A stretch of 64,000 nt of DNA from Patescibacteria group bacterium (GTDB lineage Bacteria > Patescibacteriota > Patescibacteriia > Magasanikbacterales > UBA922), in assembly GCA_018823045.1 (NCBI GenBank), contig JAHJIX010000002.1, forward strand, positions 128,846-192,845. Direction: 5' to 3'. The position numbers were made by a program, and so were the translations under genes. Of this stretch, positions 1-64,000 are shown piece by piece. The first letter of the stretch is position 1. Each line of letters begins with the position of its first letter. Below the pieces are notes generated by a model, which did no database searches, was not told the origin of the DNA, and was given only the letters and a program-made list of their open reading frames with translations.

Positions 1-2
1 AG

Positions 3-668
3 CCCATTGAAGAATTAAGTAAACGAGACTACGGACGACCCGGACGCGATAGTAAAAGTGGTATGTTACCTCCAAAACTAGCAAAAATTTTGATTAATCT
101 CTCTCAAACTCCACAAGATAAAACACTGCTTGACCCATTTTGTGGATCAGGTACAGTGCTTATGGAAGCAATGACTATGGGCTATCAAAAGCTTGTGGGC
201 AGTGACATTTCTCCCAAAGCAATAGAAGATTCAGTAAAAAACATTGATTGGGTAAAAAAAACATATACTCTTGAGGTAGATACGGATGTCTTTGTGGCAG
301 ACGCCCAATCGCTAAAAGGAACACTCAAACAAGAAAAAATATTTGGCGTTGCAACTGAACCATATCTTGGAGTTCCTCTTCGTGGCCACGAAAATCGTGC
401 ATTCTTAGAGCACCAAGCACGTGAGCTTGCAGAACTATACACCCAAACATTTAAAACACTCTCTTCTGTCATGTCTCGTGGTGGATCAGTTGTTTTTATT
501 ATTCCACAATTTCGACACAACAACGGATGGATCACCATTGATTGTATTGAAGATATTTTATATGCTGGTTTTGAAATTTCTCCACTCAACAACATGCACG
601 ACAGCCTTCTTTATTGGCGTCCAGGCCAATATCTAGGCCGCATGATTTGGCGATTTACCAAAATATAA
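3..668 (+). CDS. Class I SAM-dependent methyltransferase, 5'-partial (putative RNA/DNA methylase, UPF0020-like)
   Basis: The reading frame is open from the window start, so the gene is partial at its 5' end. It carries the SAM-binding motif DPFCGSGT, typical of N6/N2 methyltransferases of the THUMP-associated RNA methylase type. Confidence 0.6.
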   Translation, partial: PIEELSKRDYGRPGRDSKSGMLPPKLAKILINLSQTPQDKTLLDPFCGSGTVLMEAMTMGYQKLVGSDISPKAIEDSVKNIDWVKKTYTLEVDTDVFVADAQSLKGTLKQEKIFGVATEPYLGVPLRGHENRAFLEHQARELAELYTQTFKTLSSVMSRGGSVVFIIPQFRHNNGWITIDCIEDILYAGFEISPLNNMHDSLLYWRPGQYLGRMIWRFTKI

Positions 669-677
669 TCTTCTTTT

Positions 678-1391
678 ATGTCTGTCCCACACAATCCAAA
701 ATATATACATCATAAAAATTCTTCTATTATCAACTCTATGCGAGAGGTTGTTTTTGGTATGGAAGATGGAATGGTTTCAACATTAGGAGCCATCACCGGA
801 GTTGCTCTTGCCGTTGACGACCGTTCGATTATTTTATTAACTGGTTTTGTTATTGTTGCGGTAGAATCAATTTCTATGGCCACTGGCTCATATATTTCTA
901 GCAAATCTCTCAGGGCAATTGATGAGCAAAAGTTAAGAGAAGAACTTGAAGAAGTACATAATTATCCCGAAGAAGAAAAAAAAGAACTAATCACTATGTA
1001 TACGGCTGATGGATGGAGTCCTCCACTAGCAAAACAAATGGCAGAAGAAGCCTCTAGAAATAAAGAACTCTTTTTAAACGAAATGGCACTCAGAGAATTG
1101 CATATTTTCCCAAACGAATTAAATCACCCATTCAAAGATGGGTTTATGATGGGAATTTCCTATATAATTGGTGGATCAATTCCAATAATACCATATATCT
1201 TTGGTTCAACGCCCCAAATTACAACATTTTCAATTTTATTTACTTTCATCACATTATTTGGTCTTGGAGCGGCAATCAGCTACTATTCTAAGCGCGCTTG
1301 GTGGAAATCTGGGTTTGAACTCTTATTGCTCGCTGGATTTGCAACACTTGTTGGATATGCTATTGGTCAAATTACCACATGGCTAATGTAA
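678..1391 (+). CDS. VIT1/CCC1 family iron/manganese transporter
   Basis: Has the N-terminal motif FGMEDGMVSTLGAITGVA and C-terminal membrane helices characteristic of the VIT family. Confidence 0.7.
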   Translation: MSVPHNPKYIHHKNSSIINSMREVVFGMEDGMVSTLGAITGVALAVDDRSIILLTGFVIVAVESISMATGSYISSKSLRAIDEQKLREELEEVHNYPEEEKKELITMYTADGWSPPLAKQMAEEASRNKELFLNEMALRELHIFPNELNHPFKDGFMMGISYIIGGSIPIIPYIFGSTPQITTFSILFTFITLFGLGAAISYYSKRAWWKSGFELLLLAGFATLVGYAIGQITTWLM

Positions 1392-1403
1392 AATAATCCA
1401 CAC

Positions 1404-1431
1404 TTGCTTTTTTTTCAGTATATTGTATAAT
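1404..1431 (+). promoter_or_regulatory. Promoter of the peroxiredoxin gene (-35 TTGCTT, 16-nt spacer, -10 TATAAT)
   Basis: -35 at 1404-1409 and -10 at 1426-1431, upstream of the start at 1469. Confidence 0.5.
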
Positions 1432-1453
1432 ACATACTATAATAGTATGTATT
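1429..1453. promoter_or_regulatory. Perfect 25-bp palindrome AATACATACTAT-A-ATAGTATGTATT overlapping the -10 element (candidate repressor operator)
   Basis: The 12-bp arms are exact reverse complements. The element overlaps the TATAAT and the likely transcription start of the prx-sod unit. Confidence 0.55.
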
Positions 1454-1468
1454 TAATTTTATCACTAT

Positions 1469-2056
1469 ATGCAAGAAAACATTTGTACACCCAAAACCAT
1501 TATTAATTCACCGCTCCCTGACATGGGTTTGGAAATCTATCATAATAATGAAATTAAAAAAGTAAATCTTGCTGATTACAAAGGAAAATGGCTTGTCCTT
1601 TTTTTCTATCCAGCTGACTTTACTTTTGTCTGCCCAACAGAACTTGTTGAAGTTGCAAACAACTACGCTACATTACAAGAACTAAATGTAGAGGTACTTT
1701 CTGTAAGTACTGATACAGCTTTTGTCCATAAAGCATGGCATGACAACTCTCCTTCTATAGCACAAGTACACTACCCAATGGCAGCAGACCCTACAGGAAA
1801 GCTCTGTCGCGCACTAGGAACGTATATCGAAGAAGAAGGTCTTTCTTACCGTGCAACGGTTATTGTCGATCCTGAGGGTCAAATAAAGACATATGAGATC
1901 CATGATAACAATATTGGAAGAAGTGCAGAAGAGCTCCTTCGCAAAATTCAAGCAGCTCAATTTGTAAATACTCATGGCGGACAAGTGTGCCCAGCAAGTT
2001 GGAAACCTGGAAAAGAAACACTTACTCCTGGTATAGAGCTTATTGGAAAAATCTAA
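1469..2056 (+). CDS. Peroxiredoxin (AhpC/Tsa family, 2-Cys type)
   Basis: Contains the motif FFYPADFTFVCPTE with the peroxidatic Cys, and a C-terminal GQVCPASW with the resolving Cys. Confidence 0.9.
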   Translation: MQENICTPKTIINSPLPDMGLEIYHNNEIKKVNLADYKGKWLVLFFYPADFTFVCPTELVEVANNYATLQELNVEVLSVSTDTAFVHKAWHDNSPSIAQVHYPMAADPTGKLCRALGTYIEEEGLSYRATVIVDPEGQIKTYEIHDNNIGRSAEELLRKIQAAQFVNTHGGQVCPASWKPGKETLTPGIELIGKI

Positions 2057-2067
2057 TGATTCAATCA

Positions 2068-2100
2068 AGAGAAGCCAATACATCCGCTTCTCTTTTTTCT
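2068..2100 (+). terminator. Hairpin with T-tract between the peroxiredoxin and SOD genes
   Basis: AGAGAAGC-(10 nt)-GCTTCTCT followed by TTTTTTCTT. Confidence 0.5.
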
Positions 2101-2111
2101 TAAAAAATAAT

Positions 2112-2678
2112 ATGTATACAGAAAAAAAATACACAGAACTCCTTGGCCTTGCAGGCTTTAGCGATGATCTACTTCAAGATCATTTTGCACTGTATAGTGG
2201 ATATGTAAAAAATACTAATGCAGTCGCTAATCGCCTAAAAGAGGCAGAAAAAAATTCTCCTGAGTACAATGAACTCAAACGTCGTTTTGGTTGGGAATTT
2301 AACGGTATGCGTTTACATGAATACTACTTTGATAACTTAAGCAAAGATTCTTCATCTCTTAAAAAAGAAAGTGCACTTGCCCAAAAGTTATCTGAAGAAT
2401 TTGGCGGAGTAGATGAATGGGAAAAAGATTTTAAAGCAACCGCCAGTATGCGTGGCATTGGTTGGGTCATCTTAGCAAAAGATGCGCAAACAGGAAAACT
2501 CTTTAATACGTGGATTAATGAACATGATGGTGGACATTTGGCGGGAGCCACACCACTATTAGTGCTTGATGTTTTTGAACACGCCTTTATTCGTGATTAT
2601 GGATTAAAAAAAGCAGACTATCTGTGTGCCTTTTTTAAAGCTCTTAATTGGACAGAGGTAGAAAAACGTTTTGCTTAA
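2112..2678 (+). CDS. Fe/Mn superoxide dismutase family protein
   Basis: C-terminal LDVFEHAFIRDYG...NW matches the SOD D-x-W-E-H-A-Y-Y region, and GWVIL matches the GWxWL region. The start was chosen at the internal ATG at 2112, after a hairpin, rather than the overlapping upstream ORF start at 2043. The N-terminal His motifs are degenerate, so activity is uncertain. Confidence 0.7.
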   Translation: MYTEKKYTELLGLAGFSDDLLQDHFALYSGYVKNTNAVANRLKEAEKNSPEYNELKRRFGWEFNGMRLHEYYFDNLSKDSSSLKKESALAQKLSEEFGGVDEWEKDFKATASMRGIGWVILAKDAQTGKLFNTWINEHDGGHLAGATPLLVLDVFEHAFIRDYGLKKADYLCAFFKALNWTEVEKRFA

Positions 2679-2690
2679 AAAATACGTAAT

Positions 2691-2722
2691 AAAAAATCAT
2701 CGTAAATACGATGATTTTTTAT
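2691..2722. terminator. Bidirectional terminator between sod (+) and ychF (-)
   Basis: ATCATCGTA-AA-TACGATGAT flanked by A6 and T6 runs. Confidence 0.75.
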
Positions 2723-2746
2723 TAGAAAGATTCTTAAGTATCACTA

Positions 2747-3817
2747 TTATGTTGCAACATGAAAATAACAGACATCCCCATCACGCACTAGATAGTCCTT
2801 ACCAACCAATTGCATGCAACCTTTTTCTTTTACACCAACCCAACCACTATGATCAACAAAATCTTTCCATGCAGCCACATCTGCTTTAATAAATCCTTTA
2901 ATAAAGTCAGTGTGAATAACCCCCGCTGCATTTGGCGCATCTGTTCCTTGTTTCACTGTCCAAGCACGTGTTTCTTGTACACCAGAAGTAAAATAAGTTA
3001 ACAAATCAAGCAATCCGTATCCTGCGGTAATAATTTTATCAAGTCCTGTTTTTTTAATACCTAAATCTGCCATATATTCCCCGGCTTCTTCGTCTGATAA
3101 TTCAGCAAGTTCTGCTTCAAGTTGTGCGCTAATATATACGTGAGATATCCCTTCTTCTACAACAACTGATTCATTGGCTCCACCTTCACCAACGTTAATA
3201 ATATACATCATTGGCTTTGCAGTAATCAAACAAAGTTGTCTCATAATCAATTGCTCATCACCACTACATTCAAATGTACGTGCAGGTTTACCCGTTTCTA
3301 AATGAGCAAACAAACGCTCAAGAAAATTACGTTCGAGCTCTAATTCTTTGGCAGCGACACCTTTTGATTTTCCTTTTACCGCAACAAGTCGTTTACTCAC
3401 TGTCTGCCAGTCTGCCAAGACTAATTCAAGATTAATAATGTCCGCATCTTCTTTTGGGTCAATTTTGTTATGTACATGAGTAATATTATCTGACTCAAAA
3501 GAGCGAACAACATGAGCAATAGCGTCTACTTCACGAATGTGCGCTAAAAATTTATTTCCCAGTCCCTCTCCCTCAGAAGCCCCTTTTACTAAGCCCGCGA
3601 TATCAACAAACTCAATCGCTGTTGGAATAATTTTGTGTGACCCAGACACTGATGATAATTGTGCCAAACGAACATCAGGGACTTCAACAACTCCGACATT
3701 TGGTTCAATCGTACAAAATGGATAATTTTGTGCATCAGCCTGCTTACTTTTTGTAAGGGCATTAAATAATGTTGACTTTCCAACATTAGGAAGCCCCACA
3801 ATTCCAATTGATAACAT
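2747..3817 (-). CDS. ychF: Redox-regulated ribosome-binding ATPase YchF (Obg family)
   Basis: N-terminal G1 motif [18 protein letters not shown] and a TGS-like C-terminus. Confidence 0.9.
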
Positions 3818-3899
3818 AAAGATAATAATTATTTCTGTGTAGCGATTATACCAAAATAGACAAAAAAAGCAACCTAGTATATATCACTGTATATTGCTT

Positions 3900-6800
3900 T
3901 TATTCGGCAAGAGGAGATTCTGCTGGCGGCGCAGAAGGTTCTTCAGCAGGAGGTGCTGGATCAGGGGCAGGTGGAGGCTCAACAACCTCGGGTTCTGCTG
4001 CTGGTTCTTGAGCCGGTGCAAGCTCTTCTACCACAGGATCAACTGCTTCCTCTGCAGGAAGCTCTTCTGAATCTACTGGTGCCGGATCTTCCTCTGCTGG
4101 TACATCTACGACAGGAGCAGGATCCTCTGGGTTATCCACAGGTTCTTCGACCACAGGATCAACCGCTTCCTCTACTACCGGATCAGCAGATATAGGATCG
4201 GCTGGCTCCTCTGCAGGAAGCTCTTCTGAATCTACTGGTGCCGGATCTTCCTCTGCTGGTACATCTACGACAGGAGCAGAATCCTCTGGGTTATCCACAG
4301 GTTCTTCGACCACAGGATCAACCTGTGGATCAATTATAGGGTCAACTATTTCTACAGGAATGTCACCATCTGTTTTTCTTTCTGCAATAACCACCCAATC
4401 AAAGGTTGAGGTACTTGTTCCATCAAGTAATTCACTGACAGTAAATCCTGTTTCATCTTTTGTGCTCACATAAATACCATTTGCTTTATCTGTCAAAGTA
4501 ACACTCACTTTTATTGACTTTGTTGCATCAATAATGTCTTGGGTTACTTGATCAAAATCAATACGAACTTCTCCACCATCTAGTTGCCCTGATCCTGAAA
4601 AGATATACTCAGTATTTTGTGATTGAAGTGCATAAAGATCTGTATCACCATCTGATGTTGCAATACGAGTAATAAATCGTCCTTGCGCATCAATATTCCA
4701 AACATTATCTTTTGATGTAATGTGAGAAACGTTTACAATACCATATCCATTCATGTTTAAATCTTGGCTCACAGCAATAAGTTGTCCAGAATCATTTTGA
4801 GCAACTGAAATTTCTTGTGTCGACTGATCAAGAGAAATTCCATCGTGCTCTGCAATTTCTAGTACTTCTTGCTTAAGCTCAGCAATAGTTTGATGACGGT
4901 TATTTACCCAACCAGATTTAATAAGTGCCATAATTTTTCCAGTACTTGAACTATTTGCATCAAATGATTCAAGTGCCATTCCAATAATACCGACAACCTT
5001 TGTTCCATCATCTTTTAATGCATCATATTTCATTGCGTGCCCCGGTGTAGAAGCTGTCACAAGCAAATCACCATGTTCAACCGCTCCATTTTCATTACTA
5101 ATTTTAATTGGTACACGACCAACCATAGCCATATCAGCAGTAAATTCAGTCTTACCGTTACCGACAACAATCGTCGGTTGGGTTGAAACAACACCAGCAA
5201 TTGACTGGGCATAGGCTTCATTACTTTTTTTATAACTATCAACATCTTGCGGATCAATAATCATAACATCTCCCGGTTCAGCACCTTCGGTAGGATCAAC
5301 ATCGACACGCTCTGCCAAATCCCCAGGAACACCAGGTGTCCCCATCACTGCACTTGCAGCAAAGAAATTACCCACTGTAGCCACATCACCATTTCCTGCG
5401 ACAGAAAATTTAGACGTTCCATTATTTCTTACTGAGAATAAGAAAGTGGTGCTCGCTGTGGTATCAAAACCATTTGAGGTGTCAAAAATAAATGCCGGCC
5501 CTGTACTTGAACTTATATTTGTCTTAAAGTATGCATTATGAGAAAAAGTCAAGGTATTTGTTGCTGTTGCTGATGCACTATTTGAGTAAAGAGAAAAATC
5601 TCCACCCACAATTAAACCGTTATTAGCAATGTGTAATCCATTTCTGATATTAACACCATTACCAAACTGCGCTTGTCCCATAACACCTAAACGAGAAATT
5701 TCTGCTGAACCAATAGTCGCGTTAGCAATCTTAGCTCCCGATACATCAATAATTTCAATGTCATTATCAGCCTTGGATGCTACATACAAATGATTTCCTG
5801 ATCCAGTAATAGCCACCGGTCCATTTAAATTTGCACTGTCCCCCGAGACACTAATAGCATCAACAAATGTTGGGTTCGTGGAGCTTGCTATATTAATAAC
5901 AACGACAGCATCATCAGTTTCGGCAGTCACATATGCATAGTCTCCTGAGACAAACAAACCACTTATTCCATCTAAGGTAATTGCAGCCCCATCACTATCT
6001 TTTATGTTACCCACAGTATTTGGTCCAAATCCCGCAGGATCAGAAATATCAATAATTGCCATGGCTGCACCCTCCGCCATACCTGTATAAGTGACATACG
6101 CATAAATACCCCTAACAGAAATAGATTTTAATCCCATAAATTCACTCTCGCCCATAAATGAACAAAGCACTGCAGGATTTGCAGGATCAGAAATATCAAT
6201 AATTGCCATGGAACCCATACCAGTTAAAATATAGGCATACTTTCCTTGTACCTCAATATTTTCAGCAGACTCCCATAGATCCAAAGATGTCACAAGTATT
6301 GGATTTGCCGGATCAGACACATCAACGACATGCATTTTCTGATTAACAGAATCAGCAATATATGCATAATTTCCTCGGACTCTTATTCCTTTTAAATCAC
6401 CAAAACTAGCACTATCAAGCAATCCTTTGTGAGCTGGTATACTCGGATCAGAGATATCGATCACTTGTAAGTTCCCAGCATCTGTCACAATATATACATA
6501 GTTCCCAGCAACCTCTAACGCCATAGGGGTTGCAAAACTGGTGCTTCCACTGCCACTCACTATACCACCCACACGTGCTGGATAGCTCGGGTCACTAATA
6601 TTAAAAATTTCTAAACTATTTTCTGTATATGAAACACTGTAGAGTAAATTATCTTGCACTTTTACATCTTGAACACCCGTCAAATATGGTGCACTTGCTC
6701 CACCATCAAGTATTGCAGTTACATGCTCAGCTGCAGACGTTTTCCCAGGAACATACAACAAATCTTCAATCGTGGTTTGCCCAGAAAAATATCCATCGCC

Positions 6801-9800
6801 ATCAACAGCAAATTGATATTGAGGAGAGCTACTATTAATTCCGACATTTCCACTGCCAAAAACCACATTTTGATTATTTGTCGTGTTAATACTTAATAAA
6901 CCTGAACTATCAAGCGTTAGCGCACCACCAGTCATTGAAATTAAACCGCCACTTACATCACCACTTAAATGAAGGGAGCTCGTCCCAATGTGGATTGCGT
7001 TTTCTACAAAAAGCGAATCGCCTACGCCGAGTAAATCATGTACATACATGTCGTCACCATCAAGCGCAAAAGTTGAAGTAGTAATTTGTTCACTTGAATT
7101 ACCTACATAGACATTATTTGCTAAAATCATTTCTCCGCTCACATAACCCGTACCAACAACAGATAAACCATAAGCAGGTGTACTTGTATTAATTCCGACA
7201 TTACCACTTTCATCAATAACAAATCGTTCAGTACCATTGTTGCGGATACTAATCAAGTTACCTGCACTTAATGTGTTTTCTGTATTAAATATAAATGATT
7301 CGGTATTTGTACTATTCACACCTGATTCAAATAGAGCACGGTGAGAAAAATTAAGGGTGTTTGTTGCCACATAACTACTTGTTGCGGTATACAACGCGAT
7401 ATCTCCTCCAACAAGTAAGCCGTTATTTGAAATATGCAGTCCATTATTAATGTATACTCCATCATCAAAACTAGAATCCCCATGAACTTTTAAGCTCCCT
7501 ATTTCTGCAACTCCAATTTCTGCACTACCAATATTTGCTCCAGAAATATCAAAAACATAGAGTGAATTATCTTTCCACCCAGTTACATACATATAATTTC
7601 CAACAAGATCAAAACGCTGCAGTCCAGCACTCTGTTCTACAACGACACCACTTGCTAAATAATTGAAGTCAGATGCGACAACATAACCAAATTCATCCAG
7701 ATTATTTAAATTATTTAGGTTTGAAATAATGATTAATGGATCTGGCAATGCCCCCAAGGACATCTCATAAATACGATTAGCACGCACCTGATAATCTATG
7801 GTTCCAGCTGAAAAATAACTAATAAATGTTGGTAATTGTGGATTTGAAATATCAATAACATTAATAAGACTATTGCTCCCTGTTCCAACATATGCATAAT
7901 TTCCTTCTAAACGAATGGTGTCTGCTCCAACAAGATCACTACCCCCATCACCATTCTCAATTGTTCCAACAGAAGAAATATTAGTAGGATCACTCACATC
8001 TAATATCACCATTGCACTTGACGCTGCAGAAGCAATGTACGCATACTTCCCTCGGACTTCAATATCAGTTGCTCCTGTAAGTAAAGGTTCTTGCGTATAA
8101 TCAAAACTCCCAGCATGTATTGGTGTACCTGGGTTTGAAATATCAAGTACCTCAACTGATTTTGCAGAAGCAGAAACGGCATACAAATACTTTCCTTGCT
8201 GAGTCACTGCTTTTATTTTATCTAATAATGGGCCACTTGCGTTGTGGTAAACTTTAGAAACATGTTGTGGATTTGCTGGATTACTGATATCAATTGTTTC
8301 CATCACATCATTTACTCTCCCGGCAATATACGCATAGTGCCCACTTACCACAAAATCAATAGCATCGTCAAAGTCTGCCCCACCATCTCCATGACTAATT
8401 CCACCTATATACCGTAACGACAATGGATCACTCACATCAATAATAGCAAATGTACTTGTTGCTGTCGGATTGACACCGCCATTACTTAAGACATAAGCAT
8501 AATTTCCTACCACCTGCACTCGTTGTGGTCCACTAAGCAATGCCCCTCCATCACCATGAGCAATTGAATCTCTTACTGAATCAGCTGAAATACTCCCAAA
8601 CATTCCAACGCGCTCAGTAAATGTCGTCGTTGCATTAAATATCGTTGTCGAACTAAATGTTGTCGTTGCCGTAAAAGTGTTCGATCCAGTAAATGATTGC
8701 GTTCCACTAAGAAGCGCCAAATCTGATCCATCATCTAAATCACTCACTGAAATACCCGTCACAGACCCTGTTACAGTAAAGTCTGTTACTGTGGTGGTTG
8801 CTAGACTAGATATTCCCGATACCGTCAAACGATCATCTATAGTTACATCATCACTCACATTTATATCAACAGCTTCCACAAGCCCAGCCCAGCCAACACG
8901 AAATATACTGTCACTCTTATAATGAAGATCTAAAGGATATGTTTTATTGTCTACATTTATAACGGTTGATCCATCTACTACTAATCTATACTGCGGAGAA
9001 GTTGTATTAATTCCGATATTCCCATTTGAATCAATGAGAAACTGACTGGTTCCATTATTTCGCACATGAAAAACATCGCCGCTAGCAACGGTAGTGCTCA
9101 CAAATACAGGAGCTGTAAATGTGCTGGTTGCATTAACCGTAAAAATATCATTAATTGTTGTTGTGTTAAGTGTTGTTGCGCCAGTTACAGCCAATTGCCC
9201 TGTAATATCCACATTACCGAGCATCGAGACATCCCCATCTTCATCAACTCGAAATCGCTGACTTCCGCCAAGTGCAATACCAAATAATGTTTCATTCGCA
9301 TCTGCTGTTGCCGGATTAATATAAATGGTACCACCATCAACAGCGCTCGATTGAGGGTCACCCATAAATGTAAACATGCCATTGGTGTCTGAAATTGGAA
9401 TATATTCTCCAGTTGATGTTACCGCTGCCCCCACACCATTTAAATATCTTGCATTCATTGCAAATGGTGCCGCAGTCAATCTTTTTCTAGGAGAAAGTAT
9501 ATCGCTTCCAACAGTAACTTCTAAAAATAAATCACTATTTCCTGCAAAAATTTGTGGATCAAGTGTGTTATAAGCCGTATCTCCTAAATCAATAGCAAAA
9601 ATTCCAGAAGAAGGAGTAATACTTACCGCAAGAGGAGTGCCCACTGTTCCGCTGGCAGTATATAACGCAGTTCCAGCACTTAAATCGTCATAAATAACAA
9701 ATTTCATTTGCTTTGTACTCGTCACAGCCAATCCCCCTTCAAGTAATTTTCCTTGATAAGTAATTATATTTGGTGGTGCAGTAACTGTTTGCGCAACAGA

Positions 9801-9980
9801 AAAAAACAAGGTGCTCACAGCAAAAACAAAAAATAAAAATATACCAAATATATATGTATATGGTTCAATCTTTTTAAATAATCTTAAAAACGTATCTTTC
9901 ACAGACAGTATTTTAATATGTATGCTCACCAAACAATGAGCCATATATAGTATATCACACTTTGCACTAAAAAAGATCAA
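3900..9980 (-). CDS. Giant (2026 aa) secreted or surface protein with LVIVD-type beta-propeller repeats, tail-fibre-like GNVGINTTSP motifs and an acidic Pro-rich C-terminal tandem tail
   Basis: Single open frame of 6.08 kb. The N-terminus has a signal-peptide-like hydrophobic segment (KKIEPYTYIFGIFLFFVFAVSTLFFSVAQ). Repeated blocks of the form G(N/K)YAY(V/I)... (V/I)(I/V)D(I/V)S(D/N)P (LVIVD-like) occur at least nine times. The motifs GN(V/I)GINT(T/S)SPQY..VDG and TL(T/N)FSH(N/R)A each recur three or more times. The alternative start is the ATG at 9944. Confidence 0.7.
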   Translation of the reverse strand: MIFFSAKCDILYMAHCLVSIHIKILSVKDTFLRLFKKIEPYTYIFGIFLFFVFAVSTLFFSVAQTVTAPPNIITYQGKLLEGGLAVTSTKQMKFVIYDDLSAGTALYTASGTVGTPLAVSITPSSGIFAIDLGDTAYNTLDPQIFAGNSDLFLEVTVGSDILSPRKRLTAAPFAMNARYLNGVGAAVTSTGEYIPISDTNGMFTFMGDPQSSAVDGGTIYINPATADANETLFGIALGGSQRFRVDEDGDVSMLGNVDITGQLAVTGATTLNTTTINDIFTVNATSTFTAPVFVSTTVASGDVFHVRNNGTSQFLIDSNGNIGINTTSPQYRLVVDGSTVINVDNKTYPLDLHYKSDSIFRVGWAGLVEAVDINVSDDVTIDDRLTVSGISSLATTTVTDFTVTGSVTGISVSDLDDGSDLALLSGTQSFTGSNTFTATTTFSSTTIFNATTTFTERVGMFGSISADSVRDSIAHGDGGALLSGPQRVQVVGNYAYVLSNGGVNPTATSTFAIIDVSDPLSLRYIGGISHGDGGADFDDAIDFVVSGHYAYIAGRVNDVMETIDISNPANPQHVSKVYHNASGPLLDKIKAVTQQGKYLYAVSASAKSVEVLDISNPGTPIHAGSFDYTQEPLLTGATDIEVRGKYAYIASAASSAMVILDVSDPTNISSVGTIENGDGGSDLVGADTIRLEGNYAYVGTGSNSLINVIDISNPQLPTFISYFSAGTIDYQVRANRIYEMSLGALPDPLIIISNLNNLNNLDEFGYVVASDFNYLASGVVVEQSAGLQRFDLVGNYMYVTGWKDNSLYVFDISGANIGSAEIGVAEIGSLKVHGDSSFDDGVYINNGLHISNNGLLVGGDIALYTATSSYVATNTLNFSHRALFESGVNSTNTESFIFNTENTLSAGNLISIRNNGTERFVIDESGNVGINTSTPAYGLSVVGTGYVSGEMILANNVYVGNSSEQITTSTFALDGDDMYVHDLLGVGDSLFVENAIHIGTSSLHLSGDVSGGLISMTGGALTLDSSGLLSINTTNNQNVVFGSGNVGINSSSPQYQFAVDGDGYFSGQTTIEDLLYVPGKTSAAEHVTAILDGGASAPYLTGVQDVKVQDNLLYSVSYTENSLEIFNISDPSYPARVGGIVSGSGSTSFATPMALEVAGNYVYIVTDAGNLQVIDISDPSIPAHKGLLDSASFGDLKGIRVRGNYAYIADSVNQKMHVVDVSDPANPILVTSLDLWESAENIEVQGKYAYILTGMGSMAIIDISDPANPAVLCSFMGESEFMGLKSISVRGIYAYVTYTGMAEGAAMAIIDISDPAGFGPNTVGNIKDSDGAAITLDGISGLFVSGDYAYVTAETDDAVVVINIASSTNPTFVDAISVSGDSANLNGPVAITGSGNHLYVASKADNDIEIIDVSGAKIANATIGSAEISRLGVMGQAQFGNGVNIRNGLHIANNGLIVGGDFSLYSNSASATATNTLTFSHNAYFKTNISSSTGPAFIFDTSNGFDTTASTTFLFSVRNNGTSKFSVAGNGDVATVGNFFAASAVMGTPGVPGDLAERVDVDPTEGAEPGDVMIIDPQDVDSYKKSNEAYAQSIAGVVSTQPTIVVGNGKTEFTADMAMVGRVPIKISNENGAVEHGDLLVTASTPGHAMKYDALKDDGTKVVGIIGMALESFDANSSSTGKIMALIKSGWVNNRHQTIAELKQEVLEIAEHDGISLDQSTQEISVAQNDSGQLIAVSQDLNMNGYGIVNVSHITSKDNVWNIDAQGRFITRIATSDGDTDLYALQSQNTEYIFSGSGQLDGGEVRIDFDQVTQDIIDATKSIKVSVTLTDKANGIYVSTKDETGFTVSELLDGTSTSTFDWVVIAERKTDGDIPVEIVDPIIDPQVDPVVEEPVDNPEDSAPVVDVPAEEDPAPVDSEELPAEEPADPISADPVVEEAVDPVVEEPVDNPEDPAPVVDVPAEEDPAPVDSEELPAEEAVDPVVEELAPAQEPAAEPEVVEPPPAPDPAPPAEEPSAPPAESPLAE
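4052..4322. repeat. Two tandem copies of a ~151-bp repeat inside the 3' end of the giant gene
   Basis: A stretch of about 118 bp is near-identical between the two copies (CTGCAGGAAGCTCTTCTGAATCTACTGGTGCCGGATCTTCCTCTGCTGGTACATCTACGACAGGAGCAG...). It encodes the duplicated acidic Pro-rich tail PVVEEPVDNPED(S/P)APVVDVPAEEDPAPVDSEELPAEE. Confidence 0.8.
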
Positions 9981-10250
9981 TCTTACTTTTTTTGAACTGT
10001 GGAAAAAATAAAAAAGTCCCCGGAATAATCAATCTTATTTTTTTCGCCATCACAGCAAAGAAAAAATGATAGATTACACATGGGGACAAGTTTGCACTCA
10101 ATAAGCACAATGTGGGAATGGGCAAAAACCACATATACTCTTAGAGTGCGTTTTGGCCTGGGTGGGGCCGTTTCATTTTTCCACAAGAAGGTCAAATGAG
10201 ATTACACTATACCTTTTTTATTTATTTTAGTCAACTATTTTTCTATATAT

Positions 10251-10276
10251 AAAAAACGAGCACTTGCTCGTTTTTT
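10251..10276. terminator. Intrinsic terminator 3' of polA (AAAAAACGAGCA-CTTG-CTCGTTTTTT)
   Basis: A perfect 8-bp stem with flanking A and T runs, immediately after the polA stop. Confidence 0.8.
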
Positions 10277-10278
10277 CA

Positions 10279-12951
10279 TTATTTCAATTCACCCCAATCT
10301 TTTCCAATATGTGCTTCTACTTTTATTGGCACATCCATATCAACAACACACTCCATTTCTTTTTCTACCAAACGTGCAATTTTTTCTGCTAACGACTCTT
10401 TCACCTCAAGCACTATTTCATCGTGCACCTGTAATAACATTTTTACTTTATCCCCAAATGGCGCAATCTTTTTGTACACAGCAATCATAGCCAACTTCAT
10501 CATATCTGCAGCCGTTCCCTGCACGGGCATATTAATTGCCATACGCTCACCAGAAGTCCTAATCTGTCTGTTTTTTGCATGTAATTCTGGCACATACCTT
10601 CGTCGCCCCAAGAGCGTTTCAACATAACCACTTTCTTTTGCTTCTTCAAGCACAGTGTCTAAATATGTCTTTACTCCAGAAAAACCAGCAAAATAGGCAT
10701 CAATAAATTCTTGAGATTGCACTACTGAAAGACCTGTACGCGCAGACAAGCCATATGCTCCCATACCGTAAAGTACACCAAAATTAATTTCTTTTGCAGA
10801 GCGACGCAATTCTGGTGTAACATCGGCGATACCTACCCCATGAATAATTGCTGCGGTTGCCGTGTGTATATCCTCATCTCGATGAAAAATTTCTAACATT
10901 TTTTTATCTTTAGACAAAGAAGCCACAACACGAAGTTCGATTTGCGAATAATCCGCTGCAATAAATACTGTTCCTGAGGCAGCAACAAATGCCTTTCTAA
11001 TTTTTTTCCCCGCTTCAGTGCGGATTGGAATATTTTGTAAATTTGGATCTGAACTTGATAAACGCCCAGTAGCGGTCACCGACTGATTAAATGTTGTGTG
11101 TATTCTGCCTGTTTTTTTATTTACCAAAGTGGGTAACACATCGATATATGTATTTTGTAATTTTGACAACTCTCTAAATGTTTCAATATATTCAATGATT
11201 TCATGCTCCCCCCTTAATTTTTCTAACTCAGCGGCAGCAGTTGAATACCCTGTTTTTCCTTTTTTTATTCCACGAGTTGGCAAAGCTAATTCTACAAATA
11301 AAATTTCACGCAACTGTACAGATGAGGCCACATTAAACTCTTTACCGGCAAGCTGATAAATGTTTTGTGTTAATTGATCAAGTTGCTTATGAATCTCAAC
11401 CGACATATCTGATAAATATGGGGCGTCAATTGAAATACCATGCAACTCCATTTGTGCAAGTACTGGAATCAAAGCCATTTCTACCTCTTGAAATAAAGAT
11501 TCTTGTTTTGTTCTTTTTAATGCTGTTTGATAATGATGATACAGCTCAAATACATATTGATATTGTTTTGCAAGTCCTTCAATATCAGCACCAAAGAGTG
11601 TTTGCTGTTTTTGTTCAACTATCTGAATATCAAGCTCTCGCAAAATAAGAGCAGGCAAATCATGAGCACGACTGTTTGCTTTTACAATATATGACGCAAT
11701 CATAATATCAAATATGTGTGTAGGTGCTTGTTGTTTTTCTTGCAAAATAACTTTCACCAATTCTTTTACATTATGCCCTACCACAGATATATTTGAGTTA
11801 GTCAGATGCGCAAAAACGCGTGCGCGATCCGCTGGTTTACAATAAGAAAAATCAAGATAATGCATCCCACTTTTTTCAAAAACAAAAATCATACCCTCAA
11901 TGTAACCACTCACAACTCCCCCATCAACAACTTCTTTACAAACAAAGACAGTCTCTTGTTCTAATAAAGATAAAAATATTTCGACATTTTCTGCACTCAC
12001 TCGTGACACTGTTTTTTCTATGTGCTCTTTGCGCACTTTCTTTTCACCCGGTAAACGCTTTATAAGAGAAAAAAACTCAAAACGCCGAAACGCTTCTTCT
12101 AGTTTTTTATAATTAATTACAGTGCTTACTGTTTTTTCAATATCAAAATTCAATGAAGGAACAAATTGATCAATCTTAGCAAGTGTATAACTCATTTCTG
12201 CGCTTTCTTTGCCATCAATAATTTTTTCTCTCATTTTTTTACTCAGCACAGAAACAAGTATTGAAGCCTCATCTTGTATTTGTCTATATATTTCTCCCAC
12301 GGTCTTTGCATGATCTAATATTATTTTTGCCGTTTTGTCTCCCACCCCAACAATACCAGGAATATTATCTGAGCTATCCCCACGTAAGGCCTTATATGTC
12401 ACCAACAATTCTGGTCCAAAACCAAGCACTTCTTTAACTTTTTTAGGATCAAATAACAAAAAATTGCTCATTCCTGTTTTTAATAGATATACATTTGTTT
12501 GTATACTCACCAACTGCAAGAGATCTTTATCTCCCGTAACAATAATACACTGAGTATCAGAATACTTTTCTTCAATTTCCTTCACAATAGTTCCAATAAC
12601 ATCATCAGCTTCGTATCCCTTTTTGCTATATATAACAACTCCAGCATCTTTCAACACTTCTTGAATAAGTGGAATTTGATTATACAAGTCGTCATCAGCT
12701 TTTTCTCGTGTGGCCTTATATTCAGTATAGACTTCATTTCGAAATGTTCCACCACCAACATCAAAACTCACCACAAAGTGTGTAGGTTCTATATCACTCA
12801 ATACTTTAAGTAATATAGAAAAAAAACCATACACAGCATTCACCATCAGCCCATCTTCAGTAGTAAATGCAGGAATAGCATGATACGCACGATGAATTAA
12901 TGCATGTCCATCAACAATAACAAATTTTTTCGAAAAAGAATGTTCTTTCAT
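10279..12951 (-). CDS. polA: DNA polymerase I
   Basis: Has the 5'-3' exonuclease N-terminus (FVIVDGHALIHRAYHA) and polymerase motifs RRSAKEINFGVLYGMGAYGLS and LLQVHDEIVLEV. The start is taken at the ATG at 12951, downstream of the PBP terminator hairpin. Confidence 0.95.
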   Translation of the reverse strand: MKEHSFSKKFVIVDGHALIHRAYHAIPAFTTEDGLMVNAVYGFFSILLKVLSDIEPTHFVVSFDVGGGTFRNEVYTEYKATREKADDDLYNQIPLIQEVLKDAGVVIYSKKGYEADDVIGTIVKEIEEKYSDTQCIIVTGDKDLLQLVSIQTNVYLLKTGMSNFLLFDPKKVKEVLGFGPELLVTYKALRGDSSDNIPGIVGVGDKTAKIILDHAKTVGEIYRQIQDEASILVSVLSKKMREKIIDGKESAEMSYTLAKIDQFVPSLNFDIEKTVSTVINYKKLEEAFRRFEFFSLIKRLPGEKKVRKEHIEKTVSRVSAENVEIFLSLLEQETVFVCKEVVDGGVVSGYIEGMIFVFEKSGMHYLDFSYCKPADRARVFAHLTNSNISVVGHNVKELVKVILQEKQQAPTHIFDIMIASYIVKANSRAHDLPALILRELDIQIVEQKQQTLFGADIEGLAKQYQYVFELYHHYQTALKRTKQESLFQEVEMALIPVLAQMELHGISIDAPYLSDMSVEIHKQLDQLTQNIYQLAGKEFNVASSVQLREILFVELALPTRGIKKGKTGYSTAAAELEKLRGEHEIIEYIETFRELSKLQNTYIDVLPTLVNKKTGRIHTTFNQSVTATGRLSSSDPNLQNIPIRTEAGKKIRKAFVAASGTVFIAADYSQIELRVVASLSKDKKMLEIFHRDEDIHTATAAIIHGVGIADVTPELRRSAKEINFGVLYGMGAYGLSARTGLSVVQSQEFIDAYFAGFSGVKTYLDTVLEEAKESGYVETLLGRRRYVPELHAKNRQIRTSGERMAINMPVQGTAADMMKLAMIAVYKKIAPFGDKVKMLLQVHDEIVLEVKESLAEKIARLVEKEMECVVDMDVPIKVEAHIGKDWGELK

Positions 12952-12978
12952 AGTAGCTCTTATTGTACACTGATATAG

Positions 12979-13011
12979 AAAAAAAACCAACCAGCGCTGG
13001 TTGGTTTTTTG
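12979..13011. terminator. Intrinsic terminator 3' of the PBP gene (AACCAACCAGC/GCTGGTTGGTT flanked by A and T runs)
   Basis: An 11-bp perfect stem between the PBP stop and the polA start. Confidence 0.8.
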
Positions 13012-13024
13012 TATTTTATTGTAT

Positions 13025-16000
13025 TTATTCAACTTCTGAATCAGACTCTTTAGCAGGATCAACTAATAATACCATACTATCTTTTACAATACTTCCATTT
13101 TTTGTTGTTAATACTCCTTCTAATCGCCAACGTCCAATTTCTAGTTCACTTACTGCAATACTAATCGCTTGAGAAATGTTTTCTGCATCATATAACTCTA
13201 TTTCTACATCATCTTTTTTTGCTGTTACAGTTACATGATTTACCTCTTCTGGTTTATAAATTGAAGCATGCACATTTATCGGCAAATGATTTATTTCAAC
13301 ACTTTGTGCATTAAAATTCCAAATAAGTGCAGATTCCTCTCCGTCTTGTGGCGCAAAAACAAATGGAATTATTTCTTCAAGCACATTACCAACATCATCT
13401 TTAATTATTACGGTTAAATTATGCTGCCCTGTAGACAAAGTACTAGCCTCATAATGTAAATTAAACGGATGCGCTGTTTCTGTTCCAACAAGTCTTTCGT
13501 CAATATAATACTTCACTTCTGCTACTCCACGTGGTGCAGTAAAACGCATGTCTGTATCAATCACAGAAGAAAAAATTGCGCTCCCTGGTGAGGGATACAC
13601 GGCTTCCACTGTCGGAATAAAGGACAGTGCATATGCATCATCCACACCAGCAGGAGGTTCCTCAAAAGAAATTTCCCAATCAGGATTTTCTTCTTTTCTC
13701 CGCTCAATCCAACTTTGAATTGCCGCTTCCCAATTTTGATATTGTGAATCTTGTTCTGGATTTTCTGGGAGATCTCCTTGTGGATCAGATTTTGTAATAT
13801 AATGTAAAATTGAATGTGCTTGTGTATATGTTCGCTCAACAATATATTTTTCAGGGGTTGAGCTCGTTGCGATATTACCGGTTACTTTGTTCACACGTAA
13901 AGTAATAGCCCCACCTTCTGATCCCATCAAAACTGGCTTTTGCGTATTTGGCATAACCATCGTATCAAATGACTGCACAGGCGTGCCTTCGAGGGCGTTT
14001 CTCATAAAATTATTCCAAATTGGGGCAGCCACCCGACTACCACCATATCCACGTGTCATTGGTGTATTGTCTGTATTCCCTACCCATACACCAGCAACTA
14101 AACTTGGCGTATACCCAACGGTCCAGGCATCAACATAATAATTGGTTGTTCCTGTTTTAACAGCCACTGGACGACCTGGTAATGTGAGAACACCTCCAGC
14201 ACCAAATAAATATGCACGAGATGCATCATCACTTAAAACATCTGAAATCATTGCTGCAGTATTTTTTTGAATCACACGCTCTTTTTTTGATTCTTTCCAC
14301 TCCTGCAAAACAGTCCCATCTGCGTCTTCTACTCGTAAAATACTAACAGGAGCCACTCGCTCTCCTCCGTTTGCAAACACACAAAATGCAGCAACATGTT
14401 CAAGCAGGGTAACTTCTCCACCACCCAACACAAGAGACAAACCAAAGTCTCCATCACTCAAGGTGGTATATCCAAGTTTTTCAGCAAACTCAATACCAAA
14501 TTTTTCTCCAATTAAATAAAGCGCTTTTACCGCAGGAATATTTAAAGATCCTTGCAGCGCTTGACGAATGGTTACTGGCCCACGCTCTTTAAAATCATAA
14601 TTTGTTGGTTCATATGAACGAGCACCTACACCAAAATTAGTCACAACATCAAATAAAATAGTCTGAGGAGTGTATCCAATTTCAAATGCAGCTGCATACA
14701 CAATCGGCTTAAAAGAAGAACCTGGCTGCCTACGCCCTTGTGTTGCCACATTAAATTGTCCTGAAATATCTTGATCAAAAAAATCTCTTGAACCAACCAA
14801 AGACATGATGTGTCCATTGTCTGGGTTCATCGCAACTAAACTCGTATTGTCAGCATTAGCATCGGCAAAACGCTTTTCACTTTCTTCAGCTACGGCAACT
14901 TCAGCTTTTTCTTGCATATTCCAATCAAGCGTAGTTATTACACGAAGTCCCCCTGCCCCCACTTGTTGTTCACCATATTCTTGGACTAATTGTTCTTTTA
15001 CATACAATACAAAATGCGGCGCATGAATATTTGAAACATTTTGCACAACATGCAATTCTTCTGCTTGTGCACTATTTTTTTCTTCTTCAGAAATATATCC
15101 TTCTGCAAACAAACGCCTCAAAACAAAATCTCGACGCTGTTTAAACAACTCAGGATTATTTAAAAAGATAGTTGGTGCCTGAGGAAGACCAGCAAGTGCG
15201 GCCCCCTCTGAAAGAGTTAAGTCTCCGACGTCTTTGCCAAAATAACTTTGGGCTGCAGATTGAATACCATAGTTTGTTGATCCATATGGAATTTCATTAA
15301 AATAAATTTGTAAAATTTGATCTTTCGTATACGCACGCTCTAATTTAATCGCTAAAATAAATTCTTTTACTTTTCTCATGACACTCCGCTCATTTGTCAA
15401 AATGGCATTTTTTACTAACTGCTGTGTGAGTGTTGACGTTCCTTTTACTTTCCAATCACGAAATGGAGCCATAACAAATGCCCGAATAATACTCAACGGT
15501 CGCACACCCCAATGTTCATAAAATACTTTGTCTTCGGTTGCTATAACCCCCTGTACCACAAAATCTGGGATTTCTTCTAGCTCAACTAAAGTTCTTTTTT
15601 CATCAGAATAAATTTCATATAATAAATGTTCTCCCGTTCTATCATAAATTTTTGTACTCTGAGCAATTTGTCGATCAGTTAATTTATTTGGATCAGGTAA
15701 ATCACGACTCCCGAAGGCAAAAATAATGGTTACCATCACAAAACCAACGACCCCTAAAATAATACTTGACCACCAAAAAAGTTTCCACAAACTTTTTCCC
15801 ATCTGTGTATATCTTTTCCACCCCCAACGGAGTAACCTCAATGGAAATAATAATACAAAAACAAGCATGACTCCAAGACTTTTAAGCAAAATTGTACTTA
15901 TCCGACGCCAAGCCGGTCTGTCTTCCGATTCACCCGCATGTTCATATCTTGGTTGTTTTTTCTCTAAAAATTGTGTATCCTTTTTTACGTACCCATACGA

Positions 16001-16048
16001 TCGCTTCTGCCGATTGTCCATAGATGGATGTTTATAGTATTTAAACAA
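13025..16048 (-). CDS. Class A penicillin-binding protein (glycosyltransferase GT51 plus transpeptidase) with a long C-terminal extension
   Basis: N-terminal TM helix. GT51 motifs ATEDKVFYEHWGV and RAYTKDQILQIYFNEIPYG are present, with transpeptidase motifs STFKP and KTGT. The extra C-terminal region is about 350 aa. Confidence 0.9.
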   Translation of the reverse strand: MFKYYKHPSMDNRQKRSYGYVKKDTQFLEKKQPRYEHAGESEDRPAWRRISTILLKSLGVMLVFVLLFPLRLLRWGWKRYTQMGKSLWKLFWWSSIILGVVGFVMVTIIFAFGSRDLPDPNKLTDRQIAQSTKIYDRTGEHLLYEIYSDEKRTLVELEEIPDFVVQGVIATEDKVFYEHWGVRPLSIIRAFVMAPFRDWKVKGTSTLTQQLVKNAILTNERSVMRKVKEFILAIKLERAYTKDQILQIYFNEIPYGSTNYGIQSAAQSYFGKDVGDLTLSEGAALAGLPQAPTIFLNNPELFKQRRDFVLRRLFAEGYISEEEKNSAQAEELHVVQNVSNIHAPHFVLYVKEQLVQEYGEQQVGAGGLRVITTLDWNMQEKAEVAVAEESEKRFADANADNTSLVAMNPDNGHIMSLVGSRDFFDQDISGQFNVATQGRRQPGSSFKPIVYAAAFEIGYTPQTILFDVVTNFGVGARSYEPTNYDFKERGPVTIRQALQGSLNIPAVKALYLIGEKFGIEFAEKLGYTTLSDGDFGLSLVLGGGEVTLLEHVAAFCVFANGGERVAPVSILRVEDADGTVLQEWKESKKERVIQKNTAAMISDVLSDDASRAYLFGAGGVLTLPGRPVAVKTGTTNYYVDAWTVGYTPSLVAGVWVGNTDNTPMTRGYGGSRVAAPIWNNFMRNALEGTPVQSFDTMVMPNTQKPVLMGSEGGAITLRVNKVTGNIATSSTPEKYIVERTYTQAHSILHYITKSDPQGDLPENPEQDSQYQNWEAAIQSWIERRKEENPDWEISFEEPPAGVDDAYALSFIPTVEAVYPSPGSAIFSSVIDTDMRFTAPRGVAEVKYYIDERLVGTETAHPFNLHYEASTLSTGQHNLTVIIKDDVGNVLEEIIPFVFAPQDGEESALIWNFNAQSVEINHLPINVHASIYKPEEVNHVTVTAKKDDVEIELYDAENISQAISIAVSELEIGRWRLEGVLTTKNGSIVKDSMVLLVDPAKESDSEVE

Positions 16049-16064
16049 AGTTCCCCCTCAGTAT

Positions 16065-16751
16065 TTGAAGGAGTCTCACTATAGAGAATATCCTATAATT
16101 AACAAAATTTCAAGCTTCTATATTTTTTCCCATATGTATATCCCCTACACTTCGACACTCATTCGCCAACAGACACTTCATCATGCAGGACTTAGTGCAT
16201 TTATTATCATAACCCTTCTAGGGTCCCTTGGTCGTCCACAAATAACACAAACCGTAGAAATTTCTTATCAAGAGGTATTCCAAAAACAGCAATTTCCAAT
16301 AGCTGAAATTATGAATGCCTCAACCAGTCACACATTTTTTGCAACCGCCTATTCAAGTGACTTTTTTCAAACTGATGCAACACCATTTATTCCTGCAAAT
16401 GGGATTGACTACCGCAATATGATGAAAAAACAAGGGTACGTAGCAGCAATTGCAACAAATGATTTACCTCTTGGCACCCAAATTGCAATTCCAGTACAAG
16501 AATTACCCGATTTATTCACACAATCAACTCAAATTCCATCTGAACGTATTATTCTTGATGATAAAAAAACAGAGGTAATCCTTTTTACCGTTACAGATAG
16601 AATGAACGCAAAATTTACAGGAAAATCGCGTATAGATATTTATGTCGCTATTTCTCTAGAAGACGGAACCATTGACCAAAGAAGTTCTCGTAGTGTGGCG
16701 CGATTATTCGGAAGTAAGCGTCTAACAGCAGCGATAGTACAATTTAATTAA
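16065..16751 (+). CDS. 3D-domain (MltA-like, lytic transglycosylase-related) secreted protein
   Basis: Contains FFATAYS...GYVAAIATNDLPLGTQIAIP...FTVTDRMNAKFTGKSRIDIYV, matching the conserved TAY...VAVD...LPLGT...DTGGAI...IDI pattern of 3D domains. The true start is uncertain. Confidence 0.55.
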   Translation: MKESHYREYPIINKISSFYIFSHMYIPYTSTLIRQQTLHHAGLSAFIIITLLGSLGRPQITQTVEISYQEVFQKQQFPIAEIMNASTSHTFFATAYSSDFFQTDATPFIPANGIDYRNMMKKQGYVAAIATNDLPLGTQIAIPVQELPDLFTQSTQIPSERIILDDKKTEVILFTVTDRMNAKFTGKSRIDIYVAISLEDGTIDQRSSRSVARLFGSKRLTAAIVQFN

Positions 16752-16870
16752 ATCCACCAAAACAATATACTAAAACATTCTATGTAATACAAAATGTTTT
16801 ATTTCATAAAAACAAAAAAGTTTTACTCTTGAAAAATTTTTGATTTTAAGATATAATTGCACACGGTAAT

Positions 16871-16945
<75 letters not shown>

Positions 16946-16948
16946 CAT

Positions 16949-16982
16949 AAACACAGGATTATCTATCCTGTGTTTATTTTCG
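16949..16982. terminator. Intrinsic terminator hairpin (AAACACAGGAT/ATCCTGTGTTT followed by ATTTT)
   Basis: Perfect 11-bp inverted repeat immediately 3' of tRNA-Cys. It overlaps the dnaN stop and could act bidirectionally. Confidence 0.7.
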
Positions 16983-18101
16983 CACAGGCATGACAATATA
17001 GAGATATGTCTTACTGTTTTTTGGTCGAATAATACAAGGAGTGTCAGCGCTGTTCATTTCAAACGTCAATTCTTCATCGTCCATATGCTGAATCCCTTCT
17101 AGCACATAACGAAAATTTAACAGTATTGAATTAGTATCCCCACTAGCGACAACATCAATCCGAGATTCGTGTTCTCCTGTCTGACTTCCCATAGAAGAAA
17201 TAGCAAGTGTATTTGGTACAGTATCAACAGACACAGATATGGCATTTACCCCACCAGTTACAAATAAACTCGCACGTTTAATACTACTGCTGAACATATC
17301 AGCGGAAACAATGGCTTTTGTATTAAAGGTCTGTGGAATAATTTGTGTATAATCAGGATAAACTCCATCAATCATACGAGATATTAGCTCATACTGACCA
17401 TAACGAACAACTAATTGCCCCTCACTCACCCATAAACGAACAGCACTTTCTTTTTCCCCCTTAGATAGAGAATATCCAATTAAACGAACAATTTCAAATG
17501 CTGTTTTTGCTGGCATAATAGCTTCAATACTCTCCCCTTCTTTTTCTACGAGTAAAAAATACTCAGCTAAACGATACGAATCAGTCGTAGCAAAGTATAC
17601 ACCCATTTTTTCTCGTACAAAAAATCCACAATAAACCCCTGATAATTCTGGTCTAATCTCATTTTTTGCTGCGGCAAATACAACTTTAGATAGAGCATTT
17701 TTAAGTTCTTCAGCAGGAATAACATATCCCGTATGCTCAATGACTTCAGGAATTACAGGAAATTCATCCGCAGGTATTCCTTTAATTTTTGTACTAGAGT
17801 GTCCACTAGTAATTTGTAATTCATTTCCTGTTTGAGTAATTTCAATTTGATCATCCGGCAATAAATTTACATAATCTGTCATCATTTTTCCTGGGATAGT
17901 AAAAGTTCCTGCTTGCTCTACTTTTGCGCGTAAATGTGTTTTAACAGACATTTCTAAATTTGTAGTAATTAATGTTACTCCAGACTCTGTTGCTTCAACT
18001 AATATATGACTTAGAATAGGAAGATGGCCTGGTTTACTTGTAATGCCTGCAACCATTTGAAGTGCCTGTATAAGATTTTCTTTCGTACAAATAAATTTCA
18101 T
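16974..18101 (-). CDS. dnaN: DNA polymerase III beta subunit (sliding clamp)
   Basis: N-terminus MKFICTKENLIQALQMVAGITSKPGHLPILSHILVEA is typical of DnaN. Length is about 375 aa. Confidence 0.9.
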   Translation of the reverse strand: MKFICTKENLIQALQMVAGITSKPGHLPILSHILVEATESGVTLITTNLEMSVKTHLRAKVEQAGTFTIPGKMMTDYVNLLPDDQIEITQTGNELQITSGHSSTKIKGIPADEFPVIPEVIEHTGYVIPAEELKNALSKVVFAAAKNEIRPELSGVYCGFFVREKMGVYFATTDSYRLAEYFLLVEKEGESIEAIMPAKTAFEIVRLIGYSLSKGEKESAVRLWVSEGQLVVRYGQYELISRMIDGVYPDYTQIIPQTFNTKAIVSADMFSSSIKRASLFVTGGVNAISVSVDTVPNTLAISSMGSQTGEHESRIDVVASGDTNSILLNFRYVLEGIQHMDDEELTFEMNSADTPCIIRPKNSKTYLYIVMPVRK

Positions 18102-18305
18102 ATGCACAGTTCCATTTAAAAGAAGTGTTTAATATATATATAAGTATAATAGTAATAGTAATAAGAGTTGTTGATAGCGGGGATAAGTACCTAAATTTGC
18201 TGAGTGAACCTGTTTTTTTACTATTATTTTTGTGAACAACTGTTGTACAATGAAGTGTGTAAGGTGGTGACTCTTTATGCACAGTTTTGGGAGGTGTGAA
18301 AATTT

Positions 18306-18314
18306 TGTGGATAA
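18306..18314 (-). promoter_or_regulatory. DnaA box (perfect TTATCCACA on the minus strand)
   Basis: The plus strand reads TGTGGATAA. It lies in the AT-rich dnaN-dnaA intergenic region. Confidence 0.6.
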
Positions 18315-18320
18315 GTATTG

Positions 18321-18361
18321 TTTTGTCCGGAACTTATATTCTGTTTTGTCCCCGAACTTAT
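18321..18361. repeat. Two direct repeats TTTTGTCC(G/CC)GAACTTAT, 23 bp apart
   Basis: Copies at 18321-18337 and 18344-18361 are identical apart from a G to CC change. They lie in the dnaN-dnaA intergenic region beside the DnaA box. Confidence 0.5.
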
Positions 18362-18438
18362 GCACGTGAATAAAATTGGGTATATCTTTTGCACAACGTG
18401 TGTGCGCTTTCTTTTTTGAGTAGTATATTCTTTACAAA

Positions 18439-19815
18439 CTAGCGTCCTTGTGCATAAATTTTTTGCTTAATAAGTTCAATATCTTGTTTAATTTTCAAAT
18501 CAAGATCTTTTTGCTTTACAATTTTATTGTGTGCATGTATGGCTGTTGTGTGATCACGTCCACCTAATTCTTGTCCTATATTTGGAAACGACAAATCAAG
18601 TTCTGTGCGTAATAAATACATAGCAATTTGTCTTGGAAGGGATACTCGCTTTTCTCTGCTTTTTCCAATAATATCTTGATTAGTAATATCAAAAAATCTC
18701 ATAACCTCTTGAATTATTTCTCGAGGGGTGGTTGAACGTTTGGTGTTATTTGTTTCGAGAGTCTCTAAGATAGAGGACACACCTTCTTTATTTAAGGGGG
18801 TATTTTTGAGTTGATGAAAAGCTGAAATTTTGTTTAAGGCCCCTTCTAGTTCTCGGATGTTACTTTGAACTTGTCGTGCAATCATCTGTAGGATGTCTTC
18901 CTTTATGTCTAATTTTTTTTCTTGGCATTTTGCCTGGAGAATGGCCACTCTTGTTTCAAGGTCTGGTGCAGAAATATCAGCAATCATTCCCCACTCAAAA
19001 CGACTACGTAATCGGTCTTCAAGAGAAAGGATTGCTTTTGGAGGACGATCACTGGTCATGATAACCTGCTTCCCTTGTTGATGAAGTTCATTAAATGTAT
19101 GAAAAAATTCTTCTTGTGTTTGTTCTTTTCCTCCAATAAATTGAATATCATCAATTAATAGAAGGTCAACGTTGCGGTATCGATCTTTAAATTCTTTGGC
19201 TCGACCTTCTTTAACAGACATGACAAACTCATTAGTAAATTTTTCTGAACTGACATATAAGATTTTTGCCTGGGGATTTTTAGCTAACATGCTGTGCCCC
19301 ACTGCTTGCAATAGGTGGGTTTTTCCAAGACCAACATCACCATATATAAAGAGTGGGTTGTATGCTTCACCTGGTCGATCAGCAACAGCTTGTGATGCAG
19401 CATGTGCTAATTCATTTTGTTTTCCAACAATAAATGTGTCAAAAACATATTTTGGTTGAAGCCCAAATTGACTAGCGTGTTGCATTGTGTTCGTATACAT
19501 GGGGGTTTTTGCTGTAGAGACCGTTGGTTGTGATTTGGTAAAGCACTCCTGTTCAGCAATATTTTTCATGTTCTCTACCTTATATTCCATTTTTTTTACT
19601 GGTTTACCTGTAATTCTCTCAATTGTCTTTACTAAATCAGAGTTATATTTTTTTTCAAGCCAGCTTTTTGTAAATGTATTTGGAACACAAACAATAATAC
19701 GTCCTTCTTGATATTCTGCAATGCCAGTGCTACGAAACCATGTGGTGAAATTTGCTTTAGATAGTTTCAATTCAAATTCAGCAAGAACAGCCTGCCATAT
19801 CTCGTAGTTTGTCAT
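18439..19815 (-). CDS. dnaA: Chromosomal replication initiator DnaA
   Basis: Walker A GDVGLGKTHLL and the AAA+ and C-terminal DNA-binding regions (RELEGALN, IGKSREKRV...RQIAMYL) are present. Confidence 0.95.
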   Translation of the reverse strand: MTNYEIWQAVLAEFELKLSKANFTTWFRSTGIAEYQEGRIIVCVPNTFTKSWLEKKYNSDLVKTIERITGKPVKKMEYKVENMKNIAEQECFTKSQPTVSTAKTPMYTNTMQHASQFGLQPKYVFDTFIVGKQNELAHAASQAVADRPGEAYNPLFIYGDVGLGKTHLLQAVGHSMLAKNPQAKILYVSSEKFTNEFVMSVKEGRAKEFKDRYRNVDLLLIDDIQFIGGKEQTQEEFFHTFNELHQQGKQVIMTSDRPPKAILSLEDRLRSRFEWGMIADISAPDLETRVAILQAKCQEKKLDIKEDILQMIARQVQSNIRELEGALNKISAFHQLKNTPLNKEGVSSILETLETNNTKRSTTPREIIQEVMRFFDITNQDIIGKSREKRVSLPRQIAMYLLRTELDLSFPNIGQELGGRDHTTAIHAHNKIVKQKDLDLKIKQDIELIKQKIYAQGR

Positions 19816-20126
19816 AGGGAGAGGGATTAATAATAGAAAAAATTGTGGAAAAGGTGTGAGTTATCTGTTTCTTTTTATTAAGTATACACATTTTATCATA
19901 GCTTTAGAAAATGAAACATGGCTATAATAAGGTAAAAAGTTATTAACATGTGGATAAACTGTGCACATTGTGGATAAGTTTGAAAAAAAATAGAATGAGA
20001 CAAGGGTTTTTTGTGGGGTGATCTTTTTTTAAAAGTTGTACACAGGTTTTATTTCTTGGTGAAGTGGTGTACTCTTGACTTTTTTTATGTATTGCTTTAT
20101 AATACGACCCGTTAACTATACGAAAT
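19816..20126. promoter_or_regulatory. Candidate oriC / dnaA-rpmH intergenic region with DnaA boxes
   Basis: Two perfect TGTGGATAA (TTATCCACA) boxes lie at 19949-19957 and 19969-19977, with degenerate boxes (TGTGGAAAA, TTGTGGGG) and AT-rich tracts nearby. An rpmH promoter is present: -35 TTGACT at 20076-20081, a 16-nt spacer, and -10 TATAAT at 20098-20103. Confidence 0.65.
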
Positions 20127-20303
20127 ATGCCAAAAAGAACATATCAACCAAAAAAGAGAAAACGTGCAAAGACTCATGGGTTTCGTGCGCGCATGAAGAC
20201 GAAGGCTGGGCGCTGTGCTTTGAAACGTCGACGTGATAAAAGAAGAAAGAATCTTACTGTAAGTGATGATAAACAAGGAAAACGTTTGCGAAAAACTCGC
20301 TAA
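20127..20303 (+). CDS. rpmH: 50S ribosomal protein L34 (58 aa, C-terminally extended)
   Basis: Hand translation gives [45 protein letters not shown] followed by a 14-aa basic tail. It is below the ORF-track length cutoff and sits in the canonical position before rnpA. Confidence 0.85.
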
Positions 20304-20321
20304 TTGCTTTTATCAGTATTC

Positions 20322-20350
20322 AGGCCTCGCTTTTTGCGAGGTTTTTGATA
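20322..20350 (+). terminator. Hairpin between rpmH and rnpA (CCTCGC-TTTTT-GCGAGG followed by a T-rich tract)
   Basis: A 6-bp GC-rich stem followed by TTTTTG. It is a possible attenuator for rnpA read-through, as in other rpmH-rnpA operons. Confidence 0.45.
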
Positions 20351-20363
20351 TACTTTATAGTAT

Positions 20364-20735
20364 ATGTTACCAAAAGATAACAGACTCAAGAAGTCAAGTG
20401 ATATTGATATTGTATTTGCCCATGGACGAAGCGTTTACGGCAATTTTTTAGCGTGCCGTTTGTGGCGCATTGTTCCGAGTAATTTTCCAAAGAGGGGTTA
20501 TGATAAAGACATGCTTAAAGTTGCTGTTGTTGTGGGGAAAAAGGTCCACAAGAGTGCCGTACAGCGAAACGTAATTAAAAGAAAAATGCGTGAAGTGTTG
20601 CGTTTGCTTTTAAAAGAGGGTAGTGTCCCTGCAGGATATTTATTTGTATTTTTTGCAAAGCCTACGATTCTTGGAAGATCGTATCAAGAAATTGCAACAG
20701 ATATTACACAGGTGATTGCTCGCGCAAAGCTCTAA
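20364..20735 (+). CDS. rnpA: Ribonuclease P protein component
   Basis: About 120 aa and basic. The motif KKVHKSAVQRNVIKRKMRE matches the RnpA RNR-like motif, and the gene is in conserved synteny after rpmH. Confidence 0.85.
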   Translation: MLPKDNRLKKSSDIDIVFAHGRSVYGNFLACRLWRIVPSNFPKRGYDKDMLKVAVVVGKKVHKSAVQRNVIKRKMREVLRLLLKEGSVPAGYLFVFFAKPTILGRSYQEIATDITQVIARAKL

Positions 20736-20747
20736 TCTAACACCTCT

Positions 20748-21008
20748 ATGAAATTTTTTCGGGCTATTCTTCGTTTACCTCGTTATCCAGTGCTTCTGGT
20801 AATTTATTTGTATCAAAAAACAATTTCACCTGATCATGGTCTTGCAAAAGATAAATTTCCTCATGGGTATTGTCCGTATCACCCAACCTGTAGTGAATAT
20901 GGTTTTCAGGCCATCAAAAAACACGGTCTTATTTTGGGTGTGCCAAAAACAGCCTGGCGTATTGTGCGCTGCAACCCCTGGACAAAAGGTGGGGTAGATC
21001 TCCCGTGA
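20748..21008 (+). CDS. yidD: Membrane protein insertion efficiency factor YidD
   Basis: Motif YQKTISP...CPYHPTCSEYG...RIVRCNPWTKGGVDLP. Confidence 0.85.
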   Translation: MKFFRAILRLPRYPVLLVIYLYQKTISPDHGLAKDKFPHGYCPYHPTCSEYGFQAIKKHGLILGVPKTAWRIVRCNPWTKGGVDLP

Positions 21009-21017
21009 CGATGAAAT

Positions 21018-21245
21018 TTATGTATCAATTTCAATTATTTTTTTATGACTGTTTTGTCCAGATATAATAGATATCTGGTATTTTTTTATGTTCCATTCTT
21101 TTGCAAGAAGTGCTATGAGTTGTTTATTTGCTTCGCCATCAACAGGGGCGGCCATCAGTCTTATGGTGTAGCTTTCATCTTTTTGTTTTGTAATGAGATT
21201 TTTTGATGAACGAGGAATGACTTTTAGGGTATATTTTTTTTTCAT
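21018..21245 (-). CDS. DUF167 (YggU/UPF0235) family protein
   Basis: Contains LKVIPRSSKN...IRLMAAPVDGEANKQLIALLAKEW...ISIISGQNSHKKII. The start is taken at the internal ATG at 21245. Confidence 0.55.
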   Translation of the reverse strand: MKKKYTLKVIPRSSKNLITKQKDESYTIRLMAAPVDGEANKQLIALLAKEWNIKKYQISIISGQNSHKKIIEIDT

Positions 21246-21296
21246 AGTAAAGAGTGACAGAGAAAGAGCCCCCATATGGGAGCTCTTTTACTTATA

Positions 21297-22604
21297 TTAT
21301 TTTTTGGCTGTCTTTGGTACTTTTTTTGTTATAATTTGTTTTTTAAGCCAGGAGATGACTTCTTTATTTTGAAGTGTGAGCGCGATAGTATCGTGCACAT
21401 CAGCTCGTTTTAAATTTTCTTGTGCATCTTTGTTGTCTTTGTATATATCTTTTAATACATTGATTTCTGCTTCAAGCGCTTCTTTTGAAACAACAATGTT
21501 GTGTTCTTTGGCGATTTGGCGAGACACAAGCGCTGCTTTTGCTCTTTTTTCTGCTTGTGCAGAAAATTCTTTGCGTAATTCATCTTCTTTTTTCTTGATA
21601 TCTTCAAGATATTGTTCAATAGTTACCCCATGTTTTGACAGATCTTGTTTGAGTTCATGAAAAATTTTATTTTTTTCTGATTCAAGAAGAATGTCTGGAA
21701 TATCACTAAATATTGTTTGGTCAATAATTTGGTCAAGCATTTCAATCTCAACTTGTTGACTTGCTTTTTGTTTTGCTTCGTTTAGTAAATTTTCTTTAAT
21801 GAGCGCCTTGAGTGCTTTAACACTGTCTTGTCCAATTTTTTGAGCAAATTCTTCAGTAAGGGTCGGTAATTCTCGTACATAGACATCTTTTATAACAACG
21901 GAAAAATCAATCTTTTTTCCTGCAAGTTGTTTTTGGTAGTGTGTTTTTGGAAAAGAAAGAGAAAATTCTTTTGTTTCTCCTTTTTTTGCTCCAACTAATT
22001 CTTTATTAAATCCTGGAATATAGTGATCTTCTCCAAGGTATACTTGGTAATCAACGGTTTTGCCACCCTCAACGACTACTCCATCTTGGGTCATGGTCAT
22101 ATCAATTATAAGTTTATCTGTTCCTTCTGCAGCGCCATCTTTGCGCACTTCTGTAGCATGCATACCACGAATAGCATCAAGTGTTTCATCTAATTTTTTA
22201 TCATCAACAACAACTTCTTTTTCTTCAACCTTGATTTTTTTGAAATCAGGAAGTGTTATACTTGGTAAAAGCGCTACTTCTGCTTTAAAAACTATGTCAT
22301 TTTCAGGAGCCAATTTTTCAATATTAATTTGTGGCATGCCAAGTGTTTCTAGTTTTTCTGCAATAACAGCTTTGCTATATTGTTCTTGAATAATATCTTC
22401 GAGTGCTTCTTGCATAATTGACATTGCCCCGACTTCTTTTTTGATAAGTTCATAGGGTGCATGGCCTTTTCTAAATCCTTTAATGGCAACACGCATAGAA
22501 AGACGCTTTGCTGCACGTTTTAGTGCGGGTGTATATTCTTTTTCTGGTATACTAATAGTAAGAGCAACTTGTGTTGCCTTATCTTCTCGTTTTATTTGTG
22601 CCAT
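21297..22604 (-). CDS. tig: Trigger factor
   Basis: N-terminal ribosome-binding region (RVAIKGFRKGHAPYELI matches the GFRxGxxP signature). Length is about 435 aa. Confidence 0.9.
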   Translation of the reverse strand: MAQIKREDKATQVALTISIPEKEYTPALKRAAKRLSMRVAIKGFRKGHAPYELIKKEVGAMSIMQEALEDIIQEQYSKAVIAEKLETLGMPQINIEKLAPENDIVFKAEVALLPSITLPDFKKIKVEEKEVVVDDKKLDETLDAIRGMHATEVRKDGAAEGTDKLIIDMTMTQDGVVVEGGKTVDYQVYLGEDHYIPGFNKELVGAKKGETKEFSLSFPKTHYQKQLAGKKIDFSVVIKDVYVRELPTLTEEFAQKIGQDSVKALKALIKENLLNEAKQKASQQVEIEMLDQIIDQTIFSDIPDILLESEKNKIFHELKQDLSKHGVTIEQYLEDIKKKEDELRKEFSAQAEKRAKAALVSRQIAKEHNIVVSKEALEAEINVLKDIYKDNKDAQENLKRADVHDTIALTLQNKEVISWLKKQIITKKVPKTAKK

Positions 22605-22745
22605 AGGTCTAATATCAATAAAAAATAATAGGAGCTTTTTGACGGCTGTAGTATAGTTAAAAAATATAAAAAAGTCAATACTTTAGCCATTTTTTAACGA
22701 AAAGGGCTTCCCTTTTTCGCTTATTTGTGCTAATGTTTATATATT

Positions 22746-24134
22746 ATGGCATTTATAAAAGATAAAATACTCATGGTATTGTTGCGTGTTCTCGTGCGAG
22801 TAAAACGCGTGATGTTTTGGTTGGCGCGTAATTTGTGGTCAATATTTGGGGTGTTATATGATGTATATGCAAAAACAATAGGTTTCCGTATATATAAAAT
22901 ATTTTTTCTTGTTAAAAAAAAATCACAAAAACATAATATCCCTCTTGATAGTCGTTTTGTTGAGGTGCTTGGACGCCGGGGGTTGTTACAAGTGGGTCTT
23001 TTTGTGTTGTTGGTGATGATCATGATTCCATATAGCACCCTTTATACACAAGAAGTTGGAAACATTCACGGGCGAGACACATTATTATATAAGATTATTG
23101 GTCCGGGTGATCAAAATTTTGGGTATGATGAGATTACTATTGAAGAGGCACATTTTGATCAAACAACTCAAATAGATGCTCCTGCGTGGAAAGAGGGGGC
23201 TGTGGCGGTTGAAACACATGGAACAGTAGGAAAAGAGTCTATAGCGCAGTCACAAGAGCTTGCGGCATTTACTTCTGGTGGGGCAGCAATCACTAAACCA
23301 AATATTTTACCTGGTGTAGATGTTTCTGTTGAAACACCTACAGGAAGTATTAATGGAACGTTGAGAAAATCAGCAATAACCTACACTGTTCAATCAGGAG
23401 ATGTTATTGGAAAAATTGCAGAAAAATTTGGGATTGATGTAAATACTATTTTGTGGGCAAATGATTTAACAGCAAGATCATATATTCGTCCAGGTGATGA
23501 TTTAACTATTTTACCTGAGAATGGTGTAATGCATACCGTAAAATCCGGTGAAACTGTATCAAAAATTGCAAAAGAGTATAATGCAGAGTCAGAAAGTATT
23601 GTTGCATTTAATAAATTACAAAAAGACGGCTCAGATATTGTCATTGGTGAAGAATTGTTTATTCCAGGTGGAGAAAAACGAACAACAGTCATCCGTCCAA
23701 GTTATGTGACAAGACCGAGTACCTTTGCGAGTGTGACAGCTCCACCACCATCTGTATCTGCTCCTGCAGGTTCTGGATTTTTGTGGCCATCACAAGCACG
23801 TATTATTACACAGTATTATGGCTGGCGTCATACAGGGCTTGACATAGGTGGCCCAATTGGAACACCGTTATATGCATCAAAAGCAGGAACTGTTATTAAA
23901 TCTCAGTGTGGGTGGAATGGTGGGTATGGTTGTTATATAATTCTTGATCATGGCGGCGGTGTACAAACATTGTATGCCCATGCTTCTCAACTATATGTGT
24001 CTTTAGGAGAAACGGTAACACAAGGGCAAACTATTGCGGGTATGGGATCGACTGGAAACTCAACAGGACCGCATATCCATTATGAAGTAAGAATTAATGG
24101 ACAAAGAATGAACCCACTTCAATACGTTCGATAA
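22746..24134 (+). CDS. LysM-domain M23 family metallopeptidase
   Basis: Two LysM repeats (YTVQSGDVIGKIAEKFGIDVNTILWANDL and HTVKSGETVSKIAKEYNAESESIVAFNKL). The C-terminal M23 domain carries HTGLDIGGPIGTPLYA and GPHIHYEVRINGQRMNP. Confidence 0.85.
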   Translation: MAFIKDKILMVLLRVLVRVKRVMFWLARNLWSIFGVLYDVYAKTIGFRIYKIFFLVKKKSQKHNIPLDSRFVEVLGRRGLLQVGLFVLLVMIMIPYSTLYTQEVGNIHGRDTLLYKIIGPGDQNFGYDEITIEEAHFDQTTQIDAPAWKEGAVAVETHGTVGKESIAQSQELAAFTSGGAAITKPNILPGVDVSVETPTGSINGTLRKSAITYTVQSGDVIGKIAEKFGIDVNTILWANDLTARSYIRPGDDLTILPENGVMHTVKSGETVSKIAKEYNAESESIVAFNKLQKDGSDIVIGEELFIPGGEKRTTVIRPSYVTRPSTFASVTAPPPSVSAPAGSGFLWPSQARIITQYYGWRHTGLDIGGPIGTPLYASKAGTVIKSQCGWNGGYGCYIILDHGGGVQTLYAHASQLYVSLGETVTQGQTIAGMGSTGNSTGPHIHYEVRINGQRMNPLQYVR

Positions 24135-24166
24135 AAAAAATACCAGTATATACTGGTATTTTTTAT
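24133..24166. terminator. Bidirectional intrinsic terminator (ATACCAGTATA/TATACTGGTAT flanked by A and T runs)
   Basis: An 11-bp perfect stem between the convergent M23 and yifB genes. Confidence 0.75.
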
Positions 24167-25680
24167 GATTTAAGCCTATATTGTAGTGCTTCAGCAATAT
24201 GTGTTGCTTCAATGTGTTCTTTTTGTTCAATATCGGCTATGGTGCGGGCAATTTTTATAATACGATGAAAGCTTCGTGCTGAGAGATACATGTGGCTCAT
24301 GGCTTGGCGCATGATTTGTGTACATGTTTCATCAAGTGCACAAAAGAGTTTTATTTCTTTGTTGCTCATTTCACTGTTGCTAGTGATGTTTGTGTGTTTA
24401 AATCTCTTTTTTTGCATTTGTCTAGCATATTCAACCCGTGTTTGGATTTGTGTAGAGCTTTCTGCAAGTGCATGGTCGGTTAGTTTTTCAAAATCAACGC
24501 GAGGTACTTCTACATGAAGATCAATACGATCAAGAATGGGGCCACTCACTTTTTTTTGGTAGCGAGATATTTGTTGAGCTGAACAAGTACAGGTTTTATC
24601 TGGGTCGCTTGCATAGCCACATGGGCAAGGATTTTGACTGGCAACAAGGGTAAAGCTTGCAGGAAAACAGAGTGTCCCTTGTGCACGAGAAATAGTGACG
24701 ACTCCATCTTCAAGTGGTTGGCGTAAATTTTCTAATACGGTGCGTGGAAATTCAGGGAATTCATCTAAAAATAACACTCCTCTGTGTGCAAGTGATATTT
24801 CTCCTGGTCGAGGAAAGGCGCCTCCGCCGACGAGTGCTACTCCACTTGCGCTATGATGTGGTGTACGAAATGGTCTTGTGGTAATAATAGGTGTTTCTTG
24901 AGGAAGAAGACCTGCAACCGAATAAATTTGGGTAATATCAATTGCTTCTTGTACAGAGAGTTTTGGTAATATGGATGGGAATGTTCTTGCAAGTAGGGTT
25001 TTTCCTGAGCCTGGTGGACCTGAAAGTAAAATGTTATGACCCCCACTGGCGGCAATCTCTAGGGCTCGTTTTGCAAAGTGCTGGCCTTTTATGTGCGCCA
25101 TGTCACCACCATGTGTTGGAAGAGTAATTAACGAGTGAATATCGGTGGTTATTGCTTGGTTGATCATTTTTTCTTCATTGAGATGGTCAATAAGTGCTTT
25201 AAATGAGTGTACAGGGAATATAGATACCCCTTCAATGATCGCAGCTTCGGCGCTATTGATTGCTGGAACAAAGATGCGAGCATATCCTTGTTCTTTGGCA
25301 AAAAGTGCCAGAGGGAGCACTCCATTGCTGTGACGTAGCGCTCCATCTAGCGCGAGCTCCCCAACAAAAAGTGCATCGTCAAGATCAATTTCTTTTTTTG
25401 TTGCGGCGATGTACATGCCAATAGCAATAGGAAGATCATAAGAAGAACCAACCTTTTTTACATTAGCTGGGGCTAAATTAACAATAACGCGACTATTTGA
25501 TGGAAAAGGAATACCTGAATTTTTCCATGCTGTACGAATACGCTCTTTTGCTTCTTGAACTGAGGTGTCGGCAAGCCCAACAATTTGATAGCCTGGCCAA
25601 CTGCCAGCAATGTCTACTTCGACAGTAATTGGTGTACAGTGTATACCAAGTATTGACGCAGAATGTATTTTTGTTACCAT
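24163..25680 (-). CDS. YifB/ComM family Mg-chelatase-like AAA+ ATPase
   Basis: N-terminal Lon-like domain, Walker A GPPGSGKT, Walker B LFLDEFPEF, and a C-terminal ChlI-like region. Confidence 0.85.
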   Translation of the reverse strand: MVTKIHSASILGIHCTPITVEVDIAGSWPGYQIVGLADTSVQEAKERIRTAWKNSGIPFPSNSRVIVNLAPANVKKVGSSYDLPIAIGMYIAATKKEIDLDDALFVGELALDGALRHSNGVLPLALFAKEQGYARIFVPAINSAEAAIIEGVSIFPVHSFKALIDHLNEEKMINQAITTDIHSLITLPTHGGDMAHIKGQHFAKRALEIAASGGHNILLSGPPGSGKTLLARTFPSILPKLSVQEAIDITQIYSVAGLLPQETPIITTRPFRTPHHSASGVALVGGGAFPRPGEISLAHRGVLFLDEFPEFPRTVLENLRQPLEDGVVTISRAQGTLCFPASFTLVASQNPCPCGYASDPDKTCTCSAQQISRYQKKVSGPILDRIDLHVEVPRVDFEKLTDHALAESSTQIQTRVEYARQMQKKRFKHTNITSNSEMSNKEIKLFCALDETCTQIMRQAMSHMYLSARSFHRIIKIARTIADIEQKEHIEATHIAEALQYRLKS

Positions 25681-25710
25681 AGATATCCTCCTTAAAGTGT
25701 ATAGTTAAGA

Positions 25711-26172
25711 TCAATATATTTTTTTATAGTGTATTTCTTGTAAAAATAATAGACATGCACCAACAACAATCATGACATCTGCAATATTCATAATAGATGT
25801 AATAATACGAAGGTAGTCTGTGGTTGTTTGAAAAATAATACGATCAATAAGATTGGATATAGCACCAAACAATAATAGGGCTATTCCATAAAATCCTATT
25901 GGGTGTATGGTGTGTTTTTTTAAAGAAGAAACAAAGAAAAAAAGAAGTAGTGGTGTTAAAATGATAAGAAGTATTTGGGGAAATGGAATACCAAAGGCAA
26001 TACCTGTATTTTCTAAATGTTCCCATCCAAGCCAGGGTTTTATAACATAGAGGCTTGTTTCAGGGAAGGATCGTGCAATATATTTTGCTATCTGATCAAA
26101 AATAAAAAAAAATCCACCCAAGAGAATGGCTCCTGCAATGTGGAATTTTTTTATGTGTTGGTTAAATTTCAT
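25711..26172 (-). CDS. lspA: Lipoprotein signal peptidase II
   Basis: Four TM segments with conserved NTGIAFGIPFP and LLLFGAISNLIDRI motifs. Confidence 0.75.
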   Translation of the reverse strand: MKFNQHIKKFHIAGAILLGGFFFIFDQIAKYIARSFPETSLYVIKPWLGWEHLENTGIAFGIPFPQILLIILTPLLLFFFVSSLKKHTIHPIGFYGIALLLFGAISNLIDRIIFQTTTDYLRIITSIMNIADVMIVVGACLLFLQEIHYKKIY

Positions 26173-26569
26173 TGGTTAATAATTTTTTTGCCTCAATAGA
26201 TGAGCTAGATGTAGGACGAGCAAGAAGTCGTTTTTTTGCTATAGGATTTCCTGTATATTTGCAAATGCCATAGGTTCCTTCTTTTAGTCGTTCAAGTGCT
26301 TTATTTACATCTCGAAGTTGGTTTTCAAGTGTAATTTCAAGTGTTTTGTTGACAGTATAGTCAGCAACTTCATGTACAATATCATCATCTTCATCACCAT
26401 AGTTTGGGAAGTCGGCATCGAAATCATCACCACTGGCGACGTTGTTATTTTTTTGTGCAAAGCTATTTAATTCTTTTTCAAGATGAACTTTTTCTTCAAG
26501 CAATTGTTGTTTAATTGTATCAAGAAATTCTTGATCAAATGCCGTTGCTTGGGGGGTTGTTTGTACCAT
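26162..26569 (-). CDS. DksA/TraR-like family protein (non-canonical, single Cys)
   Basis: C-terminal GTYGICKYTGNPIAKKRLLARPT resembles the DksA/TraR zinc-finger region but has only one Cys. The N-terminal half is an acidic coiled-coil-like region. Confidence 0.5.
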   Translation of the reverse strand: MVQTTPQATAFDQEFLDTIKQQLLEEKVHLEKELNSFAQKNNNVASGDDFDADFPNYGDEDDDIVHEVADYTVNKTLEITLENQLRDVNKALERLKEGTYGICKYTGNPIAKKRLLARPTSSSSIEAKKLLTNEI

Positions 26570-27259
26570 AAGCGTATCATTAGTGCTCCTTTTGTGAGCT
26601 TAGAAATCTATTATTGTATAGTATAGCAGAAAGGAGTAGAAAACATCAAATTTTTGATAATTAAAAAAGGGCCGTGCCCCATACTTAAAGTAATAAACGG
26701 GTGGCCCTTTGAAGGCCTATTTCTTTGAGTTGGGATGCCCACAGAGAAATAAGAGAAGTTCGTATTGCTCTGTGGACAAGCCAACAAATAAAGTAAATAG
26801 GAAAAACATGCACCTTTCTACCGCTCACAAGGAATTACTCCAGGAATATTATGTGAACATAATATTTTATTTTAGGAGTTACCAAACGTATCAGCCTTAC
26901 CTCTTATTAGCAAACAGTGCTTTTGTTTGTATATGTATTTTGGTAAGAATTACTCTTTGTATTGTGTAGAAGAATGTGTGCTGAGTGTTAAGGAGCAAAT
27001 TGTTGGTTTTCCGCTAAAGGGAAAGTCTGATACAAAGAGAAGTAAAAAGGGGTATGCTCTACATAATTAATTCTTATGCAGAACACGCCATATGTTTTAT
27101 TGTAATGTGCAGAATCTTATTTGATTCTATATTAATAATACCACATTTCCACTGTTTTGTCAACAGGTAGTAATTGTTACTAAGATTAGGTAAAAAATTG
27201 GTGGGGGCATGTTTTTTGTGTCTAATGTTGTCTATACAAAAATAATAAAGAAAAGATAG

Positions 27260-27288
27260 TTATCCACAGCTGTTAGGAGTTATCCACA
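27260..27288 (+). promoter_or_regulatory. Pair of perfect DnaA boxes (TTATCCACA) in direct orientation, 20 bp apart
   Basis: Boxes at 27260-27268 and 27280-27288, flanked by three copies of TGT(C/A/G)TATACAAA(A/T/G)ATA(A/G). The pair lies 130-160 bp upstream of holA. Confidence 0.6.
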
Positions 27289-27420
27289 GTTTTATTAACA
27301 GTGTATAGATTTTTGTATACAAATAATAAGGGGCCAGACTAAAACTGTATAGACTTGTGTATACAAAGATAGATTATTATTTATGGGTGATGTTCTGTCA
27401 TTAATACAAAACATGATACA

Positions 27421-28443
27421 ATGGGTTTGAGCCAGTTTGATTTATTTCTGATAGGTTATATGATTATATTTTTATATGGAAAAGATACGTTTCGATCACG
27501 TCGACAATTAAAAAAAATTATTGAAAAATTTAAAGAAGATCGTGATCCACAGGGATATAATGTACATGTTTGTCATGCACATACAACACCTAGTGCAGAT
27601 GTTTGGGAACAATTATTTGCTTCTCCTTTTTTGTCTGAAAAGCGCCTAGTTATATTAGAGGGGTTTTTAGCAAAAGGAGATGTGGACATGCTTGAGCGTT
27701 TGTCTGTGTATATAGAAAAAAAAGAACTACCACCTTCTACGATTGTTGTTTTTTGGGAAGACGGTAGTGTTTACAAGAAAAAAGTTGTAAAAGCTCTATA
27801 TGTTCGTTTACAACAAGAGCCATATGCACAGGAGTTTGCATTAATGGGCCCTGTGGAGGTTGAAGGGTGGTTGGCTGCAGAAATTACAAGTGGGGGTGCA
27901 CATATCGATCGAGATGCATTACATTTTTTATCTAAAAATGCGGGGGATGACTTGTGGTATTTACAGGGGGTTATTGAGCAGTGTATTGCTCATGCTTGTG
28001 ATAGGGTTGGTGAAAGACGGCCAATTAGCCTTGCTGATGTGCGTTTATTTGTTGATCAACGGATAGATGATAATATTTTTAATCTTGTTGATGCTATTGT
28101 GGCCCAAAATGTGAAGCATGCTTTTTTTATGATTGAAGAGCAATATCGTATAGGAAAGGATTCATTGTATATTTTTGCTATGTTACTTCGTCAGTTTCGT
28201 ATTTTATTGCAAATGAGAGATCTATATGAGCGCGAAGACGTCTCTTCAAGTAAAGAAATGGCGGGCTTATTAGGGATTCACCCGTTTGTTGCTAAAAAAA
28301 GTTTATCTGCGATGCGTGGTTATACGATGAAGCGCTTGCAAGAGGTTTACACCGCTCTGCTTCAACTAGATATAGCTATTAAGCGTGGTGGTGGCAAACC
28401 AAAAGCCCTTCTTGATGTATTTGTTTCTCAAATATCTGTATAA
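27421..28443 (+). CDS. holA: DNA polymerase III delta subunit
   Basis: Contains IFLYGKDTF, a motif typical of HolA. The central region has DNIFNLVDAI...LRQFRILLQMR, and the C-terminus has IHPFVAKK. The true start may be the internal ATG near 27460. Confidence 0.7.
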   Translation: MGLSQFDLFLIGYMIIFLYGKDTFRSRRQLKKIIEKFKEDRDPQGYNVHVCHAHTTPSADVWEQLFASPFLSEKRLVILEGFLAKGDVDMLERLSVYIEKKELPPSTIVVFWEDGSVYKKKVVKALYVRLQQEPYAQEFALMGPVEVEGWLAAEITSGGAHIDRDALHFLSKNAGDDLWYLQGVIEQCIAHACDRVGERRPISLADVRLFVDQRIDDNIFNLVDAIVAQNVKHAFFMIEEQYRIGKDSLYIFAMLLRQFRILLQMRDLYEREDVSSSKEMAGLLGIHPFVAKKSLSAMRGYTMKRLQEVYTALLQLDIAIKRGGGKPKALLDVFVSQISV

Positions 28444-28506
28444 TTTGAGTATACTAGTGTATACAAAAAGACCACTATAATAAAGTGGTCTTTTTAATTT
28501 AATATA

Positions 28507-28770
28507 TTATTTTTTTGCAGCGTTGACTTTTTTCATCAGACGAGAAAATTTTCGTGCTGCTGTGTTTGGTTTGATAATGCCTTTTTTTGCTGCTTTATCA
28601 ATCTTTTTTTGTGCGAGTTGCACTTTTGCGGTGATATCCGCCTCTTCATTTTTAATCGCCTTTGTTACGTCTTTCATTGCTTTTCTAAAGGCATCTTTTA
28701 CTTCTTTGTTTGCTGCGGCGTGTTTGATTGATTGTCGGAGTGCTTTTTTTGCATTATTCTTATTTGGCAT
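28507..28770 (-). CDS. rpsT: 30S ribosomal protein S20
   Basis: MPNKNNAKKALRQSIKHAAANKEVKDAFRKAMKDV aligns with the S20 N-terminus. The start is taken at the ATG at 28770 rather than the longer ORF beginning at 28899. Confidence 0.85.
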   Translation of the reverse strand: MPNKNNAKKALRQSIKHAAANKEVKDAFRKAMKDVTKAIKNEEADITAKVQLAQKKIDKAAKKGIIKPNTAARKFSRLMKKVNAAKK

Positions 28771-28885
28771 AAAATATCTAAAGTATATAACAATATGTTG
28801 ATGATGCGGGGGTTTATGCATCAAGTCAACGTCATTGTGTGAGAGAGTGTTGTCAGTATAGTGCAAAAAAAACTTTTTGTCAAGC

Positions 28886-30001
28886 CTATTTGTCCTCAAA
28901 TAAGGGCTTTTCTACTTCTTCTGTGTTAATACTCTTCTTTCCTTTTGTGATTTTAATGACATCTTTATCAATTTTACCCAGTTCTTTGTAGGCCGTATTG
29001 TAATGGTTTACTGTTGTTGTCATACTTTTTCCAAGGCGAAGCATAAATTCGTCATATGCTTTGATATGTTTTCCAAGAAGTTCCACATTTTGTTCAATTT
29101 CTTTGGCATTTTCTTCTATTTTTAGTGCGCGAAGTCCCTGAAGTACTGTTTGAAGGTATGCTGCAAATGTTGTTGGCGACACAATAATTACTTTTTTTTC
29201 TCGAAAGGCATAATCAATAAGATTGCGTGTATTTACCTTTACTGCGCCAATTTCGTTGACAAGCAGGTCATAATAGATGGCTTCTGCTGGAATAAACATA
29301 AAGGCAAATTCCATAGTTCCCTCTTTTGTTTTTATATACTTTCCAGTTTCATCAATCCGTTTTTTTAAATCATTTTTAAATTCTTTTTCTAGCTTCTTTT
29401 TTTCAATTTTGTCTGTTTCGTTTAAAATTCTATTATAATTATCTAAAGAAAATTTTGCATCGACGGGTATAATGCCATCTTTGGTAAAAATAGCTGCATC
29501 AACAATGTCACCATCTTCAAAAGCATATTGCATCTTATAAGTCGTGGGTGGAAGCATGTTTTCTAGCACGAGTTGCAAGCCTGCTTCTCCGAGGTTTCCT
29601 CTGTTTTTCTGGTTAGTTAAGACCTTTTCTAGGTTGTTGAGTTGTTCTGAAAAGCCAATAACTTGTTGGTTTGTACGATCGAGGTGGGTGAGTTTTTCAG
29701 TGATTTTTTCAATCATATCACTGCTTTTTTGGGAGAGTCCGTTGATCATTCGTGTGTTTTGGGAGTATTGTTCTTGGATAGTTGTGTGGATATGCTGTTG
29801 TGTTTTATTCATGTATTGCAGGCTATCTCCCATCTTTTGATCAAGATTTTGGGTGAGAGACTGCATTTGTTGTTGTAAAAGCATTAATCCATCGGGTGAA
29901 TTATGTTGTCCTAATTTTTTTATTTTAGCCAACAATATTAATACAAGTGCCGAAAGTCCCAATGTAACACAGATAATAAAGACAAGAAGAATGTTTTGCA
30001 T
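28886..30001 (-). CDS. rmuC: DNA recombination protein RmuC
   Basis: N-terminal TM helix plus coiled coil, with the conserved RmuC core NRGNLGEAGLQLVLENMLPP...YKMQYAF...DGIIPVDAKFSLDNY. Confidence 0.85.
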   Translation of the reverse strand: MQNILLVFIICVTLGLSALVLILLAKIKKLGQHNSPDGLMLLQQQMQSLTQNLDQKMGDSLQYMNKTQQHIHTTIQEQYSQNTRMINGLSQKSSDMIEKITEKLTHLDRTNQQVIGFSEQLNNLEKVLTNQKNRGNLGEAGLQLVLENMLPPTTYKMQYAFEDGDIVDAAIFTKDGIIPVDAKFSLDNYNRILNETDKIEKKKLEKEFKNDLKKRIDETGKYIKTKEGTMEFAFMFIPAEAIYYDLLVNEIGAVKVNTRNLIDYAFREKKVIIVSPTTFAAYLQTVLQGLRALKIEENAKEIEQNVELLGKHIKAYDEFMLRLGKSMTTTVNHYNTAYKELGKIDKDVIKITKGKKSINTEEVEKPLFEDK

Positions 30002-30124
30002 AGTTGTCAGATAGATATAATCTATGATAGTATAGCATGGTTTGGGGCAATATTTAAGTATGAGAGGTATTTGCCTGCTCGTTTGTTCATTTTACGACAA
30101 GTAAATATCGCTAAAATAGGGTAA

Positions 30125-30196
30125 GTCCGCATAGTTTAATGGATAAAACAAAAACCTCCTAAGTTTTAGATCCAGGTTCGATTCCCGGTGTGGACA
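30125..30196 (+). tRNA. tRNA-Arg (anticodon CCT)
   Basis: Hand fold gives acceptor stem GTCCGCA/TGTGGAC with one G-T pair, D-stem GTTT/AAAC, and anticodon stem AAAAC/GTTTT with loop CTCCTAA. The T-arm CCAGG-TTCGATT-CCCGG has one A-C mismatch. CCA is not encoded. Confidence 0.6.
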
Positions 30197-30208
30197 CAAT
30201 TTAACATT

Positions 30209-30230
30209 GAATGTTTCATGTGAAACATTC
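30209..30230. promoter_or_regulatory. Palindrome GAATGTTTCA-TG-TGAAACATTC (copy 1)
   Basis: Perfect 10-bp arms. A second copy, TTGTTTCATGTGAAACATTG, lies at 30367-30386 and shares the 18-nt core TGTTTCATGTGAAACATT. Confidence 0.5.
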
Positions 30231-30366
30231 TCTTGACACAATTTATTTCTAGAGGGATCTAACTTTTTGGGAATTTTTTATTTGTCTTTAAAAAATGTTT
30301 TTTTGAATTGTATGTATGGATCATTGCTGTTATTTTGTGTAAAACAATATCTTGTTTGTATTAGAG

Positions 30367-30386
30367 TTGTTTCATGTGAAACATTG
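30367..30386. promoter_or_regulatory. Palindrome TGTTTCATGTGAAACA (copy 2), followed by a T-rich tract
   Basis: Same core as copy 1. The downstream GTTTTTCTG allows a terminator-like reading. Confidence 0.45.
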
Positions 30387-30540
30387 TTTTTCTGCTTTCC
30401 TTTGGTGATAGTTTTATTTTTTGAGCCGCATGAGGTATTTTTTTGTATACACTAATTTGATGAGTTGTATCGTGTGTGTAACTCATAAAAAGTCGCTTAC
30501 TAAGGGTAAACAAAAAGTTATGCACAATATATAAACATAA

Positions 30541-30558
30541 GGGGATAACTTATCCACA
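30541..30558. promoter_or_regulatory. DnaA-box-like inverted pair GGGGATAAC-TTATCCACA
   Basis: A perfect TTATCCACA at 30550-30558, abutted by an inverted near-match GGGGATAA. Confidence 0.45.
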
Positions 30559-30721
30559 GGGTTACAACCTCTAATCTAAGTTGTTTTTTTGTTGCAATTT
30601 ACCTTATTTTGTTTTTTTGCTCTTATTAGGGTGGTTTTATTAATTGTCGTACAATATTATATATATTGACAAAACAAATTAAAATAGGTATTGTAAGTAT
30701 ATAACTTTTTAATATAACTAT

Positions 30722-31468
30722 ATGGGATTTATTATGCCAATTTTGTTTGTTATTGGTTTTGTCCTAATTATTAGCATTAGGCAAGTTGAGCAATATGAAC
30801 GAGGGGTTAAATTTCAGTTTGGTCGTTTTACTCGCATGGTAGAACCCGGTTGGCGTATTATTTTGCCTGTTATTCAAAGTATGATGAAGGTAGATATGCG
30901 TGTAAAAGCAGTAGATGTTCCATTTCAAGAAGCAATTACACGAGATAATGTCTCTGCAAAAATTAATGCGGTTATCTATTATAAAGTACAAGATGCACCA
31001 AAAGCAGTGCTTGAGGTAGAAAATTTTGGTTTTGCGGTAAGTCAACTTGCACAAACAACAATGAGAAATGTGGCTGGTGAGTTAGAATTAGATGAATTAC
31101 TTGCAAATCGTGATCAAGCAGCAAAAAAGATTAAAGAAATTGTAGACGCGGCAACTGATCCATGGGGGATTAGTGTTGATAGTGTTAAATTGAAAGATGT
31201 TATTTTACCAGATGACATGCAACGTGTGATTGCAAAACAAGCTGAGGCTGAGCGAGAAAGACGTGCGGTTATTATTAAATCAGAGGGTGAAGTTGAGGCG
31301 GCAACAAATCTTGCACAAGCAGCAGCCTTGCTTCATGCGCAACCTGGTTCTTTGCACTTGCGTACATTAAATACTTTAAATGATTTAAGCTCAGATCAAT
31401 CAAATACAGTGATCTTTGCTGTACCACTTGAGGTATTGCGTGCAATGGAAAATATAGGACAAAGATAA
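30722..31468 (+). CDS. SPFH/band-7 (stomatin-like) domain protein
   Basis: N-terminal TM segment followed by a band-7 core (RDNVSAKINAVIYYKV, ...TTMRNVAGELELDELL...) and an AEAERE-rich coiled coil. Confidence 0.85.
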   Translation: MGFIMPILFVIGFVLIISIRQVEQYERGVKFQFGRFTRMVEPGWRIILPVIQSMMKVDMRVKAVDVPFQEAITRDNVSAKINAVIYYKVQDAPKAVLEVENFGFAVSQLAQTTMRNVAGELELDELLANRDQAAKKIKEIVDAATDPWGISVDSVKLKDVILPDDMQRVIAKQAEAERERRAVIIKSEGEVEAATNLAQAAALLHAQPGSLHLRTLNTLNDLSSDQSNTVIFAVPLEVLRAMENIGQR

Positions 31469-31585
31469 TCATGAAATTGAGCAAAAAAACACTGGAAACG
31501 GTGTTTTTTTCTTTGGAGTGTATTGACAAATGTATTCTTTTTTATTATAATTATTTCTGTTAGTATAAATGAAGGCCCCCATCGG

Positions 31586-31661
31586 GGTGGCTATGGTATA
31601 ATGGTTATTACTTCGGTTTGTGGTACCGACAATACGGGTTCAATTCCCGTTAGCCACCCCA
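31586..31661 (+). tRNA. tRNA-His (anticodon GTG) with G-1 and encoded CCA
   Basis: An 8-bp acceptor stem including the G-1:C73 pair (GGTGGCTA/TAGCCACC), anticodon stem TCGGT/ACCGA with loop TTGTGGT, and T-arm ACGGG-TTCAATT-CCCGT. Confidence 0.8.
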
Positions 31662-31674
31662 ATTGGGGTCTTCT

Positions 31675-31710
31675 ACAAAAAACAACTCAATTAGTGGGTT
31701 GTTTTTTGTT
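31675..31710 (+). terminator. Intrinsic terminator after tRNA-His (AAAAACAAC...GTTGTTTTTT)
   Basis: A 10-bp stem with an 11-nt loop, followed by a T6 tract. Confidence 0.55.
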
Positions 31711-32055
31711 ATTAGTATTTAATTATAAAAAATATCCCCGTATGTCGGAGGCTAACAAGCATATAAGGTGTATGGGGTTGCACAATATCTGTGGGGCATT
31801 TGCTTGCTCCACGGTGTTTTTAAAGATGTGGAATTGAGTGTGCACATTCAATTTTGAGGATTTCTTTTTTTGACAAGAGTTTTTTCTTTGTGTGTATTTA
31901 AAGGGTGATGATTTCCGTCTATTGTTTAGACTGGAGGGAATGAAAGATTCATTCTTAATAAATATATCTGCACAAAAGTGTCACTTTTTCAATCATATCT
32001 CTTTCATTTTTCCAATATTCCTGTATACTAAATACACAAAGAATAATATTATCTT

Positions 32056-33177
32056 ATGACAAAAAAGAAAAAATTGTTAATTGTATCTGTTTCTGCGGGT
32101 GCTGGGCATGTGCAAGCAGCGCGTGCTATTGAAGAAACGGCAAAAGCGCAATATGAAAAAGAATATATTGTAGAGTATGTTGACCTCATGGATTATGTGA
32201 GCCCAGCACTTAAAAAAGCGATTGTTGATGCATATGGGTTTATTATCAAAAATGCGCCAAATGTATGGCAGTATATTTATAAAAAAACAGATAATGCTGA
32301 TCGATTAAAACGAACGGATAGTTTGATGAAACGTGTCAATCAGCTCACAGCAAGACGTTTTTACACATTGCTTGATTCATTTCAGCCAGATCATATTGTG
32401 TGTACTCATTCTTTCCCGGCACAGGTTGTTCAGCAATCAAAAAATAGAGAACATCATTATATTCCAATCTCTCTTGTTGTTACAGATTATGGTTGGCATT
32501 CATATTGGATTTTGCAAGATATTAGTAATTATTTTGTTGCAACAGAAAAAATGAAATGGGAAATGATGTATCATAAAATTCCAACTCCAGTATATGTTAC
32601 GGGCATTCCTGTTCGTCCTGTGTTTTTTGAAAAGAAATCAACAGAGCAATTAAAAAAGAAATATAATATTTCTCTTAAAGAAAAAGTAATTCTTGTGTTA
32701 TCTGGTGGGCAAGGCTTAGGGGCAAGTGATGAGGTAGTGAAATATATTGACAGTCACAATGCATTTGATGGTGCGCGTGTTATTGTGGTTGCTGGGAGTA
32801 ATAAAATATTATTTAATAAATTAAAAAAATTAGAAGATAAAATGAAACATATTCATTTGGGTGTTGTTGGTTGGACAGAAGACATGGATGAATATATGCG
32901 CATGGCAGATGTGATTGTTTCAAAACCGGGCGGAAGTACAACGAGTGAATGTATGGTTCTTCAAAAACCACTTATTGCGATGAACCCAATTCCTGGGCAA
33001 GAAGAGTGTAACGCTTTTCATATTGTAGAACATGACTTTGGTTATCGTGCTGGGAGTATAGAAGATTTGTTATATTATATTGAAAAAGTTTTTAAACAGA
33101 AGCCGAAGGTTTTTGGAGATAAAAAAAGAATTGCAGCAGAAGAAATATTAAAGATAATAAATAAAAATCTCGACTAA
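32056..33177 (+). CDS. GT28/MGDG-synthase family glycosyltransferase (UgtP-like diacylglycerol glycosyltransferase)
   Basis: N-terminal LLIVSVSAGAGHVQAARAI, central LVVTDYGWHSYWI...YFVATE...VTGIPVRP, and C-terminal SKPGGSTTSECMVLQKPLI. Together these match the UgtP/MGDG synthase pattern. Confidence 0.7.
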   Translation: MTKKKKLLIVSVSAGAGHVQAARAIEETAKAQYEKEYIVEYVDLMDYVSPALKKAIVDAYGFIIKNAPNVWQYIYKKTDNADRLKRTDSLMKRVNQLTARRFYTLLDSFQPDHIVCTHSFPAQVVQQSKNREHHYIPISLVVTDYGWHSYWILQDISNYFVATEKMKWEMMYHKIPTPVYVTGIPVRPVFFEKKSTEQLKKKYNISLKEKVILVLSGGQGLGASDEVVKYIDSHNAFDGARVIVVAGSNKILFNKLKKLEDKMKHIHLGVVGWTEDMDEYMRMADVIVSKPGGSTTSECMVLQKPLIAMNPIPGQEECNAFHIVEHDFGYRAGSIEDLLYYIEKVFKQKPKVFGDKKRIAAEEILKIINKNLD

Positions 33178-33206
33178 GTTGAGATTTTTATTTATTTCTG
33201 ATTCAC

Positions 33207-34157
33207 CTATTTTCCTTCCCAGCGATTGATATAATCAATAGCAGCGAGGGCAGCGGTTGCACCATGGCCAACGGCAATTGAAATTTGTTTATATGGAATG
33301 TTTGTAACATCTCCTGCTGCAAAAATACCAGTACAAGATGTTTGGCAAATATTATTTACCTCAATTTCTCCGCTAGGTAATTTTTTGGGACAATCCACAA
33401 AGTTGGAATTTGGAACCATGCCAACATGAACCATAACACCATTTACTTCAATATCATGGCTTGATTCATCAGTTGTATCTGTATAGCGGATATGGCTAAT
33501 CATATTTTCTCCGAGGAGTGCTTGTGTGTCTGCGTTATAAATGATTTCAACATTTTTCTTTGTTCGTACTTTTTCAATTAAAATATTTTCAGCACGAGGG
33601 AAGCCACCGTTCACTGCATCTTCACCATACTTTGTTACTAAATATACTTTCTTTGCAATTTCACTCATCATGAGCGCTGATTCTACCGCTGCGTTTCCGG
33701 CACCAATAGTTGCTGTCACTTTTCCTTTAAACAATGGACCATCACAAACGGTACAGTAGGTTACGCCTTTTCCTCTGAGCTCTTCTTCACCCTCTACTCC
33801 CAAACTACGTGGATGAATACCACTTGCAATAATCACTGCTTTTGTTTCCCATTGTTTTTCGTTGTTTGCTAAATCTTTTGCATGAACAATGTGGTAATTT
33901 TCTTTTTGTTCAATTTTTGTTACCTCAAGTCCTAATTCTGTCGGGACTTTATATTCCTGAACATGTTTGTGAAATAGTTGTGCAAGCTCAAATCCATTGA
34001 TTTTTGGAACACTCGGCCAATTTTCAACAGATCCTGAAAGAGCTACTTCTCCACCAATATCTTTGGTAATAATCACTGTATCGAGATTTCTTCGTGCTGC
34101 GTAAATTGCGGCTGAAGAGCCAGCGGCTGCTGCGCCAATGATAACTAAATCATGCAT
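33207..34157 (-). CDS. trxB: Thioredoxin-disulfide reductase
   Basis: FAD motif VIIGAAAAGSSAAIYAARR, redox-active CTVCDG, and NADPH motif GAGNAAVESA. Confidence 0.9.
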   Translation of the reverse strand: MHDLVIIGAAAAGSSAAIYAARRNLDTVIITKDIGGEVALSGSVENWPSVPKINGFELAQLFHKHVQEYKVPTELGLEVTKIEQKENYHIVHAKDLANNEKQWETKAVIIASGIHPRSLGVEGEEELRGKGVTYCTVCDGPLFKGKVTATIGAGNAAVESALMMSEIAKKVYLVTKYGEDAVNGGFPRAENILIEKVRTKKNVEIIYNADTQALLGENMISHIRYTDTTDESSHDIEVNGVMVHVGMVPNSNFVDCPKKLPSGEIEVNNICQTSCTGIFAAGDVTNIPYKQISIAVGHGATAALAAIDYINRWEGK

Positions 34158-34189
34158 AATTATGTATTAATAGTTAATGTATAGTCATT

Positions 34190-34849
34190 TTAGCTGATTT
34201 CAGCTTCATCGGTCAAACTGTGTATAACGTCATTCATCTTTTGAATGTTTTCTTTTGGACTTCCTGATTTAAATATTGTACTACCTGGGCATACAATGTC
34301 TGCACCTGCGTGCGCGATATTTTCAATAGTATCCATATTTACTGCCCCATCGACAGAAACAAGGAGTGTTGGGTGTGTTGATTTGAGTGTAAATATTTTT
34401 TCGTTTGTTTTTGGAATAAATGATTGCCCTTGTTTTCCTGGGTGAACGCCCATACACATGACTACATCAATCATATCAACAACAGAGTCAATAACATCTG
34501 GTGCTGTATCTGGATTTAACACCACACCAAGTGACCAGGGCGAATTTGTGAGTTGTGTCAGTGTTTCTTGTATATCATCAACTGATTCGTAGTGAATCAG
34601 TACGCGGGTGACTTGCTCGACGTCTTCCCATTTTTGTAGCTCTTCAAGTGGGTTGGCAACCATTAAGTGCAACTCAACTTCACAGGCAACTTCTTTTGCA
34701 ATTATTTTTGGATCTGCCCAGGTGGTATTATCAACAAATACTCCATCTGCAATATCAAGTTGAATCATTGAAACAGATCCTTCAATTGCCTTGTATTGTG
34801 TTAAAAATGTTTCCTCATCTTGTACAAGGATGCTTGGAATAATTTGCAT
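34190..34849 (-). CDS. rpe: Ribulose-phosphate 3-epimerase
   Basis: Motifs IIPSIL, QLDIADGVFV, HLMV, MGVHPGKQGQSFIP and SVDGAVN...AGADIVCPGSTIF. The start is taken at the ATG at 34849, one nucleotide after the rpiB stop. Confidence 0.85.
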   Translation of the reverse strand: MQIIPSILVQDEETFLTQYKAIEGSVSMIQLDIADGVFVDNTTWADPKIIAKEVACEVELHLMVANPLEELQKWEDVEQVTRVLIHYESVDDIQETLTQLTNSPWSLGVVLNPDTAPDVIDSVVDMIDVVMCMGVHPGKQGQSFIPKTNEKIFTLKSTHPTLLVSVDGAVNMDTIENIAHAGADIVCPGSTIFKSGSPKENIQKMNDVIHSLTDEAEIS

Positions 34850-34850
34850 A

Positions 34851-35306
34851 TTAAATGTTGTCTTCAATTTTTTGTAAACGGCGAACATGGCGCTCTTCTT
34901 TTGAAAATTCACTTTGTAGCCAACGCTCTACGACATGCATCGCATGGTCTTCAGATAAATGATCAGCTGCTAAACAAAGTATGTTTGTGTTGTCATCTTT
35001 CATCATGCTTTCTGCTGCAGGAATATTGTATCCGATGCCTGCACGAATGCCCGCAACCTTATTGCTTGCAATACAAACACCAACACCATTGCGACAAATA
35101 ACAATGCCGCGCACATCTTCTTCTGCCACTTTTTTAGCGAGAGGAAGTACATAATCGGGGTAATCATCTGTTTCGGTATATTCTGTTGGTCCCATGTCTA
35201 CAATATCTCTCTTTAGTTCGTTTTGAACATAACGAACCAAACGGCGTTTAAGTTGGTATCCTCCATGGTCAGAGGCAATATACAATAGTCCTTCGTACAT
35301 ATACAA
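34851..35306 (-). CDS. rpiB: Ribose-5-phosphate isomerase B (RpiB/LacA/LacB family)
   Basis: IASDHGGYQLK, CRNGVGVCIASNK and LAADHLSEDHA match RpiB motifs. Confidence 0.85.
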   Translation of the reverse strand: MYMYEGLLYIASDHGGYQLKRRLVRYVQNELKRDIVDMGPTEYTETDDYPDYVLPLAKKVAEEDVRGIVICRNGVGVCIASNKVAGIRAGIGYNIPAAESMMKDDNTNILCLAADHLSEDHAMHVVERWLQSEFSKEERHVRRLQKIEDNI

Positions 35307-35397
35307 ACAGTTACAAGTAATTATTTGTATTATAGCAGGTTATTATGGTGGGGGGAAACTCCTTGACAAAAAGCCTCCTCTTTTGGAGGTTGCTTTT

Positions 35398-36084
35398 TTA
35401 TTTTATCAGTTTAAAAATAATAAAATCCTTAATTTTGCATCCATTTAATTTATATTCAGAGGTATAGATTGTGTCTTTGAGGGTTAGTCCTATCTCTTTA
35501 TATACATTTTCATACCACTCAATAGGGCGGTGATTTTCTATAATTTGGTAGCCACCTTCTTTTTTTGTTTTTATGTAGCTATGATTTTTTTCGTATGGTT
35601 GATTTGGTTTTGGGCGTAAATCTAAATTTGTCTCTGGAATGTTAAGTAATTTTGGATTACAGAAACCAATATATGCAACACCCTTTTTATTTAGTGTGTT
35701 TTTAATGTTAGTAACAATTCTTTTTACTTCATCCTCATTTACAATGCAGAGCACAAGATTACATATTACGAAATCAAAGTAGTTAGATGGAATTTCATCA
35801 ACGGTTTTATATATATTATTAATCCCAATTTTTTCAGCAGCTTGTTTTCTAAAATACTCTGAAATATCGTACTCTTTTACTTTTGCTCCAAGTTTTTTTA
35901 AGGCTGTAAGTAATACTCCAGGACCTCCGCCATAGTCGAGCACCTTCTTTTTGTTAATATTACCAAGAAGTGGAATGATTGTATTGTCATAGAAGGCCAG
36001 TTTAATTTTTTCAGCCTCTAATTCTTTTGATACTTCAGCCCATTTTTCTTGGTTTGCAATTAATTTTAAATTTTGATTAGTCAT
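35398..36084 (-). CDS. Class I SAM-dependent methyltransferase
   Basis: SAM-binding motif VLDYGGGPGVLL and the acidic loop KEYDISE. Confidence 0.7.
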   Translation of the reverse strand: MTNQNLKLIANQEKWAEVSKELEAEKIKLAFYDNTIIPLLGNINKKKVLDYGGGPGVLLTALKKLGAKVKEYDISEYFRKQAAEKIGINNIYKTVDEIPSNYFDFVICNLVLCIVNEDEVKRIVTNIKNTLNKKGVAYIGFCNPKLLNIPETNLDLRPKPNQPYEKNHSYIKTKKEGGYQIIENHRPIEWYENVYKEIGLTLKDTIYTSEYKLNGCKIKDFIIFKLIK

Positions 36085-36096
36085 AATTTTAATTAG

Positions 36097-37392
36097 TTAT
36101 AAAGATATACTTAATAAAAGTAATATAGTTGAAGCAAGCAAATATGGATTTACTTTTTTCCATTCTCCACGAGTGATTTGTAGAATAATAAATAATCCAA
36201 ATCCAACAAGCATTGCCTTATCTAGTCCGAAAGTCCATATTGTTGCTGGAATCATCGTTCCAACTACAACAATGTCTGTCCAATGATACGTTTTCAGGTC
36301 TTTTTTGGTTGGCAACAGTGTTGATCCAACAAAAAGTAAGGCACCTGTTGTGGCAACTACTGGTACTAAATTGATAAGTGGTGTAAGGAGTAAGAAAAAT
36401 AACATTAAGATTCCGCTTACAACTGCTGTCAGTCCAGTTCTGCCGCCTTCACCGATTCCAACCGCACTTTCAACATAGGTTGTTACGTTTGTTGTGCCAA
36501 GCATAGAGCCTATAATAGTGGCCCCACCGTCAATAGTCAGGGCTTCTTTCATTTTTGGCATATTGCCTTTTTTATCAACCATTGTTGTGTTTCGAGTAAG
36601 GCCTATAAATTTTGCAATACTGCCGTAAAAGTCAATGATGAAAAGGATTAGAATGACACTTATAATTTTAGTATTGAAAATAACACTAAGATTGAATGCG
36701 AATGTTCCACTTAGCATTTCTTTTGAGACTTTTACGGGTTCTATAATTTCACCAATTCCAAGTAAATGAGCAACAACAGAGGCAATAATAATTGAAATTA
36801 AAATTGTTCCTTTTACCTTGAAACGGCGCAATACAAGAGTAATAATTAGTCCAATGTAAAAAACATAAGCTTCTGGTGAATTTAAAAGCCCAAGGCCTTT
36901 AATCTGTATACCTTCGTAAGCAAGAATACCACTAACCTTTAGGGCAATAAGCATTAGAAAAACACCAACAGAAGCAGCAAGACCAGATTTTAATTTGTCA
37001 GGGATTGCTTTGATAATTTGTTCGCGAATGTGTAAAAAGTTGATTACCAACATTACGACTCCAGACCAAAATACAGCCCCAAGTGCGTCTTGCCAGACAA
37101 ATCCAAGTGTTCCTACTACGATAAAGGCAACGTATGCGTTCATTTCTAATCCTGGAGCAAGTGAAAAAGGTTTGTTTGCCCAGAGCCCCATAATGATTGT
37201 TGCCAATGAAGAAACAATAACAGTAGCAAAAAAAACTACACTTTTGTTAATTCCTGCTTCAGATAAAATTGTTGGATTAACTACAAAAATGTAGGACAAA
37301 GATAAGAATGTAGATAGTCCTGCGAGGATTTCAATTTTCCAAGTAGATCCAAGTTGTTTAAAATCAAAATAGTTCTCAATTTTTTGTATCAT
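36097..37392 (-). CDS. NCS2 family nucleobase permease (AzgA/PbuG-like purine permease)
   Basis: A 12-TM protein. The N-terminus FDFKQLGSTWKIEILAGLSTFLSLSYIFVVNP matches the AzgA/PbuG signature. Confidence 0.7.
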   Translation of the reverse strand: MIQKIENYFDFKQLGSTWKIEILAGLSTFLSLSYIFVVNPTILSEAGINKSVVFFATVIVSSLATIIMGLWANKPFSLAPGLEMNAYVAFIVVGTLGFVWQDALGAVFWSGVVMLVINFLHIREQIIKAIPDKLKSGLAASVGVFLMLIALKVSGILAYEGIQIKGLGLLNSPEAYVFYIGLIITLVLRRFKVKGTILISIIIASVVAHLLGIGEIIEPVKVSKEMLSGTFAFNLSVIFNTKIISVILILFIIDFYGSIAKFIGLTRNTTMVDKKGNMPKMKEALTIDGGATIIGSMLGTTNVTTYVESAVGIGEGGRTGLTAVVSGILMLFFLLLTPLINLVPVVATTGALLFVGSTLLPTKKDLKTYHWTDIVVVGTMIPATIWTFGLDKAMLVGFGLFIILQITRGEWKKVNPYLLASTILLLLSISL

Positions 37393-37562
37393 ATTATTAA
37401 TGATTAGTTGTTATTCTAGCAATATATAATAAAAAGAAAGAAATGTCTATGGGAATTCAACAAAAATATTTATAAATAGCTTATCTTAGTATATAAAAGG
37501 CTGTTGACTAATCTTCGACAACATGGTACTGTTGTAATGTGTTTTGATGAAATAAATAATAT

Positions 37563-38333
37563 ATGCAAGATGAGACACTAAAACAATTAGGATTTGATGA
37601 AAAAGAAATTACTGTATACACTACTTTGTTACAACATGGGGTGCTTTCTTCTACAGAAATTGCTAAGTTAACCCGAATAAATCGAACAACAGTGTATGGT
37701 GTGGTAAGAGAATTGATTAAAAAAGAGGTTGTTGTAGAAGATTTTGGTTCTCCAATTCGTAAATTTAGCGCATTATCTCCAAATAGTTTAGAGAATATTC
37801 TTCAAAAAGAAGAAAAAAAATTAGAAAAAAAGAAATTGTATACTCTTCGTGCAATTCGTGAGCTAAATGTTTTTACTCAGGAAAGTAAATATTCTGTTCC
37901 TAAGATTGTATTTATGGAAGAAGAAGGGATTGAATCACATTTATACAGACAAGCCCCGTTGTGGAATAAGAGCATGAAAGAACGAGGAGTAGACTATTGG
38001 GGATTTCAGGATGTTTCATTTGTTGAAATGTATGAAAAATGGATTGATTGGTATTGGACAGAAGAAAAAACGTCAGAAGATATTGAGTTAAAATTATTAA
38101 GTAATGAAAAGACAGATAAGATAAGAAAAAAGAATTATGATAACCGACAAATTCGTTTTTGGGGGAAAACGGAAGAGTTTACTGCAACAACATGGGTTAT
38201 GGGAGATTATATTGTCATGATTATGACACAAAAACGACCATATTCTATTGTTGAAATACATGATGCTGTTTTGGCGCATAATATGCGTGGTGTATTTAAA
38301 GGAATTTGGGAGAGTTTTGTTGTGCCTGAATAA
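37563..38333 (+). CDS. TrmB-family HTH transcriptional regulator
   Basis: N-terminus LGFDEKEITVYTTLLQHGVLSSTEIAKLTRINRTTVYGVVRELIKKEVV matches the TrmB winged-helix region. Confidence 0.6.
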   Translation: MQDETLKQLGFDEKEITVYTTLLQHGVLSSTEIAKLTRINRTTVYGVVRELIKKEVVVEDFGSPIRKFSALSPNSLENILQKEEKKLEKKKLYTLRAIRELNVFTQESKYSVPKIVFMEEEGIESHLYRQAPLWNKSMKERGVDYWGFQDVSFVEMYEKWIDWYWTEEKTSEDIELKLLSNEKTDKIRKKNYDNRQIRFWGKTEEFTATTWVMGDYIVMIMTQKRPYSIVEIHDAVLAHNMRGVFKGIWESFVVPE

Positions 38334-38339
38334 TTTTTA

Positions 38340-38552
38340 GGGTAGTTTTATTGACAAACCAGACATTTTCTAGTACTGTATCTATATACACAAATGCATT
38401 TGAGCCGTTATCAGCGGTGAGCAGGGGAAAGAAATCTTGTTTTTCAAGAAAGTAGAATCCCTCGGGTAAGCCCGACACAGCAGTTCAAAGTAAAATTTAG
38501 GGTGGTACCGCCTTTATATAGGCCCCTATTATCTAAATAGTGGTTTTTTTAT
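38340..38552 (+). promoter_or_regulatory. T-box riboswitch leader of ileS (probable Ile specifier) with an intrinsic terminator
   Basis: The conserved T-box sequence AATTTAGGGTGGTACCGCC lies at 38494-38512. It is followed by the terminator hairpin CCCCTATT-ATCTA-AATAGTGG with a T9 tract at 38523-38550. Candidate AUC codons sit in the upstream stem-I region. Confidence 0.7.
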
Positions 38553-38598
38553 TATAAGAAATTTATAATTTATCATTCACCATTCATAATTGAATAAT

Positions 38599-41514
38599 AT
38601 GCCATACAATGCAAACGAACAAGAACAAAAAATAATGGAGTTTTGGAGACAAAACAAAACCTTTGAAAAATCAGTAAACGAAAGAAGTGAGAATAAGCCT
38701 TATGTTTTTTATGATGGGCCTCCTTTTGCTACAGGACTTCCGCATTATGGTCATATATTGGCTTCTGCTATGAAGGATCTTGTCCCACGTTTTTGGACGA
38801 TGAAGGGTTACCGTGTTGAGCGTAAATGGGGTTGGGATTGTCATGGACTTCCTATTGAAAACATTGTAGAAAAAGAACTCAATCTTGGAAGTAAACAAGA
38901 TATAGAAAATTATGGTATAGCAAATTTTAATGAAGCTTGTCGAGGAATGGTTTTGACTTATGCAGAAGAATGGAAAAAGACTATCGAACGAATGGGGCGT
39001 TGGGTTGATATGGAAAATGATTATAAGACCATGGATCTTCCTTTTATGGAGAGTGTTTGGTGGGTGTTTAAAGAGCTTTGGGAAAAAGGATATGTCTATG
39101 AAGGCAAAAAAGCTATGCATATTTGTCCTCGTTGTGTTACTCCGCTTTCTAATTTTGAAGTAACACAGGGGTATAAGGATATCAAAGATATTTCAGCGAC
39201 TGCGCAGTTTAAAGTGCTTGAGGGGAAAGAAAAATTTGATGTAGAAGGGGATCTTTATATCCTTGCTTGGACCACCACTCCATGGACACTTCCTGGAAAT
39301 GTACTTTTGGCAGTTGGGGAGGATATTGAATATTCTCTTGTAAAGTTTGAAGGAAATACTTTTGTTGTTGCAAAAGATCTTTTGATGAAAAATTTTGAAG
39401 AAAAAGAATTCGAGGTGTTATCACAAGTAAAGGGAAGTGATTTTGTTGGGCTCACATATGAACCACTTTTTCCATATTTTGCAGAAACAAAAAATGCTTT
39501 TCGTGTGGTAGCGGCTGATTTTGTAACGACGGAAGACGGAACAGGAATTGTACACATTGCGCCAGCTTTTGGTGAAGACGATTATCGTCTTGGGCGAGAA
39601 GAGGATGTTGATTTTGTCCAGCATGTAGATATGGAAGGAAAGTTTACTTCTGCTGTAATAGATTTTGCAGGAGTGGAAGTAAAGAATAAGGAAGACCATA
39701 TGGCGACGGATATTGAAATCATTCGCTATCTTGCACAGAATGGCAAACTTTTTTCAAAGAAAAAATACGAACATAGTTATCCACATTGTTGGCGTTGTGA
39801 TACTCCGCTTCTTAATTACGCGACCAGTAGCTGGTTTGTAGAAGTTACTAAAATCAAAGAAGAGCTTCTTGAAAATAATAAAAAAATTAATTGGGTTCCT
39901 GATCATATTAAAGATGGACGTTTTGGATTGTGGCTTGAAGGAGCTCGTGATTGGGCAGTTTCTCGTACTCGTTATTGGGGAACTCCACTTCCTATTTGGA
40001 AAAGTGATGATGGAGATACGATTTGTATTGGTTCTGCCGAAGAACTTTCTGAATTATCAGGAAAGGAAGTAAAAGATCTGCACAAACATTTTATCGATGA
40101 TATAGAAATTACAAAGGACGGAAAAGTATACAAACGTATTACGGAAGTTTTTGATTGTTGGTTTGAGTCTGGATCTATGCCATACGGACAAATGCATTAT
40201 CCATTCGAGAATAAAGAAAAATTTGAATCAGGATTTCCAGCTGAGTTTATTGCTGAAGGGCAAGATCAAACACGTGGATGGTTTTATACTTTGCATGTGC
40301 TTGCTACGGCTTTGACCCTTGGGGAAGAATCTTCTATACCAAAGGAATGTAGTCCTGCCTTCAAAAATGTTATTGTGAACGGAATTGTGCAAGCAGAAGA
40401 CGGAAAGAAAATGAGTAAAAAGCTCAAAAATTATCCAGCACCAGAGCTGATCTTTGAAAAGTATGGAGCGGACGCTATGCGATATTATCTCATGGCTTCT
40501 CCTGTGGTGCATGCAGAAGCTTTGGCTTTTTCTGAAGTGGGAGTGAGGGAGGTGTATAATAAGTTGGTGAATACTTTGGTGAATGTTTTAAATTTTTATG
40601 AGATGTTCGCTGTATCACGAGACACGAGACAGGTAACATATACCAATCTTAAATCAGAGAACGTTTTAGATAAATGGATTTTGGCGAAGCTTCAAAATTT
40701 GGTAGAAGAGGTTACGGTAAATATGGAAGAGTATAAGCTTGCGGAAGCTGCTCGTCCTATTATGGAATTTGTGACAGAATTATCACAGTGGTATATTCGT
40801 CGTAGTCGTGAAAGGTTTAAATCAGGAAGCGAAGAGGATAAATCTGCTGCACTTGCAACACTTAGGGAAGTTCTTTTGACTTTATCAAAAGTGATGGCGC
40901 CTTTTACTCCTTTTATTTCTGAACATGTATATCAGGAAGTAAGCGGGCAAAGTGAAAAATCGGTTCATTTAGAAATGTGGCCAGAGCTGAATGAGGAGCT
41001 CAAAAATCCTGAATCGCTTGAAACCATGGAAAGCGTGCGTAAGCTCGTAGAGCTTGGTCTTTCTCTTCGTAAAGAAGTAGGAATTCGTGTGCGTCAGCCA
41101 CTTTTGGCTCTTGGCGTAAACAAAGAACTTGAAGAAGGGTATAAAGTAATTATTGCGGAAGAAATGAATGTGAAGGAAGTTGTTTCTTTATCTGATGCTT
41201 CTGAATGGATGAAGAAGGAAGACAAAGGGCTTGAAGTTGCTCTCAATACAGAAATAACAGAAGAACTCAAGAAAGAAGGACTTTTGCGTGAGGTGGTTCG
41301 TGCGGTGAATCAGATGCGCAAAGAAAAAGGATTCACCAGAGAAGACCGTGTCGTGGTGCACTATAAAGTAGAGGACGAACTTCTCAGTAGTGTCTTTAGT
41401 GATTATGCAGAAGAAATTAAATCATCAGTGCTCGCTGACTCACTTGATGTAGGTGAGGGAGAAGAAGCAAAAGTAGGGGATGTAATGATGCAACTTCAGG
41501 TAGAAAAGAAATAA
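38599..41514 (+). CDS. ileS: Isoleucine--tRNA ligase
   Basis: HIGH-type motif PHYGHIL, KMSKKL (the KMSKS loop), and editing and anticodon-binding domains. Length is about 970 aa. The start is taken at the ATG at 38599. Confidence 0.95.
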   Translation: MPYNANEQEQKIMEFWRQNKTFEKSVNERSENKPYVFYDGPPFATGLPHYGHILASAMKDLVPRFWTMKGYRVERKWGWDCHGLPIENIVEKELNLGSKQDIENYGIANFNEACRGMVLTYAEEWKKTIERMGRWVDMENDYKTMDLPFMESVWWVFKELWEKGYVYEGKKAMHICPRCVTPLSNFEVTQGYKDIKDISATAQFKVLEGKEKFDVEGDLYILAWTTTPWTLPGNVLLAVGEDIEYSLVKFEGNTFVVAKDLLMKNFEEKEFEVLSQVKGSDFVGLTYEPLFPYFAETKNAFRVVAADFVTTEDGTGIVHIAPAFGEDDYRLGREEDVDFVQHVDMEGKFTSAVIDFAGVEVKNKEDHMATDIEIIRYLAQNGKLFSKKKYEHSYPHCWRCDTPLLNYATSSWFVEVTKIKEELLENNKKINWVPDHIKDGRFGLWLEGARDWAVSRTRYWGTPLPIWKSDDGDTICIGSAEELSELSGKEVKDLHKHFIDDIEITKDGKVYKRITEVFDCWFESGSMPYGQMHYPFENKEKFESGFPAEFIAEGQDQTRGWFYTLHVLATALTLGEESSIPKECSPAFKNVIVNGIVQAEDGKKMSKKLKNYPAPELIFEKYGADAMRYYLMASPVVHAEALAFSEVGVREVYNKLVNTLVNVLNFYEMFAVSRDTRQVTYTNLKSENVLDKWILAKLQNLVEEVTVNMEEYKLAEAARPIMEFVTELSQWYIRRSRERFKSGSEEDKSAALATLREVLLTLSKVMAPFTPFISEHVYQEVSGQSEKSVHLEMWPELNEELKNPESLETMESVRKLVELGLSLRKEVGIRVRQPLLALGVNKELEEGYKVIIAEEMNVKEVVSLSDASEWMKKEDKGLEVALNTEITEELKKEGLLREVVRAVNQMRKEKGFTREDRVVVHYKVEDELLSSVFSDYAEEIKSSVLADSLDVGEGEEAKVGDVMMQLQVEKK

Positions 41515-41530
41515 AGATATTTTTTTTAGA

Positions 41531-41565
41531 AAAAGAGGAATGTTTGTATAAGCATTCCTCTTTTG
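41531..41565 (+). terminator. Intrinsic terminator after ileS (AAAGAGGAATG...CATTCCTCTTTT)
   Basis: An 11-bp stem followed by a T-rich tract. Confidence 0.75.
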
Positions 41566-41815
41566 ACAAAGTAAGAATATTTGCGTACACTTAGGTTACA
41601 CATTATTAAATATTGTATGATTAAAATAATGCCTAAATTTTTTTATAAGCTTGGATAGTACTTTTTTCTTGTTATGAAAAAATATTCAAAAAAGAAGATA
41701 TTTTTTTAGAGAGTTTTATTAAAGATATTGAAAAAGCTCGTAAAGATGTTTGTCAGGGGCGAGTGTATTCATTTGATCAAGTTATAAAAGAGTTAGGATT
41801 ATAAAATAAAATTAT

Positions 41816-43300
41816 ATGAATAGTACAGTGAAAATAAGTAGAAGTAAAAAAGAACAAGCAGTGGTATATTTTTTATATGAAGACAAATTAAAAGAATTAT
41901 CTTTATTAGAAAAAAAAGAACAAGATGCTGTAAAAACAGTACTTAAAACAAAAGATTTTGAAGGAAAAAATGGACAGATTTCTTTATTATATGTTGGAGA
42001 GAAACGTTTGTTCATTGTTGGTCTGGGGAAAAGAAAAGAATGCAATATTCGTCATTGGAAACAAGCGGTAGGCTCTGTTCTTATGCAAGCACAAAAGAAA
42101 AAAATAACGCAAATAAGTATGCTGATATCAAAAATAGTTTCTTCTTATGTTGATACAGATCTATTTGCACAAACGGGGACTGTTTCTGCGTATAATGCAC
42201 TGTATGCCTTTGACGATTTTAAAGAAAAAGAGGCAAAGGTTGTTGCGGTAAAAAGTATTGAGTGGATTGTTGCAGATAAAAGGATCAGTAATTTATTTAT
42301 AAAAGGAGTTAAAAAGGGAAAATATATTGCAGAAGGCGTTTTATTTACACGTATGCTTGGTAATACGCCACCGACAGAAATGACACCAACTCTTTTGGCT
42401 GATCATGCAAAAGATTTAGAAAAAAACAAAAATATATCAGTGCAAATATTAAACAAAAAACAGATTGAAGCAAAAAAAATGGGTTGTTTGCTTGCTGTGT
42501 CACGTGGGTCTGTTCTTGAGCCAAAATTTATTATTGTTGAATATAAAGGAAAGGATAGTAAACACCCAACAGTGCTTGTTGGAAAAGGAATTACTTATGA
42601 TTCTGGTGGTCTTTCATTAAAACCTGATCCATACATGCGCGACATGAAATTTGATATGTTAGGAGCTGCAACTGTATTGGGGATTATAAAAGCGGCCGCA
42701 AAGATGGGTTTAAAAAAACATATTATTGGGCTTATTCCTGCATGTGAAAATATGCCGAGTGGAGATGCGTATCGACCAGATGATATATTAACTGCAATGA
42801 ATGGTAAAACAGTTTTAATTGAAAATACTGATGCAGAAGGTCGACTAATTCTTGCTGACGCACTTGTGTATGCACAAACACTTCAACCAAAAGAAGTTAT
42901 TGATTTTGCTACACTTACTGGAGCATGTATGGTTGCATTAGGGAATGAGCGATCAGGATTGTTTACTCCAGAAGATGATTTGGCTGATAAATTAGACGCT
43001 GCATCAAAAAATATTGGAGAAATGTTATGGCGTTTGCCAGTGGGGGAAGAATATACAACAGCAATGAAATCTGAAATTGCAGATATTAAAAATCTAGGCG
43101 GTGTAGGTAATCCTCGTTTTGGTGGTGCGTCAACAGCTGCGGCATTTTTACAATTTTTTACACAAAATGAAAAAGGTAATGCATATCCATGGGCACACAT
43201 TGATTTATCTTCTTGTTATTATGGCGAAAGTGGTAAAGCTCACATTCGTGGTGGCGCAAATGGTTTTGGTGTAGAAACGATGATACAATATTTTTCTTAA
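41816..43300 (+). CDS. pepA: Leucyl aminopeptidase (M17 family)
   Basis: M17 signature NTDAEGRL, metal ligands VGKGITYDSGG and IPACENM. Confidence 0.9.
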   Translation: MNSTVKISRSKKEQAVVYFLYEDKLKELSLLEKKEQDAVKTVLKTKDFEGKNGQISLLYVGEKRLFIVGLGKRKECNIRHWKQAVGSVLMQAQKKKITQISMLISKIVSSYVDTDLFAQTGTVSAYNALYAFDDFKEKEAKVVAVKSIEWIVADKRISNLFIKGVKKGKYIAEGVLFTRMLGNTPPTEMTPTLLADHAKDLEKNKNISVQILNKKQIEAKKMGCLLAVSRGSVLEPKFIIVEYKGKDSKHPTVLVGKGITYDSGGLSLKPDPYMRDMKFDMLGAATVLGIIKAAAKMGLKKHIIGLIPACENMPSGDAYRPDDILTAMNGKTVLIENTDAEGRLILADALVYAQTLQPKEVIDFATLTGACMVALGNERSGLFTPEDDLADKLDAASKNIGEMLWRLPVGEEYTTAMKSEIADIKNLGGVGNPRFGGASTAAAFLQFFTQNEKGNAYPWAHIDLSSCYYGESGKAHIRGGANGFGVETMIQYFS

Positions 43301-43303
43301 ATT

Positions 43304-43873
43304 ATGATTTCATATATTGCTGGAACGATAAAACAAATATCTCAAAAACATATTGTTGTATTAACAAATGCTGGTTTGGGATATGAAGTATTTGTTACTA
43401 CAGGTCATGCTTCAGAATTACGTATTGGACAAGTTATTGAATTACCAACATATTTAAAAGTAGCAGAAACTGCTTTAGAATTATTTGGTTTTCGTTCAGA
43501 AAAAGAAAAATATTTTTTTCAATTACTTTTATCTGTAAAAGGGATTGGTCCTAAGGGAGCCTTAAATATTTTGGCACTCGGATCAATTGTTGATGTACAG
43601 TCAGCTATCGGTCGGGGAGACATTAAATATTTAACTGCTGTGCAAGGTATGGGGAAAAAAACAGCAGAGCGATTAGTTGTCGAGTTGAAGTCTAAAGTAG
43701 ACGCTGTAGATCAAACATCAATAGCGTCTGAAGTGGGTTCACTTGGAGAGGTGGTTGAGGCTTTGGTAATTATGGGTTATTCAAAAGAAGATGCAAGAGA
43801 TGCAATAGATGGATTAAGTGGCGATGAACCAGTTGAGGTATTGCTTCGTTCTGCGTTGAAGCATTTGGGGTAA
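43304..43873 (+). CDS. ruvA: Holliday junction branch migration protein RuvA
   Basis: N-terminus MISYIAGTI...GLGYEVFV and the HhH motifs LLLSVKGIGPKGALNIL. Confidence 0.9.
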   Translation: MISYIAGTIKQISQKHIVVLTNAGLGYEVFVTTGHASELRIGQVIELPTYLKVAETALELFGFRSEKEKYFFQLLLSVKGIGPKGALNILALGSIVDVQSAIGRGDIKYLTAVQGMGKKTAERLVVELKSKVDAVDQTSIASEVGSLGEVVEALVIMGYSKEDARDAIDGLSGDEPVEVLLRSALKHLG

Positions 43874-43894
43874 GATGCAATATTGTTGGCCATA

Positions 43895-43929
43895 TAAAAA
43901 AGCACACCATGAATTGATGTGCTTTTTTG
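43895..43929 (+). terminator. Intrinsic terminator after ruvA (AGCACA...TGTGCT followed by T6)
   Basis: A 6-bp GC-containing stem flanked by A6 and T6 runs. Confidence 0.7.
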
Positions 43930-44013
43930 TTTTTGACTGTTTTTAATAGTGGGTCCTTCAACTCGTTTTACTCGCTCCCCGTAAAAAACACGTGGCACAG
44001 CAGGATGACATTT

Positions 44014-46524
44014 TTACAGAATTGCAATACTTGCTACTGTATCACCACTCGCTTTAAAGCGCATAACACGTACGCCTTGTGTTGCACGACCGAGTGTTGA
44101 AATACTCTTTAATGCAATTCGGACCACTTGTCCTTTCTTTGAAATAAGCATCACATCTTGTTCTTCTGTGTTATTCATAAGACGTGCACCAATAATATTT
44201 CCTGTTTTGGCAGTAATTTGCATCGTTTTGATTCCACTACCACCACGTCCTTGAATTTTGTATTCATTTAATAAGGTTCTTTTTCCTAAACCATTTTCTG
44301 AGATAACGAGTAGTTCAAGCACTTTTTGTTTTGTAAGTTCAGGCTGGGCCATTGCCATGCCAATGATTGTATCATTTGATTTTAAACGAATACCACGAAC
44401 ACCAGCTGCGGTTCTACCCATTGCACGAATACTTGATTCGTTAAAGTGTATTGCTTGTCCCAGTGAGGTTACAAGGATGGTTGTGTCTTTTCCAGTTGAG
44501 GGGCGTACCCATTCAAGCATATCGTCTTCTTTGATTTTAAGCGCTATTAATCCTGATCGACGAACATTTTTAAAATCAGAAAGCTTTGTCTTTTTTATTG
44601 TTCCTTGGTTGGTCACCATAACTAAGTACTCAAATTTACTCATATCTGCCATAGAAAGAATTGCAGAAACAGATTCATTTGGTGCTAATTGTAAAAAGTT
44701 TACCAATGCTTGGCCTTTTGATGTCCGGCTTGTTTGTGGAATGTCGTAAGCATGGAGTTGGAATACACGCCCTCGTGTTGTAAAGAAGAGTAAATTATCG
44801 TGTGTATTTGTAGAAATAAGCTGTTCAACAACGTCTGCTTCTTTTGTGGTTAAGCCAATGACTCCTTTTCCACCACGATGTTGTTGTTTAAAGGTATCAA
44901 TAGGCATGCGCTTAATATATCCATCTTGAGTGCTCATAATGATGGTTGGTTCATTGGGCACCAAGTCTTCAATAGAGAATTCTTGTACACCGTGTGGAAT
45001 GATCACCGTTCTTCTGTGCTCTCCGTATGTCTCTTGTATTTCTTGAATTTCCGTTTTAATTTTTTCTAAAATTCTTGCTGGGCTTTTTAACAACGCTTTG
45101 AGGGCTGCAATTATCGCCATTTTTTCTGCTAACTCTTCTTCAATTTTCTTTTGTTCGAGATTGGCGAGTTGTTGCAAGCGCATATCAAGAATTGCTACAG
45201 TTTGTCTTTCTGTAAATTTAAATTTCTTGATCAAATTTTTCTTTGCTTCTTCTTTATCTTTTGATGAGCGAATAGTTTGAATAACTAAATCAATAGCATC
45301 AAGTGCTTTTTTAAGTCCTTCTAAAATGTGTGCACGTTCTTCTGCTTTTTCTAAATCAAATTTTGTTCGGCGTACAATAACTTCTTGACGATGTTTTATA
45401 AATTCTTCAAGAACGGTTTTGATATTGAGCAGTCGTGGTTGAATTCCGTCAACGAGGGCGATCATGTTGACATGAAAAGTCGTTTGCAAGTCAGTGAGTT
45501 TAAAGAGGCGATTGAGTGTCTTTTTTGGAAATGCATCTTTTTTAAGATCAATAACGACACGGACACCATCTTTATTTGACTCATCACGTAAATCTTTAAT
45601 GCCATCAATTTTCTTTTCGGTTACAAGATGGGCAATTTTTTCGAGTAATGTTGCCTTGTTTACTTGGTAAGGAATCTCACTAACAATAATTCGAAAGTGG
45701 CCATTCTTTTTTTCTTCAATATTTGTTTTTGCACGTAACACAATACCACCTCGTCCAGTTGCAAAAGCCGTTTTTATATCTTCTCTGTTGTAAATAATTC
45801 CTCCAGTAGGAAAATCTGGTCCTGTGAGGTGTTCCATGAGGTCATCAATCGTTGCTTCTGGGTTATCAATTAGGTGTGCTGTTGCTGCACAAAGTTCAGA
45901 GAGATTGTGTGGAGGGATATTTGTTGCCATTCCAACAGCAATACCCATGCTTCCATTTAATAGTAAGTTTGGAAGTTTACTTGGAAGTACACGAGGTTCG
46001 CTTCCTGAACCATCGTAGTTTTCTATGAAGTCGACTGTTTTCTTTTCAATATCGAGAAGCATCTCTTCTGCAATTTTTTGTAATTTTGCCTCAGTATATC
46101 TCATTGCGGCTGCACTATCTCCATCCATTGATCCAAAGTTTCCTTGACCGTTTACAAGTGGGTTGCGCATAGAAAAATCTTGTGCCATACGAACAAGAGA
46201 ATCGTAAATAGCACTATCACCATGTGGATGGTACTTTGCCATTACCTCACCGACAACATGGGCTGATTTTCTAAATTTTGAATTACTTTTAAGACCAATC
46301 TTCCACATGGCATATAAAATGCGTCTGTGCACTGGTTTAAGCCCGTCACGCACATCTGGTAAAGCACGAGCAACAATAACACTCATGGCATAATCAAGAT
46401 AAGATGTTTTCATTTCATCGATCAGCTGAACCGGTTCGACATATGGAGTAATCGCTGCCGGCGCTTCTGTGTTCAGTTCTTTCTTTGGCATAAAATCGTT
46501 ATAGTTAAGTATCTGGGGTATCAA
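44014..46524 (-). CDS. gyrA: DNA gyrase subunit A
   Basis: Contains [29 protein letters not shown] with the active-site Tyr region, and C-terminal beta-pinwheel repeats. Confidence 0.95.
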
Positions 46525-46954
46525 GAGCAGTGCTACTTGCTTGAATTTGTGGAATAATTGCTTTGAGTGCTTCTTTCACCTCTCCTTGTGTCAGTGTTTG
46601 CTCAGTTTCAGTTATAAGCGCGCTTGAGTCTTTCCCGACAGAATCAATAATCTCTTGAATATCGCTGGTTGCCTCAGAAAGGGGACCTGATTTAAGTGGA
46701 TTATATTTTTTAATATCCTGTATCAAAAAGGATATGTGGGCAATCCAGAAGACAAATATACAGATACTGACAGTACCAACACCAATGAACAATAAGCGTT
46801 TTTTTTGTTGATCATGTTTTCTTGTGTTTTCGGTAGCCTTTTTTTCAAGTGGTTTGCTAAGCTCTGTTGCAATAGAATTAACTGCTTGGCGTATTTGTTT
46901 TCTTTTTTTAGGAGAAATAGGGTGCTTTTTTAATTTGTTTGAGTGATTTTCCAT
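46505..46954 (-). CDS. Hypothetical single-pass membrane protein
   Basis: A 149-aa ORF with a basic N-terminus and one TM helix ([25 protein letters not shown]). It overlaps the gyrA start by 20 nt. No family was recognised. Confidence 0.4.
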
Positions 46955-46974
46955 AGGGTATATGGGAAAATAAA

Positions 46975-47589
46975 TTATTCTTTGGCAATAACGATAAGAT
47001 GCATTTCTTCTTGCGGAAGATCTTTTTTCTTAATAATAACTTTTTTCTCTGCTTCTTGGGGGCGAATGCCAATTTCTTTAATAAATGATTCAACGGGAGC
47101 AGATTTAGGATCATTGTCTGATTGAACATTCATTGGGATAACTATACGTGGTTCAATTTGTTGAACAATTTTTCGAGCAACTGCTGCAGTATATGTATTT
47201 TCTCCACCAACAGGAATACATAAAATATCTACACCAGATAATACTTCTAACTGTTCATCGCTAAGTGGAATGTTTCTTTGTCCAAGATGGCCAATAGTTA
47301 CGTGTTCTGTTTGTAAACGAAGAAGTGTGTGGCCTGGAGCATTACCAGGAATAGCGCGGATGAGCACTCCTTTAACTTCCCATTCTCCTGCAGAATTTGC
47401 AATAAAGGGTGTACCAGAAATCGTAATAGAGTTTTTTTCTCCCCGAGTATATAAGACAATATCAGCAGTTAAATTTCGGGGGAAAGTACCTTCTTCTGGT
47501 TTGTATGGGTCGATAATGACGACTACTTCATCATTTGCAGGTTTTGTTTGTATTTTAAATGCGGTCGTTCCGTACCAAGAGATATGCAT
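46975..47589 (-). CDS. MBL-fold metallo-hydrolase (UPF0173-like)
   Basis: MHISWYGTTAFKIQT and the H-x-H-x-D-H-like region of the beta-lactamase fold. Length is 204 aa. Confidence 0.65.
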   Translation of the reverse strand: MHISWYGTTAFKIQTKPANDEVVVIIDPYKPEEGTFPRNLTADIVLYTRGEKNSITISGTPFIANSAGEWEVKGVLIRAIPGNAPGHTLLRLQTEHVTIGHLGQRNIPLSDEQLEVLSGVDILCIPVGGENTYTAAVARKIVQQIEPRIVIPMNVQSDNDPKSAPVESFIKEIGIRPQEAEKKVIIKKKDLPQEEMHLIVIAKE

Positions 47590-47829
47590 AAATCCTCTGA
47601 ATTACAAGTAAAAATGTCCCCTATGTTATATGCGATAGGTTTGTTGATCTTTATTATACGGTATTTTAAGTGAGTTTGCAAGGGTATTTACTATTCATTT
47701 TTTCCCCAAATATACACAATTTTACCCTTGCATTTTTAATAGGTGTATGGTATGCTATAGCAGTTATTTATATCACAAATATGTGATGCTTACTTGTTTA
47801 TATGAGTAGGTTAATGTTTTTAGAGCTCT

Positions 47830-49029
47830 ATGGCAACAAAAACACAAGAAAATTTTGAAGAATTATTGCAAGATTACTTTGCAAAATTGCCTAAGGTTGG
47901 CGAAATAGTAAATGGTACAGTTATCTCTGTTGATAATGGTGCTGTGCGTTTAGATATCAACGGTTTAATGACTGGTGTTATTCGAGCACGGGAGTTATTT
48001 ACGGAATCAAGTGAATATGCAAACATTTCAGTAGGAGATGTTGTTGAAGCGACTGTTATTGAGCAAGAAAATGAAACTGGTGAAATGGAATTGTCTTTTC
48101 GTATTGCAGGATATCAACGTGTGTGGGACCGTATGGTTGAACATGTAGGTGATGGTCTTACAATTGAGGCAAAAATTATTCACGCAAATAAAGGTGGATT
48201 AATGGTACAAATTGATGCGTTGACTGGATTTATGCCGGTGAGCCAACTTGCTCCAGATAACTATCCACGTGTACAGGGTGGAGATAAAAATCGTATTTTA
48301 GAGCATTTGCAAGCGCTTGTGGGTACTATCATGAAAGTAAAAGTGCTTGATGCAAATCAAAAAGATGAAAAATTGATTCTTTCTGAAAAAGCTGTTTGGG
48401 AAGATGATCAAAAAGCTGTACTTGAATCATATAAAATTGGTGATGTGGTTGCTGGTGAAGTAAGTGCGCTTACTTCATTTGGAGCATTTATGAAATTTGG
48501 TGCTGGTCTTGAGGGACTTATCCATATTTCAGAAATTGTTTGGCAACGCATTGATCATCCAAAAGATGTATTGAAAGTTGGAGATAAAGTTGAAGCACAA
48601 ATTATTGATTTAAATAAATCAAAGATTTATCTTTCTATGAAGCGTCTTATTGACGATCCATGGAAAAGAGTAAAAGATTTGTATACTGTTGGCCAAAAGG
48701 TAAAAGGTGCGGTACATAAAGTTGAACCGTTTGGTTTAATGGTTAAATTAGATAGTAATATTCACGGTTTGGCACATATTTCTGAGTTGTCAAATAAAGC
48801 AATTAGCGACTTGAGTGAATTAAAATCAATGTTTGTTATCGGTGAAGATCATGAATTTGAAATTATCAACATTGAACCAGCTGAACACCGTTTAGGTCTT
48901 CGTCTTGCTGGGGTCAAACCAAAAAAACAAGAAAAAAAGACAGAAGAAAAAGTTGAAGAGAATAAAGAGGTTGTTGTAGAAACTCCTTCAACTGAAGTGC
49001 TAGAAGTAAAAGAAGAAGCTACTGAATAA
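47830..49029 (+). CDS. rpsA: 30S ribosomal protein S1-like protein (four S1 domains)
   Basis: Four OB-fold S1 repeats (GEIVNGTVISV, GDVVAGEVSALTSFGAFMKF, GQKVKGAVHKVEPFGLMVKL) and a Lys/Glu-rich C-terminus. Confidence 0.8.
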   Translation: MATKTQENFEELLQDYFAKLPKVGEIVNGTVISVDNGAVRLDINGLMTGVIRARELFTESSEYANISVGDVVEATVIEQENETGEMELSFRIAGYQRVWDRMVEHVGDGLTIEAKIIHANKGGLMVQIDALTGFMPVSQLAPDNYPRVQGGDKNRILEHLQALVGTIMKVKVLDANQKDEKLILSEKAVWEDDQKAVLESYKIGDVVAGEVSALTSFGAFMKFGAGLEGLIHISEIVWQRIDHPKDVLKVGDKVEAQIIDLNKSKIYLSMKRLIDDPWKRVKDLYTVGQKVKGAVHKVEPFGLMVKLDSNIHGLAHISELSNKAISDLSELKSMFVIGEDHEFEIINIEPAEHRLGLRLAGVKPKKQEKKTEEKVEENKEVVVETPSTEVLEVKEEATE

Positions 49030-49050
49030 TTATTTCAGTATAATACAATA

Positions 49051-49080
49051 AAAAACTCCCGTGAAAATGGGAGTTTTTAT
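49051..49080 (+). terminator. Intrinsic terminator after the S1 gene (AAAAACTCCC-GTGAAAAT-GGGAGTTTTT)
   Basis: A perfect 10-bp stem including the flanking A and T runs. Confidence 0.8.
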
Positions 49081-49146
49081 GTTGACTTTTGTTTTATTTT
49101 GGTATATGGTGTATAAGGATCTTTTACAACATAGAGGAGAATACAA

Positions 49147-49791
49147 ATGGAGATGCAAATTAGTTGCTTCGGCAGCAGTGAAAAAGCCCCAAATGCACTT
49201 CCCGCACCACCAAGACTTAGGACCCTTGTCAGTCTGAGTTGTGGAATTTCTTCACAAGAATTTTTGCAAACAATTCAGAATTTGGGTGTGCAACAAATCT
49301 GGGACATTCGTTTGACTCCGACATATGTGTCACGTTTCAAAAGACCAGATTACGGAAGTGATCAACAATTGTTTAGGGAAATGTGTACGCAAATGTCGGT
49401 TGAATATAGGCATGTTCCTATATTTGCTCCGACACAAGAAATGCGCCATGCATTTAATCGTGCAACAGAAAATTCTGATACTCGTTTAGGTGCATGGACA
49501 AGTTACCTTGAAGATTTAGAAGTCTTGATGCAAGAAAGGAGGGCTATTACTTTAAGTCAAGAAGGGCTTAATCAAGCGCCAGAAGTCGTTGCTGCTGTTT
49601 GTTCTTGTCACTATCATGATGATTGTCACAGGAGCTATGTCACAGCAATGTTACATCACTACATACAAGGAGTATACATACATGTTGTAGACCCTAATAA
49701 GGAAAAACGTCGCCCAAAGTATCCACGAAGATGGCGTCAGCATGATTTCCCAATGGTGGGACTGCTGGCAAATGCACCACAAAAGAGCTGA
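49147..49791 (+). CDS. DUF488 family protein (island gene A)
   Basis: The pattern (signature left column; letters in brackets are in the DUF488 consensus but not this ORF): I-S-C-F-G-S-S ... S-S-Q-E-F-L ... L-G-V-Q-Q-I-W-D-I-R ... P-(S)-(R) ... Y ... V-E-Y-R-H ... V-C-S-C-H ... D-D-C-H-R matches my recollection of the DUF488 signature (I-x-T-x-G-x-S...EEF...L...GI..L.DVR..P.S...Y.H...CxCAE...CHR). A Shine-Dalgarno sequence AGGAGA lies 8 nt upstream. GC appears higher than in the flanks. Confidence 0.55.
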   Translation: MEMQISCFGSSEKAPNALPAPPRLRTLVSLSCGISSQEFLQTIQNLGVQQIWDIRLTPTYVSRFKRPDYGSDQQLFREMCTQMSVEYRHVPIFAPTQEMRHAFNRATENSDTRLGAWTSYLEDLEVLMQERRAITLSQEGLNQAPEVVAAVCSCHYHDDCHRSYVTAMLHHYIQGVYIHVVDPNKEKRRPKYPRRWRQHDFPMVGLLANAPQKS

Positions 49792-49802
49792 GGAGAATAC
49801 TC

Positions 49803-50504
49803 TTGCTAGTTGACACGTACGCTTTGATTTTATCTGAGACAATAATTGGTGGTGATCATTTTTGTACCAATTGTCTCATTAAAGAGGGTGAAAACTATCG
49901 GCAAATTCGGCTTAGAAGTGCTGGTAATAATCATCTAGCATATCACATGCTGCCTTCACAGGCACGGAGGCACTGGAAAATGGGGCAAGTTATAATACTT
50001 CCTCCATTTAAGAAGCCAAGTAATTGGTTTTGGCGAGGAACTCATCCAGAAGATGTGATTGTAGAACCAAGAAAAATAAAGGCTGTAAATCTTCATAGAG
50101 ACCCTGATGGGGATCGTTTTCTTGGATTAATAGAGCCATTTACATACCAAAGTCTTGAGGCTCTATATCCAGAACACATAAAAGATGGAGGAAGTATATA
50201 TTACCCAGCTGATGCGATTTTAGAGCGATCTGTTGGGTATGTCCGACTCCCATCTGTTTCTATACGTAGAAACGATTGGGGAAAACTGCGAGCGCGCGTA
50301 GAGATAACTTCTCCTCGTCGATCACTATCAAGGATATATGATTTTTCTATCGTTGGTAAAGATCTGCGCAATAGGGTTGAGTCAGGCGACATTCGTATAG
50401 GGAGCACATTTGAGAATGTGCTGTGTCGGTTGAGTCTTGCTGGACCGTATGCACAACAAAGAAACCAGTGTTACGTAATGCTTAGCCACATTCATGGCGT
50501 CTAG
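49803..50504 (+). CDS. Hypothetical protein (island gene B), probable TTG start
   Basis: A 233-aa ORF with GAGGAGAA 6 nt upstream of a TTG. It is probably co-transcribed with gene A. No family was recognised. Confidence 0.4.
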   Translation: MLVDTYALILSETIIGGDHFCTNCLIKEGENYRQIRLRSAGNNHLAYHMLPSQARRHWKMGQVIILPPFKKPSNWFWRGTHPEDVIVEPRKIKAVNLHRDPDGDRFLGLIEPFTYQSLEALYPEHIKDGGSIYYPADAILERSVGYVRLPSVSIRRNDWGKLRARVEITSPRRSLSRIYDFSIVGKDLRNRVESGDIRIGSTFENVLCRLSLAGPYAQQRNQCYVMLSHIHGV

Positions 50505-50523
50505 TGTAATGTGATACTGACCG

Positions 50524-50566
50524 AAAAAAGCTACCCTTGTGATCTGGAGGATTACAAGGGTTTTTT
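50524..50566 (+). terminator. Intrinsic terminator after island gene B (ACCCTTGT...ACAAGGGT followed by T6)
   Basis: An 8-bp stem with a 13-nt loop, followed by TTTTTT. Confidence 0.7.
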
Positions 50567-50597
50567 AATATAAAAGTACTCTATCAACAGGCTCTCA

Positions 50598-50626
50598 TTG
50601 ACAGGAGTTATTTTTTCATATATAGT
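50598..50626 (+). promoter_or_regulatory. Sigma-70-like promoter for island gene C (TTGACA, 17-nt spacer, TATAGT)
   Basis: Consensus -35 at 50598-50603, a 17-nt spacer, and -10 TATAGT at 50621-50626. Confidence 0.5.
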
Positions 50627-50697
50627 AATTAGTTAGTAGAGAGCATATAATGATGTATGCTGTCTTAAAAACGCCCGTAACCTACAACTAAACCGAA

Positions 50698-51366
50698 ATG
50701 TCCTTGGAGGGGAAAATGGAAGCTATCCTTTATGTATTTGCGAGCGGGTTGCTCCAACAAAGCGAAGGTGTTCTCTCCTTTTTTGGGGGTGGAACATTCG
50801 TTTCTGTCGATGATGTCTGTGCTCACTTGTTTTCCTTAGGAAGACAAATGGGTAAAAAGATAAATACTAATTTTTTCAAAATTACAAAGGGTTCTTTGTT
50901 GCTCTTGGATGTGGATAATCAAGAAGCCGGATTTATTTGCCCTCGTTTGAGGGAGAGTAAATTAGAGTTTTTTTCTTTTTTGGAATTGTTTAATTGGTGG
51001 GGTAGTTTGAGAAATAGATTTGAGTTCGTCATAAGAGATTATGGTGGGCTTAATTCTCATTTTACCTATATTCTCGATAGAGAGGGAAGAGGTGAAATAT
51101 TTTCAAACACCCATATACAGTATAAGGGGCTTGCAAGGGGAATAGGAGAAAGGACGGTATGTATTCTTTCTCCAAATTCTCAATTACATCAGCATGCGGA
51201 GGTCGATGACACGCCGCGTCGTCTTGACCCACCAGAGGGAGAGCTTAATATAGGTATAAGAATCTCTCTTTGGCTTATTAAGCCCGGACAGGGCTTAAGG
51301 GTGGGGGAGAGGATAGTTCTCCGCAATGTTGGCGGGGAATTGCAAGAGGAGCGTTTTGCTTTGTAA
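50698..51366 (+). CDS. Hypothetical protein (island gene C)
   Basis: A 222-aa ORF with its own promoter and a downstream terminator at 51368-51399. No family was recognised. Confidence 0.4.
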   Translation: MSLEGKMEAILYVFASGLLQQSEGVLSFFGGGTFVSVDDVCAHLFSLGRQMGKKINTNFFKITKGSLLLLDVDNQEAGFICPRLRESKLEFFSFLELFNWWGSLRNRFEFVIRDYGGLNSHFTYILDREGRGEIFSNTHIQYKGLARGIGERTVCILSPNSQLHQHAEVDDTPRRLDPPEGELNIGIRISLWLIKPGQGLRVGERIVLRNVGGELQEERFAL

Positions 51367-51367
51367 T

Positions 51368-51399
51368 GGCGCAGTCTGGGGGACTGCGTCTATTTTTTT
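51368..51399 (+). terminator. Intrinsic terminator after island gene C
   Basis: GGCGCAGTC-TGGGG-GACTGCGTC followed by TATTTTTTT. Confidence 0.65.
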
Positions 51400-51469
51400 A
51401 GGTACTGAGACATTGACAAATACCCACTTTTTTGGCTATACTATGCAAACATATGTTTATGTATAATTA

Positions 51470-53314
51470 TTGAAACTTATGAAATCACTGTTGAAAAATA
51501 TTACTATTATTGTGTTGGTTCTTTTTTCTGTGGCAGCTGCAGCAAGTTTTGTGGATATGTCACAAGAAGGCCCAGAAGAAATTGGAGTAAATCGTCTTGC
51601 ACAAGAAGTAAAAGATGGGCAAGTAAAAATGGTAGAAATCGAAGGAGATACCTTGATTATTACTCTTCATGAAGAAGATAAAAAGCAAGAGTTAAAAAAA
51701 GAATATGGCCAACCATTTACTGAATTAATGCAAAATGTTGGTGTTTCTCCTGAAAGTTTAGGGCAAGTAGAAGTTTTAGTAAAAAAAGATCCTGAATGGA
51801 AATTATTTTTAATGGGTCTTGCACCATTTTTACTTCCATTTTTGTTAGTAGCAGGGCTTATTTATTTTATGAGTCGCCAAGTACAAGGAGCAAACAGTAA
51901 AGCAATGAGTTTTGGCTCATCAAAAGCAAAAGAAGCTAAACCAGATGAAAAACATACAACAAAATTTAAAGATGTAGCTGGAGCACAGGAAGCAAAGGAA
52001 GAATTAAAAGAAATTGTGTCATTTTTAAAGCATCCTAAAAAGTTTGCAGACATGGGGGCAAAAATTCCTCGTGGTGCATTACTGATGGGAGCTCCTGGAA
52101 CAGGAAAAACACTTCTTGCAAAAGCGGTGGCTGGGGAAGCAGAAGTTCCATTTTATCATATGAGTGGTTCTGAGTTTGTGGAGATGTTTGTGGGTGTCGG
52201 TGCAAGTCGTGTTCGTGACTTGTTTAATAAAGCTAAAAAATCTGCACCAGCAATTGTATTTATTGATGAAATTGATGCTGTTGGTCGCAAGCGTGGTGCA
52301 GGACTCGGTGGTGGGCACGATGAACGTGAGCAAACATTAAATCAAATTTTGGTAGAGATGGATGGATTTGCACCAAACTCAGGAGTGATTGTAATGGCAG
52401 CAACTAATCGTCCAGATGTTTTAGATAAAGCTTTGCTTCGTCCGGGTCGTTTTGATCGTCGTATTGTTATTGATATGCCAGATATTAATGATCGAGAAGA
52501 AATCTTAAAGGTGCATGCAAAAAACAAACCATTTGCAAAAGATGTAGACTTACGTATTATTGCAGAGCGTACTCCTGGATTTACAGGAGCAGATTTAGAA
52601 AGCTTATTAAATGAAGCCGCAATTTTAGCAGTAAAGAAAAATAAAAAAGAAATTAGAGAGGATTTTGTTCGCCAAAGTATTGACAAAGTGCTTTTGGGAC
52701 CAGAAAAACGTTCACGAGTGCTCAGTGATAAAGAAAAAGAAATGACGGCATATCATGAAGCAGGGCATGCGATTGTGGGACACTTTTTAAGACATTGTGA
52801 TCCTGTGCGTAAAGTATCTATTATCGGTCGTGGTATGGCTGGTGGGTATACACTTTCAATGCCTGCAACAGACAAACGCTATCAAACAATTGCACAATTT
52901 AGAGATGATCTTGCAATGACCATGGGTGGGTATGTGATTGAAAAAATGCAATATGGTGATGATCAATTATCAACTGGCCCTTCAAGTGATTTAAAAAAAG
53001 CAACTCAAATTGCGACAAAAATGGTAATGCAATATGGAATGACAAGTGATTTAGGGCCACGGGTATATGGTGATAATGAAGAACTTATTTTTTTGGCACA
53101 AGAAATTCATGAAAAGAAAAATTATAGTGAAAAAACAGCAGAACAAATTGATATGGCTATTAATGAAATTCTTGCACAAGCTGAAAAAACAGCAAAAGAA
53201 ACATTAATTAAATACAAAAAAGAAACAGAGGCTTTGGTAAAAGCACTTATCAAAGATGAAACAATTGAGCAAGAGGAGTTTATAAATATTGTTGGTAAAA
53301 GAAATGAAAAATAA
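51470..53314 (+). CDS. ftsH: ATP-dependent zinc metalloprotease FtsH
   Basis: N-terminal TM helices, AAA+ Walker [14 protein letters not shown], Walker [12 protein letters not shown], the second region of homology (SRH), and the zinc-binding motif [10 protein letters not shown]. Confidence 0.95.
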
Positions 53315-53327
53315 GTAGTATTAAAGT

Positions 53328-53358
53328 AAAAAAATCCCCAGAAGGGGATTTTTTTATA
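53328..53358. terminator. Bidirectional intrinsic terminator (AATCCCC-AGAA-GGGGATT flanked by A7 and T7)
   Basis: Lies between convergent ftsH and the 53354..54349 gene. Confidence 0.8.
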
Positions 53359-54349
53359 TACTGCGTTGTAAAGGTATTTCTTCCGTTCGTGCCATGCTTA
53401 TGGCAGTTAATGGTCTTGTGTCACTTGTTTGATCTACTAATTTTATTTGTATTGAACCAAACTGATCTTTTGTCAATTTAAATGTTGAAATTTGATTAGG
53501 TAAGTCTATTGCTAATATTGGGGGATTTATGTCGTGAGTAGGAGCTGTATTAAAAAAGAAATCTTTTCCTTTTTCATCTGTTAGTTTTATACTATGTATA
53601 AATTTTCCCTCAGTACCTCGGTATCGCCGAGCAACATCTTGTAGAGATGCATCTTGCAGACCATAACCATGAGCAATTAGTTGATCCATGAGTATCGGAT
53701 TTTCTTCAATAAATCTTCGTTGGGCTGCTTCTTTAAGTGATATTGCTTTAAGTTCTTGTTTGCCATTCTCTTTTGTTATGACTTTGTGTAATCCAAATCC
53801 TGAATTTTTTGGATCTCCTGTGAAAGAAACAGGTGTCGGTGTATCTGTTTCTTTGTAAAAAAGAGCTGCTTCGCCTGTTTCAGGATTTTTACTGTGTGCT
53901 AGTGTTAAATATCTTTTTGTATATGTTCCCTTTTCAAATAATGCATCAATTTCATCTGCTGTCGCTACAATAAATCCATCTTCTATCATTGCTTCTGTTC
54001 GTTCACGATGTCCTGCATCACCTTTTTCTCCCATTTCTATTAATCGTTTTTTTCCATCTTTTTGTAACTCTACTTTATAATGTTCTGTTGTATAAAGAGT
54101 TGAATCTAAAAAAGTAGGTACTTCTTCAGTATTTTTATTGGTATAATATAAAAATGTTTCTCCGTTGTTTAAAGTGATAACAGTTACATACGAAGAATAA
54201 ATATCAATAGACCCTTTCGTTTTGTAAAGATCAATTGTTTCTTGTGGAATTGGGAGATAACCACCTTCCTTTAACTGTGTTATTTCTTGAGATAAATTTT
54301 CTGATTCAGTGGGCGAAAAATTTGGGGGATACAATTCTACTGCTAGCAT
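53354..54349 (-). CDS. Hypothetical cytoplasmic protein made of about three copies of an unrecognised ~80-aa repeat (paralog 1)
   Basis: No signal peptide. The modules contain ...G(Y/F)...Y.T...L...GE..LFYKETD.P... and are shared with the adjacent 486-aa protein. Confidence 0.5.
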   Translation of the reverse strand: MLAVELYPPNFSPTESENLSQEITQLKEGGYLPIPQETIDLYKTKGSIDIYSSYVTVITLNNGETFLYYTNKNTEEVPTFLDSTLYTTEHYKVELQKDGKKRLIEMGEKGDAGHRERTEAMIEDGFIVATADEIDALFEKGTYTKRYLTLAHSKNPETGEAALFYKETDTPTPVSFTGDPKNSGFGLHKVITKENGKQELKAISLKEAAQRRFIEENPILMDQLIAHGYGLQDASLQDVARRYRGTEGKFIHSIKLTDEKGKDFFFNTAPTHDINPPILAIDLPNQISTFKLTKDQFGSIQIKLVDQTSDTRPLTAISMARTEEIPLQRSI

Positions 54350-54444
54350 AAAGAAAAATTAAATACAAGAAAAAACTTATGTGTATAGTATGTAATTATT
54401 ATATGTATAGTAACAAGAATAATTACTTTTGCCAATAGAGCGTT

Positions 54445-55905
54445 TTATGAGCTTGTGTGTGGAATGAGTTCTTGTTTCCCATCGATATTCTGTATTCGAT
54501 AAATATCACATTCAAAATCTTGATAATTTGTACCATCTAAAAAATCAATTTCTTCTGGATTATCAGTGTTTTTATAAAAAAGAAGACTTCTGTTATTTGT
54601 GGTATCAAGAAGTGTTACTTTGGTCAAATATGGTTTATTGAAACTTTTTGATGTAAGACGTTGATGTAGTGTGGGAGTATCTGTTAAAATAAAATTATGA
54701 TCAAGCATCAATTGCAATCTTTGCTCATGTGCATTTTGTTTTATTTCTTTATTTTCTCCCATTATATCAACAGGAATTAAATGGTAGGGGGCAAGATTAT
54801 CCATTTCTCGAAAGATCCCTTTGTGTGCTACCATCTTATTATCTTCTCGTCTTAATACTTTAGCTTCTTTTCTGCTTTCTTTTTCACTCTGTATCTGTTC
54901 TGCTCGTGTGGGAGGGATTACTTTGAAAAATTGGATAAACGATGAGATTGTTTTTTCTGGATATTTAGGAATATCAGGATTATCAGCATCTGTACCTTTG
55001 AGAAATATGTAGGTTTGTTCTGTTGTTGGGTCAATCATGCGGACAGTGGTCACGAATGTATATCCTACAAATTGACCACCTTGCTTTATCATTTGATTAA
55101 ACGTATTTACTGGAATAGAAATATATCCTTGAGCATGCATTTCATTAATAATATGGCTGATTTCACTTAGTTCTTCTTTTTCCCAACCATGTTCTGTTTG
55201 ATGAACGGGGATTGTGTAAGTTGCTGGGTCATCATCTGTTGGCTTTTCAATAAGGTATGTTTTGATCAAATAATTATCTTCATCGAGGGTATCGTTTGAA
55301 TTTAAAAAGTTAGGTAGTTCAGGTGCTCTTTCATTTCTTTTTGTAAAAAATAGATGTGGTTTTTTGATTTCAACAATGGTCAAGTATGTTGTATTTGGGA
55401 GAGAACCAGCTGTCCATTTATTTATAATGTGTTGTGTCGTTATGTTCCACCCTTGTGATTCAAATTTTTTATTTATTTCTTGTGCAGCTGGCTCCAACAT
55501 TTCTTCTGTGAGAAGAATCATATTTCTTTTAAGTCCTAACTCATCTTCAGGCTTAATAATATAATGATTGGTAGTATATGAAATATGTTGTGAGAGGTCA
55601 GTTGTATCTAGAAAATTTGGTGTATTTGATAACTCTGTTCCTTGTTTTACAAAAACCATTTTTGGTTCTTCTATTATGATAGTAGTAATATATGCTATAT
55701 CTGGTGGGTTTTCTGTAAGCCATTTATTGACTGTGTTTTGTGTAGTCATTCTCCATCCTTCTTTTGTAAATTTTTTTATCAATTCTTTCTTTATTTCAAG
55801 TTCAGTCGGTTCCTTCTCAGCTGGTTCAAATACTTCTTTTGGAAGCGGTGGCATAGCTGGAGGAAGTTCTGATTTTGGTGTCGGACGAAGTTCAGATATA
55901 GACAT
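54445..55905 (-). CDS. Hypothetical cytoplasmic protein made of about four copies of the same ~80-aa repeat (paralog 2)
   Basis: Contains the pair KEGWRMTTQNTVNKWLTENPPDIAYITTIIIEEPKMVFVKQGTELSNTPNFLDTTD and SQGWNITTQHIINKWTAGSLPNTTYLTIVEIKKPHLFFTKRNERAPELPNFLNSND. A C-terminal copy has LLFYKNTDNPEEIDFLDGT. The N-terminal 40 aa are Pro/Glu-rich. Confidence 0.5.
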   Translation of the reverse strand: MSISELRPTPKSELPPAMPPLPKEVFEPAEKEPTELEIKKELIKKFTKEGWRMTTQNTVNKWLTENPPDIAYITTIIIEEPKMVFVKQGTELSNTPNFLDTTDLSQHISYTTNHYIIKPEDELGLKRNMILLTEEMLEPAAQEINKKFESQGWNITTQHIINKWTAGSLPNTTYLTIVEIKKPHLFFTKRNERAPELPNFLNSNDTLDEDNYLIKTYLIEKPTDDDPATYTIPVHQTEHGWEKEELSEISHIINEMHAQGYISIPVNTFNQMIKQGGQFVGYTFVTTVRMIDPTTEQTYIFLKGTDADNPDIPKYPEKTISSFIQFFKVIPPTRAEQIQSEKESRKEAKVLRREDNKMVAHKGIFREMDNLAPYHLIPVDIMGENKEIKQNAHEQRLQLMLDHNFILTDTPTLHQRLTSKSFNKPYLTKVTLLDTTNNRSLLFYKNTDNPEEIDFLDGTNYQDFECDIYRIQNIDGKQELIPHTSS

Positions 55906-55920
55906 AAAAAATATTAAAAT

Positions 55921-56558
55921 CTAAGAAGAAGCACTGCTGTATGTATTTACTGCATAATTCCAAATAAAGCGTGCTATGATTATACTTATCGTAGCAAGAA
56001 TATCAGCTATTGCCAAGAGTGGCCATGAAATTTGGCCGAGTAGCATTTTGGTTGAGACCGTTGTAATAAATGCTAGTGGAAAGGTAAAGGTATATACGAT
56101 ACGTACAATATCAGTATACATATCAGTTGGGTAGCGTGCAAGATTATGAAAACGCCAGGCAATGGCATTTGTGCTCCATCCTTCAATGGACTTAAAATTA
56201 ATTGTTTTAGTTGAAAGGGTGATGCTGTATAAAATAATTTGTCCGCAAGTAAAGGTGAAAAGAAAAAAGAGTAGTGTCATAAACGGGCGTTCAATTGTTT
56301 GGTTTGCGATTCCATATGTGATAATTGCAATGCCCAGACCATTTGATACGGTCATGCGTAAAAAGGTGAGTATAATGTAATAGCTGACAATACCAACTAG
56401 GCTGTATGTCCCAACCTGTTCACCTGCACCATAGATACTCATCCATAAATAAACCCTGAAAATGTGATGACATGACTAACCAGCAGTAGGCCTAGGTTGA
56501 GGCGATACTGCATAAATTTGCTGAGTGTATTTGTATAGACAATCCAATATTTTTTCAT
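55921..56558 (-). pseudogene. ABC-2-type transporter permease, frameshifted (two overlapping frames)
   Basis: Frame 1 (56439..56558) encodes MKKYWIVYTNTLSKFMQYRLNLGLLLVSHVITFSGFIYG and then a stop. This resembles the M-x-K-Y-x...L-x-Y-R-x-N N-terminus of ABC-2 permeases. The remaining 173 aa (55921..56442), with five or six TM helices, continue in the -1 frame. No cognate ATPase gene is adjacent. Confidence 0.45.
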
Positions 56559-56592
56559 AGAGTGCTGCTATTTTAGCATATTCAGAGGAAAT

Positions 56593-56627
56593 AAAAAACC
56601 ATCTTAGAGATTAAGATGGTTTTTTGG
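56593..56627. terminator. Intrinsic terminator (AAAAAACCATCTTA-GAGATT-AAGATGGTTTTTT)
   Basis: A 10-bp stem located 3' of the PP2C-like gene. Confidence 0.75.
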
Positions 56628-56638
56628 TATATTTGTTT

Positions 56639-58105
56639 TTAATTAGCTACTTCTTCTAGTAGATCACTATCAAGTAATTCTGCATCTGCTTCTTCTTCTT
56701 CTTCTTCTTCTTCAATAAGGTCTGTTGTATCGAGGGTCATGATTTTATCACCTGTATGTACATATACAATAAGAGACAAATTATCTACCTTTGCAAATGG
56801 GACTGTAGGGTTTCCTTCTTGTACTGATTTTACTCGTTCGAGGACCAATTGCATAATTCTGTGGCGAATAAGATTTGGATCAAGGTGACCATTTTGTTCT
56901 TGCTCAATGTCAGAGATGATTTTTTGAATTTCTCGTGAGAGTAGGTTATCTTCTGGTCCATCTGAACAGGTAATAACTACGTCACCTGCTTCAAGAGTTC
57001 CAAAATCAATAGGTTTTGCCATCTCAGCTTGTTGTTCTGGCGTCTTTATAAGGTTAAGGACTTGAGGGGGCCACTCTTCTTGTGGTTTGTTTTGAACAAA
57101 TCTTATTAATTTTTCAGGGATTTTATGTTCTGCCGCTAGTGTTTTAAGATCAAGCTGCCCCATGAGTATCTGACCTACCTCTTTTCTTTTGTCTAAATAA
57201 TCAGGATTATTATACAGTTCTTCTTCTTGTGTAAAGTCGACTGTAGTCAGATTTCCATCTTGAATTTTTTCAATATTTTCTCGATTACTTGCACGAGAAA
57301 TATAAATATTTCCATCACCTACAAGATATCCTGTAGCTTCTGCATTAGGGCCAATTTCAAGACCTGAATAAGTAGTCAGGTCTGCTATAGTATCTTCACC
57401 AAATGGATTGAAGCTGTCTTTACCAATTAGACCTACACGGTTTGCGCGTATTTGGGTTTCTTTTGATAATTCCTGAACACCCATTAAAATACCTTCTTGT
57501 ACAGTACCACCATTTTTTATGGAAGTGTCAACAGCTTGTGCAATAACTGATGAAGCATTTTCTCCATTTCGAGAAGTAGATACTCCATCTGCTATGGAAA
57601 ACACTACACGGCCGTCTGGAGCTTGTGTAATAACAAGGCTATCTTGTTGTTTTTCTTTACCGCCGTCGTGAAGGTCTGCTGCACATGTACCACCATCAAT
57701 TTCAGCTGTTTCTATAATAAGTCGACCCTCAGGGTATTTTTCTGCAAAAAGTGGTGTATCAAGTGATACTATAGTTGCCCCTTCACGTAATTCTCTTTTT
57801 GATATTTCTGGAATTTCTATTAGATCTTCATCTTCTAGCATGCCTATACCATCATCTTCTAATGTTGTGAGAGCAGTGTCAATTTCTGTTGCAGTAAATT
57901 CAGGTGCTTTAGCAATTTTAGCCCCTAGTTCTTCTGTAGGAGGGAGGTCGGTGGTTGTTTCAAATCCTTTTCCAAGTGCTTGGTCTATATCTGTATCCCA
58001 TTGTGTTTCTGCTGTTATGGGTGTTTTAACCACTTTTGGTGAAACAAATCCCTCAGTCTGTTGTAGGCCTAATGGTAGTGGTTTTTTTCTTCCTTCTGAA
58101 AACAT
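56639..58105 (-). CDS. PP2C (PPM) family Ser/Thr phosphatase-like protein with a long N-terminal region and an acidic poly-Glu tail
   Basis: PPM-like motifs FSIADGVSTSRNGENASSVIAQAV, GDVVITCSDGPEDNLLS and DNLSLIVYV. The C-terminus EEEEEEEEADAELLDSDLLEEVAN is encoded by a (CTT)8 tract. Confidence 0.6.
   Translation of the reverse strand: MFSEGRKKPLPLGLQQTEGFVSPKVVKTPITAETQWDTDIDQALGKGFETTTDLPPTEELGAKIAKAPEFTATEIDTALTTLEDDGIGMLEDEDLIEIPEISKRELREGATIVSLDTPLFAEKYPEGRLIIETAEIDGGTCAADLHDGGKEKQQDSLVITQAPDGRVVFSIADGVSTSRNGENASSVIAQAVDTSIKNGGTVQEGILMGVQELSKETQIRANRVGLIGKDSFNPFGEDTIADLTTYSGLEIGPNAEATGYLVGDGNIYISRASNRENIEKIQDGNLTTVDFTQEEELYNNPDYLDKRKEVGQILMGQLDLKTLAAEHKIPEKLIRFVQNKPQEEWPPQVLNLIKTPEQQAEMAKPIDFGTLEAGDVVITCSDGPEDNLLSREIQKIISDIEQEQNGHLDPNLIRHRIMQLVLERVKSVQEGNPTVPFAKVDNLSLIVYVHTGDKIMTLDTTDLIEEEEEEEEADAELLDSDLLEEVAN
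56689..56712. repeat. (CTT)8 trinucleotide microsatellite encoding poly-Glu
   Basis: Eight perfect CTT units on the plus strand, within the 3' end of the PP2C-like gene. Confidence 0.8.
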
Positions 58106-58143
58106 ACACTAATATATTAAAAATAGAAGTTAATTTGATGTAT

Positions 58144-58911
58144 CTATATAATATCACTTTTCCCAACAAACTTCCAATGTCCGACGGGTAAAGTTGTTAA
58201 ACGAATCTTTCCTAAGCGAGTACGGCGAAGGGTTTGCACGTGATAACCAAGTATGCCAAACATCTTTCTAATTTGTCTATTCTTTCCTTCTCGGAGTACT
58301 ATTGTTACAATTGTTTGTCTGCCTTTGTTAAATGTTTTTTTGATCTCAATTCCACGCACAAATTCTCCTTCACCAATATCCATACCTTTTTCAAGTACTG
58401 CTATACTTTTTTTATCAAGAGGTTTTGGCAAGGTTACTTCATACTCTTTAGCATGTTTAAAGCGTGGGTGGGTGAGTCTATTTGTTAGCTCTCCATCATT
58501 TGTTAAGAGTACTAATCCTTCTGAATCTTTGTCTAGTCGCCCCACAGGGTAGAGACGAACAGAATTAATTTGCTGCTTAATATCGTCTGTGGTTGTTTTG
58601 TAATAATTTTCTGCAGTAATAAGGTCTAATACCGATGGACCTTGTTCATTTGTTGTACTACAAATATAGTCAACCGGTTTATTTAACACAATATATTTAG
58701 GAGAGATCTGTTGTTTTTTTGTTGGAATATTTTGTTGTTCTGCTCGCATGCCATCAACAAAAATCACTGCAGTATCTGGATTTACTTTTGTAGCCATCTC
58801 AGTGACGAGTTTTCCATTTACTTTTACTTTGCCTGCAGCAATAAGCTCATCAGCCTTTCTTCTTGAGCAAATGCCCATGTGTGCAATAGCTTTATTTAAA
58901 CGAATATCCAT
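58144..58911 (-). CDS. RsuA/RluB family pseudouridine synthase
   Basis: N-terminal S4 domain (RLNKAIAHMGICSRRKADELIAAGKVKVNG) and catalytic VGRLDKDSEGLVLLTNDGEL. Confidence 0.85.
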   Translation of the reverse strand: MDIRLNKAIAHMGICSRRKADELIAAGKVKVNGKLVTEMATKVNPDTAVIFVDGMRAEQQNIPTKKQQISPKYIVLNKPVDYICSTTNEQGPSVLDLITAENYYKTTTDDIKQQINSVRLYPVGRLDKDSEGLVLLTNDGELTNRLTHPRFKHAKEYEVTLPKPLDKKSIAVLEKGMDIGEGEFVRGIEIKKTFNKGRQTIVTIVLREGKNRQIRKMFGILGYHVQTLRRTRLGKIRLTTLPVGHWKFVGKSDII

Positions 58912-58912
58912 A

Positions 58913-60133
58913 TTATGCTTTTCTTATATTTACGCGATTAATGCGTCGTTTACGTATTTCTTCTACTGTACAGACTACATCACCAAGAGGAATTTTGGCT
59001 CCTTTTCTTGGAAATTTTTGAAGTGTATCTAAAATAATTTCAGCAATCGTATCTAGGGCGTCTCCTGGAATATGCACATTTAAGAAATCATTAATATCTC
59101 GAATATCAGTGTCCCCCGCGACAAGAATTGTATTTTTATCGATACGTTTAATTAATTCTTCATCAATTTGATGCTCATCTGTTATTTCACCAACAAGCTC
59201 TTCAATAACATCTTTAAAGGTAATGATTCCTTCAGTTCCCCCAAATTCATCAACAACAATTCCCATGTGGGTTCTGTGTTTTTGAAATTCACGCATAACA
59301 TCATCAATAGGCATTTGTCCTGGGATGGTAATAATTGGACGAGCAATTGCTTTTACCACTGCAGTTTCTTGGTCTTTATGAAACGCTAACAGCACATCTC
59401 TTGCATGGACAAAACCAACAACAATATCGGGTGTTTCTCCAATGACAGGAAAGCGAGTGTGTGGCTTCTCTTCAATAATTTTTGCCGCTTCGGCAATAGT
59501 GTGGGTTTCTCGTATAAACGCCATGAGTACACGAGGGGTCATAATATCTTCTGCTGTAATATCATTAAACTTAAACAATCGCTCAATCATCACTCCCTCA
59601 TTTTGCTCTATAGATCCTTGTTGTAATCCTGTTTGTGCCATTGCCCTGAGTTCTTCTTCGCTAATTGTATCGGGGGTATCTTTTCCTGCAGTAATATTGG
59701 TAATCCATTCAAGAATTAATACAAATGGGTAGATGATAAATTGAAAAGATTGTAAAAAAGGAACAGCAAAAATTGCAAATTGTTTTTTATGGGTATTTGC
59801 ATGTGATTTTGGGATAATTTCTCCAAATACAAGGACAAGGAGTGTCATGATTCCTGTTGTAATTCCAATTACCGCAGAATCAAAAATTTTTCCCATAATA
59901 ACTGTTGCATAAGAAGATGCAGCAATGTTTACAATATTATTTCCTATAAGTATGGTTGCCAAAAGTCTTCGTGGCTTTTCTTTTAGTTTTTTTATTTTTC
60001 TAGATCGTGGAAGCTTGCGTTTAATCATGGCTTCTACTTTTGCATCAGTTAGAGAAATATAAGCAACTTCTGTTGCAGAAAAAAATGCTGAGAGGATAAG
60101 GAATAGTATTAAAATACTAATGTCTAAAAACAT
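58913..60133 (-). CDS. CNNM/HlyC-CorC family transporter (DUF21 + CBS pair + CorC_HlyC)
   Basis: N-terminal DUF21 TM domain (LSAFFSATEVAY), two CBS domains and a C-terminal CorC/HlyC transporter-associated domain. Confidence 0.85.
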   Translation of the reverse strand: MFLDISILILFLILSAFFSATEVAYISLTDAKVEAMIKRKLPRSRKIKKLKEKPRRLLATILIGNNIVNIAASSYATVIMGKIFDSAVIGITTGIMTLLVLVFGEIIPKSHANTHKKQFAIFAVPFLQSFQFIIYPFVLILEWITNITAGKDTPDTISEEELRAMAQTGLQQGSIEQNEGVMIERLFKFNDITAEDIMTPRVLMAFIRETHTIAEAAKIIEEKPHTRFPVIGETPDIVVGFVHARDVLLAFHKDQETAVVKAIARPIITIPGQMPIDDVMREFQKHRTHMGIVVDEFGGTEGIITFKDVIEELVGEITDEHQIDEELIKRIDKNTILVAGDTDIRDINDFLNVHIPGDALDTIAEIILDTLQKFPRKGAKIPLGDVVCTVEEIRKRRINRVNIRKA

Positions 60134-60331
60134 AAAATAGGGACAGGGGTTAATATATAGAAGACCCTTTAAAGAAGTCTCTTCTATTTTACCTAAATCT
60201 ACAGAAAAATCAAGAGGTAAAAGTAATAAAGTTCATAACTTTTTTATATAAATAGGATAAGACTCTATATTATTTTAATTATGAATATTTAAAAAGATGG
60301 GATAGCCCATCTTTTTTGGTATATGCTCGTA

Positions 60332-61744
60332 TTAATATCTATAATGATCAGGTTTGAAGGGTCCCTCTTGCTTAACTCCAATGTAATCAGCTTGTTCTTT
60401 GCTTAATTTAGTTAATTTTACGCCAATTTTAGCCAAATGTAAGCGAGCAACCTCTTCGTCAAGTACTTTTGGTAGACGGTGTACCTTTGTTGCGTATTCT
60501 TTCGTCCAGAGCTCTATTTGCGCTAATGTTTGGTTGGTAAAACTACTGCTCATCACAAAACTTGGGTGACCAGTAGCACATCCAAGGTTCATAAGGCGCC
60601 CTTGTGCAAGTAAATATATGCTGTTTCCACGAGGAAAGGTATATTTATCTACTTGTGGTTTAATTTCTTCTCGAATGATGTCTTTTCGTGCATTAAGGGC
60701 ATCAACTTGAATTTCATTGTCAAAATGTCCAATATTGCATACGACTGCCTCAGCTTTCATTGCTTCCATATGGTCGAGAAGAATGATATCTTTATTTCCA
60801 GTTGTGGTTACATAAATATCTGATGTACCAAGTGTTTCTTCTATCGGCAGCACTTCATATCCTTCCATTGCTGCTTGTAGTGCACAAATTGGATCAATTT
60901 CAGTTACCCTCACGCGACAACCTTGTCCGCGTAGTGCTTGAGCACAACCTTTTCCTACGTCGCCATATCCGCATACTACAGCTACTTTTCCACCAAGCAT
61001 GACATCCATTGCACGATTGAGGCCATCAATAACTGAGTGTCGACAACCAAACACATTGTCAAATTTACTTTTAGTGACGGAATCGTTCACGTTAATTGCA
61101 GGAAAGAGGAGTTTCTTTTCTTCATCCAATTGGTATAAACGATGTACACCAGTTGTTGTTTCTTCTGAAGTTCCTTTGATATGTTTTGCTACTTCTGTCC
61201 AACGTTGTGGGTTCTTTGTATATTCTTTTTTGAGAAGTGTCATCATTTCTCGTAAATCTTCTCCTTCTTTTGAATAATCTTTTTCTAACAGTGATGGATT
61301 TTTTTCAATTTCTACTCCTTTATGAATGAGGAGCGTTGCGTCAGCACCATCGTCAACAATAAGTGTTGGGCCTTCATTATTTCCAAAATCAAGTGCTCTT
61401 TCCGTACACCACCAATATTCTTCAATTGTTTCACCTTTCCATGCAAATACAGAAATACCTGCTTTAGCAATTGCTGCTGCCGCATGATCTTGTGTAGAAT
61501 AAATATTACAACTCACCCAACGAACTTCAGCTCCAAGTGCAACCAATGTCTCAATCAGTACGGCTGTTTGAATCGTCATGTGGAGACTGCCCATAATTTT
61601 TGCCCCTTTCAGTGGTTGTGATACTGCATATTTTGCACGAAGTGACATAAGTCCTGGCATTTCTTGCTCAGCAATAGTAATTTCTTTTCTACCAAGTTCT
61701 GCTAATGATAAATCTTTTACTTTGTATTTTGTTGTTTCGTTCAT
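60332..61744 (-). CDS. ahcY: Adenosylhomocysteinase
   Basis: [16 protein letters not shown]...MPGLM matches the SAHH N-terminus. The NAD-binding motif is [15 protein letters not shown]. The start is taken at the internal ATG at 61744. Confidence 0.9.
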
Positions 61745-61752
61745 AGAAAAAA

Positions 61753-62706
61753 TTATCGGATAATAGCGTAAATCATGTAGGCAACATATAAGCCAATAAA
61801 TGTAACTCCTTGCCATCGTTGGATAGTGTGTTTTTTATGTACAAACATGGTGATAAATAAAATAAATGTTGCTCCTGTAGCAAAAAGTACATCAATATTT
61901 CCGTGTGCATCAAAAGGAAGCGGACGGATAATAGAAGATATTCCTAGAACCCAAAAGACGTTAAAGATATTTGAACCAATTGCATTTCCAATAGCTAAAT
62001 CAGTATGACCTTTTTTAACTGCAATGATAGTCGTTGCAAGCTCTGGGAGTGACGTTCCGACGGCAACGATGGTTAAACCAATGAGTGCCTCACTCATACC
62101 ACCAAGTATTGCAATATTTACTGCGTTATCTACAATAAGTTTTCCACCAATCGTGAGTCCGGCAAGGCCTAGTATAAACATGGTAAGAGATTGGGTCCAA
62201 GAATACATTTTTATTCCTTCTTGTTCTCCACTTACTTTGCTAATACCATAGGTGTAATAGATGAAAATAATAAAAAAGGAAAGGAGAATAATTCCATCAA
62301 TACGACTAATAACATTTATGCCACCACCTTCAAAAAAAATATCATTTCCCATAAGAGCTACCATAGTAATAGCAAGGAGGGCAAATGGAATTTCTTTAAA
62401 TGTTGTTCCTTCCTTTACTCGGAGGGTACGAATTGTAGCGCCTATTCCTAAAATAAGAAGAATATTTGCTAAATTACTTCCAACGATATTTCCAATTGCC
62501 AAATCAGTCGCACCCTTTGTTGCTGATAATATATTAACAACAAATTCAGGGGCAGATGTCCCAAAAGCCACAACAGTCAATCCAATAACAATACTTGATA
62601 TCCCCATTTTTCTTGCAGCAGAAGATGCGCCACGGACAAGATATTCGGCTCCTGCAACAAGAATGACAAGACCAATTACCAAATATAAAATATAGAGGAG
62701 AAGCAT
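61753..62706 (-). CDS. CaCA family sodium/calcium exchanger (YrbG-like)
   Basis: Two alpha-repeats, [18 protein letters not shown] and [20 protein letters not shown]. Confidence 0.85.
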
Positions 62707-62852
62707 AAATATAGATTAATAAATAATATGTGTATTATAGAGGAATAATATGAAAAACACAAGGTAAATACCTATATTTTTTTACGAGATATATATAATA
62801 AGCACACAAAAGGTACTCATAGATGAGTACCTTTTGTGTGCTGTATTTTATA

Positions 62853-63800
62853 CTATAAGGCAAGATTTATACTTTGATTGTAATTTTCTTCGTATCGTTT
62901 TTTGAATGTTTCAAGTGTATAATGGTGATTAATTGTGCCATAATGCTCAATGGCATATGCTGCTGCAACACTCGCAACTTTTGCACAGGTTTCTAAATCA
63001 TGTTTTTGGGCATATGCTGCAAAAAATCCTCCACGATATGCATCTCCAGCTCCTGTTGGGTCTTCAATAGACAGAACCTTACATGGCGGAATGGTAAATA
63101 CATTTTCTTTTGTTGCAACAACAGATCCTTTTTCTCCAAGGGTGGTAATTAAAATATCTACATGGTTTAATAATTCTTCTTTATCCCAACCAGTTTTTTC
63201 TTCTGTTAATTTTAATTCATAATCGTTGGCAATATATATATCCGCCAGCCCAATAGTTGCCATTAATTCTTGAGGAGTAAATGCACCTAATTGATGAGAT
63301 GGATCAAAACAAAATGGAATTTTTTTGTTATAACATTCTTTTGCGTGTTGGAGCATCGCTTCTTTTTTTGTTGGCGCAACAATGGCAAAACTTGTGTCTT
63401 CTTTAACATCATCAACATGTACTTCAGTAGCATGGTCTCCTGCACCATTGTAGTAGGCAATAATTTGATTACCATCTTTGTCACTAGTAATTTGTGCCAT
63501 AGAGCTAAGGACATTTTTTTGCATGGGGATGTTGCTTGTGTCAATATTATTTTTTTCAAAAAAAGAAAGGATTTCAGCACCATCATTACCCACAGGGCCG
63601 ATGACATGTGGTTTTTCTCCGAGGAGATTCATGGTGTAGGCAATATTTGTGGCACACCCTCCAATATTTTTTTGTAATTTATTGACCACAAAACAAACAT
63701 TTAAGATATGAATTTGATCAGGTAAAATGTGATTTTTAAAACTATCTGGAAAATCCATGATGTAGTCGTAGGCAAGTGAACCGCTGATAATTGTACTCAT
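62853..63800 (-). CDS. PfkB-family carbohydrate/nucleoside kinase (possible adenosine kinase)
   Basis: The PfkB signature DPTGAGDAYRGGFFAAY is present, and a GG dipeptide sits near the N-terminus. The adenosine kinase role is inferred only from adjacency to ahcY. Confidence 0.75.
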   Translation of the reverse strand: MSTIISGSLAYDYIMDFPDSFKNHILPDQIHILNVCFVVNKLQKNIGGCATNIAYTMNLLGEKPHVIGPVGNDGAEILSFFEKNNIDTSNIPMQKNVLSSMAQITSDKDGNQIIAYYNGAGDHATEVHVDDVKEDTSFAIVAPTKKEAMLQHAKECYNKKIPFCFDPSHQLGAFTPQELMATIGLADIYIANDYELKLTEEKTGWDKEELLNHVDILITTLGEKGSVVATKENVFTIPPCKVLSIEDPTGAGDAYRGGFFAAYAQKHDLETCAKVASVAAAYAIEHYGTINHHYTLETFKKRYEENYNQSINLAL

Positions 63801-64000
63801 ATTCTTTTATTTAGAAATTATTTCTGTGTGCTTTTATAATAACATGGAAAGTTTGTTTTTTACAAAGTGTATATAAATATGAAATAGATTATACAATTTT
63901 TTCCAAAACAACTAATCCTTCAATATGTGGAGTTCTTGGAAAAAAGTTATAGAGCTTTACAAAGACTGGACGGTATACTTCGCTGAGCATACGCATATCT

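What the first reader, a model, noticed from the sequence alone, without database searches (positions are those of the whole stretch)
3900..9980. 2026-aa giant surface protein built from two tandem halves with LVIVD-type propeller repeats
This single gene occupies 9.5% of the window. Reading the translation, the N-terminus looks like a signal peptide. Two successive large segments follow. Each contains the fibre-like motifs GN(V/I)GINT(T/S)SPQY..VDG and TL(T/N)FSH..(Y/L)F, and then four to five G(N/K)YAY(V/I)...(I/V)ID(I/V)S(D/N)P blocks of the LVIVD beta-propeller type. A roughly 170-aa C-proximal domain (GDVMIIDPQD...AGVVSTQPTIVVGNGKTEF...HGDLLVTASTPGHAMK) was not assigned. The extreme C-terminus is an acidic Pro/Glu/Asp/Val-rich tail, unusual for an anchoring region. 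Such giant proteins often mediate host or cell attachment in small-genome episymbionts.
Basis: partly seen in the sequence, partly recalled or inferred. Interest (0 to 1): 0.6.

Follow-up and report, generated by a model that had tools for sequence, protein, structure and literature searches.

The report
Phage-like surface fibre of an ultrasmall bacterium
This 2,000-residue gene from a Patescibacteria (CPR) chromosome most likely encodes a trimeric, phage-tail-fibre-like surface filament related to the prey-grabbing "MAT" fibres of Bdellovibrio, carrying two LVIVD beta-propellers in its shaft. Its previously unassigned C-terminal domain looks like a self-cleaving assembly chaperone of the phage phi29 type.

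Summary
A single minus-strand ORF (3900-9980) encodes a 2,000-2,014 aa secreted protein with two diverged tandem halves (31% identity, E 1.6e-53). It has strong LVIVD repeats (Pfam E 7.9e-65), arranged as 6 clear plus 1 degenerate blade, then 7 blades.

1. The "fibre motifs" are the capping loops of the trimeric beta-helix solved in Bdellovibrio MAT fibres (Bd3182 E 2.4e-6, Bd2133 E 1.4e-4). The N-terminal domain is homologous to that of Bdellovibrionia fibres (hhalign 94%).
2. The unassigned C-proximal domain is a divergent Peptidase_G2 / phi29 gp12 "autochaperone" (beta-tulip fold). Its D-L-A-E motif (D1542, E1545) sits exactly where gp12 is cut and is invariant in relatives. I predict self-cleavage at G1541|D1542.
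3. The protein belongs to a large Patescibacteria family with conserved ends (N-domain; G2-like domain, Ig-like domain, acidic Pro/Glu tail) and a variable middle of 0 to about 8 propellers.

The surrounding genes are housekeeping genes near oriC, not a prophage. The identical protein occurs under three NCBI accessions.

Trimerisation, cleavage and host binding are inferred, not shown. I rate this a new variant of a known kind, of moderate interest.

The parts
3900..9980 (-). Whole ORF as listed (first TTG to stop; stop codon 3900-3902). Likely true start is ATG 9942-9944 or GTG 9900-9902.
   Evidence: The NCBI 2000-aa product is identical from the GTG start.
9792..9902 (-). Signal-peptide-like N-terminus (aa 15-51): a basic n-region, a hydrophobic core at aa ~30-48, then S-V-A|Q. 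It could instead be an uncleaved signal anchor.
   Evidence: Only hydrophobic segment of the protein. Sequence. In relatives the N-domain starts at median residue 41.
9390..9791 (-). Conserved N-terminal beta-sandwich domain (aa 52-185, core 58-157; 'ITYQGKL...F.IYD...LYTA...G.F...LG...PRKRL...P(Y/F)A.N'), inferred to be the cell-proximal attachment domain.
   Evidence: AF2 pLDDT 82. No significant PDB fold match. hhalign to Bdellovibrionia fibre N-termini: probability 94% (E 1e-7) and 77% (E 2e-5). Present in nearly all family members.
8550..9389 (-). Stalk segment 1 (aa 186-465) with capping loop GNIGINTTSPQYRLVV at aa 308-323 (nt 8976-9023). It also has a Thr-rich hexapeptide-periodic stretch (18-nt period, nt 8615-8695).
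   Evidence: Aligns to stalk 2 in the internal duplication.
7497..8549 (-). LVIVD beta-propeller 1 (aa 466-816): six clear blades plus one degenerate blade (aa ~715-771).
   Evidence: Pfam PF08309. Blade HMM. Colinear alignment with propeller 2.
6684..7496 (-). Stalk segment 2 (aa 817-1087) with two capping loops at aa 914-929 (nt 7158-7205) and aa 1032-1047 (nt 6804-6851).
   Evidence: phmmer to solved MAT fibres: 8ojn_C E 2.4e-6 and 8ond_A (bd2133) E 1.4e-4, aligned on the capping loop. I inferred that 8ojn_C is Bd3182 from its length, molecule name and entry codes; this was not confirmed. Weak HylP hit below the Pfam cutoff.
5694..6683 (-). LVIVD beta-propeller 2 (aa 1088-1417): seven blades.
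5322..5693 (-). Stalk segment 3 (aa 1418-1541), ending at the predicted mature C-terminus ...GTPGVPG.
   Evidence: Repeats the post-propeller segment of stalk 2. Conserved as 'stalk3' immediately before the G2-like domain in relatives.
5310..5321 (-). D1542-L-A-E1545, the predicted autoproteolytic motif. The predicted scissile bond is G1541|D1542.
   Evidence: Aligned on the S|DFAE site of phi29 gp12; PDB 3gqh_A, the separately solved 163-aa C-terminal domain, begins at this D. D and E are invariant in 56/56 aligned relatives. 254 of 265 domain copies carry the motif. It occurs only once in this protein.
4899..5321 (-). Peptidase_G2-like / phi29 gp12-D4-like beta-tulip 'autochaperone' domain (aa 1542-1682).
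   Evidence: AF2 pLDDT >90. Foldseek PDB: beta-tulip decoration proteins and pre-mature gp12 3suc. Foldseek BFVD: E 6e-11 to 1e-9, rmsd ~3.3 A over ~145 columns, 24-30% identity, including 'Preneck appendage protein barrel'. Profile versus PDB sequences E 0.005. hhalign probability 70%, E 3.9e-5. PF11962 hits relatives.
4710..4898 (-). Linker (aa 1683-1745): one predicted helix (aa ~1687-1700) followed by a low-confidence stretch.
4371..4709 (-). C-terminal Ig-like beta-sandwich (aa 1746-1858), separable from the G2-like domain.
   Evidence: AF2 pLDDT >90. Pfam FlgD_ig in 13/64 relatives, best E 2.9e-5. Precomputed PF26696 in two distant relatives. Occurs alone after an S74 domain (P0092) or directly after the beta-helix (Woesearchaeota L005).
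3903..4370 (-). Acidic Pro/Glu/Val/Ala/Asp-rich tail (aa 1859-2014). It contains a 114-nt direct repeat (nt 4206-4319 and 4047-4160, 112/114 identical).
   Evidence: Compositionally similar tails of 45-240 aa in close relatives.
9945..10234 (-). Upstream region: promoter-like TTGACT-17-TATAGT (10206-10234) and a 261-nt structured leader (9945-10205).
   Evidence: promoter-like sites are no more frequent than in shuffled sequence. (MFE -73.6 kcal/mol, z = -5.56, 0/200 shuffles fold as well). No Rfam family.

Best explanation
The gene encodes a chromosomal, Sec-exported, homotrimeric surface fibre of a Patescibacteria (CPR) bacterium. It belongs to the same phage-derived lineage as the 'mosaic adhesive trimer' (MAT) fibres of Bdellovibrio.

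**Proposed architecture, from the N-terminus**
- A signal peptide.
- A conserved ~130-aa beta-sandwich that holds the fibre on the producer's surface.
- A shaft of intertwined triple beta-helix segments marked by capping loops.
- Two seven-bladed LVIVD propellers per chain, inserted in-line in the shaft. That gives six per trimer, in two tiers, and these serve as the ligand-binding modules.
- A C-terminal pro-region: a Peptidase_G2 / phi29-gp12-type beta-tulip autochaperone, an Ig-like domain, and an acidic Pro/Glu tail.

**Proposed mechanism**
1. After export, the G2-like domains of three chains associate and template folding of the interdigitated beta-helix from the C-terminal end.
2. The conserved Asp1542/Glu1545 pair then cuts the chain at G1541|D1542.
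3. The ~470-aa pro-region is shed, or remains bound non-covalently.
4. The mature fibre binds a surface structure of the host or partner cell through the propellers.

**Shown here:** domain composition and order; homology of the stalk, the N-domain and the G2-like domain; invariance of the D..E motif; the family architecture; the housekeeping context.

**Inferred:** trimer formation, cleavage, orientation on the cell, and binding to a host.
For: **Propellers and duplication**
- LVIVD E 7.9e-65.
- Internal duplication E 1.6e-53.
- 6+1 and 7 blades.

**Stalk**
- Matches the solved trimeric MAT beta-helices 8ojn_C (E 2.4e-6) and Bd2133 8ond_A (E 1.4e-4), aligned on the capping loop.
- The loop consensus and the family definition are in PMC10769870.

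**N-domain**
- hhalign probability 94% and 77% to the N-termini of Bdellovibrionia fibre ORFs recovered with a Bd2133 fragment.
- Confident beta-sandwich model with no PDB homologue, as reported for the MAT N-domain.

**G2-like domain**
-.
- Intermediates P0079 ('GADFAEYF') and P0090 ('DYAEYF', PF11962 at 29.4 bits, above the cutoff of 25) bridge to phi29.
- D/E invariant in 56/56 relatives; motif present in 254/265 domain copies.
- The phi29 D4 tandem beta-tulip is described as an autochaperone required for trimerisation (10.1101/216911) and as cleaved off after folding (PMC3357383).
- In relative P0092 a Peptidase_S74 chaperone occupies the same slot.

**Family architecture and distribution**
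- Conserved ends and a variable middle across ~90 relatives.
- 15,590 cluster representatives share the C-terminal module.

**Context and integrity**
- Housekeeping genes near oriC, no phage genes.
- Identical protein under three NCBI accessions.
Against: - No experiment or multimer model supports trimerisation of this protein.
- Pfam PF11962 does not hit this protein itself, even at E 10. The sequence-level links to phi29 are marginal (E 0.005; hhalign 70%) and cover only the first ~80 residues.
- From my own memory of Xiang et al. 2009 (not held in the library), release of the phi29 gp12 domain is reported to need ATP, which is absent outside the cell.
- 62 of 228 relatives carry two tandem G2-like domains, and an Ig-like domain plus tail is conserved downstream. 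That is odd for a mere disposable pro-peptide.
- The N-domain comparison used Bdellovibrionia MAG proteins, not the characterised HD100 MATs, which the genome scan did not recover.
- LVIVD propellers have no experimentally defined ligand.
- The lifestyle of this particular bacterium is unknown.
Confidence: 0.62

Rival explanations
1. Same fibre, but the G2-like beta-tulip domain is a permanent, non-cleaving trimerisation and tip module, like phage decoration proteins or the non-S74 tips of MATs. The Ig-like domain and acidic tail would then form the functional distal end, or a cell-wall-interacting end.
For: - The best PDB fold matches are non-proteolytic beta-tulip cement/decoration trimers, and Pfam cement/decoration families hit some relatives.
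- The Ig-like domain and tail are conserved downstream.
- Tandem copies occur in 62 of 228 proteins.
- Non-S74 MAT tips are stable caps.
- No ATP is available extracellularly for a phi29-like release (ATP dependence recalled from memory).
Against: - The D-x-A-E motif at the exact gp12 cleavage position is invariant (56/56; 254/265 copies). That is hard to explain for a purely structural domain.
- Decoration proteins lack this motif (from my own knowledge, not tested here).
- An S74 protease-chaperone occupies the same slot in a relative.
Confidence: 0.25
2. A structural envelope or S-layer-associated protein that shapes or protects the cell surface, not a host- or partner-binding adhesin.
For: - LVIVD repeats were first described in archaeal and bacterial cell-surface proteins of unknown role (PMC2447325).
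- The gene sits among core housekeeping genes next to a PBP1 gene.
- No ligand is known.
Against: - Homology is to projecting, adhesive fibres (MATs and phage tail fibres), not to lattice-forming proteins.
- The cargo in the family middle is highly variable between conserved ends. This is the signature of diversifying recognition proteins, the argument used for MATs.
Confidence: 0.12
3. A tailspike-like enzyme: the propellers are catalytic (a depolymerase or lyase acting on a host envelope polymer), as in the K1F endosialidase, whose propeller sits on a beta-helix stalk with a cleaved chaperone.
For: - The overall plan (propeller, then triple beta-helix, then a C-terminal self-cleaving chaperone) resembles the endosialidase; that comparison is from my own knowledge.
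- There are weak sub-threshold propeller hits to lactonase and SBP56.
- The phage relatives of the chaperone domain are often depolymerases ('EPS depolymerase', 'peptidase G2').
Against: - The only significant propeller match is LVIVD, which has no known catalytic activity.
- The lactonase and SBP56 hits are below the Pfam cutoffs (20.9 vs 21.7 bits; 17.8 vs 34 bits).
- No PDB sequence homologue of the propellers was found.
Confidence: 0.08
4. A prophage or tailocin tail fibre, or a chimeric mis-assembly of repeats.
For: Several parts have phage relatives. The tail contains a near-identical 114-nt repeat.
Against: - The flanking genes are YchF, PolA, PBP1, DnaN and DnaA, and the rest of the window is housekeeping, with no phage genes.
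- The protein has a signal peptide.
- The two halves are only 31% identical, so they cannot be collapsed or chimerised by an assembler.
- The identical protein occurs under three NCBI accessions.
- There are dozens of full-length relatives with the same end-to-end architecture.
Confidence: 0.03

Closest known systems
MAT (mosaic adhesive trimer) fibres of Bdellovibrio bacteriovorus, e.g. Bd3182 and Bd2133 (Caulton et al. 2024, PMC10769870)
   Same: - A signal peptide followed by a conserved ~130-aa beta-rich N-domain.
- A long stalk with the V-G-(I/V)-(G/N)-..-P-...-L capping loops. There is direct sequence similarity to the solved Bd3182 and Bd2133 beta-helices and profile similarity of the N-domain to Bdellovibrionia fibres.
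- A C-terminal chaperone or cap.
- A mosaic family architecture.
   Different: - The host organism is a Patescibacteria bacterium, a group not listed among MAT-bearing taxa in the paper's Table S3.
- LVIVD propellers are threaded in-line within the shaft. None occur in the 35 Bd2133-related loci examined.
- The C-terminus is neither S74 nor any described non-S74 tip. It is a G2-type autochaperone plus an Ig-like domain plus an acidic tail.
- Both ends are conserved and the middle varies, whereas in MATs the tip varies.
Phage phi29 pre-neck appendage gp12, C-terminal D4 autochaperone (MEROPS/Pfam Peptidase_G2, PF11962; PDB 3suc, 3gqh)
   Same: - A beta-tulip fold placed directly C-terminal to a trimeric beta-helix.
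- A D-(F/L)-A-E motif at the domain's first residue, where gp12 is cut.
- Matching conserved blocks: GV(I/V)S...G and G(R/Q)(V/I)..(K/R)(V/I).
   Different: - Very divergent: PF11962 does not hit this protein.
- It lacks the ~50-aa insertion of gp12.
- It is encoded by a cellular gene with a signal peptide, so it would act outside the cell where there is no ATP.
- It is followed by a further domain and a tail, whereas in gp12 it is the extreme C-terminus.
K1F/K1E endosialidase tailspike with a Peptidase_S74 intramolecular chaperone (comparison from my own knowledge; mentioned)
   Same: The overall plan is similar: a beta-propeller 'cap' on a triple beta-helix stalk, assembled by a C-terminal self-cleaving chaperone.
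   Different: - Six-bladed sialidase propeller versus seven-bladed LVIVD.
- Ser-Lys S74 chaperone (SDxxxK) versus the Asp/Glu G2 type. There is no PF13884 hit and no conserved Ser/Lys here.
- A single unit versus a duplicated unit.
LVIVD-repeat cell-surface proteins of archaea and bacteria (Pfam PF08309; Adindla et al. 2004, PMC2447325)
   Same: Strong LVIVD repeats (E 7.9e-65) in a secreted surface protein.
   Different: Here the propellers are modules inside a tail-fibre-like trimeric scaffold with a self-processing C-terminus.

Membership tests
MAT superfamily (Caulton 2024) | A signal peptide immediately followed by a conserved ~130-aa beta-rich N-terminal domain | tested here: met
   Signal-like N-terminus. 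AF2 beta-sandwich at aa 58-157. hhalign to the N-termini of Bdellovibrionia fibres L019 (94%, E 1e-7) and L013 (77%, E 2e-5). Caveat: the comparators are MAG proteins that carry Bd2133-like repeats, not the characterised HD100 proteins.
MAT superfamily (Caulton 2024) | A beta-helical stalk with the capping-loop motif (V-G-G/N-pi-x-x-P-x-x-x-L) | tested here: met
   Three loops at aa 308, 914 and 1032. phmmer alignment onto the capping loops of solved 8ojn_C (E 2.4e-6) and Bd2133 (E 1.4e-4).
MAT superfamily (Caulton 2024) | Homotrimer along the whole length | not testable with these tools
   Only monomer AF2 was available. Trimerisation is inferred from homology to trimeric beta-helices and to a trimerising autochaperone.
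MAT superfamily (Caulton 2024) | C-terminus is either an S74 chaperone-protease (SDxxxK) or an alternative cap | tested here: met
   No S74 domain (no PF13884 hit). The protein therefore falls in the non-S74 class, with a cap type not described in the paper.
MAT superfamily (Caulton 2024) | Displayed on the cell surface and used to handle another cell | not testable with these tools
   Needs localisation and binding experiments.
Peptidase_G2 / phi29 gp12 D4 autochaperone (PF11962) | Match to the Pfam model at its gathering score | tested here: not met
   No PF11962 hit for this protein, even at E 10. Relatives do hit: 7/64 (best E 4.8e-5), and P0090 at 29.4 bits versus the cutoff of 25. I therefore file it as a divergent relative, not a Pfam-defined member.
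Peptidase_G2 / phi29 gp12 D4 autochaperone (PF11962) | Beta-tulip fold of the D4 domain | tested here: met
   Foldseek PDB: beta-tulip decoration proteins (E 6e-4 and above) and 3suc (probability 1.0). BFVD: 'Preneck appendage protein barrel' at E 1.5e-9; top hits have rmsd ~3.3 A over ~145 columns. Fold description in 10.1101/216911.
Peptidase_G2 / phi29 gp12 D4 autochaperone (PF11962) | An Asp...Glu (D-x-x-E) motif at the cleavage site, which is the first residue of the domain | tested here: met
   DLAE aligns on DFAE of gp12, and 3gqh_A starts at that Asp. The motif is invariant in 56/56 relatives and present in 254/265 copies. That these two residues are catalytic is from my memory of MEROPS G2 / Xiang 2009, not from a tool.
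Peptidase_G2 / phi29 gp12 D4 autochaperone (PF11962) | Located directly C-terminal to a trimeric beta-helix that it helps to fold | tested here: met
   Domain order. The chaperone function itself was not tested.
Peptidase_G2 / phi29 gp12 D4 autochaperone (PF11962) | Autoproteolysis after trimerisation | not testable with these tools
   Requires expression and SDS-PAGE or mass spectrometry.
LVIVD repeat family (PF08309) | Tandem ~42-aa LVIVD repeats above the Pfam cutoff | tested here: met
   214.4 bits versus the cutoff of 20.2, 12 matched stretches. 13 blades by my own HMM plus one degenerate blade.
Peptidase_S74 intramolecular chaperone | PF13884 domain with a Ser-Lys dyad (SDxxxK) | tested here: not met
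   No hit. The residue before the Asp is mostly Gly, and the sixth position is variable.
Sortase-anchored (LPXTG) wall protein | C-terminal LPXTG motif, hydrophobic segment and basic tail | tested here: not met
   No LPXTG-like motif. No C-terminal hydrophobic segment. The tail is acidic.

The most novel reading that the evidence does not exclude
Patescibacteria, and apparently some DPANN archaea, share with predatory Bdellovibrio a phage-derived trimeric-fibre toolkit for seizing other cells. This lineage has turned it into a modular 'beads-on-a-shaft' organelle. Variable numbers of LVIVD propellers are threaded between beta-helix segments, and the whole fibre is assembled outside the cell by an ATP-independent G2-type autochaperone that then cuts itself off. 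This would be the host-recognition device of a large group of uncultured episymbionts.
Probability: 0.3. Interest if true: 0.75.

Novelty: new variant of a known kind. Interest (0 to 1): 0.55.

Why it matters
How ultrasmall Patescibacteria find and hold their hosts is largely unknown beyond type IV pili and a few adhesins in cultured Saccharibacteria (PMC10633639).

If this family is the CPR counterpart of Bdellovibrio MAT fibres, it gives three things:
- **A concrete candidate.** It is a sequence-recognisable host-recognition apparatus: conserved ends that can be used to mine genomes, and a variable middle that should track host range.
- **A cheap biochemical prediction.** Self-cleavage at G|DLAE should be abolished by D1542 or E1545 mutation.
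- **A domain assignment at scale.** It gives an identity to a very large uncharacterised domain family. The two-domain C-terminal module has 15,590 cluster representatives; I did not count the G2-like domain separately. The G2-like domain emerges as a second widespread type of fibre autochaperone in cellular organisms, alongside S74.

Tried and rejected
**Libraries and records that were unavailable**
- The look-up of encoding contigs had no record for the exact protein.
- Xiang et al. 2009 (PMC2692858) is not held, and a search for MEROPS G2 literature found nothing. The catalytic role of the Asp/Glu pair and the ATP-dependent release are therefore from my memory.

**Searches that came back empty or short**
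- tblastn of the C-proximal domain against GenBank phages found nothing. The phage link only appeared through structure and profiles.
- The genome scan with a Bd2133 fragment did not recover B. bacteriovorus HD100 itself, only relatives at 71% identity or less. The family N-domain HMM alone did not hit the Bdellovibrionia ORFs at E < 0.01; only the profile comparison did.
- A metagenome scan for a 20-mer of the upstream leader found nothing.

**Readings rejected**
- S74 chaperone: no Ser/Lys dyad.
- Sortase anchoring: no LPXTG motif.
- Prophage origin: housekeeping context.
- Repeat mis-assembly: the halves are only 31% identical.
- NCBIfam hits (sarcinarray, NlpE, lactonase) and the Pfam hits other than LVIVD were far below their cutoffs and were disregarded.
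- PHROG 22523 (E 4.5e-27, unknown function) only reflects the propeller.

Full report

Yes. The window holds one uninterrupted minus-strand ORF at 3900-9980, 2026 aa counted from the first TTG. The more likely starts are ATG 9944 (2014 aa, the numbering used here) or GTG 9902. The GTG start gives the 2000-aa product that NCBI holds as 'hypothetical protein KKG22_03920 [Patescibacteria group bacterium]' under three accessions: MBU0661296.1, MBU1721291.1 and MBU1901001.1.

- **LVIVD repeats.** Pfam LVIVD (PF08309) matches at E 7.9e-65 with 12 stretches.
- **Two halves.** Splitting the protein shows one long colinear alignment of aa 270-860 with aa 876-1461: 31% identity, E 1.6e-53. At that divergence there is no DNA repeat, so the duplication is old and cannot be an assembly chimera.
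- **Blade count.** A blade HMM finds six clear blades in half 1, plus a 57-aa gap that aligns with a blade of half 2. It also finds seven blades in half 2, including one that was not used to train the HMM (E 4.8e-9).
- **N-terminus.** The only strongly hydrophobic segment is aa ~30-50. It is preceded by Lys/Arg residues and followed by S-V-A|Q.
- **Tail.** It contains P 23%, E 19.5%, V 16%, A 14% and D 12% (pI ~4). It has no LPXTG motif and no hydrophobic end.

**2. Context**

The neighbours are YchF (2747-3817), DNA polymerase I (10279-13062), a class A PBP (13025-16048), DnaN and DnaA. The GC skew changes sign near 18 kb, which marks oriC. The rest of the window is also housekeeping: trigger factor, IleRS-like synthetase, GyrA, and others. 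There are no phage genes and no paralogue of the fibre in the window. This is a core chromosomal gene of a CPR bacterium. Its closest relatives are labelled Candidatus Magasanikbacteria, Nomurabacteria and similar.

**3. What the 'fibre motifs' are**

The inter-propeller segment matches two solved structures by plain phmmer: 8ojn_C (E 2.4e-6) and 8ond_A 'bd2133' (E 1.4e-4).

- 8ojn_C is named 'cell wall surface anchor family protein' and is 152 aa long. I inferred that it is Bd3182 residues 632-782 from its length, its molecule name and the entry codes adjacent to 8ond; this identity was not confirmed.
- The alignment is centred on ...RFVIDESGNVGINTSTPAYGLSVVGTG... against ...RMTIDDVGRVGVGTTAPTSALHVIGTG....

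These are the tip fragments of the Bdellovibrio bacteriovorus 'mosaic adhesive trimer' (MAT) fibres (Caulton et al. 2024, PMC10769870). That paper defines the family by four features:
- a signal peptide;
- a conserved ~130-aa beta-rich N-domain with no PDB homologue, thought to sit on the predator surface;
- an intertwined trimeric beta-helix with 'capping loops' (V-G-G/N-pi-x-x-P-x-x-x-L);
- a C-terminus that is either a self-cleaving S74 chaperone or another cap.

It occurs three times, at aa 308, 914 and 1032.

**4. The N-domain**

An AF2 model built on 50 relatives gives a confident beta-sandwich (pLDDT 82; core aa 58-157). Foldseek finds no significant PDB match for it.

To test homology with MATs, I scanned one genome per species with the Bd2133 fragment printed. 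HD100 itself was not recovered. The scan did return 35 loci, including several Bdellovibrionia MAGs. It also returned many CPR groups (Kaiser-, Sacchari-, Woese-, Campbell-, Gracili-, Adlerbacteria, Paceibacterota, Levyibacteriota) and DPANN archaea.

The N-termini of two complete Bdellovibrionia ORFs have the same ITY(Q/E)G.(L/I)Y...F.F...LYSE...G.F...G...P(Y/S)A pattern. They match the profile of this family's N-domain at 94% probability (L019, E 1e-7) and 77% (L013, E 2e-5). I take the MAT N-domain criterion as met, with the caveat that the comparators are uncharacterised MAG proteins.

**5. The unassigned C-proximal domain**

The last 333 structured residues have no Pfam hit, but an exhaustive HMMER scan finds 15,590 cluster representatives at E <= 1e-3. 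The module splits into two separable domains. AF2 on 64 relatives gives pLDDT 88.

*Structure matches for the first domain (aa 1542-1682)*
- Against the PDB, it matches beta-tulip capsid decoration/cement proteins (Pam3, XM1, BB1, TW1) and the pre-mature phi29 appendage gp12 (3suc).
- Against predicted viral structures, it matches many tail-fibre-like proteins at E 6e-11 to 1e-9, rmsd ~3.3 A over ~145 columns and 24-30% identity. Two of these are named 'preneck appendage protein (barrel)'.

*Sequence matches*
- A profile of the family hits phi29 gp12 residues 685-743 (E 0.005).
- It also hits the separately crystallised 163-aa C-terminal domain 3gqh_A (E 0.011). That chain begins exactly at the Asp of 'DFAEYFES', onto which this protein's 'DLAERVD' is aligned.
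- hhalign gives 70% probability, E 3.9e-5.
- Pfam Peptidase_G2 ('IMC autoproteolytic cleavage domain', PF11962) covers the phi29 domain (E 2e-78). It also hits 7 of 64 family members and relative P0090 above its cutoff.
- P0079 ('GADFAEYF') and P0090 ('DYAEYF...IIGMLGQVAAKVSAENG') are clear intermediates between the phage domain and this one.

*Motif conservation*
- The Asp and Glu of the motif are invariant in 56/56 aligned relatives.
- They are present in 254 of 265 domain copies across 228 proteins.
- The motif occurs only once in this protein, at D1542/E1545.

*What is known about the phage domain*
The phi29 D4 domain is a tandem beta-tulip 'autochaperone', without which the tailspike does not trimerise (10.1101/216911). 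It is cleaved off after folding (PMC3357383). That the Asp/Glu pair is catalytic and that release needs ATP is my recollection of Xiang et al. 2009 and MEROPS G2, which I could not read.

In relative P0092, a Peptidase_S74 chaperone sits in the same slot before the same last domain.

*Conclusion*
The domain is a divergent G2-type intramolecular chaperone, with predicted self-cleavage at G1541|D1542.

*The second domain (aa 1746-1858)*
It is an Ig-like sandwich: FlgD_ig hits 13/64 relatives, best E 2.9e-5. It also occurs without the G2-like domain, for example at the end of a 449-aa Woesearchaeota fibre-like protein.

**6. Family architecture**

Mapping the eight segments of this protein onto ~120 relatives shows conserved 'bookends' and a variable middle.
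- **Conserved ends:** the N-domain at one end; one or two G2-like domains, the Ig-like domain and a Pro/Glu/Asp/Val/Ala-rich tail of 45-240 aa at the other.
- **Variable middle:** none to about eight propeller-sized LVIVD matches and various numbers of stalk segments. Total lengths run from ~1,100 to ~3,500 aa.

The window's protein is the two-propeller version, produced by duplication of a stalk-plus-propeller unit. None of the 35 Bd2133-related loci has LVIVD propellers. The MAT paper's survey lists neither CPR members, nor propellers, nor a G2-type end. 'Mosaic adhesive trimer' appears in only six papers in the library, none about CPR.

**7. Mechanism proposed**

The proposed mechanism is set out under best explanation. 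In brief:
1. Sec export.
2. Trimer nucleation by the C-terminal G2-like domains.
3. C-to-N folding of the interdigitated beta-helix, with two tiers of three propellers.
4. Autocleavage at G|DLAE.
5. Presentation of a fibre anchored by its N-domain (or by an uncleaved signal anchor) that binds a partner-cell surface through the propellers.

The conservation of the C-terminal module is then explained by assembly, not anchoring. That also accounts for the 'unusual' acidic tail.

The main uncertainties are:
- whether cleavage happens at all outside the cell;
- why an Ig-like domain and tail are conserved after the chaperone;
- what tandem chaperone domains mean;
- what the propellers bind.

**8. 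Verdict**

The added value here has three parts:
- the family identification (MAT-like trimeric fibre);
- the assignment of the unknown domain (G2-type autochaperone with a predicted cleavage site);
- the recognition of a large CPR family with conserved ends and modular LVIVD cargo.

All components are known kinds. The combination, the host lineage and the extracellular setting of a G2 chaperone are new variants. Interest is moderate (0.55). The finding gives testable handles on host recognition by uncultured episymbionts, but no function has been demonstrated.

Noticed in passing
window 9945-10234 (minus strand): The ~300-nt gap between polA and the fibre gene holds a promoter-like TTGACT-17-TATAGT and a 261-nt leader. 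The leader folds far better than shuffled sequence (MFE -73.6 kcal/mol, z -5.56, 0/200 shuffles fold as well). It contains a GC-rich patch unusual for this 36% GC genome. There is no Rfam match, and an exact 20-mer was not found in the metagenome collection. It could be a structured 5' UTR or a small RNA.
   Followed up: partly
window 4047-4160 and 4206-4319 (minus strand): The acidic tail contains a near-perfect direct DNA repeat: 112/114 nt identical, period 159 nt, encoding DPVVEEPVDNPED(S/P)APVVDVPAEEDPAPVDSEELPAEE twice. This looks like a recent duplication. The copy number could be mis-estimated by short-read assembly.
   Followed up: partly
L035 2683-4380 and L001 2164-3900 (loci): In two other fibre genes (a Levyibacteriota MAG and a MAG labelled Gammaproteobacteria), the same N-domain lies ~420 aa into the ORF. 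It is preceded by two tandem phage-integrase SAM-like (core-binding) domains: Pfam Phage_int_SAM_1 at E 9e-23 and 5e-18. A DNA-binding-type cytoplasmic module fused to an extracellular fibre is unexpected.
   Followed up: partly
L005 5698-7044 (Candidatus Woesearchaeota archaeon): A 449-aa DPANN archaeal protein has an N-terminal hydrophobic segment, four MAT-type capping loops (VGIGTT.P...L) and the same C-terminal Ig-like domain as this protein (E 1e-9), but no G2-like domain. MAT-like fibres therefore seem to be shared by bacterial and archaeal episymbiont lineages.
   Followed up: partly
P0092 residues 917-1158 (relative): A relative carries a Peptidase_S74 chaperone sequence (SD-type, '...ERLKTNIENM...YGFIAQEVE...') in the slot occupied here by the G2-like domain, followed by the same Ig-like domain and tail. 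This looks like a swap between the two known kinds of fibre autochaperone.
   Followed up: no
window 16000-20000: dnaA (18439-19815) and dnaN (16974-18107) lie on the minus strand, and the GC-skew sign changes near 18 kb. The window therefore spans the replication origin, and the giant gene lies ~8 kb from dnaA.
   Followed up: no
window 8615-8695: An 18-nt-period tandem array (4.5 copies, 68% matches) encodes a Thr-rich hexapeptide-periodic stretch (...TGSNTFTATTTFSSTTIFNATTTFT...) in stalk segment 1. This is probably a run of short beta-strands.
   Followed up: no

Follow-up and report, generated by a model that had tools for sequence, protein, structure and literature searches.

Why should three genes of deviating composition separate S1 from ftsH in a genome of the Magasanikbacteria (Patescibacteria), and do they constitute one system? 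A sequence-only reading of the 64,000-nucleotide stretch of DNA analysed here (the window) had taken them for a horizontally acquired three-gene cassette, and for a candidate undescribed system. Its three plus-strand open reading frames (genes A, B and C; Table 1) were confirmed, as were the strong terminators at both edges and between B and C, all of which stand out against shuffled sequences, and the near-consensus promoter of C. The view of a single cassette had to be abandoned, however, since A and B form a conserved pair and C lies beside no other A-B pair, and that of an undescribed system fell with the finding that Pfam already has families into which, or beside which, A and B fall (DUF488/DUF488-N3a and DuOB). 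On balance we consider it fairly likely that the insert combines a divergent DUF488-N3a/DuOB pair, forming a nucleic-acid-end module, with an independent orphan gene C; the assignment of the pair draws on the constant adjacency of A and B and on the family matches of their relatives.

Table 1. Features of the insert and its borders, in window coordinates.
Feature	Position	Strand	Remarks
Hairpin terminator of the S1 gene / left edge of the insert	49051..49080	.	-19.2 kcal/mol, z = -7.8 vs shuffles
Candidate A-B operon promoter, TTGACT-17-TATGGT	49082..49110	+	9/12 positions, weak consensus match
RBS of A: GAGGAGAATAC, 2 nt, ATG	49134..49144	+	same 11-mer and geometry at B
Gene A, 214 aa	49147..49791	+	DUF488 domain; predicted catalytic subunit
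RBS of B: GAGGAGAATAC, 2 nt, TTG	49790..49800	+	overlaps the TGA stop of A (49789-49791)
Gene B, 233 aa, TTG start	49803..50504	+	divergent DuOB; predicted nucleic-acid-binding partner of A
Intrinsic terminator of the A-B operon	50533..50567 (hairpin 50533-50561)	+	-18.1 kcal/mol, z = -4.9
Gene C promoter, TTGACA-17-TATAGT	50598..50626	+	11/12 positions
Gene C, orphan ORF, 222 aa	50698..51366	+	outside the conserved A-B module
Intrinsic terminator of C / right edge of the insert	51368..51399 (hairpin 51368-51390)	+	-16.0 kcal/mol, z = -5.4
ftsH promoter	51413-51442		3' of the right edge of the insert

The insert is accessory and was acquired horizontally, as the sequence-only reading had proposed, because S1 and ftsH are neighbours in related genomes and the same site holds different cargo in others. 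At least 12 relatives have the two genes side by side, 14-260 bp apart (loci L008, L009, L011, L014, L016, L018, L026, L029, L032, L042, L046 and L047), and in 50 of 50 related S1 loci none of A, B and C is present at the S1-ftsH site; L001 and L002 match the window with 100% identity. A RelB/YafQ toxin-antitoxin pair occupies the gap in relative L021, and a Bro-N protein or other cargo is found there in further relatives, marking the S1-ftsH junction of Magasanikbacteria as a place where accessory genes land repeatedly. The insert brings its own transcription signals. Searches around it for flanking repeats gave only short matches of chance length, no tRNA adjoins it (the nearest is 17 kb off), no integrase or mobility gene was found within it, and an Rfam scan of the region returned sub-threshold chance matches only.

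Composition, codon usage and Arg/Lys usage of all three genes are foreign to the host. With regard to GC content, which had been estimated by eye at 45% against 35% in the flanks, the shift itself stood (a 2.3-kb segment at the insert lies at the 99th percentile) but its size did not: the insert has about 41% GC versus 36.5% for the whole window, a difference of 5-6 points that is mild for A and B, and two other regions of the window (about 3100-6200 and 23050-25400) have equally high GC. The individual values are 42.2% for A, 41.9% for B and 41.6% for C, compared with 35.4% for S1 and 36.1% for ftsH. At third codon positions only C is a clear outlier (GC3 of 0.39, against a mean of 0.25 with an sd of 0.05), the shift of A (0.31) and B (0.30) being modest, and C has both the highest GC3 and the highest codon bias of the 48 ORFs. 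The anticipated codon deviation was nevertheless borne out for all three genes, which are the lowest three of these 48 ORFs in log-likelihood under the window's codon model. Furthermore, A, B and C are Arg-rich, with Arg/Lys ratios of 2-3, versus 0.5 in the Lys-rich housekeeping proteins of the host.

A and B are translationally coupled within one operon, with 11 nt between them in the window. The Shine-Dalgarno sequence of B over the stop codon of A, and the TTG start, were both upheld. It is this ribosome-binding geometry, shared with A down to the same 11-mer, that supports TTG 49803 as the start of B rather than the annotated TTG 49824 (226 aa); in annotation the start codon should probably be moved, and B labelled a DuOB-family protein instead of hypothetical. 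The terminator at the left edge of the insert is palindromic, and could act both ways as it has an A-run before and a T-run after it. For gene C the likely start is ATG 50716 (216 aa), with GGAGG at 50706-50710, 5 nt before it.

Gene A was recognised as a DUF488 protein, matching Pfam DUF488 (PF04343) at 39.8 bits (cut-off 22.2, E=8e-10), with a domain that spans residues 37-168 and aligns to positions 3-120 of the 121 in the model. Its CSCHYHDDCHR cluster, which the sequence-only reading had placed at the end of the protein, is indeed present at residues 152-162 but is followed by a conserved, family-specific basic tail of ~45 aa with a PRR motif. Seven residues of the cluster are invariant in the A family, and A retains all 21 residues that are invariant among itself and six relatives, including D53, R55, C152, C154, H157, D159, C160, H161 and R162; the D-x-R and C...C-H-R motifs of DUF488 are both present. 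The best-matching subclade is DUF488-N3a (PF22751), with a score under its cut-off of 27 bits for A itself (21.8 bits, E=2.4e-4), 19.6 to 26.6 bits for the relatives of A, and a precomputed match at E<=1e-5 for the relative in L058. Among the PADLOC models A matches PDC-M45C (E=8e-13) and PDC-M19A (E=1e-6), and a PDB profile search with the A family gave nothing significant. From these motifs and scores we predict A to be an enzyme that falls, within the rhodanese-phosphatase superfamily, into the DUF488 branch and there close to DUF488-N3a.

The sequence-only reading had seen no recognisable family in B or C, which proved right for C, and for B only as far as direct scans go. Direct scans of B against Pfam, NCBIfam, PADLOC and PHROG assigned no family, and word-indexed homologue searches with A, B and C returned self matches only. 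For B this reflects a limit of sensitivity and not true orphan status: with E<1e-3 as the limit, an exhaustive HMMER search recovered 55 full-length homologues, of which 28 had E-values under 1e-10 and the closest reached 6e-22. The family is rare (55 representatives in 1.84 billion), and its three named members come from Magasanikbacteria. PF22557 (DuOB, "Dual OB-containing domain") was matched by 20 of the 48 aligned relatives of B, with a best E of 6.7e-8, and the members in L057 (29.6 bits) and L058 (29.0 bits) lie over its 27-bit cut-off; the window's own B had no direct match at E<=1. Membership in DUF488-N3a and DuOB therefore rests on transitive homology, A and B of the window being below the specific Pfam cut-offs. 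The THPED motif is invariant in the B family, the full set of invariant polar residues being R, T-H-P-E-D, C, S-x-G-Y, R and C, and B keeps all invariant columns, including R, H-P-E-D and G. A single-sequence AlphaFold2 model of B has a pLDDT of 41, which is too low to establish its fold; it displays an OB-like strand pattern with weak fold matches, mostly to OB folds, and in the better modelled C-terminal half the elements follow the order beta1-3/helix/beta4-5. A PDB profile search with the B family gave nothing significant and found no solved relative by sequence, a PADLOC scan of 48 family members returned nothing, and no matches were found for B in phage and plasmid collections or for A and B in viral contigs. 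We regard B as a divergent DuOB-family protein, and predict it to be a nucleic-acid binder.

The linkage of the two genes is obligate in our sample, a B relative lying directly 3' of an A relative in 14 of the 14 loci with enough upstream sequence. Nine of these were found via B homologues (L053, L054-L056, L057, L058, L059, L061 and L062), each with an A homologue directly upstream at a spacing ranging from a 4-bp overlap to a gap of 2-9 nt, and five new ones were found via an A-specific pattern. This pattern led to six loci, all with a B match directly downstream (cut by the contig end in L065 and L068), one of which (L064) probably coincides with L057, hence the count of five. Two shorter fragments show the same arrangement: in L063 a DUF488 gene lies 3 nt upstream of the B relative, and in L060 a partial A-like ORF (E=9e-7) is found upstream. 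A 415-aa protein (P0041) considered as an A-B fusion was rejected, because a TGA that separates the two ORFs in frame had been translated as Trp; the seven other genes of its contig are free of in-frame TGA codons. As P0041 is an artefact, a physical interaction of A with B gains no support from fusion.

The A-B pair is also mobile, occupying varied sites in related genomes, usually with foreign composition, and diverging faster than its flanks. In SI053_bin23, the MAG of a relative, the pair is found at a different locus between dtd and an aminoacyl-tRNA synthetase (aaRS) gene; elsewhere the gene 3' of the pair is S16, TP_methylase or a class II aaRS, and one pair is found in an organism of 62% GC beside MarR and tannase genes. 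GC3 of the pair versus that of its host was 0.43 versus 0.18-0.26, 0.73 and 0.60 versus 0.27-0.41, 0.57 versus 0.36, and about 0.62-0.63 versus 0.94. L059 and L061 share 69% identity in the flanking aaRS, compared with 41% in A and 34% in B, and the pair evolves several-fold faster than neighbouring genes. So far as taxonomy is known its hosts are mostly Patescibacteria. A co-occurrence with defence islands, which had been proposed as a point to check, was not seen, with no known defence gene adjoining A-B in any sampled context.

Gene C is in a different position, and we consider it an independent orphan because it is without a detectable relative and is absent beside other A-B pairs. No relative was found in homologue, metagenome-contig, viral-contig, phage or plasmid searches, and no family match in Pfam, NCBIfam, PADLOC or PHROG; no C-like gene stands beside A-B in any of the 14 loci, and hhalign comparison of C with the A and B family profiles showed no relation. 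A third gene upstream of A-B in L062 is unrelated both to C and to A. That A, B and C nonetheless act as one three-component system, for instance in defence or conflict with C as effector, sensor or immunity protein, seems very unlikely to us. The three are contiguous on the same strand, are bounded by strong terminators and share foreign codon usage and an Arg-rich composition, and both the PADLOC matches of A and the rapid divergence and sporadic distribution of A-B would fit such a system; however, a terminator parts C from A-B, C has its own promoter, the gene following A-B varies elsewhere, the PADLOC models are unmatched by B, C and the B family, and neither defence genes beside the sampled pairs nor phage, plasmid or viral-contig matches were found. 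We also think it unlikely that C is non-functional, either a decaying remnant or a spurious ORF. Such an origin would account for the failure of every search to find a homologue, for a codon usage that deviates more than that of any other ORF in the window and GC1/GC2/GC3 values that are flat (0.49/0.37/0.39), and for a single-sequence AlphaFold2 model that is unconfident throughout (pLDDT 33), but not for an open frame of 216-222 codons in DNA of 41% GC, where the longest shadow ORF of the 64-kb window has 163 aa, nor for a frame that outscores the other five under the codon model and is equipped with a promoter, a well-spaced GGAGG and a strong terminator right after its stop.

Three further readings concern the A-B pair itself. 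The recurrence of translation genes around it (S1 and ftsH in the window, S16 in L057, TypA/BipA in L069, RRF-dtd and a class II aaRS in L059, L061 and L062, and an aaRS two genes off in L058), a dtd-[A-B]-aaRS position common to three diverged lineages, and the purifying selection implied by the retention of all invariant residues in A and B might indicate a vertically inherited housekeeping function in RNA or translation, such as end repair or maturation of tRNA or rRNA, whose position has been shuffled. We find this improbable, given the rarity of the family, its absence from the S1-ftsH site in all 50 related loci, its outlying GC3 in the majority of hosts, even where the dtd-aaRS position is shared, its 34-41% identity against 69% for the flanking gene, and its presence in the 62% GC organism; in small Patescibacteria genomes, moreover, translation-gene neighbours are to be expected by chance. 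A toxin-antitoxin or addiction-type selfish module, the least probable of the readings considered, would be consistent with a tightly coupled two-gene operon that is sporadic, mobile and fast-diverging, and with the RelB/YafQ pair held by L021 in the same gap, yet A, B and C match no toxin or antitoxin family in Pfam, NCBIfam or PADLOC, A and B lack a DNA-binding antitoxin domain, both exceed the usual size of type II components, and their invariant polar residues are enzyme-like or ligand-binding. Although speculative, one could also think of A-B as a mobile module that serves small-genome Patescibacteria in conflict or defence, in which B is itself catalytic and with A would act on invading nucleic acids by modifying or cleaving their ends, C being a lineage-specific accessory (effector or immunity protein). 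The invariant R...T-H-P-E-D...S-x-G-Y...R...C would then form a new OB-fold active site, for which staphylococcal nuclease offers an analogy as an OB-fold enzyme; we give this reading a small chance only.

Returning to the favoured reading, of a divergent DUF488-N3a/DuOB pair with an independent orphan beside it, A-B is probably a nucleic-acid-end-processing module. The OB folds of B would bind a single-stranded nucleic-acid substrate or terminus and present it to A, which would remove or transfer a terminal phosphate or sugar-phosphate group, so that the two together might process or modify nucleic-acid ends; in this sense we infer their physical interaction, substrate, chemistry and biological role. 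Burroughs and Aravind reportedly defined a RapZ-C/DUF488/DUF4326 clade in 2023, with predicted roles in DNA-end processing. Gene C would then be a lineage-specific orphan, equipped with a promoter, a ribosome-binding site and a terminator of its own, that landed in this variable gap between S1 and ftsH as well, its source probably being likewise GC-richer. In a related context, a role in the processing of terminal ribose phosphates has been proposed for the DUF4326 clade (PMC9503650), and in archaeal plasmids a DUF488 protein occurs in a replication/repair neighbourhood (PMC9674854). For the DUF488-N3a/DuOB pair Pfam models exist and its function is only predicted; the locus of the window and the 14 others now document obligate linkage, movement between genomes and fast evolution. 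The invariant residues give targets for mutation, in a two-protein system for a predicted end chemistry within the rhodanese-phosphatase superfamily.

How does the pair compare with known systems? PDC-M45 and PDC-M19, phage-defence candidates proposed from 'guilt-by-embedding' (bioRxiv 10.1101/2024.01.29.577857), resemble it at the domain level only, through their DUF488 components; their other components are absent here, B, C and the B family match no PADLOC model, and A-B is not embedded in a BREX, DISARM or type I restriction-modification system. The single-stranded DNA-binding proteins with two OB units (Thermus/Deinococcus SSB, POT1, PriB) are comparable to B in so far as its beta-rich pattern, in a low-confidence model, fits two such units. 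B has no sequence similarity to them, however, and its invariant polar residues are atypical of passive ssDNA binders. Generic DUF488 proteins (PF04343, e.g. the single-domain E. coli YeaO type) share with A a score above the Pfam cut-off as well as D-x-R and C...CHR, but A differs in its extra Cys/His-rich motif C-x-C-x2-H-x-D-C-H-R, its conserved basic tail and its obligate DuOB partner. In relation to the DUF488-N3a/DuOB pair, the window's A and B (below the cut-off and without a direct match, respectively) represent a divergent, rare branch, and no inactive DUF488 paralogue is present at the window locus, C being unrelated to A by profile comparison. What unites them with that pair is an architecture in which a DUF488-type enzyme is encoded directly upstream of, and tightly coupled with, a co-oriented dual-OB protein of ~230 aa, relatives of A that match DUF488-N3a and relatives of B that match DuOB, some above cut-off, and a conserved Cys/His/Arg cluster that A has kept.

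The three plus-strand ORFs that the sequence-only reading had placed between the S1 gene and ftsH were recovered at the same coordinates in our ORF listing, as were strong terminators on either side and internally, with an equally stable fold in none of 200 shuffles for each hairpin, and a near-consensus promoter belonging to C. The Shine-Dalgarno of B overlaps the TGA stop of A, and an identical 11-mer precedes the ATG of A and a TTG at 49803 in the same geometry, so we favour this TTG as the start of B; the arrangement also supports the translational coupling of A and B that had been proposed. The deposited start of B is TTG 49824, 21 nt downstream (226 aa), and the repeated geometry suggests that this annotation is 7 codons too short. 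For C the second ATG (50716), with GGAGG 5 nt ahead of it, is probably the true start, and the corresponding 216-aa version was picked by one gene caller.

Features of the inserted segment (window positions) and of comparison loci fetched from other genomes (L handles, positions within each locus)
Feature	Position	Strand	Details
Gene A	49147-49791	+	214 aa ORF
Gene B	49803-50504	+	233 aa ORF, TTG start
Gene C	50698-51366	+	222 aa ORF
Terminator hairpin, S1 side	49051-49078		pattern scan; RNA fold -19.2 kcal/mol, z = -7.8
Terminator hairpin between B and C	50533-50561		pattern scan; RNA fold -18.1 kcal/mol, z = -4.9
Terminator hairpin after C	51368-51390		pattern scan; RNA fold -16.0 kcal/mol, z = -5.4
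Promoter-like site ahead of A	49082-49110		pattern scan, 9/12 positions
Promoter-like site ahead of C	50598-50626		pattern scan, TTGACA-17-TATAGT, 11/12 positions
Promoter-like site of ftsH	51413-51442		pattern scan, 11/12 positions
11-mer GAGGAGAATAC before A	49134-49144		exactly 2 nt before ATG
11-mer GAGGAGAATAC before B	49790-49800		identical; exactly 2 nt before TTG
S1-ftsH gap cargo, L021	7422-8035		RelB/YafQ toxin-antitoxin pair
S1-ftsH gap cargo, L017	7249-7593		Bro-N protein
S1-ftsH gap cargo, L004	7806-8264		HTH protein
S1-ftsH gap cargo, L024	7122-10077		large secreted-looking protein(s)
S1-ftsH gap cargo, L028	844-5016		large secreted-looking protein(s)
A-B pair, L057	4321-5750		between SMC and S16; GC3 outlier
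A-B pair, L058			after penicillin-binding protein
A-B pair, L059	4363-5711		between dtd and class II aminoacyl-tRNA synthetase; GC3 outlier
A-B pair, L061	106-1470		between dtd and class II aminoacyl-tRNA synthetase; GC3 outlier
A-B pair, L062			between dtd and class II aminoacyl-tRNA synthetase
A-B pair, L069			adjoining TypA/BipA
A-B pair, L055	4229-5577		adjoining MarR and tannase genes, 62% GC organism; GC3 outlier

GC content reaches 42.2, 41.9 and 41.6% in A, B and C, compared with 35.4% in S1, 36.1% in ftsH and 36.5% across the window, and the 2.3-kb segment at the insert lies in the 99th percentile of the window. The deviation noted earlier is thus present, but its size (45% against 35%) had been put too generously, the values being about 42% against 35-36.5%. 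Equal GC richness (about 41%) is seen at about 3100-6200 and 23050-25400, most of one of these regions being contained in a 2026-aa minus-strand ORF (3900-9980); a GC trough of 23.6% occupies 41500-41999, between an ORF ending at 41514 and another starting at 41816. GC3, the value at third codon positions, averages 0.25 (sd 0.05) across 48 ORFs; the three genes stand at 0.31, 0.30 and 0.39, which makes only C a strong outlier in GC3 and codon bias. With a codon model trained on the remaining ORFs, per-codon likelihood was lower in A, B and C than in any other of the 48, although each scored best in its own frame, and Arg is 2-3 times as frequent as Lys in their proteins, whereas Lys is twice as frequent as Arg in host housekeeping proteins. 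Because codon likelihood and Arg/Lys usage deviate in all three genes while the GC shift is smaller, the compositional anomaly is real, if milder than first stated.

The deposited A, B and C proteins are assigned to "Patescibacteria group bacterium", and the closest S1 matches are Candidatus Magasanikbacteria MAGs at no more than 83% identity. Among 50 loci fetched via the S1 protein, with neighbouring genes placed by tblastn, the order gyrA, metallo-beta-lactamase-fold gene, S1, ftsH is kept across Magasanikbacteria and other Patescibacteria. S1 directly adjoins ftsH in at least 12 of them (gap about 14-260 bp), ftsH has been relocated entirely away from S1 in the five closest relatives, and tblastn found relatives of A, B or C in none of the 50. 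Judging by the differing cargoes (Table), unrelated accessory genes have landed repeatedly in the S1-ftsH gap of Magasanikbacteria. Given the adjacency in relatives, the absence of A, B and C and the differing cargo, the junction is variable and the 2.4-kb segment is an insertion; its absence from all 50 loci, together with foreign codon and Arg usage, supports the suggested horizontal acquisition. The insert is not marked by an integrase, a tRNA or any flanking repeat of note.

In L017 the gyrA match (530-4186) is interrupted for about 1.1 kb, and in L049 ftsH matches in three pieces over 4.5 kb (5356-9825); these breaks may reflect inteins or insertions in the housekeeping genes of these other Patescibacteria. 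Downstream of ftsH in the window, two adjacent minus-strand hypothetical proteins (53354-54349 and 54445-55905) are distant paralogues of low GC3 with a repeated module of ~100-150 aa (several BLASTP segments, best E=3e-7) and no Pfam family.

As proposed in the sequence-only reading, A belongs to DUF488, scoring well above the Pfam cut-off; with the subclade model DUF488-N3a it reaches 21.8 bits, below the 27-bit cut-off. In PADLOC, A further hits the DUF488 component of each of two candidate systems, PDC-M45 and PDC-M19, which are themselves untested and were derived by "guilt-by-embedding" (bioRxiv 10.1101/2024.01.29.577857). Aligned with six relatives from other loci, A retains all 21 invariant residues, among them D53, R55, P95-T96, R100, W117 and the expected Cys/His cluster (C152-x-C154-x2-H157-x-D159-C160-H161-R162), as well as an invariant P-R-R motif in its basic C-terminal tail beyond the Pfam domain. 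B had been described as lacking a recognisable family, and this holds for direct Pfam, NCBIfam, PADLOC and PHROGs scans and for a word-indexed protein search, which returned only B itself, but not for an exhaustive HMMER search, which found 55 relatives at E<1e-3 (28 below 1e-10), nearly all of 210-250 aa and aligning over their full length at 25-37% identity. R29, H74-P75-E76-D77 and G138 are invariant and C14, W51, G54, R71, T73, S136, Y139, R202, L205 and C216 near-invariant in the 48-member family alignment, and B carries every one of them. Polar residues are thus conserved in both proteins. PADLOC models contained no match to the B family, nor did phage/plasmid collections and viral contigs to the A-B family.

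The linkage of A and B is obligate. At nine loci found through B homologues (L053, L054-L056, L057, L058, L059, L061, L062) an A homologue lies immediately upstream on the same strand, with a 4 bp overlap or a 2-9 nt gap, and the short fragments L060 and L063 agree with this order. Conversely, a B match lies immediately downstream in all six loci found through an A-specific peptide pattern; two of these are short contigs ending within the B match, and L064 probably duplicates the site of L057. An apparent A-B fusion, the public protein P0041 (415 aa, L053:1416-2663), was rejected as two genes joined across an in-frame TGA taken for Trp, a codon that occurs in frame in none of the contig's other genes; called as one DUF488-containing gene, it is a translation artefact and was therefore left out of the linkage evidence.

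The pair occupies varied sites (Table), and since L062 and the S1 locus L013 come from the same MAG, a close relative lacks A-B after S1 but carries it at another site. The pair stands out from most of its hosts in GC3 (0.43 against 0.18-0.26; 0.73 and 0.60 against 0.27-0.41; 0.57 against 0.36; about 0.62-0.63 against 0.94 in a high-GC host), departing upward in low-GC hosts and downward in the high-GC one, even at the dtd-synthetase site common to several lineages. Between two genomes with A-B at that site the synthetase is 69% identical, A 41% and B 34%. None of the sampled pairs had a defence gene beside it. One lineage of Magasanikbacteria has a further gene (207-236 aa; L062:3413-4123, L063:26-649) just upstream of A-B, with only weak helix-hairpin-helix hints (E about 0.1) and no relation to C or A.

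C had no relative in the word-indexed protein database, PDB sequences, 3,400 ORFs of the fetched loci, metagenome contigs, viral contigs or phage records, and no match in Pfam, NCBIfam, PADLOC or PHROG; profile comparison linked it to neither the A nor the B family, and its predicted structure has a pLDDT of 33. Its open frame is longer than every shadow ORF of the window and the best of six by codon score, and with its near-consensus promoter, ribosome-binding site and tight terminator C is probably a real gene. As with A and B, its high Arg content suggests that it came from a source richer in GC.

Nucleic-acid binding is a general property of OB folds, and DNA-end processing was reportedly predicted for the DUF488/DUF4326 clade by Burroughs and Aravind in 2023. 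In the proposed mechanism, single-stranded nucleic acid or its termini would be bound by the predicted OB folds of B and handed to A, whose D-x-R and Cys/His/Arg site would work on a terminal phosphate or sugar-phosphate. Besides the OB folds, this proposal draws on the sister clade DUF4326, for which processing of terminal phosphates on ribose has been proposed (PMC9503650), and on archaeal plasmids that place a DUF488 protein in a neighbourhood of replication/repair genes (PMC9674854). The biological role may lie in conflict and defence, in repair, or in an RNA- or translation-linked task. The mobility and fast divergence of the pair point to conflict or accessory functions, and the recurring translation-gene neighbours speak for an RNA-linked task, although in genomes this small chance alone would be expected to produce them.

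The observations of the sequence-only reading were largely right. The proposal of an undescribed three-gene system was not borne out, the A and B domains already having Pfam models and C, as far as these searches indicate, being an orphan unrelated to them. Family comparison makes A-B a rare and divergent representative of a gene pair for which Pfam domain models exist (DUF488-N3a and DuOB) and whose function is only predicted.
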